Assembly: GCA_021790115.1 (NCBI GenBank)
Contig: JAJYIM010000004.1
Coordinates: 1-62,139, forward strand
Origin: Actinomycetes bacterium
Lineage (GTDB): Bacteria > Actinomycetota > Thermoleophilia > BMS3ABIN01
Direction of reading: 5' to 3'
DNA: 62,139 nucleotides
This document shows positions 1 through 62,139 of the stretch, in pieces. Numbering within the stretch: position 1 is the stretch's first letter; every line of letters starts with the position of its first letter. A program made the translations under genes and the position numbers. The notes below the pieces were generated by a model. It saw only the letters and a list, made by a program, of their open reading frames with translations, did no database searches and had not been told where the DNA came from.

Positions 1-89
1 GGCCGCCACCACCAGAAAAAACGGCCGCTCGCTTCAGCGTAAAGAATACCTACTTCGTTCCTTCATCAATCACAGTCCTCTTTCTTTAC

Positions 90-143
90 GTCTTAGATAG
101 GACTTTACTTATGCATGGATCAATAGTCTAAGACTAGTCTATT
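90..143 (+). promoter_or_regulatory. Inverted repeats upstream of the Phd-VapC operon, possible autoregulatory operator
   Basis: GTCTTAGA (90-97) is the reverse complement of TCTAAGAC (127-134); AGACTAGTCT (131-140) is a perfect palindrome. Type II TA operons are usually autorepressed at such sites; function inferred. Confidence 0.3.
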
Positions 144-169
144 CCCCACTTCCACTCAGGAGCAATGTC

Positions 170-442
170 ATGACCAACGTTGGCGCCTATGAGGCAAAAA
201 CACATTTGCCCAAGCTGCTCGATCGGGTTCAGAACGGAGAGCGCTTCGTGATTACAAAGCATGGTCATCCCGTGGCAGAACTGGTTCCCATATCCGGAAG
301 CGACCCCGAGCGGGCAAAAAAAGCTATCGCTGATTTGAAAGAACTTCAAGCGTCTCTGAAGCAACGCGGCGTGCGCTTAAAAGACCTGGTGGGCAAAGGT
401 GAAAGCATTCGCGACCTGGTACACAAGGGGCACCGCTTCTAA
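170..442 (+). CDS. Phd/YefM-family antitoxin
   Basis: N-terminus VGAYEAKTHLPKLLDRVQNGERFVITKHGHPVAELVP is the typical prevent-host-death pattern; RBS caggag; stop overlaps the start of the next gene (TAATG). Confidence 0.92.
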   Translation: MTNVGAYEAKTHLPKLLDRVQNGERFVITKHGHPVAELVPISGSDPERAKKAIADLKELQASLKQRGVRLKDLVGKGESIRDLVHKGHRF

Positions 443-849
443 TGACGTTCGTGCTTGATTGCTCGGTAGTTCTGGCCTGGATTCTTCCCGATGAAAGCCG
501 GCAAACGGTGATGACGATATTGGAAAGATTGGAATCGGAGGACGCCGTTGTGCCCGAGGTGTGGCCTTTGGAAGTTGCCAACGCACTGCTGATTGCCCGA
601 CGAAGGCGCAGGATTACGGAGAAAGATGTTGCACGGGCGCTTGAGGATCTGGCCGCCCTGCCAATACAGGTTGACCAGGAAACTCACCGGCAAGCGTTAC
701 AGGCTGCGCTGTCGCTGGCAAACAAATACAGGCTCTCGTCGTACGATGCCGCCTATCTGGAACTGGCCCGGCGCACGCGCCTTCCCCTGGCGACGCTGGA
801 CACGAAGCTGCGCTCCGCGTGCAAGGCCGCCGGGATTGAACTCCTGTAA
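442..849 (+). CDS. vapC: VapC-type PIN-domain toxin
   Basis: FVLDCS...EVANAL...SYDAAYLELA...LATLD: PIN-domain acidic residue pattern; translationally coupled to the Phd antitoxin. Confidence 0.92.
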   Translation: MTFVLDCSVVLAWILPDESRQTVMTILERLESEDAVVPEVWPLEVANALLIARRRRRITEKDVARALEDLAALPIQVDQETHRQALQAALSLANKYRLSSYDAAYLELARRTRLPLATLDTKLRSACKAAGIELL

Positions 850-886
850 CGATGAGCCCTTGTCTCGCTCTTCCTGATTCAAAAAC

Positions 887-914
887 TTGACACATTAATG
901 TCAATATGTTGAAT
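887..914 (+). promoter_or_regulatory. Possible sigma70-type promoter with an overlapping near-palindrome
   Basis: TTGACA at 887-892 and TTGAAT at 909-914 (16-nt spacer); ttgacacattaatgtcaa (887-904) is an imperfect inverted repeat. Confidence 0.35.
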
Positions 915-1144
915 CCTGGCAAGAGATACTAAGTGCAAAAGGAAGCTCCAATTAGCCGCTGGCAATACTTACAATCGGCCGATATTAAAATTTTCATTTG
1001 GCCGGATAGACAATCATCTATTTTGTGTCCCGTAAATAATAGAATGCGGGACGCAAATATAATTGGGTATGATCGACGAGACGAGAAGGGAAATTTCCTT
1101 GCCCCAGGTGTCTCGGAAATTTCCTTAGAAACAAGGTTCTGATA

Positions 1145-2591
1145 ATGATCCCCGCCGCCATCGTCCAAAAACTCTGGAACTACTGTAACGTCCTCCGCGA
1201 CGACGGTATGGGCTACGGCGATTACGTCGAGCAGCTCACCTATCTGCTCTTCCTCAAAATGGCGGACGAGCGCACCAAGAAGCCGTACAACCAGAAGAGC
1301 ATCGTCCCGGACAAATACAGTTGGCAGAGTCTCATCAAGCGCGACGGCGACGAGCTTTTCGACCACTACCGCCATATCCTCGAAGCCCTGGGCCGCGAGA
1401 AGGGTCTGCTCGGCCTCATCTTTGGCAAGTCCCAGAACAAATTCCAGGACCCCGCCAAGCTTCGCCGGCTGATCATCGAGCTCATCGACAAGGAGAACTG
1501 GTCACGCATGAGCGCGGACGTCAAGGGCGACGCCTACGAAGGGCTTCTTAACAAAAACGCCGTGGAATCGCCCAAGGGAGCGGGGCAATACTTCACCCCG
1601 CGGCCGCTCATCAGCGCCATCGTCGATGCCGTGGCGCCCCAGCCCGGCGAGCAGATCTGCGACCCGGCCTGCGGCACCGGCGGCTTCCTGCTCGCCGCGC
1701 ACGACTATATTGTCGCGGGCAACGAACACCTCACCATGCACGGCATCGGCGGCCCGGAGTACGAGCCGGTCGTGGTGGGCGACTCGCTCGCGGCCGACCC
1801 CCAGGAGCGCTTCGAGCTGGTGCTCACCAATCCGCCCTTCGGCAAGAAAAGCAGCGTCACCATCGTCGGCGAGAACGGCAGGGCCGTGAAGGAGCGGGAG
1901 AGTTATGAGCGCGACGACTTCTGGACCACTACTTCCAACAAGCAGCTTAACTTTCTGCAGCATGTTAAGACGCTGCTTGCGATTAATGGGCGAGCGGCGA
2001 TTGTGGTGCCGGATAATGTGCTGTTTGAGGGCGGTGCTGGTGAAACGATCCGTCGCCGGCTGCTGGATGAGTGTGATGTCCATACGCTGCTACGGCTGCC
2101 GACCGGGTTGTTTTATGCGCAGGGCGTGAAGGCTAATGTTCTCTTCTTTGACAAGAAGCCTGCCAGCGAGGAACCCTGGACGCGGAAGCTGTGGATTTAC
2201 GACCTGCGGACGAACATGCACTTTACGCTGAAGACCAACCCGTTGCAGCGATCTGATTTGGATGATTTCGTGAAGTGCTATAAAAAAACCGGGAAAGGTT
2301 GCCCAGCGTAAGGATACCTGGTCTGAGGACCTGAAGGAGCTTTCACCGGGACAGACGGAGTACAAGGGCCGTTGGCGGGCATTCAGCTACGATGAACTGG
2401 TCGCTCGTGACGAAGCCAGCCTGGATATCTTCTGGCTACGGGATGAGAGCCTTGAAGATTCAGATAATCTGCCCGAGCCGGGCGTGATTGCGCAGGAGAT
2501 TGTTGCTGACCTTGAGGCGGCGCTGGTGCAGTTTAAGGAGATAGCGGCTGATTTGCGGAATAACGAAGAGATAGAGGAGCCTGATATTTAA
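1145..2591 (+). pseudogene. hsdM: Type I restriction-modification methyltransferase (HsdM), internally deleted and frameshifted
   Basis: IVQKLWNYCNVLRDDG N-terminus, GQYFTPR, motif I DPACGTGGF, motif IV NPPF. The ORF stops at 2311, but skipping one A of the A7 run (2282-2288) continues as KPGKVAQRKDTW...GRWRAFSYDELVARDEASLDIFWLRDESLEDSDNLPEPGVIAQEIVADLEAAL, the normal HsdM C-terminus, ending TAA 2589-2591. The segment between AAHDYIV...HLT and MHGIG is about 35 aa shorter than usual. Confidence 0.88.
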
Positions 2592-2674
2592 GCCTGCCGG
2601 CTGGTTTTCTATAATATCTTCATACCAACTCCCCCTTCTGTTCTTTCCTTTTTTACCTTCCTATTTTCGAAAAA

Positions 2675-2707
2675 TTGACAGTGCCTTTTTGTTATTTTAT
2701 GATAACA
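2675..2707 (+). promoter_or_regulatory. Sigma70-type promoter with palindromic operator over the -10 box
   Basis: TTGACA (2675-2680), 17-nt spacer, TATGAT (2698-2703); inverted repeat TGTTAT-N6-ATAACA (2690-2707). Confidence 0.7.
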
Positions 2708-2737
2708 GTATGTTGTCGATAACCTTCCAAGGGGAGA

Positions 2738-3130
2738 ATGCTTTTGACGCAGCGAAGTCAGGTCGAGTTTGCTCTTGCTAAATTCCGAGAACACTGGCCA
2801 CCAAATTGCCGGTTGGCCGAACAGCGCGACAAAAATCTCCAGGCTTTGGCAGATCTGAATTTAACTGCCGACCAAAGAAAAGAAATAATCCTCCATTTGA
2901 AAGTTGAAAATTACGTATCGGGACCGCTGGAGGACAAGGGGAAGGGAGGTGGCAGCATCTGGATTTTTGGCAAGTTTATCGAAGACATTGAGGTCTATAT
3001 AAAGCTAAGCCTTTTTGGGGCTGGTGGAAAACTATATGCCAAATGTATTTCTTTTCATCCAGCGGACCAGCCATTGACCTATCCATTTTCGAAAGGAGGC
3101 GAGACAAATGACCAAGAATTTTCATGTTAA
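2738..3130 (+). CDS. MqsR-like (RelE-fold) type II toxin
   Basis: RDKNLQALADLNLT...YVSGPLED...IWIFGK...VYIKL...CISFHPADQPLTYPF pattern, directly upstream of an MqsA-like antitoxin; RBS aagggga; overlaps the next gene. Confidence 0.75.
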   Translation: MLLTQRSQVEFALAKFREHWPPNCRLAEQRDKNLQALADLNLTADQRKEIILHLKVENYVSGPLEDKGKGGGSIWIFGKFIEDIEVYIKLSLFGAGGKLYAKCISFHPADQPLTYPFSKGGETNDQEFSC

Positions 3131-4166
3131 ATACGTCAAGGAAGACGTATGCCCCGTTTGCGAAGATATTCAAAAAATTGGAGTGGGAACCAGAAAAGAA
3201 GTAGTGACCATAAAAAAAGAACCGGTTGGAGTTGCGGCGAAAGTTGAGAAATGTACAAAATGTGGTGAATTTTTTTCCAGTTCCGAAGATGATGAAGTTG
3301 CTATACAGCAGGCGTATGGCAAATACCGCAGGATTCACAATCTTTTACAACCTACCGAGATCCGGGAGATTCGTGAAAAATATGGCCTGGGCCAGCGTGC
3401 CTTTGCCAGGGTTTTGGGCTGGGGCGAAATAACTATTCATCGGTATGAGGCGGGCTCGCTGCAAGATGACGCCCATAACGATGCTTTATTGTTGGTTCGT
3501 GATGCGGATAACTTTGCAAAAATATATGAACGCACCAGGCATTTACTTCCCAAAAGAGTCGCCAGGCGCGTGGACGGGCGGCTCGCAAATTTACTAGCTG
3601 AATCTCAAGAGGAAAATCTGCACAAATTCCTTGAAACCCAGTTCCTAAAATCCCGGGATGATATCGAGAGCGGCTATAGACGTTTTGATTTGGATCGCTT
3701 TGAATCCGCCATCCTTTACTTTTGTAATGAATTACAATTTGTCTTTAAAACCAAGCTTAACAAGCTCCTTTGGTATTTTGATTTTTTGACATTCAAGCGA
3801 ACTACTCGTTCTGCAACGGGAGCCGTGTATGTTCACTTTCCATACGGGCCCGTTCCTTATCATTACGATATTTTCCTGGCGAATCTCATTGATGAAAGAG
3901 CCTTGGAACCGACGGAAATGACTTTTGATGAGGAGAAGGCCATTGCCGGTGAATGGTATAAGGCACTTGAAGAACCGGATATGACCTTGTTTGATCAAAT
4001 GGAATTAAAATGTTTGCAAACCGTCAGTAAAGTATTTGGCCCGATGAGCGCTAAAAAAATATCAGATCGTTCGCATAATGAAGAGGGATATAAACAAACT
4101 GGTAATAATGAAGTTATTTCATATGAATGGGCTGATCTAGTCCAGATAACGGACCAAGATAACTAA
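3108..4166 (+). CDS. Antitoxin with MqsA-type Zn finger, XRE HTH and C-terminal Panacea (DUF4065/SocA-like) domain
   Basis: CPVC...CTKC zinc finger; IREIREKYGLGQRAFARVLGWGEITIHRYEAG HTH; KTKLNKLLWYFDF...YVHFPYGPVP...SDRSHNE..Y...I.Y is the DUF4065 signature; RBS aaggagg. Confidence 0.85.
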   Translation: MTKNFHVKYVKEDVCPVCEDIQKIGVGTRKEVVTIKKEPVGVAAKVEKCTKCGEFFSSSEDDEVAIQQAYGKYRRIHNLLQPTEIREIREKYGLGQRAFARVLGWGEITIHRYEAGSLQDDAHNDALLLVRDADNFAKIYERTRHLLPKRVARRVDGRLANLLAESQEENLHKFLETQFLKSRDDIESGYRRFDLDRFESAILYFCNELQFVFKTKLNKLLWYFDFLTFKRTTRSATGAVYVHFPYGPVPYHYDIFLANLIDERALEPTEMTFDEEKAIAGEWYKALEEPDMTLFDQMELKCLQTVSKVFGPMSAKKISDRSHNEEGYKQTGNNEVISYEWADLVQITDQDN

Positions 4167-4181
4167 CGAAAGGTGATTGAG

Positions 4182-4439
4182 ATGGCCAAGTCCAAAGTGA
4201 CCGGCAAGAAAGCAGCAAGTAGAGCGTCAAAAACGTTAACGAAGAAATCATCAGGTTCGAAATCAAAAACGGCAGCTGGAAGTGCTTTATCCCAGACAAA
4301 GGCGCCGAAGAAAGTTACTTCTAAGAAAGCGGCGTCCGCTGCTTCAAAGGTGCTTAAATCAAAAAAGGCCAGCAAGAGTTCCAAAGCAGCAGCGGGCAGT
4401 GCTCTTTCACAGACGCCATCCCGGAAGAAGAAAAGATAA
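4182..4439 (+). CDS. Small Lys/Ala/Ser-rich basic protein with two 34-aa repeats ending AAGSALSQT
   Basis: RBS aaggtga 5 nt before ATG 4182 (ORF track starts at GTG 4173); the repeats differ at synonymous positions, which supports coding status. Confidence 0.8.
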   Translation: MAKSKVTGKKAASRASKTLTKKSSGSKSKTAAGSALSQTKAPKKVTSKKAASAASKVLKSKKASKSSKAAAGSALSQTPSRKKKR

Positions 4440-4619
4440 TCACCCGGAAACTCAGGAATTCTGGGGACTCAATACTGAACGCCCGGCATTCTCGAAGTTG
4501 CCGGCGGTGAGGTTCGAGAAAAAGGGAAATAATGCTGGGTCTCCATTCATCTTGCAGAATTACCACGCAATTTTGCAAAGCTTTTGAAAATATGCATGAA
4601 CTCCGGCGAAATGCCGGCC

Positions 4620-6128
4620 TCACGCCCTCACCTTCCTGGTCCCGCCCCGGAAACCCTTGCCGGCCGCGGAAAAGACCCTGTTTCTCTGCAGCTTGTAAAT
4701 ATAGGAGACCAGCCACTCCAGGGCGTCCCCGGAGAGCCCCGTCTTGTCATTGAAGCCGATCGTCTCCTTGCCGATCAGCATGACCAGGTAAGCCAGCCGG
4801 TCGGCGTCTGTCCCCTTCATCGCCAGGCGGTAATCGGGATGCAGGCGGTTGATGCGGACGATGCCGCTGATGAACTCGCTGTGACGGCTGGCGCCGTCTT
4901 CAAAATCATCCTCCATGACATTGATCCTGGAGCCTGTGGGCGACTGTTCGTCACCCGGTTTCCGGGAACGCTCCCCCGTGTTATTGCCGGCTGGTTTGCT
5001 CTGGCGCCGCGTAGCCTGGCGACGCCGCCAGGCCAGGCCGCCGAGCAGCTCCAGGTCCATGAAGTCGTCGTCTTCGAGGATATCGCGGGCCAGCTCGATT
5101 GCTTTTCTGTGGATCTCCTGCTGGCGGCGGAGGTCCTCCTCCGTGCGGATCGAATCGACCTCTTCGCTTAAGACCTTGCCGATCGTCTCCAGCTCGATTA
5201 ACAGGGCCAGCCAGTCGTCGTTAGCCTCAAAGCCGGTTCTTGACGGCAGGGGCTTCAAAAAATCCGCTTCGATGAAGCCGCGCACGAAGCCGCTGCTGTA
5301 GATGGTCTCCCCCCAATACACTTCGGTTTGCGCCCTCTCGCCGAGGTCGTCGATCACGTCCACGCCGGCGTGACGGACCGAGACGGTTCCCTTGCCGGTG
5401 CTGTCATAATAAAAACAGGTTTTGAATTTCCTGCCGGGCTCATTGGTGAGAAGCCAGTCTCTGCAATCCCCAGCCAGCCGGGGGAGCCCGAGGTCGGGCG
5501 GCGCCACGGTTCTGGAAGCGCCGTGGGCCTCTATTATCAGCACCAGGTCGCCGCCGCGCAGGTAGGAATCGTAGAGCTCGCCCCACTTTTTCGCCAGCCT
5601 GTCAACGGCGAGCGGGCCCCTCGCCTTGGTCGGCCTGGCCTTCAGCTCGCTGATGATGATCTTCATGCCGGGTTCGGGCAATGAATCCTTCCTGTTGGCC
5701 TTTTCAAAATCGGCGTCATCCCTGCCCTCTTTCAGCGTCACCCTGAGGGTAGGCAGAGCCGGGGCCTTCTTGCTGAAAAAGGTGCATTTCTTTCCCACCT
5801 GCATGAAACCCCAGATGCCGATGCCCAACTGGCCTATCTGGGCGATGTCCTTGCCCTTCTTAATCGAATCGGCGACGCGCTGGAGCATCTGCTCGAACTC
5901 CTTTTCATCCATCCCGGGAGCGTTGTGCTCGATGACGATCCTTGATGGAGTGATGCGGCAGGAGACCTTGCAGGCGCCGAGCTCCAGCCCCATATCCTTC
6001 CCCTCGCGCCAGGCGTCGAGCGCGTTGCTGACATATTCCTTAAGCGCGTCCGCCGGACTCTGGTAGAGCTGTCCCAGATAGGAGAGCATGGCGGCCATGT
6101 TGCCCTGTATCCTGACCTTCCTGGCCAC
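4620..6128 (-). CDS. GHKL (MORC/Hsp90-like) ATPase-domain protein
   Basis: N box EYVSNALDA, G1-like HNAPGM, G2 box GQLGIG, C-terminal INRLHPDY. Likely start is GTG at 6128, overlapping the TAG of the upstream HTH gene (the ORF track start 6182 is probably too long). Confidence 0.8.
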   Translation of the reverse strand: MARKVRIQGNMAAMLSYLGQLYQSPADALKEYVSNALDAWREGKDMGLELGACKVSCRITPSRIVIEHNAPGMDEKEFEQMLQRVADSIKKGKDIAQIGQLGIGIWGFMQVGKKCTFFSKKAPALPTLRVTLKEGRDDADFEKANRKDSLPEPGMKIIISELKARPTKARGPLAVDRLAKKWGELYDSYLRGGDLVLIIEAHGASRTVAPPDLGLPRLAGDCRDWLLTNEPGRKFKTCFYYDSTGKGTVSVRHAGVDVIDDLGERAQTEVYWGETIYSSGFVRGFIEADFLKPLPSRTGFEANDDWLALLIELETIGKVLSEEVDSIRTEEDLRRQQEIHRKAIELARDILEDDDFMDLELLGGLAWRRRQATRRQSKPAGNNTGERSRKPGDEQSPTGSRINVMEDDFEDGASRHSEFISGIVRINRLHPDYRLAMKGTDADRLAYLVMLIGKETIGFNDKTGLSGDALEWLVSYIYKLQRNRVFSAAGKGFRGGTRKVRA

Positions 6129-6679
6129 TACTTCTTCCCTTTCCCGAAAAACCGGAAGCGGTTGGTGGTCAGCGCCAGCCACCGCTGGAAGCTGGCTTCG
6201 TTCCCCATCATCGTCAGCAGGCTGGCGATATAGCCGACGTCATACTGGTCAAGCCTTTTTCGGAATGTATCCCGGACCTCGGGCGAGCCATCCTTGAACC
6301 ACCGGAGCTCGCTTTCCAGCAATATCAGCAGCAGCTTGATCTTTTCGGCGCGCTCTTGCGCCGCCGGTTGATGTGCTTGCCTGAATGGGTCTGGACGGTG
6401 GCGCCGCAGCTTTGTATTCGCCGCGGCATCTTCCCCTGCCACAGGCGCTTCGTCAGGAGAGCCTTCGAGGCCGTCCAGATAAGAACTCACTTTTTCCAAA
6501 TGCTGTCTGGACGGTAGCGTCCTGGTTTTTTCCTTCCGGAACCACTGGGCGACGGTGGACCTGGGGATTGCCAGTTGCCTGGCCAGCTCGGAGACATTCA
6601 TTCCGCACCCCTCGATATGCGCGGATAATTCATTAATCGCTTGCTCGGCCGAGATGGTTTTTTTCCTGCTGCGGCTCAT
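6128..6679 (-). CDS. XRE-family HTH protein with an unassigned C-terminal helical region
   Basis: MNVSELARQLAIPRSTVAQWFR helix-turn-helix; coupled to the ATPase gene. Confidence 0.75.
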   Translation of the reverse strand: MSRSRKKTISAEQAINELSAHIEGCGMNVSELARQLAIPRSTVAQWFRKEKTRTLPSRQHLEKVSSYLDGLEGSPDEAPVAGEDAAANTKLRRHRPDPFRQAHQPAAQERAEKIKLLLILLESELRWFKDGSPEVRDTFRKRLDQYDVGYIASLLTMMGNEASFQRWLALTTNRFRFFGKGKK

Positions 6680-7064
6680 GTTGCGGAGAGATTGCCGGAA
6701 CGTTTTCCGACCGTCCGGAAGTATTGTTTAATTAACATGCTGATTCCTTTAGCAAATTTGTCACAGCAAGAATAAACCCCGCAGCGGACGGAAAAGCCTG
6801 CGCGCAAAATTTCCCCTCAAGGTAATTACAGGAACCGGGGCAATAATGATATAGCGCAGGAGGTATGTAAACAAGATGCCACCGCGATTGCGAACAGACG
6901 CGCATGAAAATTTAAAGGCTACAACGGATTATGCTTTGCTGGGCCTGCATACGGCTTCATTGCCGTTGCTCCACATCCGCTGAAAATGAAATCCCGCGGA
7001 TGACAAACCCCTCCCCGGTGATTAGAATATCCTGGTTCTGTTTACGCGGCAGTCTGGAGGCAAT

Positions 7065-7979
7065 TTGTCGATCCTGGTAGTTGGTTCCATCGCGCTGGAC
7101 ACCGTGGAGACGCCCTTTGGCCAGGCTGAGGAGGCGCTGGGCGGGGCGGCGGTTTACTTTTCCTACGCGGCCAGCTTCTTTAATCATGTGCGGCTGGTGG
7201 GAGTCATTGGAGAAGATTTTCCCGAAGAGCATCTTAAGCTTCTCGAGGGTCGCGACATTGACCTCGCCGGCCTGGAGCGCGGCCGGGGCGCCACCTTCCG
7301 CTGGAAAGGGCGCTATGATTTTGACTTAAACGAGGCGCACACGCTGGACACGCAGCTGAACGTCTTTGAGACGTTCGCACCGAAGATCCCCGAAGCCTTC
7401 AAGGACAGCGAGTTCGTCTTCCTGGCCAACATCCAGCCGGGCCTGCAGCTCGATGTCGCCCGGCAGGTAAGCGCGCCGCGCATTATTGCCTGCGACACGA
7501 TGAATTTCTGGATCGAGGGCGCCTACGACCAGCTGCGGGAGACGCTGAAAGCCGTTGACATCCTGGTAATAAATGATGCTGAGGCGCGCGAGCTGGCGCG
7601 CGAGCCCAGCCTGGTGAAGGCGGCGCGGCAGATCCTTGATTGGGGGCCGGAGACGCTGGTGGTAAAGCGGGGCGAGTACGGCGTGCTGATGTTCAATGAA
7701 CGCTCCGTCTTCTCGGCGCCCGCCTATCCACTGGAGGATGTTTATGATCCCACCGGCGCCGGCGACACGTTTGCCGGGGGCTTTATGGGCTATCTCTCGA
7801 CGCAGGAAGACATTAACGAAACGGCGATCCGCCAGGCCATCATCTTCGGCTCCACCCTGGCCAGCTTCAACGTGGAGGACTTTAGCCTCAACCGGATGAA
7901 AAACATTGAGATGCAGGATATTCTGGACCGGTTCGCGGAGTTCAAGCTGCTGTCGCATTTTGAGGAAGTTGAAACTTGA
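7065..7979 (+). CDS. PfkB-family sugar/nucleoside kinase
   Basis: ILVVGSIALD N-terminus, LGGAAVY, DPTGAGDTFAGG PfkB signature; RBS ggagg. Confidence 0.92.
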   Translation: MSILVVGSIALDTVETPFGQAEEALGGAAVYFSYAASFFNHVRLVGVIGEDFPEEHLKLLEGRDIDLAGLERGRGATFRWKGRYDFDLNEAHTLDTQLNVFETFAPKIPEAFKDSEFVFLANIQPGLQLDVARQVSAPRIIACDTMNFWIEGAYDQLRETLKAVDILVINDAEARELAREPSLVKAARQILDWGPETLVVKRGEYGVLMFNERSVFSAPAYPLEDVYDPTGAGDTFAGGFMGYLSTQEDINETAIRQAIIFGSTLASFNVEDFSLNRMKNIEMQDILDRFAEFKLLSHFEEVET

Positions 7980-8053
7980 AAGACTTTGGGGCCTGTTTTG
8001 AGATGTTGTTTTATTGCGGCCGACTGCGGAGGCTGCGCTGATGCCGGTGACCA

Positions 8054-8416
8054 ATGCTCTGGCGTAGCCTCAACTTCTGGCGGATTGCCGCCATCATCCT
8101 CTTCATCCTGGTCCTGATTCTGGCATTCCCGCTGTTGAAGCCGGGCCCGCGGTTCAAGTTGCAGTCATCCGCCATGAATATCCAAAAGACCGGGACAATG
8201 TACGGCGCCAACTTCCACTACAGCGTAAAAAACACCGGCGGCCTCGGCGGTGAGGTCAATGTCAATTTTCACGCCTATCTCAATGACCGCGGGGGGGAAT
8301 CGCAGTTTGATTACATCACTATTGGCATAAATGCGGGCGAGACCAAGTCGGGCCAGTTCTTCATGCCGCTCGTTCCCGGACAGGCTGTCCACGACTGGCG
8401 TATTGACCTGTCGTAA
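8054..8416 (+). CDS. Small membrane-anchored/exported hypothetical protein
   Basis: One hydrophobic N-terminal segment (IAAIILFILVLILAFPLL) followed by a beta-rich domain; lies between co-oriented genes. Confidence 0.65.
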   Translation: MLWRSLNFWRIAAIILFILVLILAFPLLKPGPRFKLQSSAMNIQKTGTMYGANFHYSVKNTGGLGGEVNVNFHAYLNDRGGESQFDYITIGINAGETKSGQFFMPLVPGQAVHDWRIDLS

Positions 8417-8517
8417 TGAAGCGGACTTTGGCCTCTGGATGCTGGATAAACAAATTTGGGATCGGGCGGAATTCTTTTGTCGAAAACCCCAAAACAGTTT
8501 GACACTGGATATGGGCA

Positions 8518-9456
8518 TTGATTGTTCAAGCCGACAGCCTCGTTAAGAAATACGGTGGCGCCGCCGCCGTTGACGGCGTCAGCTTCTCCATTGAAAAGGG
8601 GCAGATATTTGGCCTGTTGGGTCCCAACGGCGCCGGCAAGACCACTACCATCTCCATCCTCTCCACTTATCTTAAGCCAACCGCCGGGGAGGCCACCATC
8701 GACGGCCTCAGCGTCAGGCGCCAGGCCGGCAAGGTGCGCGAGATCATCGGCTTCGTGCCGCAGGAGATTGCCCTTTACCCCACCTTGACTGCGCTGCAAA
8801 ACCTCAAATTCTACGGCAAGATGTATGGGCTGGGCGGCGCCGGGCTGGAGCGGCGCTGCCGCGAAGTGCTGGAGCTGGTGGAGCTGTGGCAGCGCCGCCA
8901 CGACAACATCGAGCAGTTCTCGGGCGGCATGAAGCGCCGCATCAACCTCGGGGCCGGCCTGCTGCACAGCCCCCGCTTCCTGCTGCTGGATGAGCCTACC
9001 GTCGGCGTTGATCCCCAGTCGCGCGAGCACATCTTTGATACCATTTTCAAAATCAGGGACAACGGCGCCACCATTCTTTACACATCGCATTATATGGAGG
9101 AGGTGGAGCTGCTCTGTGACCACATCGCCATCATGGACCGGGGGAAAGTAATTGCCAGCGGCACCCTCAGGGAGCTGCTGAAAATGCTGGGCGAGGGCGG
9201 CGTCATCGAGCTGGAAGTGGCGCCGCCCGGCTGTCCCTCCGGGCTGGAAACGGAGATCGCCAGCCAGCAGGGGGTGACAGGAGTGAGGAGGGAAGACAAC
9301 AAAGTGTTTGTCTCCTCCTCAAACAGCGCCCGCTCGCTGCCGCCGGTGATGAAAGTGCTGGAGTCAGCCGGCTGCGAAGTCGGCAGCCTGGAGCTGTACG
9401 CCCCCAGCCTGGAAAAGCTGTTCATCCAGCTGACCGGCAAGGAGTTGCGGGAATGA
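8518..9456 (+). CDS. ABC-2 type exporter ATP-binding subunit
   Basis: Walker A GPNGAGKT, signature FSGGMKRR, Walker B/D-loop [12 protein letters not shown]-loop TSHY. Confidence 0.95.
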
Positions 9457-9537
9457 GGGGCATGCAACACTCGCCTCTATCCCCTTAAAAAAGAAAACCT
9501 GGCAGGTTCCGGAACTTTGAACTTGGGACTTTAACCA

Positions 9538-10737
9538 ATGCGAAAACTCGGCTACATCACCGCCAAGGACTTGTTGGTCGTCGCCAAAGACAAGGGCGCC
9601 TGGATGACGCTGCTGGTGACGCCGCTGGTTGTGATTGTGGTGGTTTCTTTTGCCCTCTCGCCTGTATACAAGGGCGGCAGCCTGCACGCCACGCTGCTGG
9701 TGACAAACCACGACGCCGGCGGCATGGGCAAGCAGCTGACTGCCTCCCTGGCGGCCAGGCCCAATATCACCATCCAGGCGGCCAGCGACCGGGAAAGCGA
9801 GACGCTTAAGCAGGGAGGCAACAGCTTTGGGCTGGCGCTGGTGATTCCCAAGGACTTCTCTGCCCGCGTCCAGGCGGGGCAAAGCACGCAGCTGCAGGTC
9901 TACGAGGACCCAAACTCGACAACCTCGGCGCCGTTCCTGAAGGGCATGATCGACGGGGCTGTCAACCGCTTTTCAGCGGTGGAAGTGGCGGCAAAGGTTG
10001 CCGTGGCCGAAGCAGTAAAGCAAAATCAGCGCGCCGATGCCGCCGCAGTAGCCGGCGACGCAACCGCCGCCGCCAGCGCGCAGATGTCAAACCAGCCGAT
10101 CCAGGCTAAAGAACAGCCGGCGTCCGGCGCGAGGCAGCTAAACACGTTTGACATCGAGACGCCGGGCTTCGCCGTAATGTTCCTCCTTTTCGGCGTTATG
10201 ATTGGCGCCGAAGGGCTGCTGGAAGAGAGGGACAAAGGCACCCTGGGGCGGCTGCTGGTGGCGCCGGTCTCGAAGGCCTCCATCATCGGAGGCAAGCTGG
10301 TGGCCCAGTTCATTGTGAGCATAATCCAGATCACACTGCTGTTTGCCGTCGGCCACTTTGTATTCAGCATGGATATCGGCAATACGCTGGCGGGACTGGC
10401 GCTGATGCTCGTGGCCACCGCCTTCACCGCCACGTCGTTTGGCATCCTCCTGGCCGCACTGACAAAGACCAGGCGCCAGGCTTCTTCCATCGGCATTCTC
10501 GCCATCCTGCTGATGTCGGCGCTGGGCGGCAGCTGGTGGCCGCTCGATATTGTGCCTGCCTTTATGAGAAAATTGGGGCACCTGAGCATGAATGCATGGG
10601 CGCTGGACGGCATCAAGGGCATCATCATTCAAGGCCAGGGTTTCTCTGACATCCTTCTCCCGGCAGGAGTCTTGTTTATTTACGGCTCAGTTTGTTTCCT
10701 GATCGGCCTGAAAATGTTTAAGCTCAGGGGCCCCTGA
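9538..10737 (+). CDS. ABC-2 type exporter permease
   Basis: N-terminal TM, large extracytoplasmic loop, EERDKGTLGRLLVAPVS motif, five further TMs, GGSWWP. Confidence 0.92.
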   Translation: MRKLGYITAKDLLVVAKDKGAWMTLLVTPLVVIVVVSFALSPVYKGGSLHATLLVTNHDAGGMGKQLTASLAARPNITIQAASDRESETLKQGGNSFGLALVIPKDFSARVQAGQSTQLQVYEDPNSTTSAPFLKGMIDGAVNRFSAVEVAAKVAVAEAVKQNQRADAAAVAGDATAAASAQMSNQPIQAKEQPASGARQLNTFDIETPGFAVMFLLFGVMIGAEGLLEERDKGTLGRLLVAPVSKASIIGGKLVAQFIVSIIQITLLFAVGHFVFSMDIGNTLAGLALMLVATAFTATSFGILLAALTKTRRQASSIGILAILLMSALGGSWWPLDIVPAFMRKLGHLSMNAWALDGIKGIIIQGQGFSDILLPAGVLFIYGSVCFLIGLKMFKLRGP

Positions 10738-12132
10738 ATGGCCCCGCGCCGGGCCGGGAAGAGGCCCCGCAGACGCGCTCGCAGGCGCGCCGGCGATCTT
10801 CGCCGGCGCAGGCGGCTCCCGGTTTCGCACCTGCTGGCGCCCGGCGCCGTGCTGGCCACATTCATTGTAATTTTAATTGCGGCCGGCGCCATGTCGGGGG
10901 GCGCTTCTTCTGCCGGCGGCTCTGGGGCCCAGGTCCGTGTCATCCCCATTGACGGCACCATCGATCCGGTAATGGCCGACTTTGTCACCGGCAACATTGA
11001 CCAGGCCCAGCAGGACCACGTGCAGGCCGTCGTGCTCAGGATCGACACCCCCGGGGGACTTGATGAGTCCATGCGCGATATCATCAAGAAGATGGAAAAC
11101 ACCCCCCTGCCGGTGATCGCCTACGTGGCGCCGTCAGGAGCCCGGGCCGCGTCGGCAGGCACCTTTATCTGCATGGCCGCCGACGTCGCCGCCATGGCGC
11201 CGGGCACCAACCTGGGGGCCGCCCATCCGGTTGCCATCGGCGCCGACCCTTCCACAGACGAAGGCCGCAAGATTATCAACGACGCGGCCGCCTATATCCG
11301 CTCCCTGGCCGAGGCCAACGGCCATAACGCCGACTGGGCGGAGCTGGCGGTGCGGCAGTCTGTCTCCCTGACCGCTGATGACGCGCTATCACAAAAAGTC
11401 ATTGACTACAAAGCTGATAATTTAAATTCGCTGTTGAATCAAGTGAACGGCTTTAAAACGAAGGCCAAGGGCATCACCCTCAAAACCGCCGGCGCCGCAA
11501 CCAGTGAAGCCGGCATGTCCCTGCGCGAGCGGTTCCTGCATCTGATCCTCGATCCCAACGTCGCCTATCTCCTTTTTATCTTCGGGCTGCTGGCCATCGC
11601 TTACGAGTTTCTGCACCCGGGCATTGGCATTGGCGCCATCGCGGGCATCATTGCCCTGGTTACTTCCTTTTATGCCATGCATATCCTCCCCATCAACTAC
11701 ACGGGCGCCGTGCTGATACTGCTGGGAGTCATCCTGTTTGTCACCGAGCTCTACGTTCCTGCTCATGGAGCGCTCACGCTCGGGGGCGCCATCAGCCTGA
11801 TCGTGGGCTCGCTTTTCCTTTACAACACCTCGGCCTCGTTCCTGAAGGTGTCGCTGCCGCTGGACATCATCCTCTCGGCGTTGGCGACGGCCTTCTTTGT
11901 GTTTGTCGCCCGCTCAGCTATCCGGGCGCGCCGCCTGCCGGTGAGGAACCCGCGCAGCTTCCTGATCGGCGAGACCGGCGTCGCCCGCACCGACCTTACT
12001 CCCCTGGGCCAGGTTTTTGTCAGCGGCGAGATCTGGAGCGCCGAAGCTGCGGGGGGTGAATCAGTTGAAAAAGGGGAAGAAGTTGAAGTAACCGGCGTCA
12101 GCGGGCTGATGCTGAAGGTGAGGAAGACATAA
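10738..12132 (+). CDS. nfeD: NfeD-family membrane-bound protease (long form)
   Basis: IDTPGG, ARAASAG, MAPGTNLGAAHP ClpP-class protease motifs, TM bundle, C-terminal OB-fold with GEIWSA; exact start uncertain. Confidence 0.9.
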   Translation: MAPRRAGKRPRRRARRRAGDLRRRRRLPVSHLLAPGAVLATFIVILIAAGAMSGGASSAGGSGAQVRVIPIDGTIDPVMADFVTGNIDQAQQDHVQAVVLRIDTPGGLDESMRDIIKKMENTPLPVIAYVAPSGARAASAGTFICMAADVAAMAPGTNLGAAHPVAIGADPSTDEGRKIINDAAAYIRSLAEANGHNADWAELAVRQSVSLTADDALSQKVIDYKADNLNSLLNQVNGFKTKAKGITLKTAGAATSEAGMSLRERFLHLILDPNVAYLLFIFGLLAIAYEFLHPGIGIGAIAGIIALVTSFYAMHILPINYTGAVLILLGVILFVTELYVPAHGALTLGGAISLIVGSLFLYNTSASFLKVSLPLDIILSALATAFFVFVARSAIRARRLPVRNPRSFLIGETGVARTDLTPLGQVFVSGEIWSAEAAGGESVEKGEEVEVTGVSGLMLKVRKT

Positions 12133-12213
12133 AAAAACGGTTGCGGGTTGCCGATCCTTACCAGCGTGCGTCCATCATGACTGCGAAACTAAAGTTTAAT
12201 AAAGGGAGGATCC

Positions 12214-12978
12214 ATGGGTGTCATTGTAATCTTGATCGGCATTATCGGCTTTATTGTCATCCTGATGCTGCTGGCCGCTATCCGCGTCGCCAAGGAATAT
12301 GAGCGGGGCGTCATTTTCCGGCTGGGGCGGCTGATCGGCCAAAAAGGCCCTGGCCTGTTCCTGCTGCTGCCTGTTCTGGACCGGATGGTAAAAATCGACC
12401 TGCGCATCGTCACCATGAGCGTGCCGCCGCAGGAGGTGATCACCCGCGATAACGTCCCGGTCAAGGTCAACGCCGTCCTCTTCTTCCGCGTCCTTGACCC
12501 GCAAAAGGCGGTGATGGCCGTGGAGAACTTCATCATGGCCACCTCCCAGATCGCCCAGACGACCTTAAGGAGCACGCTGGGCCAGTCCGACCTGGACCAC
12601 CTGCTGGCCGAGCGCGACAAGATCAATCAGCAACTGCAAAAAATCATTGACGAGCAGACGGCTCCCTGGGGCATCAAGGTGACCACCGTGGAGGTCAAGG
12701 ACGTGGAGATTCCCCAGACAATGCAGCGGGCAATGGCAAGGCAGGCGGAAGCGGAGCGGGAGCGGCGGGCCAAGATCATCGCCGCCGAGGGCGAGTTCCA
12801 GGCCTCGGAGAAGCTGGCCAGCGCCGCCAATGTCATCTCTGCCGAGCCGATGGCGCTGCAACTGCGTTTTCTGCAAACCCTTGTCGAAGTTTCGTCAGAG
12901 CACAACTCAACCACCATCTTCCCCGTGCCGATAGATCTGATCAGGCCGTTCCTGGAAGGCGCTAAAACCAAAGAATAG
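12214..12978 (+). CDS. SPFH/band-7 (stomatin-like) protein
   Basis: [38 protein letters not shown]; standard partner of NfeD. Confidence 0.95.
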
Positions 12979-13035
12979 CCGGGACCCTGCTCCCAAACAG
13001 ATTGATCAGCGGGTTATAGAACTGGAATAAGAAAT

Positions 13036-13779
13036 ATGGTTCAATACGATTTACTAGATCAGGAGGCGGAAGCACAGGCGCTCAGGCAACCCGGCCGTAA
13101 GCCGGGAGCTGTGCCCTGGTCGGTGCGGGACGTTTTCGCGATTATCGCGCTAGTAGCCGCCGCCGACCTTGTCATTCTGGGCCTGTTTTTGCGGCTGCTG
13201 TCGCCGACCTCAACGGAAATTATCCAGGACCCGCTGCTTAGCCTGGCGTTCCTGCTCCTGCAGTGGGGGGTCACATTGGGGGCGGCCCTGGGCTACCTGA
13301 GGCTGCGCCGCTATTCTTTCAGGCCCGCAACGCTGGGGTTTAGGCCAACGGCGCCGGTAATGGCGGCGCTGATGGTGCTGGCGGTGCTGTTCCTCGCTTA
13401 TACCGGCTCGGCCGTTTACGATCAGTTTATTACGCCGCAGCCGCAACAGGCGCTGCAGGAGATCCAGCCGGGAATATATAACCTCGCCCTTGCCCTGCTG
13501 CAGATAGTTATTATTGCGCCCTTGGCGGAGGAGACTTTCTTTCGCGGCGTCATCCACCAGGGACTGGAGCAGGGGCTGGGATTCCTGCCCGGGGCGGTTC
13601 TGTCGGCGTCGATTTTCGCCCTGGCGCATTTTCAGCTTGATATTTTCGTGCCCATTTTTCTGCTTGGCTTCGGCTTTGCTTTCCTTGTGCACCGCACCCG
13701 TTCGCTTTGGCCTTCCATTGGCGGGCACATGCTGTTTAATCTGGTGGGCGTGATCGCGACGTACACGTCGCTCCGATAG
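13036..13779 (+). CDS. CPBP (CAAX protease-like) intramembrane metalloprotease
   Basis: APLAEETFFRG, FALAH, SLWPSIGGHMLFN motifs; multiple TMs. Confidence 0.92.
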   Translation: MVQYDLLDQEAEAQALRQPGRKPGAVPWSVRDVFAIIALVAAADLVILGLFLRLLSPTSTEIIQDPLLSLAFLLLQWGVTLGAALGYLRLRRYSFRPATLGFRPTAPVMAALMVLAVLFLAYTGSAVYDQFITPQPQQALQEIQPGIYNLALALLQIVIIAPLAEETFFRGVIHQGLEQGLGFLPGAVLSASIFALAHFQLDIFVPIFLLGFGFAFLVHRTRSLWPSIGGHMLFNLVGVIATYTSLR

Positions 13780-13799
13780 AGCGGCCGGCCGCAAACAGG

Positions 13800-13844
13800 C
13801 CGCCTGACGATTACCCCCCGGACCGCCTGACGATTACCCCCGGA
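13800..13844. repeat. Two-copy tandem repeat ccgcctgacgattacc(c)ccgga
   Basis: 23-bp and 22-bp copies differing only in C-run length, upstream of the nuo operon. Confidence 0.85.
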
Positions 13845-14049
13845 AGTGGATTTGTAATTCCTGCAGCCGTTTAATATAGTAACGCCGGAAATCAAGAAGC
13901 TAACTCAAGGGCGGCGTTCTTCGCGCGGGCGGATTTCACCGGCCTGACCTGCTGCTCGTCAAGTTCAACGATCCTGCTTTAACGCTTGTACAACATGCTT
14001 ACAGGCAAGAGTGAGAGCCACAAGGCCGTGGAGTTGTGCGGGGTTTGCA

Positions 14050-14421
14050 GTGACTCCTGATTACGCCCAAAGCTACGTTTACGTCGCGGCTTTGGGAATC
14101 GTCGGCTTTGGCTTTGTCCTCGCCACCATCGGCATCTCGCGGCTGCTGCAGCGGCGTCACACCTATTCCGAGAAGTTAACGCCATACGAGTGCGGCATCG
14201 AGCCGCTGGTGGGCGACAGCTGGTCCCCGTTCGCGGTGCGCTATTACATCTGTGCCCTCCTCTTCGTTATTTTTGACGTGGAGGCTGTTTTTGTCTACCC
14301 GTGGGCGCTGATCTTCCGCAGCCTGGGGAAGGCCGGCTTTGCCGAGATGATGATCTTTATCGCCGTGCTGCTGTTCGGGCTCATCTACGCCTGGGCCAAG
14401 GGCGCACTGGAGTGGAGCTAA
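14050..14421 (+). CDS. nuoA: NADH-quinone oxidoreductase subunit A
   Basis: PYECG, RYY...[14 protein letters not shown]; GTG at 14050 preferred over track start 14011. Confidence 0.95.
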
Positions 14422-14423
14422 AG

Positions 14424-14963
14424 ATGTCCGTCCTGGAGCGGTTCGAGCATCCCAACATCCTAACTACCACAACCGACTGGTTATTCAACTGGGCCAGGCT
14501 CAACTCGCTCTGGCCCTTCACTTACGGGCTGGCCTGCTGCGCCATCGAGATGATCGCCACGACGATGCCGCGCCATGACATGGCCCGCTTCGGGATGGAG
14601 GCCTTCCGCGCCACCCCGCGGCAAGCCGACGTCATGATCGTATCCGGCACTATTACGGACAAGATGGCGCCGGTGCTGGTGCACCTTTACCATCAGATGG
14701 CGGAGCCGCGCTGGGTGGTGGCGATGGGCGCCTGCGCGTCCGGCGGCGGCATGTTCTGGGATTCTTACAACGTGGTCCAGGGAGCGGACCTGCTGGTGCC
14801 TGTCGATATCTATATCCCCGGCTGCCCGCCCCGGCCCGAGGCGCTCATTTATGGCATGCGCCAGCTGCAGGAAAAAATCCGCCAGCAGACCCAGGTGGGC
14901 CTGGCGCGCAAACTGGCGGCGGGAACAATGGTTAAGTATGACCCCGGAGATGGTGGGCAATGA
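14424..14963 (+). CDS. nuoB: NADH-quinone oxidoreductase subunit B
   Basis: [35 protein letters not shown]; ATG 14424 follows the nuoA stop. Confidence 0.97.
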
Positions 14964-15508
14964 GCGCCGATCGTTCCGTCCCGGGCAGCGCCGAAGCAGC
15001 CGAGCTGGCCGAAGACCTGCTGGCGGGCCTGGCCACTGACGTCTACCAGGAAAAAGACCGGATCGTCATTGCGCTCATGCCGGATGTCCTGCCGGAAGCG
15101 GCGCTCAGGCTCCGGGACCACGCCCGGCTTTCCTTCAAGTACCTGAGTTTTGTCAGCGGCATCGACTATGAGGACAGGATGGACGCTATCTATATTCTGC
15201 GCTCGGTCAACCACCAGGTGGTGGCGGAGCTGCGGGTGCGGCTCGACCGCGGGCAGCCGGTTGTGCCGACCGTGTCAAACGTGTGGAGCACTGCCGGCTG
15301 GCACGAACGCGAGGCCTACGACCTGCTGGGCATCGTTTTCGAAGGTCATCCAGACCTGCGGCGGATCCTTACCCGTGGCGAAGACGGCGTCTTCCCGCTG
15401 CGCAAGGACGCCCAGCCGCACCGGGTCAGGCGCGATGAATGGCGGTTTGATGGCATTGCCGAGCCGCGGCGGCTGCCCGGCGAGGGCGGCCGGGAGCAAC
15501 GCTCATGA
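14960..15508 (+). CDS. nuoC: NADH-quinone oxidoreductase subunit C
   Basis: [35 protein letters not shown]. Confidence 0.95.
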
Positions 15509-15592
15509 GCAAAAGAAAGAGCGGGTCCAATCACTGAAGTCCAGGACATAACCAAAGCAACGTCCGAAAACCGCGACCTGCGGCTGGAGGAG

Positions 15593-16672
15593 ATGGTCCT
15601 TAACATGGGCCCCCAGCACCCGTCGACGCATGGCGTCCTCAGGCTGGTGCTGCATCTTGACGGCGAGCTGATCGTCAGCGCCGATCCCGACATCGGTTAT
15701 CTGCACCGGGGATTTGAAAGGCTGGCGGAGAACCGCACCTACCTGCAGTTCTTCTCGATGTTGTCGCGGCTCGACTACCTGGCCGGCTTCTTCATGGAAT
15801 GGGCTTACGTGCGCGCCATCGAAGAACTGATGGAGATTGAACCGCCGCCGCGGGCCGAATACCTGCGCGTCATCGTTGGCGAGCTTAACCGCATCATCAG
15901 CCATCACATGGGCATCGGCGACTACCTGCTTAACCTGGGCGCCGCCACGCCCATGTTCTGGATGTTCCGGGACCGCGAAGATGTCCTTGACCTGCTGGAG
16001 ATGCTCACAGGACAGAGGATGATGTACAATTTTGCGCGCGTCGGCGGCGTGCGCTACGACCTGCCGGACGGGTTTGAGGATAAATGCCGCAAGTTTCTGA
16101 AAGAATTTCCCGCCAGGATCGACGAGTACGAGCAGCTGATCACGGGCAACGAGATTTTCCTGGCCCGCTCAGTGGGGGTCGGCGTGATCACAGCGGAGGC
16201 AGCGCTTGACTTCGGCCTCTCGGGGCCAAACCTGCGCGCCGCCGGCATACCCTGGGACCTGAGGCGGGAAGACGCCTATTCTGTTTACCCGGAGCTTGAT
16301 TTTGACATTCCCACCGGCAAGAATGGCGACAGCTTCGACCGTTACAAGTGCCGCATCGAGGAGTTGCGCCAGTCGGTGCGCATCATCGGGCAGGCGCTGG
16401 ACGCGCTGCCCGGGGGCCCGGTCAATATGAGGATGCCGCCGATGCTGCGGCCGCCGGCGGGCGAGATATACTGCGCCGTGGAGACCGGGCGGGGTGAGTG
16501 GTCCAATTACTTGATCTCTGACGGGGGGCTGCGCCCGTACCGCCTGAAGCTGCGCGACTCCTGCTTTGTGGCTGTGTCCACGCTGCCTGAAATCCTGCCC
16601 GGCAACAAGGTCGCCGACGTGGTCGGGATCGCCGGCAGCCTTGATCTGATCATGGGAGCGGTGGACCGGTGA
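15593..16672 (+). CDS. nuoD: NADH-quinone oxidoreductase subunit D
   Basis: LNMGPQHPSTHGVLRL, GYLHRG, RLDY, ETGRGE, GAVDR; the true start is probably upstream (ATG 15505 with a one-base slip, see findings). Confidence 0.95.
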   Translation: MVLNMGPQHPSTHGVLRLVLHLDGELIVSADPDIGYLHRGFERLAENRTYLQFFSMLSRLDYLAGFFMEWAYVRAIEELMEIEPPPRAEYLRVIVGELNRIISHHMGIGDYLLNLGAATPMFWMFRDREDVLDLLEMLTGQRMMYNFARVGGVRYDLPDGFEDKCRKFLKEFPARIDEYEQLITGNEIFLARSVGVGVITAEAALDFGLSGPNLRAAGIPWDLRREDAYSVYPELDFDIPTGKNGDSFDRYKCRIEELRQSVRIIGQALDALPGGPVNMRMPPMLRPPAGEIYCAVETGRGEWSNYLISDGGLRPYRLKLRDSCFVAVSTLPEILPGNKVADVVGIAGSLDLIMGAVDR

Positions 16673-17766
16673 GCTGGGGCATGTCTTTCGCAATTCATCT
16701 GGTTGCAGCCCTGGTGATTGCGCTGGCCGTGCCTCTTTTAAGCGCCCTTGCTTTCCCCTTTGGCCTGCGGCGCATCTGGGGTTTCATGGGGGACCGCCTC
16801 GGCCCCAACCGCGTCGGCCCGCAGGGGCTGTTTCAGGCCCTGGCCGACAGCCTCAAGCTGTTCATCAAGGAGGACATCACGCCCAGCGGCAGCGACCGGC
16901 TGCTGTTTACACTGGCGCCGGTGATCGCGTTCATCACCCCGGTGCTGGCAATCTCGCTGATTCCTTTCAGCAAAGGGTTCACGATCGCCAACCTGAACGT
17001 GGGCCTGGTGTTCATTGTCGCCTTCGGGTCTTTCGCGGTCCTCGGCATCCTGCTGGCGGGCTGGGCGTCGCATAACAAATACTCGCTGCTGGGAGGGCTG
17101 CGCTCGGTGGCGCAGATGGTCTCTTACGAGATCCCGATGATCCTCAACATCATCATCATCGCCATGCTGGTGGGCTCGCTCAGCCTCGGCGACGTTGTTG
17201 GCGCCCAGGGAAAAATTTGGTATATAGCGGTCCAGCCGCTGGCGTTCATTGTTTTTATCATTGCCGGCATGGCTGAGCTTAACCGGACGCCGTTTGACCT
17301 GCCGGAGGCGGAATCGGAGCTGGTCGGCGGCTACATGACCGAGTACGGCGGCATGCGCTTCGGCTTCTTTTACGGCCTCATCGAGTGGGGCAACGTTGCC
17401 ATCTGGTCGCTGACCGGCGCCACCCTGTTTCTGGGCGGCTGGCGCGGGCCCTTCGCCGGCAGCCCCGGCTGGCTGATTTTAAAAGTACTGGTCCTGACGT
17501 TTGTGGTCATCTGGTTTTTCGCGACTTTCCCCCGCCTCCAGGTTGACCAGCTGATGAATTTTGCCTGGAAAGTGCTGATCCCGCTGAGCCTGGTCAATCT
17601 GGGGGTGACGGGCCTGCTGATTATCCTGCTGCCGGACAATTTCCTGCCGCCGGTGGCGGCGTTCAGCTGGGTTTCGGTGACCGCGGTAATCGTGCTGTTT
17701 CAACCGGTGTTAAGAAAGGCTCTGGTGCACAAGCGGCTCAAATTGAACCCCGGAACCCGGAACTAA
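16669..17766 (+). CDS. nuoH: NADH-quinone oxidoreductase subunit H
   Basis: RLGPNRVGPQG, DSLKLFIKED, SHNKYSLLGGLRSVAQMVSYE, NRTPFDLPEAESELVGGYMTEY. Confidence 0.97.
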   Translation: MSWGMSFAIHLVAALVIALAVPLLSALAFPFGLRRIWGFMGDRLGPNRVGPQGLFQALADSLKLFIKEDITPSGSDRLLFTLAPVIAFITPVLAISLIPFSKGFTIANLNVGLVFIVAFGSFAVLGILLAGWASHNKYSLLGGLRSVAQMVSYEIPMILNIIIIAMLVGSLSLGDVVGAQGKIWYIAVQPLAFIVFIIAGMAELNRTPFDLPEAESELVGGYMTEYGGMRFGFFYGLIEWGNVAIWSLTGATLFLGGWRGPFAGSPGWLILKVLVLTFVVIWFFATFPRLQVDQLMNFAWKVLIPLSLVNLGVTGLLIILLPDNFLPPVAAFSWVSVTAVIVLFQPVLRKALVHKRLKLNPGTRN

Positions 17767-17772
17767 TCAATC

Positions 17773-19584
17773 ATGATCGGCTTACTAAAAGGCTTGAAGA
17801 TAACCGGGGCCCACCTCTTCCGCAGGAAGGTGACGGTGCAATATCCGGAAGAGCGGCGTCAGCTGCCCGAGCGCAGCCGCGGGCTGATCCGCCTGCGCCT
17901 GAAGGCGGATGCGCTGACGCCGCGCTGCATTGCCTGCACCTTTTGCGAGCAGGTCTGCCCGGCCGTTGCTATCAAGGTTATTTATGATGACAAGCAGCCG
18001 GAAAAAGTGTGGCGCTTTGACGCTGGTGCCGGACCGATGCTGTCATTTTTCAATAAGGGCGAAAAAGCGGTGGGAATTCCAGAGTGGCCCCGCGCCGGCC
18101 TTAAGTGCGCCGCGCCCGAGAGGCACGGCTGCCTGGCCAACTCCTTGCTTGACGCAAAGGAGCTGACCGAGGAGGTGCTCACGGCCACTGCCGCAAGCAG
18201 CGGCGCCTGGCTCAGCCAGGTTTTTGGCGTCGCCACCTTTTATGACCAGTTGGGGCCGGGAGCGCCGGCGCTGGGGCCCGAGCCGGAAGAGCCCCCCGCC
18301 AGGGTCACCGCTGAGGGCTGCCCGCCGATTCTGCTGGGGAATATCGGCAACGTCGATCCGGAAAACATTGAATCATATTCCGGCGCCGGCGGTTACAAGG
18401 CCGTCACCAAAACGCTGACTGAGATGGCTCCGGCCGAGGTCGTGGACGAGATCGCCGTCAGCGGCCTCAGGGGCCGCAGCGGCTCCGGTTTCCCCACCGG
18501 ACGCAAGTGGCAGGTGGCGGCGGCGCAGAGCGCCGTCACAAAATTCATCATCTGCAACGGCGAAGAGGGCGATCCGGGATCAATAAAAGACCGCGTCATC
18601 CTGGAAGAGAATCCGCACGCGGTCATCGAGGGCATGATCTTGGCCGGCTATGCCGTGGGCGCCGGCGAAGGGATAATATACTTAAGCGCCGAAAACCGGC
18701 TGGCGGTGGAGAGGATCAGGCGGGCGGCGGAGCAGGCCGAAGACCGGGGCCTGCTGGCAGACGAGCTGCCCGGCACCGGCTTCACTTTTTCCATTCACGT
18801 AATAGAGGCGCCCCGCGCACCCGTCGGCGGAGAGGAAACGGCGCTGATCGCCGCCCTGGAAGGCAATCGGCCCATGCCGGGCGTGCGGCCGCCCTACCCG
18901 GCCGAGAAAGGCCTGCGGGGGATGCCAACCGTGGTTGAAAACGTCGAGACGCTGGCGACAGTGCCCTGGATCATCAACAACGGCGCCCGCGCCTTCCAGC
19001 AGCTGGGGGCGCCGCATGCCCCCGGAACCAAGCTCTTCACCTTGCTGGGGGCAGTGGGCAAACCTGGTCTTTACGAGTCCACGCTTGACACCAGCCTGAA
19101 GAAGCTCATCGTCACTGAAGCAGGCGGCTTTACCGGCCAGGCCAAGGCGGCCCTGATCGGGACAGTCTGGGGTGGTTTCCTGTCGCCGGGGCTTTTTGAC
19201 ATCCCCCTTGATTTTGATTCTATCCGGGAAGCCGGCGGCGACTTAAGCTCCGGCACCATAAATGTGCTGGGCGAGGATGCCTGTATTGTTGACGCGGTCC
19301 GGAAGTGCCTCGCCTTTGCTGCCGCCGAGTCGTGCGGCAAGTGCGTCCCTTGCCGGCTTGGCACCTGGCGCCTGCTTGATATTGTGGAAAAAATTTGCTT
19401 GGGCAAGGGGAGTGAGGCCGACATCGAGCTGGCCGAGGCGCTGGCCGGGGACGTTCAGGCAGGGGCGCTCTGCGGCCTGGGGCGCGGCGCCGTGCAGCCG
19501 TTTTTAACCGGCGTCAAGTTTTTCCGGGATGAATTTCTGGAGCACGCCGCCGAAGGGCGCTGCCGCGCCGGGAAATGCGGATAA
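17773..19584 (+). CDS. Fusion: N-terminal half of NuoI + NuoE-like helical remnant + NuoF/HydB-like FMN subunit
   Basis: aa 1-85 GLKITGAHLFRRKVTVQYPEE...CIACTFCEQVCP is NuoI with only its first Fe-S motif; LSQVFGVATFY resembles the NuoE N-terminal helix; GLRGRSGSGFPTGRKW, CNGEEGDPG, GEETAL, ESCGKCVPCRLG, LCGLG are NuoF motifs. Confidence 0.9.
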   Translation: MIGLLKGLKITGAHLFRRKVTVQYPEERRQLPERSRGLIRLRLKADALTPRCIACTFCEQVCPAVAIKVIYDDKQPEKVWRFDAGAGPMLSFFNKGEKAVGIPEWPRAGLKCAAPERHGCLANSLLDAKELTEEVLTATAASSGAWLSQVFGVATFYDQLGPGAPALGPEPEEPPARVTAEGCPPILLGNIGNVDPENIESYSGAGGYKAVTKTLTEMAPAEVVDEIAVSGLRGRSGSGFPTGRKWQVAAAQSAVTKFIICNGEEGDPGSIKDRVILEENPHAVIEGMILAGYAVGAGEGIIYLSAENRLAVERIRRAAEQAEDRGLLADELPGTGFTFSIHVIEAPRAPVGGEETALIAALEGNRPMPGVRPPYPAEKGLRGMPTVVENVETLATVPWIINNGARAFQQLGAPHAPGTKLFTLLGAVGKPGLYESTLDTSLKKLIVTEAGGFTGQAKAALIGTVWGGFLSPGLFDIPLDFDSIREAGGDLSSGTINVLGEDACIVDAVRKCLAFAAAESCGKCVPCRLGTWRLLDIVEKICLGKGSEADIELAEALAGDVQAGALCGLGRGAVQPFLTGVKFFRDEFLEHAAEGRCRAGKCG

Positions 19585-19641
19585 AGCGGACGCTGGATGC
19601 TGGATCCTGGAAAAAAAGTAAAGATTGACAGACGGGTGACA

Positions 19642-22134
19642 ATGACAAAAAGCATTAACGATAAACCGCAGACGCTGCCGCCGGTGCGGATATCGGGAAC
19701 CGGCGCCCCGGTGACCCTGACAATCAACGGCCAGGCCGTCAAGGCGCATGCGGGCGGCACCATCCTGGAAGCGGCCAAATCGGTCAAGATCAAGATCCCT
19801 TATCTTTGCTACACCAAGGGCCTGGAGCCGTTTGGCGGCTGCCGCGTCTGCGTCGTTGAAGTCGAGGGCGAAGAGCAGCCGCTGCCCGCCTGCGCCACCA
19901 TGGTCAAGGAAGGCATGGCCGTCACCACCGATAGCGAGCGCCTGCTCAGGCTGCGAAAAACCTATCTGGAGCTGCTCCTTTCTGACCATAATGCCTACTG
20001 CCTGCCGCCCTGCAAGTACGGCTGCCCCACCAATGTTGACATCCCTGCTTACCTGGGCCTGATCGGCGACCGCGATTACGATGAGTCGCAGCGGGTGCTG
20101 AAAGAAAACCTGCCCTTCCCGGCAATCGTGGGCCGGGTATGCCCGCATCCCTGCGAGAGCGCCTGCCGCCGCAGTGAGGTGGAGGAGTCGATCTCCATCC
20201 GCCTCTGCCACCGGTTCGTGGGAGACATTGCCATTCAGAAGGGACTTAAGCCGGAGCGGCCGGAGCCGCCCACCGGCAAGCAGGTGGCCGTGATCGGCGC
20301 CGGGCCGGCGGGGCTCGCCAACGCCTACTACCTGGCGCTCCGAGGCCATGCCGTCACTATCTTTGAGGCGCTTCCCGATACCGGCGGCATGCTTCGCTAC
20401 GGCATTCCCGAGTACCGCCTGCCCAAAAAAGTTTTAAACGCGGAGCTGGAGCCGCTCTGGGCAATGGGCGTTGAGCTTAAGACAGGCATGGCCCTGGGGC
20501 CGGACTTCTCTGTTGACGAGCTCCTCGGCGAGATGGGATTTGACGCCGTCTTCCTCGGCATCGGCGCCCATCAGAGCCGCTCGATGCGTGTCGAGGGCGA
20601 GGAAATGGAAGGCGTGATGCCGGTGGTGGAGTTCCTCCGTGATGTCGCCATGGGCAACCCGCCGGACATCCGCGACCGGGTGGCCGTCATTGGCGGCGGT
20701 TTCTCGGCCATGGACGCCGCCCGCGTCTCCAAGCGGCTGGGGGCCAAAGAGGTGACCGTCATCTACCGCCGCACCCAGAAAGAGATGCCCGCTGACCAAA
20801 TCGAGGTGCACGACGCCATGGAAGAGGGTGTCAAATTTACTTTCCTGGCGGCGCCGGTAAAAATCGAGGCCGCAGACGGGCGCATCACCGGTATCGTCTG
20901 CCAGAAAATGGAGCTGGGCGAGCCGGATGAAAGCGGCCGGCGGCGGCCGCAGCCGGTGCCGGGCTCCGATTACCTGACCAGGGTTGACACGATCATCCCC
21001 GCCATCGGGCAACTGCCAAAGCTTTCATATGTAGATGTCAAAACCAAAGAGGTTTGCCAGATCCTGCCGGAAGAAGGCGGGGTTGCCTGCACCCGCTGGC
21101 AGACAATCGAGATTAACCCCAAGACTTATCAGACCGGGCGGCTGCAGGTGTTCGCCGCCGGCGACGCCGCCACCGGCGCCAAAACGGTGGTGGAAGCAAT
21201 TGGCGGCGCCAAGAAGGCCGCCTGGGCGATGGACGCTTTCCTTAAGGGGGAAGACATGGCTGCCTACGAAGCCGCCCTGCCCGCCTTTGACAAACCGCCG
21301 ATGGTTGCTATCCCCGCCTACCGCGAGGAAAAGATGGAGCGCCAGCTGACGCCCCAGCTGACGGAGAAGGAGCGCGAGGGCAATTTTCTCGAAATCGACC
21401 GGGGCTTTTCCGAGCAGGCCGCCGGCGCCGAAAGCCGCCGCTGCCTGCAATGCATCTGTGAAGGCGTCGAGACCTGCAAGCTCAGGCGCTACAGCCTGGC
21501 GGCCGGGCTGATCAAGGAAGAAGGCAACCGCTTTGCCGGCGTGCAAAACCTTTACGGGCGCGACAGCACGCACGCCTTCATCCAGAGGGACCCCAACCGC
21601 TGCATCAATTGCGGCCGCTGCATCCGCGTCTGCAAGTTCCTGACCGGCTCCGGAGTTTACGATTTTGCCTACCGCGCCCGGCGGACCATCGCCACTCCGC
21701 CGTTTGACCGCTCGCTCAATGACACGGACTGTGTCTCCTGCGGCCGCTGCGCCACTATCTGCCCCACCGGAGCGCTTTTTATGAAAGAGCGGCAGCTTGA
21801 CAACTGGCATCTGGATACGTCCCGCTGCATTTTCTGCGCCGATTGCGTTGAGGTCTGCCCGGTGGAGTCGCTGGCAATTACGCCCGCATTCGAGCTGGCT
21901 GCGCCCGGGCACGGGCAACTGCACAACAACCTGCTTGAGATGGCCCGGGGAGTGGACTTAAACCCCGAGGGCGCTTTCCAGCAGGATCATGCCGCCAGGC
22001 CGGGCCAGGACCACGCCGCCAAGCAATATCAAAAAGAGGTGCATGCCGGGGAGCAGGCCGGCTCCGAGGCCGAAAGCAGCGAAACGGCCGCGCCTGCCGC
22101 CGCTCAGCCGGATAAAAACGAGGAGCCGCAGTAA
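19642..22134 (+). CDS. Fusion: NuoG/HydA-type Fe-S domains with inserted GltD/SudA-like FAD-NAD(P)H domain + C-terminal half of NuoI
   Basis: [2Fe-2S] C-x10-C-x2-C..C (CYTKGLEPFGGCRVC...AC); LLSDH then GltD-type PCKYGCP...CPHPCESAC, GAGPAG, GGGFSAMD, IYRR; CLQCICEGVETC; CINCGRCIRVC and CVSCGRCATICP; then WHLDTSRCIFCADCVEVCPVESLAITPAFELA, the second NuoI motif region. Start 19642 or 19597. Confidence 0.9.
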   Translation: MTKSINDKPQTLPPVRISGTGAPVTLTINGQAVKAHAGGTILEAAKSVKIKIPYLCYTKGLEPFGGCRVCVVEVEGEEQPLPACATMVKEGMAVTTDSERLLRLRKTYLELLLSDHNAYCLPPCKYGCPTNVDIPAYLGLIGDRDYDESQRVLKENLPFPAIVGRVCPHPCESACRRSEVEESISIRLCHRFVGDIAIQKGLKPERPEPPTGKQVAVIGAGPAGLANAYYLALRGHAVTIFEALPDTGGMLRYGIPEYRLPKKVLNAELEPLWAMGVELKTGMALGPDFSVDELLGEMGFDAVFLGIGAHQSRSMRVEGEEMEGVMPVVEFLRDVAMGNPPDIRDRVAVIGGGFSAMDAARVSKRLGAKEVTVIYRRTQKEMPADQIEVHDAMEEGVKFTFLAAPVKIEAADGRITGIVCQKMELGEPDESGRRRPQPVPGSDYLTRVDTIIPAIGQLPKLSYVDVKTKEVCQILPEEGGVACTRWQTIEINPKTYQTGRLQVFAAGDAATGAKTVVEAIGGAKKAAWAMDAFLKGEDMAAYEAALPAFDKPPMVAIPAYREEKMERQLTPQLTEKEREGNFLEIDRGFSEQAAGAESRRCLQCICEGVETCKLRRYSLAAGLIKEEGNRFAGVQNLYGRDSTHAFIQRDPNRCINCGRCIRVCKFLTGSGVYDFAYRARRTIATPPFDRSLNDTDCVSCGRCATICPTGALFMKERQLDNWHLDTSRCIFCADCVEVCPVESLAITPAFELAAPGHGQLHNNLLEMARGVDLNPEGAFQQDHAARPGQDHAAKQYQKEVHAGEQAGSEAESSETAAPAAAQPDKNEEPQ

Positions 22135-22631
22135 TGCAATTCTCGACGCCGGTTTTCTATATTGTGGCGGCGCTTGTGATTATTCCGGCGGTGCTGATGG
22201 TTATGTTCCGCAACCTCATTTACAGCGCCATCGCCATGATCGCCTGCTTCATCGGAGTGGCGGCGGTGTTTGTCACCTTAAACGCGGAGCTGCTGGCTGC
22301 GTCGCAGCTGCTCATTTACGTGGGCGCGATATCGATCCTGATCCTGTTTGCCATCATGCTAACCCGTAGCCGCAGCGGCGCCGTCAACCTGTTTTTCCAC
22401 CGGCAGGCCTGGATGGCGCTGCCGGCCGCCGCGGCGCTTGCCGTTGTCCTGGGCGCAGTGCTGGGCACGGCCCGGTTCAGCGCCGGCGATACTCCTAAAA
22501 ACCCGGCCACGGGGAACCTGGCCAGCCTGCTCTTTAACCAGTATGCCTTCCCGTTCGAGCTGGCGTCGCTGGTGCTGCTGGCGGCAATTATCGGCACCGT
22601 CCTGCTGGCCAAAAAAGAGAGTCGCCCTTGA
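22134..22631 (+). CDS. nuoJ: NADH-quinone oxidoreductase subunit J
   Basis: [51 protein letters not shown]. Confidence 0.96.
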
Positions 22632-22936
22632 CGTCGCTGCAACATTACCTGGTCCTGGCAGGCGCGCTTTTTTCGGTGGGCGCCTGGGGGGTGCTGGCGC
22701 GCCGCAACATCATCATGGTGGTGATGAGCCTGGAGCTGATGTTTAACGCCGTCAATATCGCCCTGGTGGCATTCTCCAATTACTCATCCGCCGGGGCGGG
22801 CCGGGGAGAGGTGTTCGTCTTTTTTGTGCTGGCCATTGCTGCCGCCGAGGTTGCGGTTGGCCTGGCAATCGGCATCGCCATGTACCGCCTGCGCGAAAAG
22901 CTTGACGTTGATGAATTAGATGAATTGAAAGGATGA
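22628..22936 (+). CDS. nuoK: NADH-quinone oxidoreductase subunit K
   Basis: RRNII...[21 protein letters not shown]. Confidence 0.97.
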
Positions 22937-23006
22937 TCGATGCGGGGTGCGCAAAACCAAAGCGGCGGCCCAGTGGGCCGCCTGCGGAACAAGGTGAATA
23001 ACTGAA

Positions 23007-24896
23007 TTGAAGACAGCCGTCCTGCTCATACCGTTGCTGCCTTTGGCTTCGTTTATCATCACGGGGTTATTCGGCCGCCGTTATTTTAAGGAGAAAAGTC
23101 ACTACCTGTCAGTGGCGTCAGTGGCCTTAAGCTGGGTTCTGTCCATGTACGTCTTCATCCAGGTAGAGCGCGGCCAGACTTTATCCTGGCAGATTTATAA
23201 CTGGATTGCCGCCGGCAGGTTTAATGTCGATATCGGCTTTCTTGTCGATGAGCTGACCGCCATCATGCTCCTGGTTGTGTCAACGGTCGGCTTCATGGTT
23301 CATGTTTACTCGATCGGCTACATGCACGGCGACAAGGGCTACTACCGCTTCTTCGCCTATATCAACCTGTTCATGTTCTCGATGTTCATGCTGGTCCTGG
23401 CGAACAACTACCTGCTTCTCTACGTTTTCTGGGAAGCGGTGGGGCTGTGCTCATACCTGCTGATCGCCTTCTGGTTCCCCAAGCTAAGCGCCTCCAACGC
23501 CGGCATGAAAGCCTTCCTGGTCAACCGCGTCGGCGACTTCGGCTTCGGCTTGGGAATCATGCTCGTTTTCGTGACGCTGGGAACGCTTAGCTACAGCAGC
23601 GTTTTTGCTGCCGCCGGCACGCTGGGCGGCGGCATGGTCACCGCCATCTGCCTGCTGCTTTTTACCGGCGCAGTCGGCAAGAGCGCCCAGTTCCCACTGC
23701 ATGTCTGGCTGCCGGACGCCATGGAGGGCCCAACGCCGGTCAGCTCGCTGATCCACGCCGCTACGATGGTCAACGCCGGCGTCTACATGGTGGCCCGCTC
23801 CAGCCCACTGTTTGCCCACTCGCACACCGCCATGCTGGTGGTGGCCGCGGTGGGAACATTTACCGCCATTTTTGCCGCCACCATTGCCCTTGTCCAGAAC
23901 GACATCAAGAAGGTGCTGGCTTACTCCACGATCAGCCAGCTCGGCTACATGTTTATGGCGCTTGGCGTCGGCGCCTGGACCGCGGCCATGTTCCACCTGC
24001 TGGCGCACGGCTTTTTCAAGGGCCTGCTCTTCCTCTGCTCCGGCTCGGTAATTCATGCCCTTGACGGCGAGCAGGACATGCGCAAGATGGGCGGCCTCAA
24101 AAACAAGGTCAAGATTACTTACTGGACATTTTTTATCGGCGCCCTGGCGCTGTCCGGCTTTCCCGGCCTATCCGGCTTCTTCAGCAAGGACGCTATTCTC
24201 TCGGGAGCATTCAGCGGGGGCTACTGGTACTTCTGGATCGTAGCCCTGATCACCGTCTTCCTGACGGCTTTCTATTCGTTCCGGCTGATATTCATGACCT
24301 TCCACAACGAGCCGCGCACGGACCCTAAAATCTTTGCCCACGCGCACGAGTCGCCGCCGATAATGACGGTGCCGCTGATCGTTCTGTCGGTGCCAACGGT
24401 GGTGGCCGGCCTGGTGCTTGGCCTTCCACCGGAGGGCGGCCACATCGACCATTTTCTGCATCGCGTCTTTGCCGCCGCCATTACCGCGCCGGAGCATGCG
24501 TTCAGCTATCTGACGCTTGCCCTGATGATTATCTCTGCGGCCGTGGGCATCGCCGGCATACTCACCGCCTGGCACTTTTACCTGCGCTGCCCGTTTTTGC
24601 CGGCGGCAGCCTGCAAGCGCGCCGGCCGGCTTTATACGCTGCTGCTGAACAAGTACTACATTGATGAGATCTATTTCGCTGTTATCATCAACCCGGTGCG
24701 GCGCTTCTCTGCCTGGCTCTGGCGCATAGTTGACGCCGGCATCATCGACGGCGCCGTCAATGGGACGGGCTGGATTGCTCTTGGCGCCGGCCGCATCCTC
24801 AGGCCAATCCAGTCTGGCAAAGTGCAGGGGTATTTGTTTGCGATGTTTTTGGGACTTTTGGCTCTAATGGTAGCGTATCTGATATTGACTTTATGA
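23007..24896 (+). CDS. nuoL: NADH-quinone oxidoreductase subunit L
   Basis: WEAVGLCSYLLI, KAFLVNRVGDFG, GKSAQFPLHVWLPDAMEGPTPVS, IKKVLAYSTISQLG. Confidence 0.97.
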   Translation: MKTAVLLIPLLPLASFIITGLFGRRYFKEKSHYLSVASVALSWVLSMYVFIQVERGQTLSWQIYNWIAAGRFNVDIGFLVDELTAIMLLVVSTVGFMVHVYSIGYMHGDKGYYRFFAYINLFMFSMFMLVLANNYLLLYVFWEAVGLCSYLLIAFWFPKLSASNAGMKAFLVNRVGDFGFGLGIMLVFVTLGTLSYSSVFAAAGTLGGGMVTAICLLLFTGAVGKSAQFPLHVWLPDAMEGPTPVSSLIHAATMVNAGVYMVARSSPLFAHSHTAMLVVAAVGTFTAIFAATIALVQNDIKKVLAYSTISQLGYMFMALGVGAWTAAMFHLLAHGFFKGLLFLCSGSVIHALDGEQDMRKMGGLKNKVKITYWTFFIGALALSGFPGLSGFFSKDAILSGAFSGGYWYFWIVALITVFLTAFYSFRLIFMTFHNEPRTDPKIFAHAHESPPIMTVPLIVLSVPTVVAGLVLGLPPEGGHIDHFLHRVFAAAITAPEHAFSYLTLALMIISAAVGIAGILTAWHFYLRCPFLPAAACKRAGRLYTLLLNKYYIDEIYFAVIINPVRRFSAWLWRIVDAGIIDGAVNGTGWIALGAGRILRPIQSGKVQGYLFAMFLGLLALMVAYLILTL

Positions 24897-26464
24897 CCAT
24901 GTATTCCTTCCAATCCCAAATAGGCTTCCCAATATTAAGCGTCATGACGTTCCTGCCCACGCTGGGCGCGGTGGCCATGCTGCTGTTGATGCGCGGCCGG
25001 CCGCGGCTTTACAAGTTCACCGCCTTGGCGGCCACCGGCGCCACGTTCATTCTGTCGCTGCTGATGCTGGCGAAGTTCGACCAGTACACCGCCGATTTCC
25101 AGTTCATCGAAAAAGTCAACTGGATTCATCGCCTTGGCGCCAGCTACCACATGGGTGTGGACGGCATTAGCGTGCTGCTTATCCTGTTGACGACGCTGCT
25201 GTCTTTGATCATCATCCCGGCTTCCTGGAACTATATCAAGGACCGCGAGCTTGGCTTCTTTGCCTCCTTCCTGTTTTTGGAGACCGGCATGTTGGGCACC
25301 TTCTGCGCCCGCGACCTGCTCCTCTTCTATGTCTTCTGGGAAATCATGCTGATTCCGATGTACTTCATCATCGGCGTCTGGGGCGGCCCGCGGCGCATCT
25401 ATGCGGCGCTCAAGTTTTTCCTGTTTACGATGGCCGGCAGCGTCCTGATGCTGGTCGCCATTGTCGGCATTGCTTATCTGGCGCGGCCGAACCAGTACGC
25501 GCCGCCCGTTTTCGACCTGGACCAGCTGCAAAACGCCGTATTTTCCTTCCCTGTGCAAATGGCCGCCTTCCTGGCTTTCTTTATCGCCTTTGCCATCAAG
25601 GTGCCGATGTGGCCGCTGCACACCTGGCTTCCGGATGCACACGTGGAGGCGCCGACGGCGGGCAGCGTCATCCTGGCCGGCGTGCTGCTGAAAATGGGCG
25701 GCTACGGCATCATCCGTTTCTGCATCCCGCTCTTTCCCGACGCCGTCGCGGCCTCGATACCATATATCCTTATCTTGTCAATAATCGCCATTATTTACGG
25801 CGCCCTGGTCTCGCTGGTGCAGAAAGATTTAAAAAAGCTGGTCGCCTACTCCAGCGTCAGCCACATGGGTTTTGTCACGGGGGGAATCTTTGCCTTTAGC
25901 GTCATTGGCCTTGAGGGCGCGCTGCTGGTGATGTTCAGTCACGGCCTGCTGACCGGCGCCCTGTTCCTGATGGTCGGCTTCATGTATGAGCGCCTGCACA
26001 CGCGGGAGATTTCCGCCATGGGTGGGTTGGCCTCGCCTTTCCCGGTGATGGCTGCGTTCTTGCTTTTCTTCACGCTGGGCTCGCTGGGCCTGCCGGGGCT
26101 ATCCGGCTTCATCGGCGAATTCCTCAGCCTCTTGGGCCTGTTCACATACAACAAGGCGATGGCGGTAGTCGCCGCCGCCGGCATTATTCTGGCGGCCGCC
26201 TACCTGCTGTGGATGTACCTGCGGGTAATGTTTACCGAAACGCGGGACCAGAAATGGTTCCGGCTTTCGGACTTGAGCCTGCGCGAGATCGCCTCGCTGG
26301 CGCCGCTGGCCGGCCTGGCTGTGTGGGTGGGCGTGTACCCCAACACCTTCATCAACATCATCCATCCGTCCGCGAGCCATTTAATTGATCACATGAGTCC
26401 TTATCTTGCCCAGCATGGCGACTTCCTGACGCGCATTTTCGCCTCGCTTGGAGGTGGACGCTAG
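24893..26464 (+). CDS. nuoM: NADH-quinone oxidoreductase subunit M
   Basis: GVDGIS, FWEIMLIPMY, IKVPMWPLHTWLPDAHVEAPTAGS, KKLVAYSSVSHMG. Confidence 0.97.
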   Translation: MTMYSFQSQIGFPILSVMTFLPTLGAVAMLLLMRGRPRLYKFTALAATGATFILSLLMLAKFDQYTADFQFIEKVNWIHRLGASYHMGVDGISVLLILLTTLLSLIIIPASWNYIKDRELGFFASFLFLETGMLGTFCARDLLLFYVFWEIMLIPMYFIIGVWGGPRRIYAALKFFLFTMAGSVLMLVAIVGIAYLARPNQYAPPVFDLDQLQNAVFSFPVQMAAFLAFFIAFAIKVPMWPLHTWLPDAHVEAPTAGSVILAGVLLKMGGYGIIRFCIPLFPDAVAASIPYILILSIIAIIYGALVSLVQKDLKKLVAYSSVSHMGFVTGGIFAFSVIGLEGALLVMFSHGLLTGALFLMVGFMYERLHTREISAMGGLASPFPVMAAFLLFFTLGSLGLPGLSGFIGEFLSLLGLFTYNKAMAVVAAAGIILAAAYLLWMYLRVMFTETRDQKWFRLSDLSLREIASLAPLAGLAVWVGVYPNTFINIIHPSASHLIDHMSPYLAQHGDFLTRIFASLGGGR

Positions 26465-27934
26465 TTGCAGCATGACGTCGTCGCTATAGTCCCGGAACTC
26501 ATGCTGATTGCCGCGGCGCTGGTATTGCTGCTGATAGACCCGTTCTTGCCGCCGGAAGGGCGGCGCGGCTTAAGCTGGCTGGGAATCATGGCCTGCCTGC
26601 CGGCGGCGGCGTCGGTATGGCTGGCGCGCTCGGAGCAGTTCTCCACTTTCTCGCACGGCATCGCCCTGGACAGGTTCGCCGTTTTCTTCAAGCTCCTGCT
26701 GCTGGCTGTGGCGGTGCTGGCGATGCTGCTTTCCGAAAAACACCTGGCCAAGAACGGGCGGCTGCTGGGCGACTACTACGCCCTGATTCTGCTGGCCACC
26801 GTCGGCATGATGGTGATGGCATCGGCGATAGACCTTGCCACCTTCTTTGTCGGCCTGGAGCTGATGGCGCTGTGCAGCTACCTGCTGGCCGGATTCTTCC
26901 GCTACCGCGAGCGCTCCATTGAAGCATCGCTGAAATATTTCCTCACCGGATCGTTTGCTTCCGCCATCCTGCTCTTTGGCATGGCGCTGCTTTATGGCAT
27001 CACCGGCAGCACCAATTACCAGGAAATCGGGGTGGCGATCAGCACCACGTCGTTGGACAGCCACGTGCTCGTGATCGCAATTGTCCTGCTTTTAGGAGGG
27101 TTTGCTTTCAAGGTGGCGGCGGCGCCGTTCCACGGCTGGGCGCCGGACGTTTACCAGGGAGCGCCGACCCCGGCGGCTGCATTCCTGTCTGTCGGCCCCA
27201 AAATCGCTGCCTTTGCCGCCATCATCAAGTTTTTTACGATCATGCTGGGCTCCGAGCAGGCTCGCTGGGTGCCGCTGATGATCGCGGTGGCCATTGCCAC
27301 CATGCTGATTGGGGCCACGATGGCGCTTCTGCAGCGCGACCTCAAGCGGATGCTGGCCTTCTCCAGCATCGCTCACGTTGGCTACCTGCTGCTGGCGCTG
27401 ATCGCCGCCGGCCAGAGCCACAGCAACCTGGGATCATCCGCCGTCCTCTTCTACCTGGCAGCCTACGCCGCGATGAACATGGGCGCCTTTGGCGTGCTGG
27501 TCTTCCTGGCAAATTCAGCCAGTTTTGGCGACAGCCTGGACGAGATGGCCGGCCTGGCGCGCCGTTTCCCCGGCGCTGCGGGCGTAATGGCCGTGCTGAT
27601 GTTCTCTCTGGCCGGGATCCCGCCTACCGCCGGTTTTCTGGCAAAATTCTACCTGTTTGCCAGCGTCGTTGACGCCGGCTACGCCTGGCTGGCCGTAATC
27701 GGGGTGCTGTTTAGCGTGGTCTCGGCGTTTTACTATCTGCGCGTGATCGTCTACATGTATATGCGCGAGCCATCGGCCGAGGCAGCGGCGGCGATGGAGC
27801 CGGCGGGCGGACGCTCGTGGGACTTAAGTCTGGGCCTGGGGTTGGCAACGGCGGCAGTGGTCATCCTGGGTGTGCTCCCAGGGCCGATTCTTAACGCGGC
27901 CCAGGACGCGGTGGCGAAGATACTGGGTTCGTAG
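26465..27934 (+). CDS. nuoN: NADH-quinone oxidoreductase subunit N
   Basis: GLELMAL, EASLKYF, FKVAAAPFHGWAPDVYQGAPTP, KRMLAFSSIAH, GIPPTAGF; TTG start directly after the nuoM stop. Confidence 0.96.
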   Translation: MQHDVVAIVPELMLIAAALVLLLIDPFLPPEGRRGLSWLGIMACLPAAASVWLARSEQFSTFSHGIALDRFAVFFKLLLLAVAVLAMLLSEKHLAKNGRLLGDYYALILLATVGMMVMASAIDLATFFVGLELMALCSYLLAGFFRYRERSIEASLKYFLTGSFASAILLFGMALLYGITGSTNYQEIGVAISTTSLDSHVLVIAIVLLLGGFAFKVAAAPFHGWAPDVYQGAPTPAAAFLSVGPKIAAFAAIIKFFTIMLGSEQARWVPLMIAVAIATMLIGATMALLQRDLKRMLAFSSIAHVGYLLLALIAAGQSHSNLGSSAVLFYLAAYAAMNMGAFGVLVFLANSASFGDSLDEMAGLARRFPGAAGVMAVLMFSLAGIPPTAGFLAKFYLFASVVDAGYAWLAVIGVLFSVVSAFYYLRVIVYMYMREPSAEAAAAMEPAGGRSWDLSLGLGLATAAVVILGVLPGPILNAAQDAVAKILGS

Positions 27935-28085
27935 ATCTGACAAAACAAACCAAGATCATCGGGTAAATCTTGTTAAATTTGCAATCATATATGTCGCAGT
28001 GATAAACTTATGCCGCTTTCGGCGGGTTTGAAATTCCACAAATCGCTGCAGTATACAGGTGTCCCAACCTCCCCGAAAGGGAACG

Positions 28086-28286
28086 ATGGACCTTCACGTA
28101 TGCAAAAGTTGCGGCACGATTGCAAATGTAGAAGCCACGGGCCGCTGCCGGACCTCTGTCACCGGAAAACACCTCTGGCTGTCCGGCGCCCCGGCGGAAG
28201 ATTACATGCGGCGATTATGGCAGCTTCGCGCCCATGCAGTCAGCGCGGCAAACCTCCCGCATAGCCTGGTTATTCCGCGTTCTTGA
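28086..28286 (+). CDS. Small hypothetical protein with CxxC/C...H motif (possible Zn ribbon)
   Basis: MDLHVCKSCG...C...H; RBS-like aaaggga before ATG 28086. Confidence 0.5.
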   Translation: MDLHVCKSCGTIANVEATGRCRTSVTGKHLWLSGAPAEDYMRRLWQLRAHAVSAANLPHSLVIPRS

Positions 28287-28364
28287 GCCGCCTTGGAAAA
28301 GGTGTGCACATAGTGCGGACAAGAATGATTCCTGCATTTTTGCCTTTTTAAATCCTCCTTTCTA

Positions 28365-28412
28365 AGAATCTATCTCAAATGCTGTTCGCAGCGAGGCCGA
28401 GCGAAAGGGCTC
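28365..28412. mobile_element. Truncated copy of the AGAATCTATCTCAAA MITE family
   Basis: agaatctatctcaaatgctgttcgcagcgaggccgagcgaaagg matches the left end of the copies at 37803 and 52887; right end missing. Confidence 0.65.
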
Positions 28413-28498
28413 TAATTATTTCACCCGGAGCTTGTTCCGTCCGGCCGGTGTGATAGGCTCATGCCTGCACTTCAACAACGATGGTTTGGGAGGCAGAC

Positions 28499-29758
28499 AT
28501 GGGCTGGATTCTCATTTCATTAATCATCGGTTTCGCGTTGGGAACCGCCGCCACCTACTTTCTCCACGCGGGACGAGAGAAAAACGCACGCGAGATCGCC
28601 GGCGAGCTCCTGCGTGAAAACGAGACGCGGCGGCAGGCCGACATCAACGCCATTATTGAAAACGTCAAAGCCAGCTTTGGCGACATGTCGCTGGAGGCGC
28701 TCTCGAAGTCTTCGAACCAGCTTGTGGAGCTGGCCAAGGCAGAGCTGGGAGCAGTCAGCAAAATGAGCGCCGGCGAGCTGGGCGAGAAAAAAAACCTCAT
28801 TGACCAGCAGTTAAAAAACATGGTGGCGCAGCTCGAGAGCGTCTCAGGCATGGTCAGGGAACTGGAAAAAGACCGTGAACAAAAGTTTGGCGAGCTGGCC
28901 GGCCACCTGCGCACCGCCACCCAGCAGACGCAGGCGCTGACGCTGTCCACCAACTCGCTGCGCGAGGCGCTGGCCAGCACCAGGGCCCGGGGGCAGTGGG
29001 GCGAGCGCATGGCGGAGGACGTCCTCCGCATGGCCGGTTTTATAGAGAATATCAACTACCTGAAACAGAAACCATCCGCGGAGGGCGACCGTCCCGACTT
29101 CACCTTTCTCTTGCCCAAAGAGCTGAAGCTCAACATGGACGCCAAATTCCCGCTGGACAACTACATGCGGTTTCTGGAATCCGAGGCGGAGACCGACCGG
29201 GAAAGCTACCGCAAGGCATTCCTGCGTGACGTGAAGGCCAGAGTCAGAGAGGTTACAAACAGGTATTATATCAATCAAGCAGACAACACCGTCGATTATG
29301 TGCTGCTGTTCATTCCCAATGAGCAGATCTATTCGTTTATCCATGAGCAGGACAGCTCCATCCTCGACAACGGCCTTAGGCAACATGTCATTTTCTGCTC
29401 TCCTATCACCTTGTTTGCAGTGCTTGCTGTGATTCGGCAGGCAGTTGACAATTTCTCGCTGGAACAGACGTCCGATGAGATCCTGAAGCTGCTGGGATTG
29501 TTCCGGAAACAGTGGGGCGAGTTCGTCAAGCGGCTGGAGATGCTGGGCAAAAAACTGGAGGGAGCGCAGAAGGATTATGAGATGCTCACCACAACCCGGC
29601 AGCGGCAGCTGGAGCGGCCGCTTGATATGATAGACGACTTGCGGGCGCAGCGGGGGCTGCCGCTCGCCGAGGCCCAGCACGAGGCCGGGGACGCACTTGA
29701 GGTCCCGGAAGAGTCACTTTCGCAAGAGGCCGGCCGGGAAAACAGACAACTTGCTTAG
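28499..29758 (+). CDS. rmuC: RmuC-family DNA recombination protein
   Basis: N-terminal TM, coiled coil, RGQWGE, RPDF, MDAKFP, YVLLFIPNE, CSPITL; RBS gggagg before ATG 28499. Confidence 0.93.
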   Translation: MGWILISLIIGFALGTAATYFLHAGREKNAREIAGELLRENETRRQADINAIIENVKASFGDMSLEALSKSSNQLVELAKAELGAVSKMSAGELGEKKNLIDQQLKNMVAQLESVSGMVRELEKDREQKFGELAGHLRTATQQTQALTLSTNSLREALASTRARGQWGERMAEDVLRMAGFIENINYLKQKPSAEGDRPDFTFLLPKELKLNMDAKFPLDNYMRFLESEAETDRESYRKAFLRDVKARVREVTNRYYINQADNTVDYVLLFIPNEQIYSFIHEQDSSILDNGLRQHVIFCSPITLFAVLAVIRQAVDNFSLEQTSDEILKLLGLFRKQWGEFVKRLEMLGKKLEGAQKDYEMLTTTRQRQLERPLDMIDDLRAQRGLPLAEAQHEAGDALEVPEESLSQEAGRENRQLA

Positions 29759-29867
29759 AATCTATCGAAGGCTCTTGAAGCCACGCCCGGCACGGCAGCG
29801 GCGCCATGTTTTGATCTCTTTTTGGCGGGGTATCCAAGAACATGGCCACAAATGAAAGGAGCAAATA

Positions 29868-30254
29868 ATGACAGAACAAACAGCCACACTGGAGGAATGC
29901 GTAAACACAGAGATCAAGGGCGAGACCTGGGAGGTAGTCCATTACCTGGCCATGGCGCTTAAGGCCGACAATGAAGGCATGACCGAAGTGGCGCAGACTC
30001 TGCGCAATATCGCCATGGACGAGGCGGCGCACGGGTCCCGCTTCAAGTATCTGGCAGGCAATATTGGTGATCTCAAGGAAGAGATTGAAAAGATGCTGTC
30101 CGGTGAAGAGCAGGCCTACGAGGGGAAGCACGAGGGCGTAAAAACGGCTGAGGCTGCCGGCCAGAAACAGGTTGCCTCCACCCTGCACACCGCCGCTCAC
30201 GACGAGGCCAGGCACGCCTCGATGCTGCGCAACCTGCTGAAACGGTATTTCTAG
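29868..30254 (+). CDS. Ferritin-like (rubrerythrin-type) di-iron protein without a rubredoxin domain
   Basis: Two E...ExxH ligand sets (GETWE...DEAAH; GEEQA...DEARH); RBS aaaggag. Confidence 0.85.
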   Translation: MTEQTATLEECVNTEIKGETWEVVHYLAMALKADNEGMTEVAQTLRNIAMDEAAHGSRFKYLAGNIGDLKEEIEKMLSGEEQAYEGKHEGVKTAEAAGQKQVASTLHTAAHDEARHASMLRNLLKRYF

Positions 30255-30777
30255 CACTTAATTGCAAAAGTTAGAGCAATATAATAACCTGCCCCCAGGA
30301 AAGGCGCAATTTGGTTTTGTTAATCTTTACCTGGAGGTCAAGATGGCGAAAGCGACAGTAATTACTTTAGGGGAAGAAGAAAAGGCAATGCTTTTATCAT
30401 GGGCCCGCCGCGGCAAGACAGAGCGCCGCTTGGCAGAGCGGGCAAACGTTATTCTGGCGGCTGCGGCTGGCAAACCAACTAAAGAGATTGCCCATGATCT
30501 TGGCACACGGCCGGCACGGGTAAGCAAATGGCGGACCCGCTACGCCAGGGATGGGATTGAAGGGCTTAAAGATGCGCCCCGCCAGGGAGCTCCGGTCCGC
30601 TACGGACAACCAGCAGAGAAACGTATTTTAGCTCTGCTTGATCAGCCGCCCCCGTCAGGATTTTCAACCTGGAGCGGACCGCTGATTGCCAGAGAGCTTA
30701 AAGACGTAAGCAAACACCAGGTCTGGCGGGTCATGCGGCGCCACGGCTTAAGCCTTACGCGCCGGCGCAGTTGGTGT
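30254..30777 (+). mobile_element. IS630-family insertion sequence, left end and 5' transposase fragment
   Basis: MAKATVITLGEEEKAMLLSWARR...RANVIL...VSKWRTRYARDGIEGLKDAPRQG...WSGPLIAREL...VWR...RRRSWC is the IS630 HTH region; the element begins after the TA of the upstream stop codon (IS630 targets TA); no DDE domain. Confidence 0.8.
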
Positions 30778-31536
30778 GGCTTTTTAAAATGGGAGGAGCT
30801 GTCACAAACACAACGAGCTCGTATTCTTTCACAGTTGCAGGAATGCCCAGAAATAGGGAATTATCACATCATGGGTTTTCTGAGCGTTCTTTCGAAAGAA
30901 AATCCTGATGAGGTGGTAAAAGTCTTAGAACGCCGTGTGGAAATCGCCGAATCCAGAGAGTCAAATGATGGGTATAAACCGCTTCCATATAATTGGTATG
31001 AACAGAAATTAGGAGTTAGAGACAGTCGGGATTTCATTTTGATAGCAAGGGGCGTGCTCAAGTGGGTAGCAGGTAGGCCAGCTTCTTGGTATCGACGGCA
31101 AGCATTCCGATCGATCGTCGGTTATTACGATGAAAGCGTGATACAAGTTTTAAGTGAGTCGTTGCTTTCAGAATCGAGAGAACCTTTCGATGCAGTTGTG
31201 TCGGTACTGCGGGAAGCCCCGCGAACCTTCGCTTTGGAAAATGTTGAATTTGTACAGTACGCTCTTGATGCTGCACAACAATATGGGCCAGATCAATTAA
31301 AGAGCATGAGAGGTGCCCTATGGGAATCTGTCGCAACTGGGAGTAAAAGTGGTTCTGCTGGAGAGCCATTTATTGAAGATATTGAACAACGGGATAAATC
31401 AGCAGAAATCGCAAGGATGTTGCCTAACGGATCTACCGAACAGGAATTCTATTTGTCTCTCCACGAATCTGCTCAAGAATCTATTCGTTGGCATGCAGAA
31501 AGAGATGAGATAAGTGCCGATGGAAGAGGGTGGTAA
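30343..31536 (+). pseudogene. Chimeric ORF: IS630 transposase N-terminus fused in frame to the C-terminal fragment of an unrelated low-GC gene
   Basis: IS630 similarity ends at SWC (about 30777), where the composition shifts to AT-rich; the remaining ~250 aa have no transposase motifs. Confidence 0.7.
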
Positions 31537-31547
31537 ATTGAGGGAGC

Positions 31548-31715
31548 ATGTGGGACTTTATTGTAGAAAATAAAGAACTATTATTTGGAGGCATCGGTCT
31601 TTTTGCTTTCTCATTAATCGGTGGGATTATCAAATTGGCCTGGCATTACAAAAGGAAAGAAAAGGGGAACAGGCCACCGCAGCAAACGGCATCTGGTGGA
31701 TCGGTATATAGTTTT
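31548..31715 (+). pseudogene. Probable remnant of a small single-TM protein
   Basis: RBS gaggga; MWDFIVENKELLFGGIGLFAFSLIGGIIKLAW looks protein-like; beyond about 31720 the ORF is only the antisense of the XRE gene. Confidence 0.4.
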
Positions 31716-31723
31716 ATTCCCAA

Positions 31724-32098
31724 TCACTTCTTCTTCCTCATATCTTCCCTGGCTTTAAGAATATTCTCATATGATTTGATAAGCGACTGCTTTTCTGCAA
31801 CCGTCATGTTGGGTACTTCCTTAAACATCATTGTGAAGCCGGGGTCGGTGAGTCCGAGGCGTTCCAGTTCCGCATCGACTTTCAAATCCTCGATCTCTTC
31901 CCAAGTCAGACCCATGATGTCAGCCCAGGCTTTCAGCTTATCGTCAGAAGGCAGGAAACGGCCCCTCTCAGCGTCAGAGATGTAGCTGTTAGAGCCAACG
32001 CCAAGCCGATCGGCCAAGTCTTCCTGGCTGATGCCTTTTTCTAAGCGTATCTGCTTCATCTTCTTGCCGAAATGAATGGTTTTAAATTCTTCGTTCAT
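31724..32098 (-). CDS. XRE-family HTH transcriptional regulator
   Basis: FGKKMKQIRLEKGISQEDLADRLGV...YISDAERG. Confidence 0.88.
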   Translation of the reverse strand: MNEEFKTIHFGKKMKQIRLEKGISQEDLADRLGVGSNSYISDAERGRFLPSDDKLKAWADIMGLTWEEIEDLKVDAELERLGLTDPGFTMMFKEVPNMTVAEKQSLIKSYENILKAREDMRKKK

Positions 32099-32359
32099 CG
32101 CTTTTTAAACGATACATTAGCCTTAATTGCGAGTCAAGGGTTTTGTATATCCTGCCTTTTTATCCACAATAAGCGTTATTCTGTACACTTGAATTATCGT
32201 AGTTATACCGATATTACTAAGACATCTTCGGCTTATGCCCTTTATTTTTACCCTGGCATATCGAAGATATAGCGATATTTAATAGTTTTGGAAAGGCAAA
32301 AATGACAGGAAAGAATGGCAGAGAGATCGGCTCCGAGAAGGTCAAATACCAGCTGGATA

Positions 32360-33040
32360 GGGGATCAGCATCAGCCACGAGTGGATCTACCGCTTCATCT
32401 ACGCCGACAAAGCTACAGGCGGTGATCTCCACAAACATCTGCGCGGGCAGAAACGCTACCGCAAACGCTACGCTTCCGGCAAGGACCGCCGCGGCCAGCT
32501 TAAAGGAAGGGTTTCCATCGACGAGCGGCCGGCAGTGGTAGCGCGCCGGGACCGCCTGGGCGACTGGGAGGGCGACACCATCATCGGCGGAAACCGCAAG
32601 GGTGCGCTCGTCTCGCTGGTGGAGCGAAAATCGAGCTTCACCCTGATCGGCAAGCTTGCCAGGAAGACTGCGGCCGAGACACGTGACGCCGCCACCGGCC
32701 TGCTGGAACCGATCAAAGAACTGGTGCATACAATCACCCTGGACAACGGCAAGGAGTTCGCCCTGCACGAGGACGTCGCTAAAAGACTTGAGGCCGACAT
32801 CTATTTTGCCCATCCCTACTCCTCCTGGGAGCGAGGATCAAACGAGAACACCAACGGACTCATTCGCCAGTACTTCCCGAAGAAGCACGACTTTACCACC
32901 ATCACCGACGACGAGACCGCCGAGGCCATGCACCGGCTCAACCACCGCCCCAGGAAAAAGCTTGGATTCAAGACTCCTTATGAAGTAATCTTCAAGAGGT
33001 CAACCCTGTTAACTGTTGCACTTCAGAGTTGAATGCAGGA
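32360..33040 (+). mobile_element. IS30-family transposase, 5'-truncated, with right end
   Basis: ISHEWIYRFIY...SIDERPAVV...GDWEGDTIIG...SLVERKS...TLDNGKEF...HPYSSWERGSNENTNGLIRQYFPK...LNHRPRKKLGFKTP; terminal gttgcacttcagagttgaatgc resembles IS30 right ends; in-frame TAG upstream of the conserved part. Confidence 0.9.
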
Positions 33041-33147
33041 TAAATAAAAAACCTTGGAATTGAGAGGAATTTGAGCGCGTCGGCAGCCGCCCGGGAAAGG
33101 CGAAGTTTGCTTCCGTCAGCCGGACTTCTTAGCCGGGGCGCCGGCTC

Positions 33148-34326
33148 TCATGCGTTGTTGTGGGGGGTGGCCTGGCTGCCTGCCGGCTGGCTGCGCCTAA
33201 CGGCGTTATGAAACGCCGCGGCAATGTCGCCGGTTCTCTCGAAGTCCCGGATCTGCTGTTGGGCGCCGTTGCCATGCTTGAGGATGCCGGCAGCGCGGCG
33301 GATATACTTTTCCAGCCCCAGGCTCACCTGGGCGGCGGCGCTGTAATCAATCAAACGCTTGGCCGCGTCCGTAGCCGCTACTTCCCTTTTTGTCTTAAAA
33401 TCGACAAGCTTCCCATCCAGGCCATAACGAAGAGCACGCCACAAGTTTTCCTCGATCTCATGGGTTCCCAACACCGGCAGCAGGCGGCCGGCGTCATAAT
33501 CGGCCGCCAGCGCCGCCGCCAGTGCGACCGTCAGCGACGCTAGCGCCAGCGTATCTTCGACATCGCTCTGGCAGTCGCAAATACGAATTTCCAGCGTGCC
33601 CAGGAGCGGGTGCGGCCTGATACTCCACCAGATTTGCGTTGGCTCAGAGATGGAGTTTGTTGACATCAGCGTTTCCACCAGGCCGGCGTAGTGGTTCCAG
33701 TCTTTAAAAGGGCCCGGGATGCCGCAGCGCGGGAAAAACTTGGTAAACAGTTGCGTCCTGGTGGAGTGCAGGTATGTGTACCTGCCTTCGGAAAAAGGGG
33801 AGTTGGCCGACAGGGCCAGCAGGTGGGGCAGGAAGCCGCGCATGGCGTTAAGGACGGCGATCAGCCGCTCGCGGCCGCGCACACTCACGTGAGTGTGCAT
33901 GCCGAAGGTCAGGTTCCGCCAGGCGCAATAGCGGAGCCGTTCGTCGATCACCCGGTAGTGAGGCGTATCAATAATGCGTTGGTCCCGCCAGTCGGCAAAC
34001 GGATGCGTGCCCGTGGCGGCCAGCGTCACGCCCAGTTGCGTCGCCGAGTTAAAAAGGTCTTGCCGCTTTGCCTTGAGGTCGGCTTCGGCAGACGCCATCG
34101 AATGGCAAATATCAGTACAAACCTCAATTTCAGAGGCGATCAGCTCACCCCTGGCGAAATTGCCGATACGCCGATGTGCGATTTCCTGCAGCTGCTCGAA
34201 ACGGCTGGTAAGCGCCAGGCTGTCAGGATCCAGTATCTGGAATTCTTCCTCGACGCCGACAGTGAAATCATTCGCGTCATCAAAGCGGGCGGCGGCCTGC
34301 TGGGTGCTGTAGCGTTTCCAGACCAA
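33148..34326 (-). CDS. YbdK-family carboxylate-amine (glutamate-cysteine) ligase
   Basis: FTVGVEEEFQILD, ELIASEIEV, GTHPF, FGMHTHV, LALSANSPF, WWSIRPHP..GTLEIRICD. Confidence 0.92.
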   Translation of the reverse strand: MVWKRYSTQQAAARFDDANDFTVGVEEEFQILDPDSLALTSRFEQLQEIAHRRIGNFARGELIASEIEVCTDICHSMASAEADLKAKRQDLFNSATQLGVTLAATGTHPFADWRDQRIIDTPHYRVIDERLRYCAWRNLTFGMHTHVSVRGRERLIAVLNAMRGFLPHLLALSANSPFSEGRYTYLHSTRTQLFTKFFPRCGIPGPFKDWNHYAGLVETLMSTNSISEPTQIWWSIRPHPLLGTLEIRICDCQSDVEDTLALASLTVALAAALAADYDAGRLLPVLGTHEIEENLWRALRYGLDGKLVDFKTKREVAATDAAKRLIDYSAAAQVSLGLEKYIRRAAGILKHGNGAQQQIRDFERTGDIAAAFHNAVRRSQPAGSQATPHNNA

Positions 34327-34329
34327 ATC

Positions 34330-35649
34330 CTATTCCAGTTTTTCCTGCAGGTGCACCAGGTCTTCATAAGACTCCCGCTTTATAACTACCTGTGCATTGC
34401 CGTCCTTAACGAATATGACTGCGGGGCGCGGCTGACCATTATAATTATTTGCCATGGAATAGCCGTAGGCGCCGGTGGCCGCAGTGACGAGGATATCGCC
34501 CGGGACCGGACCGGGCAGGGACGCTTCGTTAACCAAGATGTCCCCCGACTCGCAATGCTTGCCGGCGATGGCGGCGGTGATGGTCGGCTCCGCCAACGGA
34601 CGGCCTGCGATCAGGGCTTGGTAGACGGCTCCGTAAAGCATCGGCCTCAGGTTATCAGACATGCCGCCATTGACAGCCACGAAATTGCGCAGGCCGGCAA
34701 CAGTCTTAACTGTTTCGACTTCATAGGCGGTGAGGCCGGCATTGGCCACAATGGACCGCCCCGGCTCAACAGCGATTCGCGGCGGCGGCAGCTCTACCCG
34801 CGCCATCTCCGCCTCTACGCTTGATACTATCGCTTCAGCCAGCCGGTCAACAGGCGGCGGATCGTCATCGGGACCGTAGACCGCCCCTAGGCCGCCCCCC
34901 AGGTCCAGCAGCCGGCAGTCGAAGCCATGTTTTTCCCTGGCGGCGGCGAGGAAATCAGCCAGCCGGGCGGCGGTTTGCCGGTAAGGCTCAAGCGAGAAAA
35001 TCTGGGAGCCGATATGCGCATGTATGCCAACCAGGTCCAGGCTGCCCGCCTTTTTTGCCGCCGCTACTGCATCCAGGGCAACTCCTTCGGCAAGGGCGAA
35101 GCCGAATTTTGAATCCAGCTTGCCTGTCTGAATAAAGTCGTGAGTGTGAGCTTCTATCCCGGGAGTGATCCTGAGCAGCACCTGCTGGCGCCGGCCCCGC
35201 CGGGCGGCGATGCGGTCAAGCTCCATCATCTCATCCATTGAGTCAATGACGATGTGCCCGACCTCGGAGCGCAGGGCCAACTCCAGCTCGCCGGCTGTAT
35301 TGGCGTTGCCGTGCAGGAAAATTTTTTCCGGAGGGAACCAGGCCGTGAGCGCCGTATAAAGTTCTCCTCCAGAAGCGGCGTCGAGCGACAGGCCCTCCGC
35401 AGCCATCAGTTGGCAGATCGCGATACAGGAAAAGGCCTTGCTGGCGTAAATAACTTCAAAGTTGCTGCTTCGTGTTGAGAACGCCTCCATGTACGCGCGG
35501 CATCTGTCCCTTATTTCTTGCTCGTCGTAAATAAACAGCGGGGTGCCAAATTCCGTGGCCAGTTCGACAACGTCGCAGCCGGCTACTTCCAGGCGGCCGG
35601 TTGCGTTGACTTTGCTTGATCGGGGAAGCGGTGGAATCAGGAGGCTCAT
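34330..35649 (-). CDS. lysA: Diaminopimelate decarboxylase
   Basis: FGTPLFIYDE, YASKAF, FLHGN, SKFG, GIHAHIGSQI, LDLGGG, EPGRS, GKHCESGD, GAYGYSMANNYN; start ATG 35649 or 35667, not 36282. Confidence 0.95.
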   Translation of the reverse strand: MSLLIPPLPRSSKVNATGRLEVAGCDVVELATEFGTPLFIYDEQEIRDRCRAYMEAFSTRSSNFEVIYASKAFSCIAICQLMAAEGLSLDAASGGELYTALTAWFPPEKIFLHGNANTAGELELALRSEVGHIVIDSMDEMMELDRIAARRGRRQQVLLRITPGIEAHTHDFIQTGKLDSKFGFALAEGVALDAVAAAKKAGSLDLVGIHAHIGSQIFSLEPYRQTAARLADFLAAAREKHGFDCRLLDLGGGLGAVYGPDDDPPPVDRLAEAIVSSVEAEMARVELPPPRIAVEPGRSIVANAGLTAYEVETVKTVAGLRNFVAVNGGMSDNLRPMLYGAVYQALIAGRPLAEPTITAAIAGKHCESGDILVNEASLPGPVPGDILVTAATGAYGYSMANNYNGQPRPAVIFVKDGNAQVVIKRESYEDLVHLQEKLE

Positions 35650-35739
35650 TGTCACCGAAACTAGCATAACGCAGCGGCGCCGGTCAAACAGAGAAAGGTG
35701 CTTGAGCGGCTTGTTCCCTCTCTGATATAGTTTTAATGG

Positions 35740-36120
35740 ATGCCAAAACCAAAGTTTAACTTTACGTCCTACCAAGGAGACTCCCCGCCTCAGTTTGCCA
35801 ACCGCAGCGAGGAGGAATGCGCTCGCATTCTTGACTACTACAGGATTCCCTGGATGTACGAGCCGCGCACATTTGTCCTTAAGCGCGACGGCAAGGGAAA
35901 TGTAGTCGAGGCCTTTACGCCGGATTTTTACCTGCCTGAGCAGGACCTGTTTGTGGAACTGACCACCATGAAGCAGGCGCACGTGACGAAAAAAAACATG
36001 AAAATCCGCAAGCTTAAGGAAAAGTTCCCGGAAATAAATATAAAATTGTTTTACAAGAAGGATTTTCTTAAGCTGGCGCAGAAATTTGACATTACTGCCG
36101 GAGATGAACACGGCAGTTAG
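35740..36120 (+). CDS. Small PD-(D/E)xK-like nuclease-fold protein
   Basis: SEEECARILD...W.YEP...FTPDFYLPEQDLFVELTT resembles the PD...E core, with Thr where Lys is expected. Confidence 0.7.
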   Translation: MPKPKFNFTSYQGDSPPQFANRSEEECARILDYYRIPWMYEPRTFVLKRDGKGNVVEAFTPDFYLPEQDLFVELTTMKQAHVTKKNMKIRKLKEKFPEINIKLFYKKDFLKLAQKFDITAGDEHGS

Positions 36121-36173
36121 GACGCCCGCTTCTGACAGCGCAAGTCCGGCGCCCCCGATGCTAACACTTAACT

Positions 36174-36734
36174 TTGGAATTATTGGCCGGGACATCCGAC
36201 ATCCGCGACTTAATCGGCGGCACATACCTTGATGAAGATGTGATCGCTGAGAGAGTGCGTCAGATCGGCCGCCAGATTTCATCAGATTACCAGGACCGCC
36301 GTCTGCTCCTGATATCCATTCTCAAGGGGGCGGTTTTTTTTCTTGCCGACCTCGCCCGCGAGATCACGGTGCCGGCATCACTTGACTTTATTGCTATTTC
36401 CAGCTACCGTCAGGACCGCCGCGCCGGCGAAGGGATGCATACCGTCCGTTTTCTCAAGGATCTGGATCAGGACATCGAAGGCAGGGATGTGCTCATCGTC
36501 GAGGACGTCATCGACACCGGCCTGACGCTAAACTACATAACGAGCAATTTGCGGCTGAGGCAGCCGGCCTCACTGGAGATTGCCACTCTGCTGGACCGCC
36601 CCTACCGGCGTCTGGTGGATTTGCCGGTGAAGTACCAGGGGTTTCAGGTGCCTGATGAGTTTTTTGTCGGCTACGGCTTTGACTACAAACAAATGCTGCG
36701 CAATCTGCCCCGCATTGTGCGGCTGCACGTATAG
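36174..36734 (+). CDS. hpt: Hypoxanthine phosphoribosyltransferase
   Basis: ILKGAVFF, ISSY, PRPP loop VLIVEDVIDTGLTL, FFVGYGFDY; start uncertain. Confidence 0.93.
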   Translation: MELLAGTSDIRDLIGGTYLDEDVIAERVRQIGRQISSDYQDRRLLLISILKGAVFFLADLAREITVPASLDFIAISSYRQDRRAGEGMHTVRFLKDLDQDIEGRDVLIVEDVIDTGLTLNYITSNLRLRQPASLEIATLLDRPYRRLVDLPVKYQGFQVPDEFFVGYGFDYKQMLRNLPRIVRLHV

Positions 36735-36752
36735 CGGCCGTCCCGTCCGGGT

Positions 36753-36880
36753 GGTAGGCACAGGCTTTTAGCGGTAGGCACGGGCTTTTAGCGGTAGGCA
36801 CGGGCTTTTAGCCTGTGCAGATGAGGGCCTGTGCGTAAAGGGAGCCTCCCAAAGGCAGGCTGGAAAGCCTGCCATCTACC
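36753..36880. repeat. GTAG-type REP cluster 1
   Basis: Three tandem 20-bp ggtaggcac(a/g)ggcttttagc units completed by ctgtgc, a conserved spacer, then inverted ggcaggctggaaagcctgccatctacc; between convergent genes. Confidence 0.88.
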
Positions 36881-36906
36881 AAGCCTGCAATTTGCCGATA
36901 AGCAAC

Positions 36907-37470
36907 TTATTTTAATATTGTACTTATCTGCTGCTCGAACAAGCCCTGTGTCATGGGGCCGACATAGAAAGAGACAATGTTTCCCTTTTTGCCAATAAAG
37001 AAGGTTGTCGGAATGCCATTATAGGGAACTTTCCCGGCCTGCTGATAGCCATTGAGAACGCTGCCGTCATTATCGAGGCCAATCGTATATGTAAGCCCGT
37101 ATTTTTTGGCAAACGCCCGCTGGTCGTCCGGGTTATCCTGGACGGCCATTCCCAAAAAGGTGACCCGGTTTTTGTATTTATTGTACATTTGTGCCAGTAA
37201 GGGTGCTTCCTGATTACACGGGCCACACCAGGAGGCGCCAAAATTTATCAGGATTGGCTTACCGTCGCTTTTGACGTCAGACAGGGAAACCGTGGGGCCC
37301 ATGATAGTCTGGACGTTAAAATCGGGCGCCGCGTTGGCTGCGGTAGTGGCAGTGCTGGTTACAGTTGATCCGGAGCCGGAGCCTGGGCTGGAAGAGCTGC
37401 ATCCGGCCGCCAGCAAGGCGCCAAAAAAAATCACCACGGACAGTGAAATTAATCGTGTGCGGAGGGTCAT
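36907..37470 (-). CDS. TlpA/ResA-like thioredoxin-fold lipoprotein
   Basis: Lipobox LAAGC, Ser/Thr/Ala linker, INFGASWCGPC, GIPTTFFI. Confidence 0.9.
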   Translation of the reverse strand: MTLRTRLISLSVVIFFGALLAAGCSSSSPGSGSGSTVTSTATTAANAAPDFNVQTIMGPTVSLSDVKSDGKPILINFGASWCGPCNQEAPLLAQMYNKYKNRVTFLGMAVQDNPDDQRAFAKKYGLTYTIGLDNDGSVLNGYQQAGKVPYNGIPTTFFIGKKGNIVSFYVGPMTQGLFEQQISTILK

Positions 37471-37487
37471 AAATTCTTTCTTGTTTC

Positions 37488-37505
37488 GTCCGGCGCCTGC
37501 CGGAC
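37488..37505 (-). promoter_or_regulatory. Putative bacterial SECIS hairpin
   Basis: Minus-strand GTCCGGC-AGGC-GCCGGAC (7-bp stem, G-containing loop) starts 11 nt after the in-frame UGA at 37519-37517. Confidence 0.7.
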
Positions 37506-37507
37506 CT

Positions 37508-37729
37508 TCACATTCCTCAACTGCCGCCGAAGCCGACAGTCACATTCCCATCTTCAACAATCACGGGCACAAATGCCGTGCCCGACTTGGCAATTGCCTC
37601 TTCCTTGACGGCCGGATCGGAAGTTACGTCATATTCGGTAAATTTAACTCCCTTGCGGGTGAAGTCTTCCTTGGCCGCCGCACAATAGGGGCATCCCGGT
37701 TTGGTATAAATGACGACTTCATCTGGCAT
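37508..37729 (-). CDS. Glutaredoxin-like protein with probable C-terminal selenocysteine (UXX-star type)
   Basis: CPYC redox motif; reads ...GFGGS-TGA-GGA-ATG-TGA (U-G-M-stop); RBS aaggagg; SECIS-like hairpin downstream. Confidence 0.82.
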
Positions 37730-37802
37730 CCGCGAACCTCCTTGTCTTAAGCCATAATTCTAGCACAGAGCGGGGCGGCCGGTTTTATGTTCGCCAGTCT
37801 TC

Positions 37803-37857
37803 AGAATCTATCTCAAAGGGCTGTTCGCAGCAGAATATGCCTTTCGAGATAGATTCT
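37803..37857. mobile_element. 55-bp MITE with terminal inverted repeats
   Basis: agaatctatctcaaa...ttcgagatagattct; near-identical reverse complement of 40818-40872. Confidence 0.8.
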
Positions 37858-37959
37858 TAGGTTGCTTTTTTAAATCCCCTTATAAATAATGAATGCCGCC
37901 TTGCCACCGGCAATCACCTCTTTGCCGGCGCAACAGAAAAGTCATAAGGAGGAGAGCCG

Positions 37960-38718
37960 ATGAGCGAGCGGACGCCGGTAATTGCTGGCAACTGGAAGAT
38001 GTTTAAAACCAACACCGAGGCGGCTGCCTACGTGGCCGAGTTCCTGGCGCTGGTCGCGGATGCCCGTGCAGTTGAGATTATTCTGTGCCCCCCATTTACC
38101 TGTCTTTCCGCAGTCCGGCGCGAACTGGCCGGCAGCTCTGTGCGAGTTGCCGCCCAGAACATGCATTTTGAGGTTGAAGGCGCCTATACTGGTGAGGTTT
38201 CTGCCGCCATGCTGAAGGAAATAGGCATCAGCGATGTCATCCTCGGGCATTCCGAGCGCCGCCAGTATTTTTGCGAGAACGACGCCGATCTCGCCCGGAA
38301 AGTAACGGCCGCCATGGCGGCTGGCATCAGGCCGATCCTGTGCGTGGGCGAGTCTGACCAGGAGCGGGAAGCCGGGAGCACCAACGACAAGCTTAAAAGC
38401 CAACTGGACGGCGGGCTGGCCGCTGTTACACCCGGTCAGCTGCCGGACATGTTGATAGCCTACGAGCCGATCTGGGCGATTGGCACCGGTAAAACGGCAA
38501 CGCCGGAGATTGCGGAAGAGGCCATCAGTTTCATCCGCGAGACCCTGGCGCGCCAGTTCAATCCCGAGGCAGCCGCCCGGGTGAGAATCCTCTACGGCGG
38601 CAGCGTCAGCCCCGGCAACATCGGCGAGTTGATGGCGGCGGAAAATATTGACGGCGCACTGGTTGGCGGAGCCAGCCTGGATGTAGGCAGCTTCGCCCGC
38701 ATCGTCAAGCTTGGTTAA
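37960..38718 (+). CDS. tpiA: Triosephosphate isomerase
   Basis: AGNWKM, AAQN, GAYTGEVS, LGHSERR, AYEPIWAIGTG, LYGGSV, LVGGASL. Confidence 0.98.
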   Translation: MSERTPVIAGNWKMFKTNTEAAAYVAEFLALVADARAVEIILCPPFTCLSAVRRELAGSSVRVAAQNMHFEVEGAYTGEVSAAMLKEIGISDVILGHSERRQYFCENDADLARKVTAAMAAGIRPILCVGESDQEREAGSTNDKLKSQLDGGLAAVTPGQLPDMLIAYEPIWAIGTGKTATPEIAEEAISFIRETLARQFNPEAAARVRILYGGSVSPGNIGELMAAENIDGALVGGASLDVGSFARIVKLG

Positions 38719-38727
38719 GAGGTCTTG

Positions 38728-40293
38728 ATGGCGGCGCCCAAAACTTCGTCCGTTCCTATACGGAGATCGCACGCGGACCCGGCTTTTGTCTGCCTGGTCG
38801 TCCTGGACGGCTGGGGGATTGCTCCTCCGGGACCGGGCAACGCCGTCAGCCTGGCCAGGACCCCTAATCTGGACTTCCTGTTTGACCAATTTCCGCACAC
38901 TGAGCTGAAGGCATCCGGCGAGGCTGTTGGCCTGCCGCCCGGGCAGATGGGAAACTCGGAGGTTGGCCACCTTAGTCTCGGCGCCGGCCGGGTGGTGCTT
39001 CAGGATCTGACACGCATCAACCGGGCGGTCAGCGACGGCTCCTTTTTTGAGAACCGCGAGCTGGTCAAAGCCTTCGCCGGCGCGGCGGAAAAAGGCGCTG
39101 TCGTTCATCTGCTCGGCCTCCTGTCCGATGGCGGCGTCCACAGCGAGCTGAGCCACCTGAAAGCGCTGGTGAACATGGCCCGCAGGCGCGGCTGCGGGAA
39201 CTTGGTTTTGCACCTTTTCCTTGACGGCCGCGATGTGCCTCCTCAATGCGGCATCCGTTACATCAAGGATATTGGCGCTTTCTTAACGAAGGAAGGCTGC
39301 GGCCGCATCGGGACAATATCCGGCAGGTACTATGCCATGGACCGCGACCAGCGCTGGTCGCGGGTCAAGCTTGCCTATGACGCCATCGTTCGGGGCCGGG
39401 GTCCTTATGAGCCTGACCCGCTAAGACTGGTGGAGAAGTCTTATGCTGCCGGAGTGACAGACGAGTTTGTCCTGCCGGCGGTTGTTGACATGGATGCGAA
39501 AATTAACAGCACCGATAGCGTCATCTTTTTTAATTTCCGCCCGGACCGCTCGCGCGAGCTTGCCAGAGCATTGATCTTTGATGATTTTCAGGATTTTGAC
39601 AGGGGCCCGCGGCCGCCGCTGCCATACTTTGTCAGCATGACCGAGTATGACGCCAGTTTCCCCACAGCGGTTGCCTTCCCCCCGGAGGAGCTTAGGAATG
39701 TGTTGGCCGCCGTTCTTTCACAGGCCGGCAAGACCCAGCTTCATATTGCCGAGACGGAAAAATACGCCCACGTGACCTTCTTTTTTAATGGCGGCGTAGA
39801 GCCGCCTTACCCGGGAGAGACACGCAAGCTTGTCCCTTCACCTGTGGACGTTCCGACTTATGATCAGAAGCCGGCCATGAGCGCCCCCGAGGTTACCAGG
39901 GAGCTGATCAAGCTGCTTGATCAGCAGCAGTTTGATTTCGTCGTTCTCAATTATGCTAATTGTGATATGGTCGGCCACACCGGCCGGCTGGCGGCGGCTA
40001 TCGAGGCGGTGGAAATGGTCGATGATTGCGTCGGCCGGGCCTGGCGTAAAGTAGAGAGTCTGAGGGGCGTTTGCCTGATTACGGCTGATCATGGCAACGC
40101 CGAGAAAATGACGGCGGCAGGCGGGGGCCCAAACACTGCCCACACCACGGACAAAGTTCCTCTGGTTGTCACCCGCCATTGGCAATTAAAAGACGGCGGC
40201 GCCCTCTGTGACGTGGCTCCCACGGTGCTCAGCTTCCTGAAAATTCCCGTTCCCGCCGAGATGACTGGCAGCTCCATCATCCGCAGCCGGTAG
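38728..40293 (+). CDS. gpmI: 2,3-bisphosphoglycerate-independent phosphoglycerate mutase (GpmI type)
   Basis: LDGWG, QMGNSEVGH, GRYYAMDRD, ETEKYAHVTFFFNGG, NCDMVGHTG, TADHGNAE. Confidence 0.98.
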   Translation: MAAPKTSSVPIRRSHADPAFVCLVVLDGWGIAPPGPGNAVSLARTPNLDFLFDQFPHTELKASGEAVGLPPGQMGNSEVGHLSLGAGRVVLQDLTRINRAVSDGSFFENRELVKAFAGAAEKGAVVHLLGLLSDGGVHSELSHLKALVNMARRRGCGNLVLHLFLDGRDVPPQCGIRYIKDIGAFLTKEGCGRIGTISGRYYAMDRDQRWSRVKLAYDAIVRGRGPYEPDPLRLVEKSYAAGVTDEFVLPAVVDMDAKINSTDSVIFFNFRPDRSRELARALIFDDFQDFDRGPRPPLPYFVSMTEYDASFPTAVAFPPEELRNVLAAVLSQAGKTQLHIAETEKYAHVTFFFNGGVEPPYPGETRKLVPSPVDVPTYDQKPAMSAPEVTRELIKLLDQQQFDFVVLNYANCDMVGHTGRLAAAIEAVEMVDDCVGRAWRKVESLRGVCLITADHGNAEKMTAAGGGPNTAHTTDKVPLVVTRHWQLKDGGALCDVAPTVLSFLKIPVPAEMTGSSIIRSR

Positions 40294-40408
40294 GCGGCAG
40301 GCTTCATTTACGCACAAACAGGTAGATGGCAGGCTTTCCAGCCTGCCTTTGGGAGGGTTTATCTACGCACACGCCCTCGTCTGCACAGGCTGAAAGCCTG
40401 TGCCTACC
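40289..40408. repeat. GTAG-type REP cluster 2 (reverse orientation of cluster 1)
   Basis: ggtagatggcaggctttccagcctgcc (40321-40347), conserved spacer, gcacaggctgaaagcctgtgcctacc (40383-40408). Confidence 0.88.
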
Positions 40409-40502
40409 TGTTTGGCAGGGATGTCTGCCCGCTTGCGGTTGGGGCCCCGGGCCGTTATCATCTTGGTATTGTCATGATAACTGGAAGCAAACTGGGTAAA
40501 TA

Positions 40503-40727
40503 ATGCAATATGCGATTCTGGCAATTCATTCCATTCTTTCGGTGACACTGGTGGTGCTGATCTTGCTCCACTCCGGCAAAGGCGGGGTTTCCGGCATATT
40601 TGGCGGCGGTATGAGCGAGACGTTCAGCGGCACCAGCGTCATTGAGAAAAACCTCACCCGCGCCACTGCTGCGGTTGGCACAGCATTTTTCATTACCACG
40701 ATCCTGCTGGTTTTCGTCTTTAAATAG
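40503..40727 (+). CDS. secG: Preprotein translocase subunit SecG
   Basis: ILLHSGKGGGVSGIFGGG...EKNLTRAT, two TMs; tpiA-gpmI-secG context. Confidence 0.95.
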   Translation: MQYAILAIHSILSVTLVVLILLHSGKGGVSGIFGGGMSETFSGTSVIEKNLTRATAAVGTAFFITTILLVFVFK

Positions 40728-40817
40728 CGCCAGGCCGTCTGCCATGTCTTCCGCGCCGCCATTTCATTTTCGCGCCTGCGAAGCTGGCTCCTCATCTAAA
40801 ACCTCCCCTCGCCTATA

Positions 40818-40872
40818 AGAATCTATCTCAATAGGCATATTCTGTTGCGAACAGCCTTTTGAGATAGATTCT
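40818..40872. mobile_element. 55-bp MITE with terminal inverted repeats
   Basis: agaatctatctcaa...ttttgagatagattct. Confidence 0.8.
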
Positions 40873-40945
40873 AAAAACATCATATTATTTGAGCGCATTT
40901 AAGTTGAACGCGCTGCCGCCGCGCCTGAATCGCAAGGAGGCCAAA

Positions 40946-41800
40946 GTGCACATTGACGGCAAGACAAGGTTGATAGGGATCCTCGGCGATCCCGTTGCCC
41001 ACTCACTCTCTCCCCGGATGCAAAATGCCGCCTTTCAGGCCGCCGGCCTGAATTTTTGCTATGTGCCGCTTCGTGTCAAGCAAAAGCAACTCCCGGCAGC
41101 CGTGGAGGGCCTGAGGGCCATGCAGTTCAGAGGCGCCAACGTGACCATTCCTCACAAGGTGCCGGCGGCGGAACTGCTTGATTGCCTGGACCGGTCCGCC
41201 GCCAGGACCGGCGCCGTAAACACCATCGTGAACGATGCCGGCAAGCTCACCGGTTATAACACTGATGGCGCCGGCTTCATTGCCGCCCTGGCGGAGGCCG
41301 TCAGCGTGGAGTTCCCCAGTGCCACGGCCGTCATTTTAGGCGCCGGCGGCGCGGCCCGCTCCGTGGCAGTGGCGCTGGCGGAGAAAGGCGTGCCGCGGAT
41401 CGCCATCATTAACAGAACGCTGGCAAAAGCCCGGGGCCTAAAGGCGCTGCTTAAGCTCGAGTTCCCCGATATCGAAGCAGTCGCCGTAGGCCTTAAGGAA
41501 AAATGTGATGACTTGATTATTTCCAGCAAGTTGCTGGTAAATGCCACCTCCCTGGGCATGGACGGCGACCTAAAGCGCCTCCCCGTCGCCGTCGATAAAT
41601 TAACGGAAGGCCATATCGTCTGCGATCTGGTTTACGGCGGTCCGGGAGATACCGCGTTGCTGGCAGCGGCGAGAGAAAAAGGGGCAACCTTAATGGGCGG
41701 ACTCGGAATGCTTCTCCACCAGGGAGCGGCTTCATTCAAGCTGTGGACCAGTGCTCAGCCCCCTATTGAAGTCATGAGGAAAGCGCTTGAATCCCAGTGA
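40946..41800 (+). CDS. aroE: Shikimate dehydrogenase
   Basis: GDPVAHSLSP, GANVTIPHK, GAVNT, GYNTDG, GAGGAARS, NRT, VNATSLGM; RBS aaggagg before GTG 40946. Confidence 0.95.
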   Translation: MHIDGKTRLIGILGDPVAHSLSPRMQNAAFQAAGLNFCYVPLRVKQKQLPAAVEGLRAMQFRGANVTIPHKVPAAELLDCLDRSAARTGAVNTIVNDAGKLTGYNTDGAGFIAALAEAVSVEFPSATAVILGAGGAARSVAVALAEKGVPRIAIINRTLAKARGLKALLKLEFPDIEAVAVGLKEKCDDLIISSKLLVNATSLGMDGDLKRLPVAVDKLTEGHIVCDLVYGGPGDTALLAAAREKGATLMGGLGMLLHQGAASFKLWTSAQPPIEVMRKALESQ

Positions 41801-43508
41801 ATTAAAAGCAAAAACTCAAGGAAATCACAGGCAGCTCCAGCCGATCGGTGAAATTCTCGTAAGCAAGGGAATGATCACGCGCGAGCAGCTCGATGAATGC
41901 CTTGAGAAACAAAAAGGCAGCTCCAAGCGGCTGGGCGAGATCATGGTTCAGGAAGGCATATTGTCCCAGGACCAGCTGAACCAGGCCCTGGCGGAGCGCC
42001 TTGGCGTTGAGCACATCGGACTGGCCGAATACCAGGTTGACTCGCTGGCGGCCAACATGATCCCGGAGAAGCTGGCACGTCGCTACGGCGCCATCCCCAT
42101 CAAATTTTTGGATGAGAACACGCTGCAGGTGACGATGGTGGACCCGACCAACGTGTTTGCCATCGACGACCTGCGCATGATCACCGGCTATGATATCAAG
42201 CCCGCCATCGCTTCAGCGGAGGATGTGTTTGGGCTGATCTCAAAGATGCACCGCCTGGGCGACACGGTGGATGAGGAGCTGGCGCAGGAGGAAGGAGATT
42301 ATCTGGCCGAAGCCCCGGTTTCGGCCGACATCCGCGATGCGGCGGCAGAGGCGCCGGTTGTGAAACTTGTCAACGGGGTTATCAGCCAGGGCGTTGACGA
42401 CGGGGCCAGCGATCTCCATTTCGAGCCTCAGGAGAAAGAGCTTGTCATCCGCTTTCGCATTGACGGGGTTCTGCATGAATTCATGTCGGTGCCCAAGCGA
42501 ATGCAGGCCGGGGTGCTTTCCCGCATCAAGGTGATGGCTGATATGGATATTGCCGAGCGGCGGATTCCCCAGGACGGGCGCATCGGGCTCACGGTTGGCG
42601 GCAAACCGATAGATGTACGCGTTGCCTCCATGCCCACCGTTTACGGAGAAAAGATTGTCCTGCGGCTGCTGGATAAAAGCAGCGTGCTGCTGGGTCTGAC
42701 GGACCTTGGTTTTTCGGAAAAGGCCCTGACCCGCTTTGAAATGGCTTACCACAAGCCCTACGGCGCCCTGCTGGTGACGGGACCTACCGGCAGTGGCAAG
42801 TCCACCACCCTTTACGCAACCTTGAACGTGCTTAACTCGAAGGAAAAGAACATCATCACTGTCGAGGACCCGGTGGAGTACCGCCTGGGCGGCATTAACC
42901 AGACACAAATCAACCCCAAGGCCGGGCTCACGTTTGCCTCCGGCCTGCGCTCAATCCTGCGGTCGGACCCCGATATTGTCATGGTTGGCGAGATCAGGGA
43001 CAAGGAAACGGCCCAAATCGCCATCGAGTCAGCCCTCACCGGCCACCTGGTGCTTAGCACCCTGCATACAAACGACGCCCCCGGAGCCCTGACCCGGCTT
43101 TCGGAGATGGGAGTTGAGCCCTTCCTGACGGCGTCGGCAATCGAATGCGTGCTGGCCCAAAGGCTGGCGCGGCGCCTTTGCCACAACTGCCGCAAGCCTT
43201 TCCAGCCTTCCGACGAAGCGCTTAAGCAAAACGGTTTTCCAGACGAGGTGATGGGACAGGGCATCACCATCTACCGGGCCACCGGTTGCCCCCGCTGCAA
43301 CAATACCGGCTACAAGGGGCGGCTGGGCATTTACGAAGTGATGCTGGTAAGCGAGGCGATCGAGCGGTTAACCATTGAGAGAAAAAGTGCCGATGAAATT
43401 TCAAGAGTGGCGCAGGCCGAAGGCATGGTCACCTTGCGGGAAGACGGAATTCAGAAAGTGCTTGAGGGCCGTACTTCAGTCGAGGAGATTGGCAGGGTCA
43501 TCGTATGA
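41787..43508 (+). CDS. pilB: Type IV pilus extension ATPase (GspE/PilB family)
   Basis: N-terminal IGEILVSKG...LGEIMV (MshEN-like), ASDLHFEP, RFRIDG, GPTGSGKST, TVEDPVE, LRSDPD, GHLVLSTLHTN, CxxC...CxxC. Confidence 0.96.
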   Translation: MNPSELKAKTQGNHRQLQPIGEILVSKGMITREQLDECLEKQKGSSKRLGEIMVQEGILSQDQLNQALAERLGVEHIGLAEYQVDSLAANMIPEKLARRYGAIPIKFLDENTLQVTMVDPTNVFAIDDLRMITGYDIKPAIASAEDVFGLISKMHRLGDTVDEELAQEEGDYLAEAPVSADIRDAAAEAPVVKLVNGVISQGVDDGASDLHFEPQEKELVIRFRIDGVLHEFMSVPKRMQAGVLSRIKVMADMDIAERRIPQDGRIGLTVGGKPIDVRVASMPTVYGEKIVLRLLDKSSVLLGLTDLGFSEKALTRFEMAYHKPYGALLVTGPTGSGKSTTLYATLNVLNSKEKNIITVEDPVEYRLGGINQTQINPKAGLTFASGLRSILRSDPDIVMVGEIRDKETAQIAIESALTGHLVLSTLHTNDAPGALTRLSEMGVEPFLTASAIECVLAQRLARRLCHNCRKPFQPSDEALKQNGFPDEVMGQGITIYRATGCPRCNNTGYKGRLGIYEVMLVSEAIERLTIERKSADEISRVAQAEGMVTLREDGIQKVLEGRTSVEEIGRVIV

Positions 43509-43535
43509 TGACATTTCAACCAAGGGGGAAAGCAG

Positions 43536-44603
43536 ATGGATCTGGTCGATATTTTAATGGAAGTCCTGGAGCGCAAAGCATCAGACCTGCATCTCACGGT
43601 AGGGACGCCTCCCGTGATCAGGGTGGCGGGCAAGCTGATCCGGCTGGACTATCCGCGCCTGTCAGACAGCGACACCCGTGATCTGATCTACAGCATTCTC
43701 ACCCAGGACCAGCGCCACAGGATGGAAAGCGACTGGGAGATTGATTTTGCCTATTCCGTGCCCGGGAAAGCGCGGTTCCGTGTCAACGCTTTCTTTCAGC
43801 GCAACAGCATGGGCGCTGCCTTCCGTCTGGTTCCGGTGCAAATCAAAAGCGTGGAGGAGCTGATGCTGCCGGCGGTGCTGCACGAGATGGCCGCCAAGCC
43901 GCGCGGCTTTGTGCTGGTCACCGGGCCAACCGGCTGCGGCAAGTCAACGACGCTGGCGGCTCTGATAGACGAGATAAACGAGACGCGCGAAGAGCACATC
44001 ATGACCATTGAGGACCCGATTGAGTTCCTCCACCGGCATAAGAAATCCATCATAAACCAGCGGGAAGTGGGAACCGACACCCAGTCGTTTAACCGGGCGC
44101 TGAAATCGGTGCTGAGGCAGGACCCGGACGTCATCCTCGTCGGCGAGATGCGCGATAACGAGACGATCCAGACAGCGTTGACGGCGGCTGAGACCGGGCA
44201 CCTCGTCTTTGCAACCCTGCACACGCAGGATGCGCCCCAGTCAATTGACCGGATTATTGACGTCTTTCCGTCTCATCAGCAGGGGCAGATCCGGGTGCAG
44301 CTGGCGGCAACGCTGATGGGAATCTGCACGCAGCAGTTGCTGGCGACCGTTGATGGCACCAGCCGGGTGCCGGCCTGTGAAGTTCTGGTTCCCACGCCGG
44401 CGGTGCGCAACCTCGTCCGCGAAGCCAAGACGCACCAGATATATTCCGTCATGCAGACAGGCGGCCGGTACGGCATGCAGACGATGGACAGCTCCCTGGC
44501 CGACCTGGTCAGGCGCGGCAAGATCACCAAGGTGCTGGCGCTCAAGCGCTCGAGCACTCCCGACGACCTGGAGAGGTTGATAACGGGCAGGCTTGCAGCC
44601 TGA
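43536..44603 (+). CDS. pilT: Type IV pilus retraction ATPase
   Basis: ASDLHL, GPTGCGKSTT, TIEDPIEF, NQREVG, VLRQDPDVILVGEMRD, AVRNLVRE (AIRNLIRE motif), GMQTMD. Confidence 0.96.
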   Translation: MDLVDILMEVLERKASDLHLTVGTPPVIRVAGKLIRLDYPRLSDSDTRDLIYSILTQDQRHRMESDWEIDFAYSVPGKARFRVNAFFQRNSMGAAFRLVPVQIKSVEELMLPAVLHEMAAKPRGFVLVTGPTGCGKSTTLAALIDEINETREEHIMTIEDPIEFLHRHKKSIINQREVGTDTQSFNRALKSVLRQDPDVILVGEMRDNETIQTALTAAETGHLVFATLHTQDAPQSIDRIIDVFPSHQQGQIRVQLAATLMGICTQQLLATVDGTSRVPACEVLVPTPAVRNLVREAKTHQIYSVMQTGGRYGMQTMDSSLADLVRRGKITKVLALKRSSTPDDLERLITGRLAA

Positions 44604-44641
44604 GCGGCTGGTTTTAACAGCAAGGCAAGGAAAGAGCAACA

Positions 44642-45862
44642 ATGTCAACTTTTGTTTATAAAGTGCGGGACGTGCGGGGCATTCTCTCCCGGGGGGAGCT
44701 GGAGGCAGACTCCCGCGCCGCCGTTGCCACCAGCCTGAGTGGCCAGGGCCTCACAGTTGTTGAGGTGAGTGAGAAGCAGAAGGGCGGCACTTCGCTGAGC
44801 GACGTTCTTAGCGATCTGCGCCCGGTCAAAGCCCGGCACATCACTATTTTCTCGCGGCAGTTCGCCACCATGATCAGTTCCGGGCTGGCGCTCTTGCGGG
44901 CGCTGCACATCCTGGAAAGCCAGACCCAGAATCCAAAGCTAAAGACAATCATCGGCAGTGTCAGAAAAGAGGTGGAAGGCGGGGCGGCCCTGTCGGATTC
45001 CCTGGAAAAACACCCGCAGGTCTTTAACCGGCTTTACATCAGCATGGTGCGGGCGGGCGAGGCCGGCGGCATCCTGGATGAGACCTTGAACCGGGTGGCG
45101 GCGCAACTGGAGTCCGATGACAACCTGAAAAGGTCTATCAAGTCGGCGATGGTCTACCCGCTCTTGATCGCCTCTTTCGCCCTCCTTATCTTGACGGCGA
45201 TGGTTCTCTTCATTATCCCTACCTTTGCCAAAATGTACGATCAGTTGGGAGGGAAGCTGCCGCTGCTTACCCGGATGATGGTCTGGGTCAGCAACACGAT
45301 GACAAGCATCGTTGGTTTGTTTGTTCTGGCCGGCCTCGGTGGCGGGGTCTACGGGCTGATCAGGCTGAAAAAGACGCCGCAGGGAACGGCCGCCTGGGAC
45401 CGCATGAAGCTGCATCTGCCCATGGGCATTGGCGAGATCGTCCGCAAGCTGGCGATGGCCAGGTTCTCGCGGACGCTGGGCACGCTGATCTCAAGCGGCG
45501 TCCCCATCCTGCAGGCAATTGAGATTACCGGCGAGACGGCCGGCAACGTGGTGGTGTCGGAGGCGATGGCCGGCGTCAAGGAGGGCATCAAGCAGGGCCG
45601 GCCGATGTCAGAACCGTTGTCAAGCCAAAGCATTTTCCCGCCCATGGTGACGCAGATGATCGCCGTCGGCGAGGAGACCGGCGCCATTGACACCATGCTG
45701 GGCAAGATTGCCGATTTTTATGAAGATGAAGTCAGCGCCGCTGTCAAGGCGCTGACGTCAATCCTGGAGCCGATCATGATGATCGGCGTGGGCGCCATCG
45801 TCGGCGTCATTGTCATCTCGCTTTATCTGCCGATATTTAACCTGATGAACATCGTCCACTAA
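44642..45862 (+). CDS. pilC: Type IV pilus platform protein (GspF/PilC family)
   Basis: FSRQFATMISSG, GEAGGILD, SAMVYP, GEETG.ID.ML, LEPIMM. Confidence 0.96.
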   Translation: MSTFVYKVRDVRGILSRGELEADSRAAVATSLSGQGLTVVEVSEKQKGGTSLSDVLSDLRPVKARHITIFSRQFATMISSGLALLRALHILESQTQNPKLKTIIGSVRKEVEGGAALSDSLEKHPQVFNRLYISMVRAGEAGGILDETLNRVAAQLESDDNLKRSIKSAMVYPLLIASFALLILTAMVLFIIPTFAKMYDQLGGKLPLLTRMMVWVSNTMTSIVGLFVLAGLGGGVYGLIRLKKTPQGTAAWDRMKLHLPMGIGEIVRKLAMARFSRTLGTLISSGVPILQAIEITGETAGNVVVSEAMAGVKEGIKQGRPMSEPLSSQSIFPPMVTQMIAVGEETGAIDTMLGKIADFYEDEVSAAVKALTSILEPIMMIGVGAIVGVIVISLYLPIFNLMNIVH

Positions 45863-45897
45863 TAGCCTGAGCTGCCGTTAAGCGCAATTAATAAGCC

Positions 45898-46725
45898 ATG
45901 GGCGCAGCCTTAAAAGTAAAAGAAAGCAGCAGGGCGCCGCGGCGCGGCGCCAAGGTGATTGCATTCCCGCTGCCGGCAAAGGAAAACCGCTGCAATACGG
46001 AGCTGGTCAGGCAGTACCAGCAAAGCCGGGACCCGGGGCTGTTGGGGCAGATCGTTGAGCGCAACCAGGGACTGCTGCATGCGGTGCTGGGCCGCTTTTC
46101 CTATTTCCCGGATCCGTACGAGGATTTGCTCCAGGTGGCGAATTTGGGCCTGATCAAGGCGGTACAGCGCTTTGACTGCAGCCGCGGCGTCGAATTTTCC
46201 AGCTACGCCACCGCCATCGTCGATGGCGAAGTGCGCCATTACCTGCGCGATAACGTGCTGCTGCGGCAGCCGCGCTGGCTGCAAAAGCTGGAAAAACAGA
46301 TTGAGGCCGCCTCCGCGGAGTTGACCAGAAAGCTGAAGCGGACGCCGACGCTGAAAGAAATCTCCCGCGAGGTCAATGTAACCGAAGATGGCGTCATCGA
46401 AGTGCTGAAAACAAGCGCCGCGGCGCGGCTGCATCCAGTTGACGACCTGCCGGAAGGCCCAGGCGGGCATGAGCCTGAAGCCGGCCGGATTCACTCGCTC
46501 CACTATGAATCTTTTTCCCTGCCGGTGGAGGACCGCATCCTGCTGGAGGAGGCCCTGGAGGCGCTGGGAGCATTCCACCACAAGATTATCTTCCTGCTTT
46601 TTTACCGCGGCCTGACGCAGTCGGAGGCCGCCGCCGCGATGGGGCTGTCACAGCGCCAGGTTTCGCGCGAATCGGCCAAGGCCCTCGGCCGCCTGAAGGC
46701 GATCCTGAACACGAAGATTTTTTAG
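45898..46725 (+). CDS. SigB/SigF/SigG-type RNA polymerase sigma factor
   Basis: YEDLLQVANLGLIKAVQRFD...FSSYATAIVDGEVRHYLRD, region 3 RTPTLKEI, region 4 LTQSEAA..MGLSQRQVSR. Confidence 0.88.
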   Translation: MGAALKVKESSRAPRRGAKVIAFPLPAKENRCNTELVRQYQQSRDPGLLGQIVERNQGLLHAVLGRFSYFPDPYEDLLQVANLGLIKAVQRFDCSRGVEFSSYATAIVDGEVRHYLRDNVLLRQPRWLQKLEKQIEAASAELTRKLKRTPTLKEISREVNVTEDGVIEVLKTSAAARLHPVDDLPEGPGGHEPEAGRIHSLHYESFSLPVEDRILLEEALEALGAFHHKIIFLLFYRGLTQSEAAAAMGLSQRQVSRESAKALGRLKAILNTKIF

Positions 46726-46753
46726 CCGGCCGGGCAAAGACCTAAAAAAGGTA

Positions 46754-46780
46754 TCAAGTTATGCCGGCGGCAGCCGATTA
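46754..46780 (+). promoter_or_regulatory. Sigma28 (FliA/WhiG)-like promoter
   Basis: TCAAGTTA-N11-GCCGATTA matches the TAAAGTTT-N11-GCCGATAA consensus. Confidence 0.55.
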
Positions 46781-46814
46781 AAGAACGGTCATCACCCTAC
46801 ATCCCTGGCGGGTT

Positions 46815-46839
46815 GTCTAAAAAAAAAGCAGTTGGGTAT
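46815..46839 (+). promoter_or_regulatory. SigB/SigF-type promoter with an A9 run in the spacer
   Basis: GTCTAA-N13-GGGTAT versus the GTTTAA-N12-14-GGGWAW consensus; A9 at 46819-46827. Confidence 0.55.
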
Positions 46840-46849
46840 CATGGGGATG

Positions 46850-46940
46850 AAGGTGAAAAATGGCAAACCATCCGTAAGGGTGGGGCGCAAAGCTACAGGG
46901 CCAGGAAAAAGTTCTTCTGGCCGGCTGGGTTGCCACCAGA
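46850..46940 (+). ncRNA. c-di-GMP-I (GEMM) riboswitch aptamer
   Basis: GGCAAACCATCC-GTAA-GGGTGGGGCGCAAAGCTACAGGGCC...GGCCGGCTGGGTTGCC: GCAAAC, GNRA tetraloop P2, GCAAAGC junction and 3' GGTTGCC of the class I aptamer; in the leader of the major pilin. Confidence 0.9.
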
Positions 46941-46956
46941 GATCGCAGGCAAGTAA

Positions 46957-46994
46957 AGGATCTGTGGGTTTGCCAAAGCCACAGGTCCTTTTTT
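46957..46994 (+). terminator. Intrinsic terminator (riboswitch expression platform)
   Basis: AGGATCTGTGG / CCACAGGTCCT 11-bp stem (one G-U) followed by a T run. Confidence 0.85.
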
Positions 46995-47037
46995 GTGGCT
47001 TTTTAAAGAAATGGGAATTTCGGAAGGAGGTGACATC

Positions 47038-47472
47038 ATGTCAACAAGGATCAGGAAAAGAATGCAGGCGGGTAGCGGCGGTGAAGGCGGTTTTACGCTG
47101 ATTGAGCTGCTGGTGGTGATCATCATCATCGGCATCCTGGCGGCCATCGCGATACCGGTGTACTTAAGCCAGCGCAACAAGGGCTATGATTCAACAACGC
47201 AGAGCGATCTGCGCAATCTCGGGGTAGCGCAACAGTCATGGCTAGCTGAGCCTAGCAATGTTAACCCGGCGCAGACGTACTCCAGCACCCTTGCTAATTT
47301 GCAAAACATCGAGGGGTTTGTCTTGTCGCCCGGTGTTAATATCAATCTCACGAATGCTTCGAATGCCAACTACTGCGCGACCGCAACTAATTCCAATCAC
47401 CCGGGCACAGCCGGCACTTACTACATGACAGCCACTGTCTCGCCTACTCCAAACAAACCAACAGGTTGTTAA
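47038..47472 (+). CDS. pilA: Major type IV pilin
   Basis: GG|FTLIELLVVIIIIGILAAIAIP prepilin motif, two C-terminal Cys; RBS aaggaggtga. Confidence 0.93.
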   Translation: MSTRIRKRMQAGSGGEGGFTLIELLVVIIIIGILAAIAIPVYLSQRNKGYDSTTQSDLRNLGVAQQSWLAEPSNVNPAQTYSSTLANLQNIEGFVLSPGVNINLTNASNANYCATATNSNHPGTAGTYYMTATVSPTPNKPTGC

Positions 47473-47549
47473 GTGGTGAAACGGACTGGGTGAAACGGAC
47501 TGGCGTAACGGGAAGATGAACCCATCAATGGTCACTGATGGTGAGGTTA

Positions 47550-47583
47550 GCAAAAGGGCGGATCTTCAGATCCGCCCTTTTGC
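47550..47583. terminator. Strong hairpin downstream of pilA (probable terminator)
   Basis: gcaaaagggcggatc-ttca-gatccgcccttttgc, perfect 15-bp stem. Confidence 0.85.
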
Positions 47584-47684
47584 GTTGAAGCATCTTTTAT
47601 ACCTGCGCGGCTGCGGAACCTTCCGGCGCTGAAGGCTTTACTTATGACTTTCTTCCAGCGGCCGATAGTCTTAATAGAAGGGCC

Positions 47685-48251
47685 ATGGCAAGGCAGGCCG
47701 GCGGATGCCAGGAATTACTGTTGTTAAAAAAACGACATATCAGCAAGGCCGGTGGGGATAAACCGCGAGCGGTTTTCCCGGCTGCGGCCAGAAAAGCCGC
47801 GCCGGCGGCGCTCTTTGGCGGCCGGGACGGCTTCACGATGATCGAACTGCTGGTGGTGATGGTGCTGATCGGCATCATCATGGCCATGTCGGTCACCGGA
47901 TTTTCTTATTACCAGGCGGGCAGAGCATTGAATACGGCGGAAAGAGAGCTGACCACCGAGATAAGGGATGCGCAGTCCATGGCGGTTGCTACCGGAAACA
48001 AGTACCGGCTTGATTTCAGCGACCCTTCCCGGACGCTTTACAAGCTGCAGTACTGGAACGGCAGCGGCTGGACTGATGCCAGCAACCACCATCTGCCGGG
48101 CGGCGTTGAGTTTGACTCTGCCTCGATTGGCGCGATTGACTTTTACGCCCGCGGAAACTCGGATAGCGGCAGCGTGGTGCTGGACGGCCAGCTTGGCAAG
48201 ACCAAGACGGTGCAGGTTGATGGAGAGACGGCAAACGTGAGGACAACTTAA
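47685..48251 (+). CDS. FimT/GspH-like minor pilin
   Basis: G|FTMIELLVVMVLIG, EIRDAQSMA; start uncertain. Confidence 0.85.
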   Translation: MARQAGGCQELLLLKKRHISKAGGDKPRAVFPAAARKAAPAALFGGRDGFTMIELLVVMVLIGIIMAMSVTGFSYYQAGRALNTAERELTTEIRDAQSMAVATGNKYRLDFSDPSRTLYKLQYWNGSGWTDASNHHLPGGVEFDSASIGAIDFYARGNSDSGSVVLDGQLGKTKTVQVDGETANVRTT

Positions 48252-48260
48252 GGAGTCTAA

Positions 48261-50063
48261 GTGCGGGCAGCCCAGACATTGTCAACTATTATGCAAACGG
48301 CGGCGGCCAAAGTCCGGCCGCGCCGCCTTGGCGGCGAGGACGGGGTTACGCTGGTCGAAGTAATAGTCGCCATGGCGATTTTCCTGGTCATCGCCACGGC
48401 GGTGGCCGGGGCGATGACCATGGGGCTTGGAACCACGGCAAAGGCACGGGCGGCCACGGTTGGCAAGGCGGCGGCCCAGGCCCAGTTCGAGGAGATGAAA
48501 TCGCGCGTCTTTTACGTGCCCCACAGCAACTCAACCGACGCCATTGACATGCTGGCCAAATATTATCCAGATGTAAACACCAGCCGAACGACTGATCCCC
48601 AGGGTTGGACAGGCTGGTACACCAGCGGCAACGGCGATGCCTACTATACCAAGAAGGTTTCACTGGCCGACAGCAACGGCATCACCCTGACCGTGGCCAC
48701 CCGTTTTGTTGACAACTCCGGCAACATCATCACGCCATCGGCAACCTATGACTCCGCCAAGTCGGGGCAGGATTATCCTCCCAGCATGCTTGTCAAGGTC
48801 CAGATTACCGCTTCCTGGGGTTACGGAGGGCAGAACAAGAGCTACGTTCTTAATTCCGAGATCTCCGCCACCAGCGAGACCAGTTGTCCGCAGTCGTCCA
48901 ACAGCCACGCCGATGTCACGGGCGCCATTTTCTCGGTATCTACCGGAACCGCCAATCCTTATACTGATTTTGTTGGCGGCAGCTTCGGCGACGCCCACGC
49001 GTCCACCGGCTACGGCTGCACCGTCAGCGCCCAGGCACGTGCCACCGGTGGCCAGATGACGGTATTTGGCGGCTCCACTACCAAAGGCGCGACGGTTGCG
49101 GTCAGCGGTCCACCCCCACCCGACAGCCAGCAGTCGGCGGGGCCAATCAACCTTTCCCTAAGCATATGGCCCGCGCTGTACCTGACCACGGGCTCCGCCA
49201 ACGCCAGTCAGAGCAGCGGCGGCCAAAACCAGGTTACGGCGCAGGGAAATACTACAGTGCTGCTGCAGGCACTCGGCCTGCAGCAGCTGGCCACCCCTTC
49301 GGATGACGGCGTCAGCGGCTACCGGCGCTGGGCTTTTATCAACCCCGCCGTGACCGTCATCGGCAGCAACCTGCTGGGCGGCAATGATGATGACGAATGT
49401 GATGACGACGACGGGGGCGACGATGAGGGCGGCTGTACCCAGAACCAGATGGTGTTCGCCAACCTGCGCGAGCGGGACGGCACCACTGACGCAAACGCAC
49501 ATGTCGCTTACCAGCAGGTTGACATTCTGCCGCTTGTGGCCCTCACCGCCAATACGCCTTCGGCAGCGGAGGGGCTGGTATTTGTGAGGAGCTTTAAGGC
49601 TGACGCCGACAGCACGGTCAACGGCAGCCCGGGCGGGATCAGCAATAAATTGTCATATTCAGCCGAGATCGGGATTTTTAACCCCAAATCGCCGCCATAT
49701 TGCGTCCTCGATGGGTGTTACGACCTTTATGGAGATTGTCCTACTTGTATAGGCCCGGCTATCAATTCTTCGAATCCGATCCAGACCGCCATTAATTTGG
49801 CCCAGCAGAAATACGGCCTGCAGCGGGCGCTGTTTACAGAATGGCAGAGCTTCACGGCCACGGACATCACAAACGCAATGGCGGCATCGCCCGACGGTAC
49901 CACCGCCTCAATTAGCGCGGACGCTCTGATGAAGATGACCGCGAAGTTCGGCACGGAAGTGAGGATGAACCCGACAGACGGCTCTGTTGTCCTGGTAAAC
50001 CCGCTGGGGCTGCAGCAGGTGTGGCTGGGAGCGATAAATGTTTCAGTTTTGCAAAAACCATAA
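48261..50063 (+). CDS. Large PilV-like minor pilin with extended C-terminal domain
   Basis: G|VTLVEVIVAMAIF prepilin motif; ~500-aa Ser/Thr/Gly-rich beta-type extension. Confidence 0.82.
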   Translation: MRAAQTLSTIMQTAAAKVRPRRLGGEDGVTLVEVIVAMAIFLVIATAVAGAMTMGLGTTAKARAATVGKAAAQAQFEEMKSRVFYVPHSNSTDAIDMLAKYYPDVNTSRTTDPQGWTGWYTSGNGDAYYTKKVSLADSNGITLTVATRFVDNSGNIITPSATYDSAKSGQDYPPSMLVKVQITASWGYGGQNKSYVLNSEISATSETSCPQSSNSHADVTGAIFSVSTGTANPYTDFVGGSFGDAHASTGYGCTVSAQARATGGQMTVFGGSTTKGATVAVSGPPPPDSQQSAGPINLSLSIWPALYLTTGSANASQSSGGQNQVTAQGNTTVLLQALGLQQLATPSDDGVSGYRRWAFINPAVTVIGSNLLGGNDDDECDDDDGGDDEGGCTQNQMVFANLRERDGTTDANAHVAYQQVDILPLVALTANTPSAAEGLVFVRSFKADADSTVNGSPGGISNKLSYSAEIGIFNPKSPPYCVLDGCYDLYGDCPTCIGPAINSSNPIQTAINLAQQKYGLQRALFTEWQSFTATDITNAMAASPDGTTASISADALMKMTAKFGTEVRMNPTDGSVVLVNPLGLQQVWLGAINVSVLQKP

Positions 50064-50679
50064 GCAGGGCTGGCGGCCGCGCGGCCGCTCTGAGCGCGGC
50101 GGCGCCGGTGGCGGCGCCGGCTTTACCATGATCGAGATCCTGGTGACGCTGCTGATCCTTTCCGTGATCATGGCGGCTATGTTTACCTTTCTCTGGGCCA
50201 TGAGCGGCTACTGGAAAAAGGGGCAGAATACGGCGGACATGACGGAAAATGCGCGGCTGGGGCTAAACCGCATGACCCGGGAGCTGATGCAGGCGGCGCA
50301 GGTGACGGTGGCCCAGGCCGGCCAGGTCTCGTTCGAGGTCAATTTCAACGATGGCGCCGGCTGGCAGACTGTCACGTATGGATTTACCGCTGGCAACCAG
50401 GGGGCGCCGGGAACCGTCTGGCGCACGTCATCGGCTGACATGCGGCAGGTGACGTTAATCAACGATGTCAGTAATGCCGCATTCAGTTACTTCGGCAATG
50501 ATTACAAATGCGACGCCGACAACGACGGCATTGTCACCCTGGCCGACATCAACAGGGGCAGCTGCGGTGGCAACCTGGACAAGGTTGGCCGCGTCGATAT
50601 CAGCCTGACGATGGCGGCAGGCAGCCAGTCGCAAACCATTGCCGACCAGGCCTGGATCAGGAACCGTCCCACTGATTAG
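50038..50679 (+). CDS. PilW-like minor pilin
   Basis: G|FTMIEILVTLLIL, ENARLGLNRMTRELMQA. Confidence 0.85.
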   Translation: MFQFCKNHKQGWRPRGRSERGGAGGGAGFTMIEILVTLLILSVIMAAMFTFLWAMSGYWKKGQNTADMTENARLGLNRMTRELMQAAQVTVAQAGQVSFEVNFNDGAGWQTVTYGFTAGNQGAPGTVWRTSSADMRQVTLINDVSNAAFSYFGNDYKCDADNDGIVTLADINRGSCGGNLDKVGRVDISLTMAAGSQSQTIADQAWIRNRPTD

Positions 50680-50690
50680 AAAGGGTTGTC

Positions 50691-52028
50691 ATGAGAAGCA
50701 TTTATAAACAATTGCTTAAGCGGCTGCGGCCGGGCGCGGAGTCAGGCGTGGCGATGGTTACGGTGATCATCATGTCGGCGGTGCTGCTGATGGTGGGCAC
50801 GGGCATGTATTACGTCGCCAGCAGCGAGCAAACGATGACCCAGGCCAACAATGTTGGCGGCCAGGCTTTCTACTTTGCGGAAGGCGGGCTGGAAAACGTG
50901 CTGGATATACTCAATTACGAGGCTACGGAATGGCAACTGACACAGCCCCGGCCCGATCAGAGCCAGGACGGCTTTGGCTATTTGATGGATCCGAATCCTG
51001 ATTTGCGCCAGACTCCTTCCAATCCTGTCCAGATGAAGATTGGCAGCCAGACTTATACCGTCTACGTCGATGAGGTGGGCCAGGACGGGAACCACTGCAC
51101 CGACTGCGGCCTGAAACTGACCAGCAAACACCTACACCCGGCTTACCTCATGGTCTATGCGGAGGGGCAGACGGCCGAGGGATACCGGAAACTGGAGCAG
51201 CAGGTGACGCTGACGCCCACCGGTTATCCGCTGGATTTCTTTATTGATACAAGTATCACCCTTAATGGCAATCCAAGCCTGACAGGCCAGAGCCTGTTTG
51301 TGAACGGTGACGTTTCAGGCCGCAAGTTCCTCACGGTGAGCGGCACGGACAGCACGTACAACATACCGGCGGGAGTCTTTGCCACCGGGCGGATTTATGC
51401 AGATCCCGGTACAAGCTGCCCAATATACACAACCAGCGGGGATGCAAACCCCGGCTGCTGGAAAAGCAGTTTTTCCCACGACCGCGACGAATACGGCCCA
51501 GCGGGCCATACGTTTACAATGTCTGACCTTCAGGGTTATTTCAACCCCGGCGGCCTTACCACCACGCAGCTGGCAATGTTGCAAAGCCAGGCCCAGACTT
51601 CCGGCTATTATAATGGCAACGCCAGCGGCAGCCTCACCATTCAGCAAAGCGATCTGCCGAACCGCTCAGGCGACATAGTGATCTATGTTGACTTTCCTTC
51701 AGGAAGTCCTCAGCAAAACCTGGCGGACCTGAAGTTCTCCTGGCCTCCTAACTCATCTTACACCGGCAAGGCGATAATAGTTGTCTTAAATGGCAACATC
51801 AAGATGGCAGGCGTCGCCATCGGCCAGGCAAGCGCGGTCATCTATTGCCCCAACGGCAGCGTCACCGCTGAGGGCAGCGGCAGCCAGACCTTCAACGGTT
51901 TTGTCTATGGCGCCGGGTTTACCGATAAAGGCAATTTTACTTTCAACCTGACGCCGCAGATGCTCGACGACCCGCCCTTCTTTGCCTGGTCTGTCACCAG
52001 GGGCACCTGGCAGCAAGTCGATCAGTAG
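50691..52028 (+). CDS. PilX-like minor pilin / pilus-tip protein
   Basis: ESG|VAMVTVII (no Glu5, as in PilX/GspK), QAFYFAEGGLE motif. Confidence 0.82.
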   Translation: MRSIYKQLLKRLRPGAESGVAMVTVIIMSAVLLMVGTGMYYVASSEQTMTQANNVGGQAFYFAEGGLENVLDILNYEATEWQLTQPRPDQSQDGFGYLMDPNPDLRQTPSNPVQMKIGSQTYTVYVDEVGQDGNHCTDCGLKLTSKHLHPAYLMVYAEGQTAEGYRKLEQQVTLTPTGYPLDFFIDTSITLNGNPSLTGQSLFVNGDVSGRKFLTVSGTDSTYNIPAGVFATGRIYADPGTSCPIYTTSGDANPGCWKSSFSHDRDEYGPAGHTFTMSDLQGYFNPGGLTTTQLAMLQSQAQTSGYYNGNASGSLTIQQSDLPNRSGDIVIYVDFPSGSPQQNLADLKFSWPPNSSYTGKAIIVVLNGNIKMAGVAIGQASAVIYCPNGSVTAEGSGSQTFNGFVYGAGFTDKGNFTFNLTPQMLDDPPFFAWSVTRGTWQQVDQ

Positions 52029-52039
52029 GGATTGGCAAG

Positions 52040-52162
52040 GGCAGGCACAGGCATTCAGCCTGTGCAAACATCCGACGGCAGGCACAGGCTTTTAGCCTGT
52101 GCAGAAGAGGGCGTGTGCGTAAAGGGAGTCTCCCAAAGGCAGGCTAAAAGCCTGCCATCTAC
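52040..52162. repeat. GTAG-type REP cluster 3
   Basis: Two gcacaggc-N5-gcctgtgc hairpins, conserved spacer, ggcaggctaaaagcctgccatctac. Confidence 0.85.
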
Positions 52163-52252
52163 GAAGCCTTTCATTTACAAGCTATGTTTTACCAGAAGGT
52201 AACCGGGCGATAATGTCCAAGAATGTAGGGTTCGATCATCCTGCACTTGGTA

Positions 52253-52891
52253 ATGGCAAAATTGGCAAAGATCATCGACATATCAGTGCCCATCTATAAC
52301 GGCATGGTTGTCTATCCCGGAGACTTTGGCGCTTCCATTGAGCCATTCCGCCAAATCGCGCGCGGGGATGCAGCCAACCTCTCGCGGCTGAAGCTGGGCT
52401 CTCACACCGGCACGCATGTGGATGCTCCCCGGCACTTCGTTGAGGGCCGGGAGCCGGTAGACCAGCTGCCGCTTGACGTCCTCGTGGGAGAAGCGCGGGT
52501 GCTGGACCTGACCACGGTGGAGAGACAGATTTCGCCGGCAGACCTTGAAAACGCCGGTATTGGCGCCGCCGCCCGCATCCTGCTTAAAACGAGTAACTCC
52601 CGGCTATGGGCCGACCCCGTTTTTAGTAAGGAATATGTCTCTTTGTCAAACGAGGCGGCCGATTTTCTGGTGGAGCGGGGCTCACGGCTGGTGGCGATAG
52701 ACTATCTTTCTGTCGAGCGTTTTCACCCCGATGGACATCATGTCCACCACGCCTTGCTAAGCGCCTCGGTTGTAGTTGTTGAAGGGGTGAACTTAAGCGC
52801 GGTGGAGCCGGGGGATTACCAGCTCGTTTGCCTGCCGCTTAAAATCAGGGACGCCGACGGCGCGCCGGCGCGGGCGGTTCTGATTAAGTAG
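52253..52891 (+). CDS. Cyclase-family metal-dependent hydrolase (kynurenine formamidase-like)
   Basis: HTGTHVDAPRHF, AIDYLS, VVVEG, LPLKI..ADGAPARAV. Confidence 0.92.
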   Translation: MAKLAKIIDISVPIYNGMVVYPGDFGASIEPFRQIARGDAANLSRLKLGSHTGTHVDAPRHFVEGREPVDQLPLDVLVGEARVLDLTTVERQISPADLENAGIGAAARILLKTSNSRLWADPVFSKEYVSLSNEAADFLVERGSRLVAIDYLSVERFHPDGHHVHHALLSASVVVVEGVNLSAVEPGDYQLVCLPLKIRDADGAPARAVLIK

Positions 52892-53066
52892 CTATCTCAA
52901 AAGGCTCTCCGCAGCGAGGGCGAGCGAAAAGGCCATGGGCAAGGACGCAGGAGAAAAAAGCCCGCAGTCGTACCTGTACGGTACGTCGAGGACTTTTTGC
53001 TCCGAGGACGCCGCCCGTGGCCTTTGCAGCCGGCCGCAGCAGGATACGCCTTTTGAGATAGTTACT
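52887..53066. mobile_element. 180-bp MITE, long member of the family
   Basis: TIRs agtagctatctcaaaagg / ccttttgagatagttact; internal gcagcgagggcgagcgaaaagg shared with 28365; overlaps the upstream stop codon. Confidence 0.78.
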
Positions 53067-53106
53067 AAGCAGGAGGAAAAGCAGGGCAGCGGCGGCATGG
53101 CAGTTC

Positions 53107-55350
53107 CTATTCGGTGACCACTATCCGCACCGGGCCATCCTTGCTCGTGACCACAAACGAGGTCACATCCCCGTCGCGGCGAAATTTCAGGGAAAGAGTG
53201 GCGTTGCCAACTCGCAGATCTTTAATATCAGCCTCCCGGAGCCAGCCGGGGAGGGATGGGGAGTCAACATTAACAGTGTTGCTGGGGGCATCGGCTTCGA
53301 TGCCCAGCATCGCCTGCAGGATCATGAAGATGGCGCCGGAAGCCCAGGCCTGGGGGCTGCAGGCGACCGGATAGTTGACCGGCCTGCTGATTGACCTCTT
53401 GGTAAAGCCGCAAAAGAGTTCCGGCAGGCGGAAATAATCATAGTGAAGGGCGGCGTCAAAGAGGCCGGAGCTTATCTTGTTGGCAGCCTCGGCAAAGCCG
53501 TATTTTTTCAGGCCACGGATGATGATGGCGTTGTCATGGGGCCAGACGCTGCCGTTGTGGTAGCTCATCGGGTTATAATTAAGCGATGACTTGCTCATCG
53601 TTCTGATGCCCCAGCCGGAGAACATGTCCGGCATGAGCAGCCTCTCGGCGACCTGCCCGGCTTTGCTGTCATTGATGATCCGGGCCCAGAGCCCGTGCGC
53701 GGGGTTGGACGTAATTGTTCTCACCTGGTTTTTATCCCGGTCCAGGGCCATGGCGTAGTAGCCTTCTTCCGGCATCCAGAAGGCTTCGTTAAAGCGCTTC
53801 TTTAAGGATTTGGCCTGGTTCTCCAACTCAGCCGCCCGCCCGCTGTCGCCAAGCAACGAGAACAGCCAGCTCATGCGCCGCTTGGCAAAGTAGGCGTAAG
53901 CCTGCACTTCCGCCAAAGCGATTGGCGCTTCCGCCAGGCGGCCGTCGGCGTGAACGACCGAGTTGCCTGAGTCTTTCCAGCCCTGGTTAACCAGGCCGCG
54001 CCTGGACTTGGTCTCATATTCGATAAAGCCGTCGCCGTCGCCGTCGCCGAAATTGTCCAGCCACTCCAGGGCCTGGTTGATGGCGTCTGTAACCCGCCGG
54101 ACAATTTTCAGGTCGCCCGTCCATTTGACGATCTCCGAGATCATGATCAGGTAGAGGGCGGTGGAGTCGGCGCTGCCAAAGTAAGGAGTGTGGGGAATGG
54201 CCCTGATATTGGCCAACTCGCCCCGCCTGATTTCATGGAATATCTTGCCCGGCTCCTCATCGCGCCAGGGGTCGATGGTCTTGCCCTGCAGTTGTGTGAA
54301 CACCTTGGACGTTTCCACTGCCGGATGAGTATCGAGCATCATTATCTGCAGGCAGGTGATGATCGTGTCGCGGCCAAAGGGGGTGACAAACCAGGGCACG
54401 CCGGCGCTTAAGAAAAACCCAAACTGGGTGTCCGTGGCCAGCATGCGGAGATCACGCTGGCTGCTTCTGAGCACTTCTGTAAATAGCTCGTTATCCGTCT
54501 CGATCCTGGTGGTGCCTGCGAACCATTGCTCGTAGCTTTTGCGCATGTCGCCGATCGCCCTGTTAAAACTGACGCCTTTTGGTGACGTTGTTGTGGGCAA
54601 AACCGGCTCGATGTCAAATTTGACAACGCTGCGCTCCCTCGGCTCAAGGTGGAAACGGAAGGTCGCTGTAGTGCTCTCGATTGCCGCCGGCGGCGTCTCC
54701 AGCCGGATATATGTCTTGCGGAGAATATCGTCAAGTCCCAGGTAGGCGAGCAGAATGGAATTCTCATTCACCTTGGGAGCCAGCCTGGTGCCGAACTTCG
54801 TCCGCCTCGTGCCACGGACTTCGAACATGTCGGCGAAATCGGAGTCAAATTCGATCTCCAGGGAGATATCCACCGGGAAGTGGTTATAATTCTTGATGCG
54901 CACCAGTTCAAACAGCCTGCTGTTAATCACCCGGATGCGGCGGATATTGATGGTTTCCTGCGGCACGACCATGCCGTCGGGCATCATAAAGTCGGCGTTG
55001 GTAAGCTCGATCTGGCTCATGAAGCCCCGGTCGGCGGTTGATGACAGCAGCACCGGATTGGAGCCGAAGAGAGTCATGTTGAAGGTTTTCAGGAAGCGGG
55101 TGTCCTGAAGGTAAAGGCCAAGGCCGGAAGTGTCCTCACGGGCGATATTGCCTTCTATGTCACTGTAAAGGAAAAGCTCGCCTTCCTTTATCACCAGTTT
55201 TTCCTTCTTGACATCGACGATGACGAAAGGCTCGCCATGCGCCAGCACGCGGCTTGACTCCTCGGCGAGCACGGTGAAGTATTCGCCGCCGATCTTTATC
55301 TCGCGGCTGTTTTTGGTTTCCTGGCCCTTTTTGGTGTCCGCGCCTGTCAT
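53107..55350 (-). CDS. Amylo-alpha-1,6-glucosidase / glycogen debranching enzyme family
   Basis: GLYLQDTRFL N-domain, AGVPWFVTPFGRD, EEPGKIFHE, NQGWKDS, YHNGSVWPHDN, LPELFCG, ACSPQAWAS. Confidence 0.93.
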   Translation of the reverse strand: MTGADTKKGQETKNSREIKIGGEYFTVLAEESSRVLAHGEPFVIVDVKKEKLVIKEGELFLYSDIEGNIAREDTSGLGLYLQDTRFLKTFNMTLFGSNPVLLSSTADRGFMSQIELTNADFMMPDGMVVPQETINIRRIRVINSRLFELVRIKNYNHFPVDISLEIEFDSDFADMFEVRGTRRTKFGTRLAPKVNENSILLAYLGLDDILRKTYIRLETPPAAIESTTATFRFHLEPRERSVVKFDIEPVLPTTTSPKGVSFNRAIGDMRKSYEQWFAGTTRIETDNELFTEVLRSSQRDLRMLATDTQFGFFLSAGVPWFVTPFGRDTIITCLQIMMLDTHPAVETSKVFTQLQGKTIDPWRDEEPGKIFHEIRRGELANIRAIPHTPYFGSADSTALYLIMISEIVKWTGDLKIVRRVTDAINQALEWLDNFGDGDGDGFIEYETKSRRGLVNQGWKDSGNSVVHADGRLAEAPIALAEVQAYAYFAKRRMSWLFSLLGDSGRAAELENQAKSLKKRFNEAFWMPEEGYYAMALDRDKNQVRTITSNPAHGLWARIINDSKAGQVAERLLMPDMFSGWGIRTMSKSSLNYNPMSYHNGSVWPHDNAIIIRGLKKYGFAEAANKISSGLFDAALHYDYFRLPELFCGFTKRSISRPVNYPVACSPQAWASGAIFMILQAMLGIEADAPSNTVNVDSPSLPGWLREADIKDLRVGNATLSLKFRRDGDVTSFVVTSKDGPVRIVVTE

Positions 55351-55433
55351 GTTCAGTTAAACGGCCAAAGACCGGCAAAGCTTTAAGAATCAAGTTCAAA
55401 AGGCGCATGTTGCTGCCATTTAAATCATGATCA

Positions 55434-55459
55434 GTTTTACCCGTTATCACAATGGGTAT
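55434..55459 (+). promoter_or_regulatory. SigB/SigF-type promoter (distal) towards the radical SAM gene
   Basis: GTTTTA-N14-GGGTAT. Confidence 0.5.
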
Positions 55460-55602
55460 CTCCTCTTTTTTCAAGCCCGCCGCCGTTTTCCTTTTTTAAA
55501 ATTTTTGATAGGATTTAAAAAAAAATTGTTTGTGCTTTCCGGAACCGGGGAGGAAACGGTGAAGGAATCCGGCGCTTCAGGAGCTAATTATTTAAAAAAT
55601 AT

Positions 55603-55629
55603 GTTTCGAGTGGCTTGCCAAGCGGGTAT
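55603..55629 (+). promoter_or_regulatory. SigB/SigF-type promoter (proximal) towards the radical SAM gene
   Basis: GTTT-N17-GGGTAT, 85 nt before the ATG. Confidence 0.55.
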
Positions 55630-55713
55630 AGCATGGTTTCAGGGGTCAATTTCCGCGGCAGTCACCGGTATTTTTGCAACTATTGCTAACTGAAGTCGGG
55701 AGGAGGCTCGCGT

Positions 55714-57180
55714 ATGGACCTGAATCTTGTCTCAAAAGGTAAAGGTGTGTTTAGCCGGGCGAAGCATGAGGCGGCTGAGCGGGTGCTCAGCCAGTCGCTG
55801 AAAGTGCTGGCTAACTCTTCTGACAAAAATTATCAGCGCCTCGCCCAGGCGTTTGGCAAGCTGGCCGACAGCAAGCAGCAAAAAATGGTGGCCGAGTGGA
55901 TGAAAGACTATCTTGTTCCCGGCGGCCCCGGCGTCGAGTATTTTAACCGGCTGCTGGGATCGGCGCATCCAAATGTGCGCAAGAATTATATCGCCAAGAC
56001 AATCGTCAGCCTCTTTTTTCGTGACCCCAAGGTGTCGATGCACCTGACGGAGGAGGCGGGCATTAACGCTCCCAACCTGATAGTTATCTCTCCCAGCATG
56101 CGCTGCAATATCAGCTGTGTGGGCTGCTATGCCGGAAATTACACAAAGGCTGACGACCTTGACCCGGCAGTCGTGGACAGGGTAATTTCCGAAGCCAAGG
56201 AGATAGGCATCAAGTTTTTCGTGATCACCGGCGGCGAGCCGTTCTTTTACAAGCCGCTGCTGGGGCTGATCGAGAAACACAGCGACGCCGCCTTCCAGAT
56301 CTATACTAATGGCACGCTGATAGATGAGGAGATGGCGGACCGCATCGTCGAGCTTGGAAACATCGCCCCTGCCATCAGCATTGAGGGCTTTCAGAAAGAA
56401 ACCGACGAGCGCCGTGGCGCCGGCACCTTCGACAAGGTGATGCGGGCGATGGACAACCTGCGTGAGCGCGGGGCCATATTTGCTTTTAGCACAACCGCGT
56501 CGCGCAAGAACATCGACACGATTATCAGCGACGAGTTTGCCCAGATGCTAATCGACAAGGGCTGCGCCTACGGCTGGTATTTTTCTTACATTCCCATTGG
56601 CAAGTCGCCTGATCTGGCGTATATGCCTTCGCCCAAGGAGCGAAACAAGTTGCGCCAGGGCGTGAACCGCATCCGCAAAGAGCTGCCCATTCTGGTGGCA
56701 GATTTCTGGAACGACGGCACGCTCACGGGCGGATGCCTGGCCGCCGGCCGCAAGTACCTGCATATCAACAACCGCGGCGACGTCGAACCTTGTGTTTTCT
56801 GCCACTTTGCGACAGACAACATCAAGGAGGTATCTTTGCTGGAGGCGATCCAGTCGCCTTTCTTCCAGTCTATCCGCCGCCGGCAGCCATTTGGTCACAA
56901 TCTGCTCAGGCCGTGCCCCATTATTGATCATCCGGATATCCTGCGCGAAGCCGTGGAGAAGCACGGCGCCTATGCAACCCACGATGGGGCCGAGAGCGTT
57001 ATCACGGATCTGCGTGGCGGCCTTGATGAATACGCCAGGGATCTGGAGGAGGTTGCCGACCAGGTCTGGGAGAACGACTACCAGTGGGCCAACGACTGGC
57101 TGGATGATGAGCAAAAAGCAGCCGCTGCGCGGACAGAGGCGATGAAGAGCAGCCCAGAGGGGCAGAGGGAAAAGGTGTAA
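55714..57180 (+). CDS. Radical SAM protein with C-terminal SPASM/twitch-like Cys cluster
   Basis: CNISCVGC (CxxxCxxC), TGGEP, YTNGT, GCLAAG...VEPCVFC...RPC; RBS aggagg. Confidence 0.93.
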   Translation: MDLNLVSKGKGVFSRAKHEAAERVLSQSLKVLANSSDKNYQRLAQAFGKLADSKQQKMVAEWMKDYLVPGGPGVEYFNRLLGSAHPNVRKNYIAKTIVSLFFRDPKVSMHLTEEAGINAPNLIVISPSMRCNISCVGCYAGNYTKADDLDPAVVDRVISEAKEIGIKFFVITGGEPFFYKPLLGLIEKHSDAAFQIYTNGTLIDEEMADRIVELGNIAPAISIEGFQKETDERRGAGTFDKVMRAMDNLRERGAIFAFSTTASRKNIDTIISDEFAQMLIDKGCAYGWYFSYIPIGKSPDLAYMPSPKERNKLRQGVNRIRKELPILVADFWNDGTLTGGCLAAGRKYLHINNRGDVEPCVFCHFATDNIKEVSLLEAIQSPFFQSIRRRQPFGHNLLRPCPIIDHPDILREAVEKHGAYATHDGAESVITDLRGGLDEYARDLEEVADQVWENDYQWANDWLDDEQKAAAARTEAMKSSPEGQREKV

Positions 57181-57232
57181 TAATTTGACGGCCTGCAGCG
57201 CCTCGTTGCTGCTTGCTGCAGTTTGTGTCAGC

Positions 57233-57259
57233 AAAGGCGGCCCGCCGGGCCGCCTTTTT
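57233..57259 (+). terminator. Intrinsic terminator after the radical SAM gene
   Basis: aaaggcggccc-gcc-gggccgccttt then T run. Confidence 0.8.
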
Positions 57260-57286
57260 GCTGGGGCAAGAGTTGGGTATATGCTT

Positions 57287-57405
57287 GCACGGGCTAAGGT
57301 AGATGGCAGGGTGTCTGCGCGGGCTAAAAGCCTGTGCCTACCGCCCGTGCGCAGCAGGTAGATGACAGGCTTTCAGCCTGTCTTTGGGAGGCTTTATCTT
57401 CGCAC
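57287..57405. repeat. GTAG-type REP cluster 4 (partly degenerate)
   Basis: ggtagatggcagg, gcgggctaaaagcctgtgcctacc, ggtagatgacaggctttcagcctgtc plus the spacer tttgggaggctttat. Confidence 0.82.
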
Positions 57406-57439
57406 AGAAGTGAGGACTCTCTTGAAAAACAACACAACT

Positions 57440-59173
57440 ATGGACAAATCACGATTGCATAGCCAGAAGAGCCGGTGGGGGCCGGAGGTGGACCCGTTAA
57501 GGATTGGCTGCGGCTGGAAGCCGGAAGACCTGGGCAAGCCGTGGCTGCTGGTGGAATCAAGCGGTGGCGATTCCCACCCTGGCAGCGTGCATCTGCCCGG
57601 CCTGGTGGAGGCCGCCGCCGAGGGCGCCCGCCGGGCGGGCCTGGCGGCAGCCCGCTATTTTTGCACCGACATGTGCGACGGCATTGCTCAGGGGACCGAA
57701 GCAATGAGGTACTCGCTTGCTTCCAGGGAGCTGATCGCCATGGCTGCGGAGTTGCATTTTGTCAGCGGCCATTTCGATGGCATGCTGGCCGTCTCCAGCT
57801 GCGACAAGGCCATTCCCGGTCATCTGCTGGCGGCGGCGCGCCTCGACCGGCCAACGATTTTCCTGCCCGGTGGCGTAATGCACACCGGGCCGGGGGATGT
57901 CTCCGTTGACAGGATGGGCGAGTTGTATGCTCGCCTGAAGCGTGGCGAGATCAGTGAAGAGGAGTACAGGTTTAACAGCATAACGGCGGCGCCGAACGCG
58001 GGAGCCTGCAACTTCCTGGGCACCGCCGTCACGATGCAGATTCTGACCGAAGCAATGGGCATGTCGCCGCCCGGGTCGGCTTGCTGCCCGACAACGTCCA
58101 GTGAGCTTGCCAGGTATGCGGACTTCGCTGGAAACTTGGCCGCGTCCCTGATCGAATCGGGAATTACGGCCCGGGACATCCTCACTCCGGCCGCGCTTAA
58201 AAACGCCCTTACCGTTCACGCCGCCATTGGCGGCTCGACCAATGCCATGCTGCACTTGCCGGCACTGGCGGCGGAGCTTGGGATCGATTTTTCATGGAAG
58301 TCAGTCAGCCGGATTAACAAAGGGGTGCCATGGCTGCTTAACGTTAGGCCCTCCGGACAGCATACCGCCGACCTGTTCTGGTATGCCGGCGGTGTGCCGC
58401 GGCTGATGCTTGAGATCGGCGATTTGCTGGATCTGGATGCGATGACCGTTACCGGCCAGACGCTTGGTCAGAACCTGGAAGCGGCCGCCGGCGGGGACAT
58501 GCTTGCCTCGTGCAGCCGCGAGCTTAATCGCTTTGGGCTTGTGGTGGAAGATGTAATCAGGCCGCGAAACGATCCCCTGGACAGCCGGGGAGGGCTGGCA
58601 GTCATGACAGGGAATCTGGCTCCCGGCCGGGCAGTGGCAAAACGCTCCGCCGTTGCGCCTGGCATGATGCAGTTCGAGGGCCAGGCGCTGGTTTTTGATG
58701 GCCAGCAGCAGGCCCTGGAGGCGGTGCTGGCCGGCAGAGTCAAACCGGGCAACGCCGTCATTGTCCGCTATGAGGGCCCGCGCGCCACCGGCATGCCGGA
58801 GATGTTTTACCTGACTGCGGCCATGGCAGCGAGCAAGGAGCTTGGCTTAAGCACAGCTCTGGTTACGGACGGCCGCTTCTCAGGAGCCACCAGGGGACCG
58901 TGCGTGGGTCATGTTTGCCCGGAGGCCGCGGCGGGCGGCCCAATCGCAGTTGTTCGCGACGGCGATCTGGTCAGGATTGACCTTGAGGCGGGCTCGCTGG
59001 AACTGGTCGGCGAGACCGGCAGGCGCCGCTCCTCCGGGGAAATGGATGCAGTCGTCGCTGAGCGGCTTTCGCTGCTGGATCCATGGAAAGCGCTTCCCCG
59101 CACGGGCCTGCTGGGGCTTTACACCAGTTTGGCCGCGCCCGCAGACGAGGGTGCGCGGCTGGTGTTGCCGTAA
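57440..59173 (+). CDS. IlvD/Edd-family dihydroxy-acid dehydratase
   Basis: CDGIAQG, SSCDKAIPG, GACNFLGTAVTM, GGSTNAMLHL, GNLAPG.AV.K, GPRATGMPEM, TDGRFSG, GHVCPEA; the track start (57362) lies inside a REP, so ATG 57440 is preferred. Substrate not assignable. Confidence 0.92.
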   Translation: MDKSRLHSQKSRWGPEVDPLRIGCGWKPEDLGKPWLLVESSGGDSHPGSVHLPGLVEAAAEGARRAGLAAARYFCTDMCDGIAQGTEAMRYSLASRELIAMAAELHFVSGHFDGMLAVSSCDKAIPGHLLAAARLDRPTIFLPGGVMHTGPGDVSVDRMGELYARLKRGEISEEEYRFNSITAAPNAGACNFLGTAVTMQILTEAMGMSPPGSACCPTTSSELARYADFAGNLAASLIESGITARDILTPAALKNALTVHAAIGGSTNAMLHLPALAAELGIDFSWKSVSRINKGVPWLLNVRPSGQHTADLFWYAGGVPRLMLEIGDLLDLDAMTVTGQTLGQNLEAAAGGDMLASCSRELNRFGLVVEDVIRPRNDPLDSRGGLAVMTGNLAPGRAVAKRSAVAPGMMQFEGQALVFDGQQQALEAVLAGRVKPGNAVIVRYEGPRATGMPEMFYLTAAMAASKELGLSTALVTDGRFSGATRGPCVGHVCPEAAAGGPIAVVRDGDLVRIDLEAGSLELVGETGRRRSSGEMDAVVAERLSLLDPWKALPRTGLLGLYTSLAAPADEGARLVLP

Positions 59174-59184
59174 GGGCAGGCCGG

Positions 59185-59263
59185 GGTGTGCATAAATAAA
59201 GCCTCCCAAAGGCAGGCTAGAAAGCCTGCCACCTACCGGTAGGCACAGGCTTTTAGCCTGTGC
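59185..59263. repeat. GTAG-type REP cluster 5
   Basis: Spacer remnant, ggcaggctagaaagcctgccacctacc (59211-59237) back to back with ggtaggcacaggcttttagcctgtgc (59238-59263). Confidence 0.88.
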
Positions 59264-59495
59264 AAACTCGCCGCGCGCTCTTTTGCTGAGCCCTCTTTTT
59301 ACCGACAGCTAGATTAGCAGGAGATTTTTCGATTTTCACATCATGGCCAATTTGATAAACACGCATGAGCTGGCCTGGAAGCGGCTGCTGCGTCTGGCAG
59401 CGTTGACGCGGACCCGCCGTCCAAATAGCATAAAAAAGGGAAATATCAAAAATTTGCCGCCGACAGCCGGATTGAGGCACCGCGTCAAATTTCAG

Positions 59496-61826
59496 ATGCG
59501 CGTCCACCAAAAGAGCAGCACTGTTGTCCGGGACCTGGTTATTGTATTCATAGTTTTTGCGCTGGCGCTTGTATTGACATCTGTTCTGGATCTGCACGGT
59601 TCTTTTGAGGCGGCCTCCCTTGAGCTTAAAGGCAGTCCTATCCAGTATGATGAAATAATCGTGGCGCTGGCGGTTACGGCTGCGGCATTAAGCGCATTTG
59701 CAGTACGCCGCTGGCGCGAGCTGCAAACGGAGATAGATGAGCGCCTGGTTGTGGAAGATGCTCTGGCTGAAAGCGAGGGGCGTTACCGGACGTTGGCGGA
59801 AGCAGCTCAGGATTTCATTTTCATCCTCGGTCGCGACGGATGCATCAGGTATGTCAACAGCTTTGCCGCCCGCCTACTGGCGATACCGCGGGCAAAGATT
59901 GTGGGGCAACCGGGAGAGGAGATATTGCCGGCCGGGATGGCCGGCAGGGACAAGCTTGACCTCGTTCATGTCTTTGATGAAGCCCAGCCTTTGCATTTGG
60001 AGACAAGCGCCCGGTTTTCCGGCCGCGAGGCATGGCTAAGCACATCACTTGTTCCCATTTTCAACGAGGAGGGAAAAGTCGGCTCCGTCCTCGGAATCTC
60101 GCGTGATATTACTGGGCGCAAGCTGGCGGAGGACGAGCTGCGCCGGGCTCATGATATTTTGGAGGCAACGGTTGCGGAGAGGACCGGCGAGCTTAAGAAC
60201 GTTAATGAAAAGCTAAAGAGCGAGCTTCAGCAGAAAAGGGAGGCTGAGGAGAGGCTCAAGGCCGTTAACAGGGTGCTGAGAGCAGCCACTGCTTCCCATC
60301 ACGCGCTCGTGAGCGCCGGCGCGGAGCCGGAGTTGCTGCGCGACATTTGCCGCGTGGTCGTGGAGGTGGGGGGCTATCGTTTCGCCTGGGTTGGTTTTGC
60401 TGATAACGATGAAGATAAGACAATCAGGCCGGTGGCGTCCGCAGGCTATGAGAAGGGCTTTCTGGAATCAGCCCACATGAGTTGGGGCGAGACAGCCTCA
60501 GGGCGCAGCCCCGGCGGCGAGGCGATCAGGACAGGCAGGCCCAGCGTCGTCAGGGATATCATGAATGACCCGGGCTATATTCCCTGGCGTGAACAGGCGT
60601 CTCAGCGCGGTTACGCCTCGGCTGTGGCATTGCCGCTCGATGCAAGTGGGCTGACCTTTGGCGTGCTTAATATTTATGCTTCCCAGCAAGACGCTTTTGA
60701 CGAAGAGGAAGTGCGCCTGCTTGGTGATATGGCCGGTGATCTTTCTTACGGGCTTGGCGCCCTCAGGACAAAGGGGGAGAGGGATAGTCAGGCGGTGGCG
60801 CTAAAGCGCACCGGCGAGCAGCTGTCCCTGCTGTTGGAGTCGCTGCCAATTATTTTCTATACCTCAAAGGCTGAAGACGATTTTGGCATCTCGTACGTAA
60901 GCGAAAATTTGCGGACTCTTGCCGGTTACACTCCGGATCAAATTGTGGCGGATTCGTCGTTCTGGGTTGACCGGGTTCACCCTGACGACGCACCCCGGAT
61001 CTTTGAAGGCCTGCGCGAGGTTTTTGACGGTGGTTTGCACGAATACGAATACCGCTGGCGGACGGCAGGCGGCTCCTATAAATGGTTCCTGGATGTTCAC
61101 CGGCTGCTGAACAGGCCTGATGGCGGCAAAGAGAAATACATTGTCGGCATGTGGCTCGATATCACGTCCCGAAAAAACGGGGAAGAGGCGCTGCTTAAGG
61201 TTAAGGAAGAACTGGAGCGGGGCGCCGCCGGCCGCGAGGAGGAACTTAAGGAGACGCAGGCGGAGCTGGCCGCGCGCAGCCGTGAGCTTGACCTGGCCCG
61301 GCGCCGGGATGGCCTGCTTGGCCGCATGGAGTCAGTGCTGCAGAGCTGCCTTAAAACCGCTGAGGCTATCGCTGTTTTTACCCAGTTTGCGGCAGAGCTG
61401 TTTCCCGAAGAGTCGGGCGCCGTCTATGTCTTTAACGCCGGCAGACAGGAATACGAATCTGCTGCTACCTGGGGGAAAAGTGCGCCGCCGCCAAAAAAAT
61501 TTGTCTGGTCGGATTGCTGGTCGCTAAGGCAGCAGCAGCTGCATATAGCCGCGGGGCCGGCCACAGCGATGCGCTGCCGCCACGTGCGGGAAAAGAAGCC
61601 TCATATCTGCATTCCCTTAAAAGCGGCCGGCCTGGCAATCGGAGTGTTGAACATCCTCATTCCTGCCTCCCCCGGCGCGGGCCCGGCTGACGAGGATGCG
61701 GTTGCGCATATCGCCGCAACGGCGGCGGAAGCGGCAGAGCGCTTAAGCATGGCCCTTTATAACCTGAAATTGCGCGAGCTACTGAATGATAACTGCATAA
61801 ATGATCCGTTCAGCCTTAGGAAATGA
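59496..61826 (+). CDS. Membrane-anchored PAS-GAF-PAS-GAF sensor protein lacking an output domain
   Basis: Two TMs; YRTLAEAAQDFIF...SRDITGRK (PAS/PAC); RFAWVG...AVALPL...VLNIYAS (GAF); RVHPDD...YRWR...DITSRK (PAS); CWSLR...ICIPL (GAF); ends LYNLKLRELL...INDPFS. Start probably ATG 59496 (track 59343). Confidence 0.85.
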   Translation: MRVHQKSSTVVRDLVIVFIVFALALVLTSVLDLHGSFEAASLELKGSPIQYDEIIVALAVTAAALSAFAVRRWRELQTEIDERLVVEDALAESEGRYRTLAEAAQDFIFILGRDGCIRYVNSFAARLLAIPRAKIVGQPGEEILPAGMAGRDKLDLVHVFDEAQPLHLETSARFSGREAWLSTSLVPIFNEEGKVGSVLGISRDITGRKLAEDELRRAHDILEATVAERTGELKNVNEKLKSELQQKREAEERLKAVNRVLRAATASHHALVSAGAEPELLRDICRVVVEVGGYRFAWVGFADNDEDKTIRPVASAGYEKGFLESAHMSWGETASGRSPGGEAIRTGRPSVVRDIMNDPGYIPWREQASQRGYASAVALPLDASGLTFGVLNIYASQQDAFDEEEVRLLGDMAGDLSYGLGALRTKGERDSQAVALKRTGEQLSLLLESLPIIFYTSKAEDDFGISYVSENLRTLAGYTPDQIVADSSFWVDRVHPDDAPRIFEGLREVFDGGLHEYEYRWRTAGGSYKWFLDVHRLLNRPDGGKEKYIVGMWLDITSRKNGEEALLKVKEELERGAAGREEELKETQAELAARSRELDLARRRDGLLGRMESVLQSCLKTAEAIAVFTQFAAELFPEESGAVYVFNAGRQEYESAATWGKSAPPPKKFVWSDCWSLRQQQLHIAAGPATAMRCRHVREKKPHICIPLKAAGLAIGVLNILIPASPGAGPADEDAVAHIAATAAEAAERLSMALYNLKLRELLNDNCINDPFSLRK

Positions 61827-61863
61827 TAAGGCAAGGCCATCTACCGTGGTGAAGAGATCAAGC

Positions 61864-62139
61864 CTAAAACGGGTCTTCCCCCAGAAACTTTTCCATCAAT
61901 TGCCAGCCGTTTTCTATTCTGATTCCGGACCCGCCGCCGGCGCGTTCATCAAAAGCCCTTCCGGCCGCGTTTGCGGGAGTTCCCGGGCCGTGAACCAGAA
62001 ATGGGACGGGCTCGCTGCTGTGCGTTTTTGTCTCCAGGGGTGTGGCGTGGTCCGGCAGCACCAGGACCCGGCAGGCGGGCAACCTGCTGGAGGCCATGCC
62101 CTCCAGCAGGCTGCCCCCCACGTCTCTGTCAAAGCGCTC
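61864..62139 (-). CDS. C-terminal part of an ApgM-type cofactor-independent phosphoglycerate mutase (runs off the window)
   Basis: VLVLPDHATP...HSSEPVPFL...FDE motif; frame open to the window edge. Confidence 0.75.
   Translation of the reverse strand, partial: ERFDRDVGGSLLEGMASSRLPACRVLVLPDHATPLETKTHSSEPVPFLVHGPGTPANAAGRAFDERAGGGSGIRIENGWQLMEKFLGEDPF

What the first reader, a model, noticed from the sequence alone, without database searches (positions are those of the whole stretch)
37488..37729. Hidden selenoprotein: glutaredoxin-like protein ending Sec-Gly-Met with a SECIS-like hairpin
Seen: the ORF caller stops at TGA 37519-37517, but the frame continues GGA ATG TGA, giving ...GFGGS-U-G-M-stop, and a 7-bp stem with an AGGC loop starts exactly 11 nt after the UGA. 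Established: bacterial SECIS elements lie just 3' of the Sec codon (about 11 nt in E. coli fdhF), and UXX-star glutaredoxin-like (seleno)proteins carry Sec or Cys third from the end. Inference: a two-centre redox protein (CPYC plus terminal Sec) that standard annotation would truncate; it implies Sec machinery in this genome.
Basis: partly seen in the sequence, partly recalled or inferred. Interest (0 to 1): 0.7.

Follow-up and report, generated by a model that had tools for sequence, protein, structure and literature searches.

The report
Glutaredoxin-like selenoprotein with C-terminal selenocysteine
This small glutaredoxin-like gene almost certainly reads its apparent TGA stop as selenocysteine and ends three residues later, but it belongs to the already curated 'Uxx-star' selenoprotein family, so it is a correct rediscovery and not a new kind of thing.

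Summary
The minus-strand ORF 37729-37520 (70 aa, CPYC glutaredoxin fold) is followed by TGA (37519-37517), GGA ATG, and a second TGA (37510-37508). A 7-bp GC hairpin with loop AGGC (37505-37488) starts 11 nt after the first TGA.

With Sec written as Cys, the protein scores 105.9 bits against NCBIfam NF041212 'Uxx-star family glutaredoxin-like (seleno)protein' (cut-off 66). In 30 homologous loci from at least seven phyla the first stop is always TGA. It is followed by Gly (all four synonymous codons), a hydrophobic residue, a real stop that uses all three stop codons, and a hairpin whose stem covaries. The hairpin meets all four published bacterial SECIS criteria. Rare Cys forms with the same 'C-X-X-stop' ending exist. 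In one Anaerolineae relative selB lies directly upstream.

Sec machinery in the source genome could not be tested: there is none in the 62 kb window and no access to the rest of the genome.

The family is described in the literature, and NCBI already names close Thermoleophilia homologues this way, although their deposited sequences are still cut at 70 aa. Interest is low to moderate. Two side observations are a conserved pairing with a ResA/TlpA-like lipoprotein redoxin and, in Ignavibacteria and Zixibacteria, a position between nuoM and nuoN.

The parts
37737..37743 (-). Shine-Dalgarno AAGGAGG, 7 nt upstream of the ATG
   Evidence: Read directly from the sequence
37520..37729 (-). Codons 1-70 of the glutaredoxin-like protein (MPDEVVIYTKPGCPYC...VTVGFGGS). 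This is the part a standard ORF caller reports.
   Evidence: ORF list; Pfam PF00462 E = 1.7e-17; NF041212 99.8 bits even when truncated
37682..37693 (-). CPYC dithiol active-site motif (Cys13-Pro-Tyr-Cys16)
   Evidence: Sequence; conserved as KPGCPYCAAAKED in close homologues
37517..37519 (-). In-frame UGA read as selenocysteine (residue 71)
   Evidence: TGA in 30/30 homologous loci while the true terminator varies; aligned Cys in P0198 and P0233
37511..37516 (-). Gly72-Met73 codons (GGA ATG), the 'XX' of U-X-X-stop
   Evidence: In 30 loci, Gly in 27 with all four synonymous codons and a hydrophobic or aromatic residue in 30. This is protein-level selection downstream of the TGA.
37508..37510 (-). 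True stop codon (UGA)
   Evidence: This position is TGA 13, TAG 9, TAA 8 across homologues
37488..37505 (-). Bacterial SECIS-type hairpin: 7-bp stem GUCCGGC/GCCGGAC with loop AGGC. The stem starts 11 nt after the UGA and the loop starts 18 nt after it. It lies wholly after the true stop, in the 37-nt intergenic gap.
   Evidence: Fold -16.1 kcal/mol, z = -3.0; covariation with 83% of cells paired against 29-47% when slid, and 6/7 pairs with double changes; meets all four bSECIS criteria; not terminator-like because there is no T tail
36907..37470 (-). Co-oriented downstream gene: ResA/TlpA-like thiol-disulfide oxidoreductase lipoprotein (lipobox LAAGC, active site WCGPC), probably co-transcribed
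   Evidence: NF002854 ResA E = 1e-25 and TlpA, DsbE, StoA hits, all below the curated cut-offs; the pair is conserved in 10 of 11 actinobacterial relatives, and the contig ends before the gene in the eleventh, L003; the same pair is on an independent contig, L081

Best explanation
The gene encodes a 73-residue cytoplasmic glutaredoxin-fold selenoprotein of the Uxx-star family: MPDEVVIYTKPGCPYC...VTVGFGGS-U-G-M.

How it is made: when the ribosome reaches UGA 37519-37517, the hairpin 11 nt downstream acts as a bacterial SECIS. It recruits SelB-GTP-Sec-tRNA(Sec), Sec is inserted, two more codons (Gly, Met) are read, and translation ends at the next UGA. Because only two codons follow the Sec codon, the SECIS is entirely untranslated. 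If decoding fails, for example when selenium is scarce, the product is a nearly intact 70-aa CPYC redoxin without the tail.

How it probably works (inferred): the flexible Gly-rich tail (GGS-U-GM) carries a highly nucleophilic selenol that exchanges with the CPYC disulfide/dithiol. This would make a second, mobile redox centre that hands electrons to a partner or substrate. In this actinobacterial lineage the gene forms a conserved two-gene unit with a ResA/TlpA-like lipoprotein redoxin, which suggests a role in a thiol-disulfide pathway.

Shown: family membership, the recoding signature and SECIS conservation. Inferred: actual Sec insertion in this organism, Sec-CPYC exchange, and any functional link to the redoxin.
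For: Family: NF041212 105.9 bits against a cut-off of 66, and NF041114 73.8 against 72 with U written as C; Pfam Glutaredoxin.

Recoding signature: 120/120 database homologues end at GF.G.. 30/30 loci from Actinomycetota, Chloroflexota, Ignavibacteria, Zixibacteria, Planctomycetes, Oligoflexia and a delta-proteobacterium read TGA, Gly, hydrophobic residue, stop. Gly is encoded by GGA 12, GGC 10, GGT 3 and GGG 2 times, and the real stop is TGA 13, TAG 9 and TAA 8 times.

SECIS: a hairpin is present in all loci with its loop 16-23 nt after the UGA and a loop pattern (N)G[G/U]. Covariation score is 0.457 against 0.07-0.17 when slid, with 0/500 shuffles reaching it. The criteria quoted from PMC13188914 are all met: loop 3-9 nt, stem 4-16 bp, G in the first two loop positions, spacing 16-37 nt, MFE at most -7.5 kcal/mol. 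The E. coli upper stem-loop also sits 11 nt from the UGA (PMC8659212).

Cys/Sec pairs: P0198 ends ...GFPGT-CGV and P0233 ends ...GRG-CAF.

Link to Sec machinery: selB (TIGR00475, 336 bits against a cut-off of 242) lies immediately upstream of the Uxx-star gene in L028.

Mobile-centre idea: relatives that lack the second active-site Cys (CPYT in L031, CGYT in P0198, CPHS in P0233, U-PHT in L044) keep the terminal U/C.

Precedent for an untranslated bacterial SECIS when Sec is near the C-terminus: PMC10945757 and its reference to Su et al. 2005.
Against: No selA, selB, selD or tRNA-Sec is present in the 62 kb window, and the rest of the genome could not be examined, so Sec decoding in this organism is not demonstrated. 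No other selenoprotein gene was recognisable in the window. No Rfam family matches the hairpin, although no match was expected (my assumption: bacterial SECIS elements are too variable to be captured by a curated covariance model). No usable structural model of the tail was obtained: mean pLDDT was 54 and the tail was below 50, so proximity of Sec to CPYC is inferred, not shown. A few relatives carry Thr at the U position (P0261 ...GGS-TQV, P0187 ...GY-TAV), so the tail chalcogen is not universally required.
Confidence: 0.87

Rival explanations
1. The TGA at 37519-37517 is the real stop. The protein is a 70-aa CPYC glutaredoxin, and the hairpin is an intergenic structural element (terminator, attenuator, mRNA stabiliser or translational coupler) between the redoxin genes.
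For: Standard ORF calling gives 70 aa. The truncated form still scores above the NF041212 cut-off at 99.8 bits. The hairpin sits 17 nt upstream of the next gene's ATG. In one relative, L031, a T-run follows the hairpin.
Against: The first stop is TGA in 30/30 loci although these lineages use all three stop codons at the next stop. The Gly codon after the 'stop' shows synonymous variation and the next residue stays hydrophobic, which cannot be explained if that stretch is untranslated. Cys-form homologues read through the same position. There is no T tail, and the hairpin is not called terminator-like. Loop sequence and spacing are constrained as in a SECIS.
Confidence: 0.04
2. The gene is a decaying relic. 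The lineage inherited a Uxx-star gene but this genome has lost the Sec machinery, so only the truncated 70-aa redoxin is made.
For: No Sec machinery or tRNA-Sec in the window. No other selenoprotein gene is evident in 62 kb. The truncated product would be a nearly complete Grx domain.
Against: TGA, the Gly-Met codons, the stop and an intact 7-bp SECIS are all preserved here and in eleven syntenic actinobacterial species at 66-91% protein identity, which argues for continuing selection. Sixty-two kb is only a small fraction of a genome, so absence from the window says little.
Confidence: 0.07
3. The protein is a genuine selenoprotein, but the terminal Sec serves mainly as a soft-metal or metalloid ligand (Hg, As, Cu, Se trafficking) and not as a redox relay to CPYC.
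For: [quoted passage not shown] The source sample is a mine-drainage metagenome. A P-type ATPase-like ORF lies just upstream of the homologue in L032.
Against: No metal-resistance genes flank the gene in the window or in its syntenic relatives; the neighbours are tpiA, gpmI, aroE, hpt, lysA, ybdK and a thiol-disulfide oxidoreductase. The most consistent neighbours are redox proteins (ResA/TlpA-like) or respiratory complex I genes. The apparent L032 fusion to the ATPase was rejected.
Confidence: 0.2

Closest known systems
NCBIfam NF041212 'Uxx-star family glutaredoxin-like (seleno)protein' (Haft & Tolstoy 2025, as cited in PMC13188914)
   Same: Glutaredoxin fold of about 70 aa; Sec or Cys third from the C-terminus followed by two residues and a stop; HMM score well above the cut-off; close Thermoleophilia homologues already carry this name in NCBI.
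   Different: Nothing essential. This copy is the CPYC (dithiol) variant with a single Sec.
[quoted passage not shown]
   Same: Same fold and the same U-X-X-stop ending; borderline HMM score of 73.8 against a cut-off of 72 when U is written as C.
   Different: The review lists family 1 with a UxxT active site and two Sec residues, as seen in L044: G-U-PHT ... GGS-U-GV. The window protein has CPYC and one Sec, and without the tail it scores 66.6, below the cut-off.
Mammalian thioredoxin reductase C-terminal Gly-Cys-Sec-Gly-stop redox centre
   Same: Sec in a flexible Gly-rich C-terminal tail a few residues from the end; SECIS outside the coding region; truncation at UGA gives a near-full-length protein. 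The tail is thought to shuttle electrons from a buried dithiol to substrates (general knowledge; PMC9595596 abstract on truncated TrxR1).
   Different: TrxR is a eukaryotic flavoenzyme of about 55 kDa with a eukaryotic SECIS and an adjacent Cys-Sec pair. Here there is a bacterial SECIS, an 8-kDa Grx fold and no Cys adjacent to Sec. This is an analogy only, not homology.
Clostridial selenoprotein glutaredoxin (UxxC active site; Kim et al. 2011, cited in PMC13188914)
   Same: Glutaredoxin-fold bacterial selenoprotein.
   Different: Sec replaces the N-terminal active-site Cys there. Here the active site is all-Cys and Sec is at the C-terminus.
E. coli fdhF SECIS and engineered 3'-UTR SECIS constructs (Su, Li & Gladyshev 2005, cited in PMC10945757)
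   Same: Stem-loop starting 11 nt after the UGA with G-[G/U] in the apical loop (PMC8659212; PMC13188914). It works untranslated when Sec is close to the C-terminus.
   Different: Different stem sequence. From my own recollection of the fdhF element, it has a bulged U that this perfect 7-bp stem lacks. This is a natural arrangement and not an engineered one.
NrdH / YruB-type glutaredoxin-like proteins
   Same: Short Grx fold with CxxC, a cis-Pro (VPV) and a G-F motif after the last strand. Sequence hits include PDB NrdH entries 4fiw and 1r7h and Grx 7c10, which aligns through ...VVVGF.
   Different: Scores are below the cut-offs for TIGR02196 (65 against 88.6) and TIGR02194 (41.5 against 85.8). 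Those proteins continue into a C-terminal helix and have no terminal Sec or Cys.

Membership tests
Uxx-star family glutaredoxin-like (seleno)protein (NF041212) | Whole-protein HMM score at or above the curated cut-off (66 bits) | tested here: met
   105.9 bits with U written as C; 99.8 bits for the truncated 70-aa form
Uxx-star family glutaredoxin-like (seleno)protein (NF041212) | Glutaredoxin/thioredoxin-fold domain with an N-terminal CxxC-type active site | tested here: met
   PF00462 E = 1.7e-17 over residues 5-62; CPYC at residues 13-16
Uxx-star family glutaredoxin-like (seleno)protein (NF041212) | Sec (TGA) or Cys exactly third from the C-terminal end, then two residues and a stop | tested here: met
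   TGA GGA ATG TGA; the same geometry in 30/30 loci; Cys forms C-G-V-stop and C-A-F-stop
Bacterial selenoprotein gene (general) | bSECIS downstream of the UGA: loop 3-9 nt, stem 4-16 bp, G in the first two loop positions, 16-37 nt from the UGA to the loop, MFE at most -7.5 kcal/mol | tested here: met
   Loop AGGC (4 nt, G at position 2 followed by G), 7-bp stem, 18 nt spacing, -16.1 kcal/mol; criteria from PMC13188914
Bacterial selenoprotein gene (general) | Cys-containing homologues aligning with the TGA, and TGA-containing homologues in other organisms | tested here: met
   P0198 and P0233 are Cys forms; there are 30 TGA-containing homologues in at least seven phyla
Bacterial selenoprotein gene (general) | Sec-decoding machinery (selA, selB, selD, tRNA-Sec) in the same genome | not testable with these tools
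   None in the window. The contig ends at the window's left edge and the right-edge gene is not on record. selB is adjacent to a homologue in another phylum only (L028).
Bacterial selenoprotein gene (general) | Physical incorporation of selenium at the UGA position | not testable with these tools
   Needs 75Se labelling or mass spectrometry
[quoted passage not shown] | HMM score at or above 72 bits, and UxxT active site with two Sec residues (as listed in PMC13188914) | tested here: not met
   73.8 bits only with the tail and U written as C, and 66.6 bits without it. The active site is CPYC, not UxxT. Compare L044, which has U-PHT.
UXX-star (seleno)protein families 2 and 3 (NF041211, NF047338) | HMM score at or above the cut-off (100 and 97 bits) | tested here: not met
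   65.1 and 53.9 bits
Intrinsic (Rho-independent) terminator | GC-rich hairpin immediately followed by a U tract | tested here: not met
   The hairpin is followed by GAAACAAGAAAGAAUUU, and the terminator scan does not report it
NrdH / YruB glutaredoxin-like proteins (TIGR02194, TIGR02196) | HMM score at or above the cut-off | tested here: not met
   41.5 against 85.75, and 65.2 against 88.55

The most novel reading that the evidence does not exclude
Uxx-star proteins may be dedicated, selenium-dependent redox partners of membrane respiratory or envelope machinery and not general glutaredoxins. In at least eleven Ignavibacteria and Zixibacteria species the gene is inserted between nuoM and nuoN of the complex I operon. 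Throughout this actinobacterial clade it is paired with a ResA/TlpA-like lipoprotein redoxin. The most novel reading is an accessory selenoprotein that maintains or assembles thiol-sensitive sites of complex I or of an extracytoplasmic thiol-reducing pathway, with output tuned by selenium supply because UGA failure gives a tail-less isoform. I could not check whether the primary paper (Haft & Tolstoy 2025, not held) already reports these neighbourhoods.
Probability: 0.12. Interest if true: 0.55.

Novelty: already known. Interest (0 to 1): 0.27.

Why it matters
For annotation, the gene should be recorded as a 73-residue selenoprotein with a translation exception at the UGA. Every one of the 120 closest database entries is stored truncated, including those NCBI already names as Uxx-star (seleno)proteins. 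The gene also marks this mine-drainage actinobacterium (Thermoleophilia-like) as a probable selenocysteine user, which predicts selA, selB, selD and tRNA-Sec elsewhere in its genome. Biologically, the family is a natural example of a bacterial SECIS that lies entirely after the stop codon, and of a selenoprotein whose failed decoding yields an almost complete protein. No family function is reported as tested in the one review I could read, so the conserved redoxin partner and the nuo-operon position in other phyla are usable leads. None of this is conceptually new.

Tried and rejected
Rfam at gathering threshold over the window and at E up to 10 over 37400-37600: no SECIS-type match, only noise hits to snoRNA and SL1.

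tRNA-Sec search: ARAGORN found no tRNA in the window or in 31 related loci.

NCBIfam annotation of 30 window ORFs, including every ORF of SelA, SelB or SelD size: none is a sel gene.

Read-through screen of all in-frame TGAs in the window for other selenoproteins: only noise and ordinary gene junctions.

Extending the window: the ENA contig starts 14 nt before the window, and the last gene is not on record.

The natural Cys form P0198, folded without an alignment, gave mean pLDDT 54 with the tail below 50, so I drew no structural conclusion and ran no fold search.

The apparent fusion of the L032 homologue to a P-type ATPase was rejected, because only 21 in-frame residues lie upstream.

The nuo operon in the window (14301-27934) is 9.8 kb from the gene and is not nearby in the actinobacterial relatives, so I did not extend the nuo association to this clade.

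The primary paper Haft & Tolstoy 2025 and Liu et al. 1998 are not held.

Full report
**1. The observation**

On the minus strand the region reads as follows: AAGGAGG (37743-37737), seven bases, then ATG at 37729. Next come 70 sense codons encoding MPDEVVIYTKPGCPYCAAAKEDFTRKGVKFTEYDVTSDPAVKEEAIAKSGTAFVPVIVEDGNVTVGFGGS. These are followed by TGA (37519-37517), GGA ATG (37516-37511) and TGA (37510-37508).

Eleven bases after the first TGA a perfect 7-bp stem begins: GUCCGGC (37505-37499), loop AGGC (37498-37495), GCCGGAC (37494-37488). The mechanical ORF list stops at 37517 and reports 70 aa.

The hairpin is stable: -16.1 kcal/mol, z = -3.0, and none of 200 dinucleotide shuffles folds as well. 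In this window only 19 of 1960 TGA trinucleotides (about 1%) are followed by a perfect stem of at least 7 bp in SECIS-like geometry. None of the 15 ordinary genes that end in TGA has one. TGA is a normal terminator here: genes of at least 150 aa end in TAA, TGA and TAG 15 times each. A reassigned code is therefore excluded.

**2. What it is**

The protein is a glutaredoxin-fold domain (PF00462, E = 1.7e-17). Against NCBIfam it scores 105.9 bits on NF041212, 'Uxx-star family glutaredoxin-like (seleno)protein' (cut-off 66), when Sec is written as Cys, and 99.8 bits when truncated. It is borderline on NF041114, 'UXX-star selenoprotein family 1' (73.8 against 72). It falls below the cut-offs for families 2 and 3, YruB, NrdH and Grx3.

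A search of 5.8 billion proteins returned 206 homologues. The 120 listed all end at GF.G[S/G/T/H], mostly at exactly 70 aa. NCBI names several Thermoleophilia homologues 'Uxx-star family glutaredoxin-like (seleno)protein', yet they are stored as 70-aa products.

**3. Comparative test of recoding**

I fetched DNA for 80 related loci and read past the called stop in each. Thirty loci carry this family. They come from Actinomycetota/Thermoleophilia, Chloroflexota/Anaerolineae, Ignavibacteria, Zixibacteria, Planctomycetales, Oligoflexia and a delta-proteobacterium. In these 30 loci:

- The first stop is TGA in 30 of 30.
- The next codon is Gly in 27 (GGA 12, GGC 10, GGT 3, GGG 2).
- The next codon after that is always hydrophobic or aromatic (Ile, Phe, Met, Val, Tyr).
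- The following codon is a stop that uses all three forms (TGA 13, TAG 9, TAA 8).

Synonymous variation in a codon that lies after a 'stop', together with an invariant TGA next to a freely varying true terminator, is the signature of a translated UGA. If the first stop drew from the same usage as the second (about 43% TGA), 30 of 30 would have a probability near 1e-11. That figure ignores shared ancestry.

**4. The hairpin as a SECIS**

Every locus has a hairpin whose apical loop begins 16-23 nt after the UGA. The stems differ in sequence, for example GUCCGGC/GCCGGAC, CGACGGC/GCCGUCA, UUCCGUG/CACGGAA and GGCGCGC/GCGCGCC. The loops fit (N)G[G/U]..: AGGC, GGGC, GGUC, GUC, AGUU, GUU, GGU, CGUGA.

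On an alignment of 27 sequences, RNAalifold recovers the helix, with 5 of 6 pairs showing compensatory changes. For the 7-bp helix, 83.4% of cells pair, against 29-47% when the 3' arm is slid by 1-3 columns. The covariation score is 0.457 against 0.07-0.17, six of seven pairs have double changes, and 0 of 500 shuffles reach the observed score.

The published bacterial SECIS model, as quoted in PMC13188914, sets four criteria:

- a 3-9 nt loop and a 4-16 bp upper stem;
- G in one of the first two loop positions, usually followed by G or U;
- 16-37 nt between the UGA and the loop;
- MFE at most -7.5 kcal/mol.

The window element meets all four: a 4-nt loop A-G-G-C, 7 bp, 18 nt and -16.1 kcal/mol.

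The element has no T tail and is not reported by the terminator scan. No Rfam family matches it. I expected no match, on my own assumption that bacterial SECIS elements are too variable to be captured by a curated model.

**5. Cys/Sec pairs and the link to Sec machinery**

An exhaustive HMMER scan of 1.84 billion representatives found rare full-length Cys forms. P0198 ends ...VTVGFPGT-C-G-V and P0233 ends ...VGWMGRG-C-A-F. Both have Cys third from the end, exactly where the window gene has TGA. A few relatives have Thr there (P0261, P0187).

In the Anaerolineae locus L028 the gene immediately upstream of the Uxx-star gene is selB (TIGR00475, 336 bits against a cut-off of 242).

In the window itself I found no sel gene among 30 annotated ORFs and no tRNA. 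tblastn with SelD and SelA probes gave no hit in the window or in any held locus. The contig ends at the window's left edge and the right-hand gene is not indexed. The prediction 'this genome has Sec machinery' therefore remains untested. The source is a mine-drainage metagenome.

**6. Context**

The gene is followed after 37 nt, which is essentially the SECIS, by a co-oriented gene for a lipoprotein thiol-disulfide oxidoreductase. That protein has lipobox LAAGC and active site WCGPC, and its best hits are ResA, StoA, DsbE and TlpA, all below the equivalog cut-offs.

The block aroE-gpmI-tpiA | Uxx-star-redoxin | hpt | lysA-ybdK is syntenic in eleven actinobacterial species. The redoxin is present in ten of them, down to 42% identity, and in the eleventh (L003) the contig ends first. 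The pair recurs on an independent short contig.

Outside this clade the neighbours differ. In about eleven Ignavibacteria, Zixibacteria and uncultured loci the gene lies between nuoM and nuoN. This was confirmed by HMM for both neighbours in L015, L021 and L025, and for nuoN alone in L034, where the contig starts at the Uxx-star gene. The window's own nuo operon (14301-27934) is 9.8 kb away, and none is near the gene in the actinobacterial relatives, so I do not extend that association to this gene.

**7. How it most likely works**

Shown: the gene is a member of the Uxx-star family, with all sequence-level hallmarks of Sec recoding.

Inferred: SelB-GTP-Sec-tRNA(Sec) binds the hairpin as the ribosome reaches the UGA. 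Sec71 is inserted, Gly72 and Met73 are added, and termination follows. Because only two codons remain, the SECIS is untranslated. This is known to work in E. coli when Sec is near the C-terminus (PMC10945757, citing Su et al. 2005). Failed decoding would release a 70-aa CPYC redoxin lacking only the tail.

For function, I favour a mobile second redox centre. In this reading the selenol on the Gly-rich tail exchanges with the CPYC pair, by analogy with the GCUG tail of mammalian thioredoxin reductase. Two points support this. Relatives that have lost the resolving Cys (CPYT, CGYT, CPHS, U-PHT) retain the terminal U/C. The conserved neighbours are redox proteins.

The main functional rival is a role as a metal or metalloid ligand, which the 2026 review mentions for this family. 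I could not obtain a confident model of the tail, so proximity of Sec71 to Cys13 is not shown.

**8. Comparison with what is known, and novelty**

The family is curated in NCBIfam and appears in the literature. UXX-star families 1 and 2 and the HUGP/GUXX-star fusion are listed in PMC13188914, which cites Zhang & Gladyshev 2008 and Haft & Tolstoy 2025. The window gene is an ordinary member of the umbrella family, as a CPYC, single-Sec variant. It is not a typical family 1 member, which has UxxT and two Sec residues, as in L044.

What remains useful is the annotation fix (a 73-aa selenoprotein), the implied Sec trait of this organism, and the neighbourhood leads.

**9. Verdict**

- Observation: confirmed.
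- Interpretation: supported, with the machinery and the mechanism untested.
- Novelty: already known.
- Interest: 0.27.
- Confidence that this is a genuine Sec-decoded Uxx-star gene: 0.87.

Noticed in passing
L013, L015, L017, L020, L021, L022, L023, L025, L026, L027, L034 (about 10.0-10.25 kb in the full-length loci): In Ignavibacteria, Zixibacteria and one uncultured bacterium the Uxx-star selenoprotein gene sits inside the complex I operon, between nuoM and nuoN. The intergenic gaps are tiny, and the SECIS fills the gap before nuoN. HMMs confirmed both flanking genes in L015, L021 and L025, and nuoN alone in L034.
   Followed up: partly
L028:2494-4440 (+), just upstream of the Uxx-star homologue at about 4831: A selB gene (TIGR00475, 336 bits against a cut-off of 242) lies immediately upstream of the Uxx-star gene in an Anaerolineae MAG. 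This is the only physical link to Sec machinery seen in any locus.
   Followed up: yes
L044:10001-10216 (+), Nitrospirota MAG: A double-selenoprotein relative: MAGQVRIFGKAG-U-PHT...VTLGYEGGS-U-GV-stop, with one TGA in place of the first active-site Cys and a second at the U-X-X-stop position. It matches the 'UXX-star family 1' description (UxxT, two Sec).
   Followed up: partly
window 36907-37470 (-): A ResA/TlpA-like lipoprotein thiol-disulfide oxidoreductase (lipobox LAAGC, WCGPC) forms a conserved two-gene unit with the selenoprotein gene in ten of eleven syntenic actinobacterial species. No CcdA/DsbD-type membrane electron carrier was seen nearby.
   Followed up: partly
window 46852-46937 (+): A c-di-GMP-I riboswitch aptamer (RF01051, 61.6 bits against a gathering score of 35) lies upstream of a small ORF (46993-47472), directly after a run of ORFs at 41787-46725 that I took for type IV pilus genes from their sizes alone and did not scan. 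ORFs with pseudopilin or prepilin-type N-terminal hits lie just downstream (47685-48251, 50038-50679).
   Followed up: no
window 17773-22134 (+): The nuo operon is unusual. One ORF combines a NuoI-like ferredoxin N-terminus with NuoF (603 aa). The next (845 aa) combines a NuoG/HoxU-like 2Fe-2S N-terminus, a GltD-like NAD(P)-binding flavoprotein core and a NuoI-like C-terminus.
   Followed up: no
window 170-849, 2738-4716 and 30262-31536: Mobile or defence-like content. There is a PhdYeFM/PIN toxin-antitoxin pair (170-849) and a type I restriction-modification / MAD2-like methyltransferase (1145-2311). A low-GC3 island (GC3 0.41-0.51 against about 0.75 elsewhere) holds an MqsA-like/SocA_Panacea gene (3108-4166). 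A low-GC3 IS630-like transposase ORF lies at 30262-31536.
   Followed up: no
window 33148-34326 (-): A YbdK-family carboxylate-amine ligase / glutamate-cysteine ligase-like gene lies 3 kb from the selenoprotein gene and is part of the same conserved syntenic block (lysA-ybdK). It may be relevant to low-molecular-weight thiol metabolism, but the adjacency could be coincidental.
   Followed up: no
P0261, P0187 (protein database hits): Some family members carry Thr where others have Sec or Cys (…GFGGS-TQV-stop, …GFQGY-TAV-stop), so the tail is kept without a chalcogen in a few lineages.
   Followed up: no
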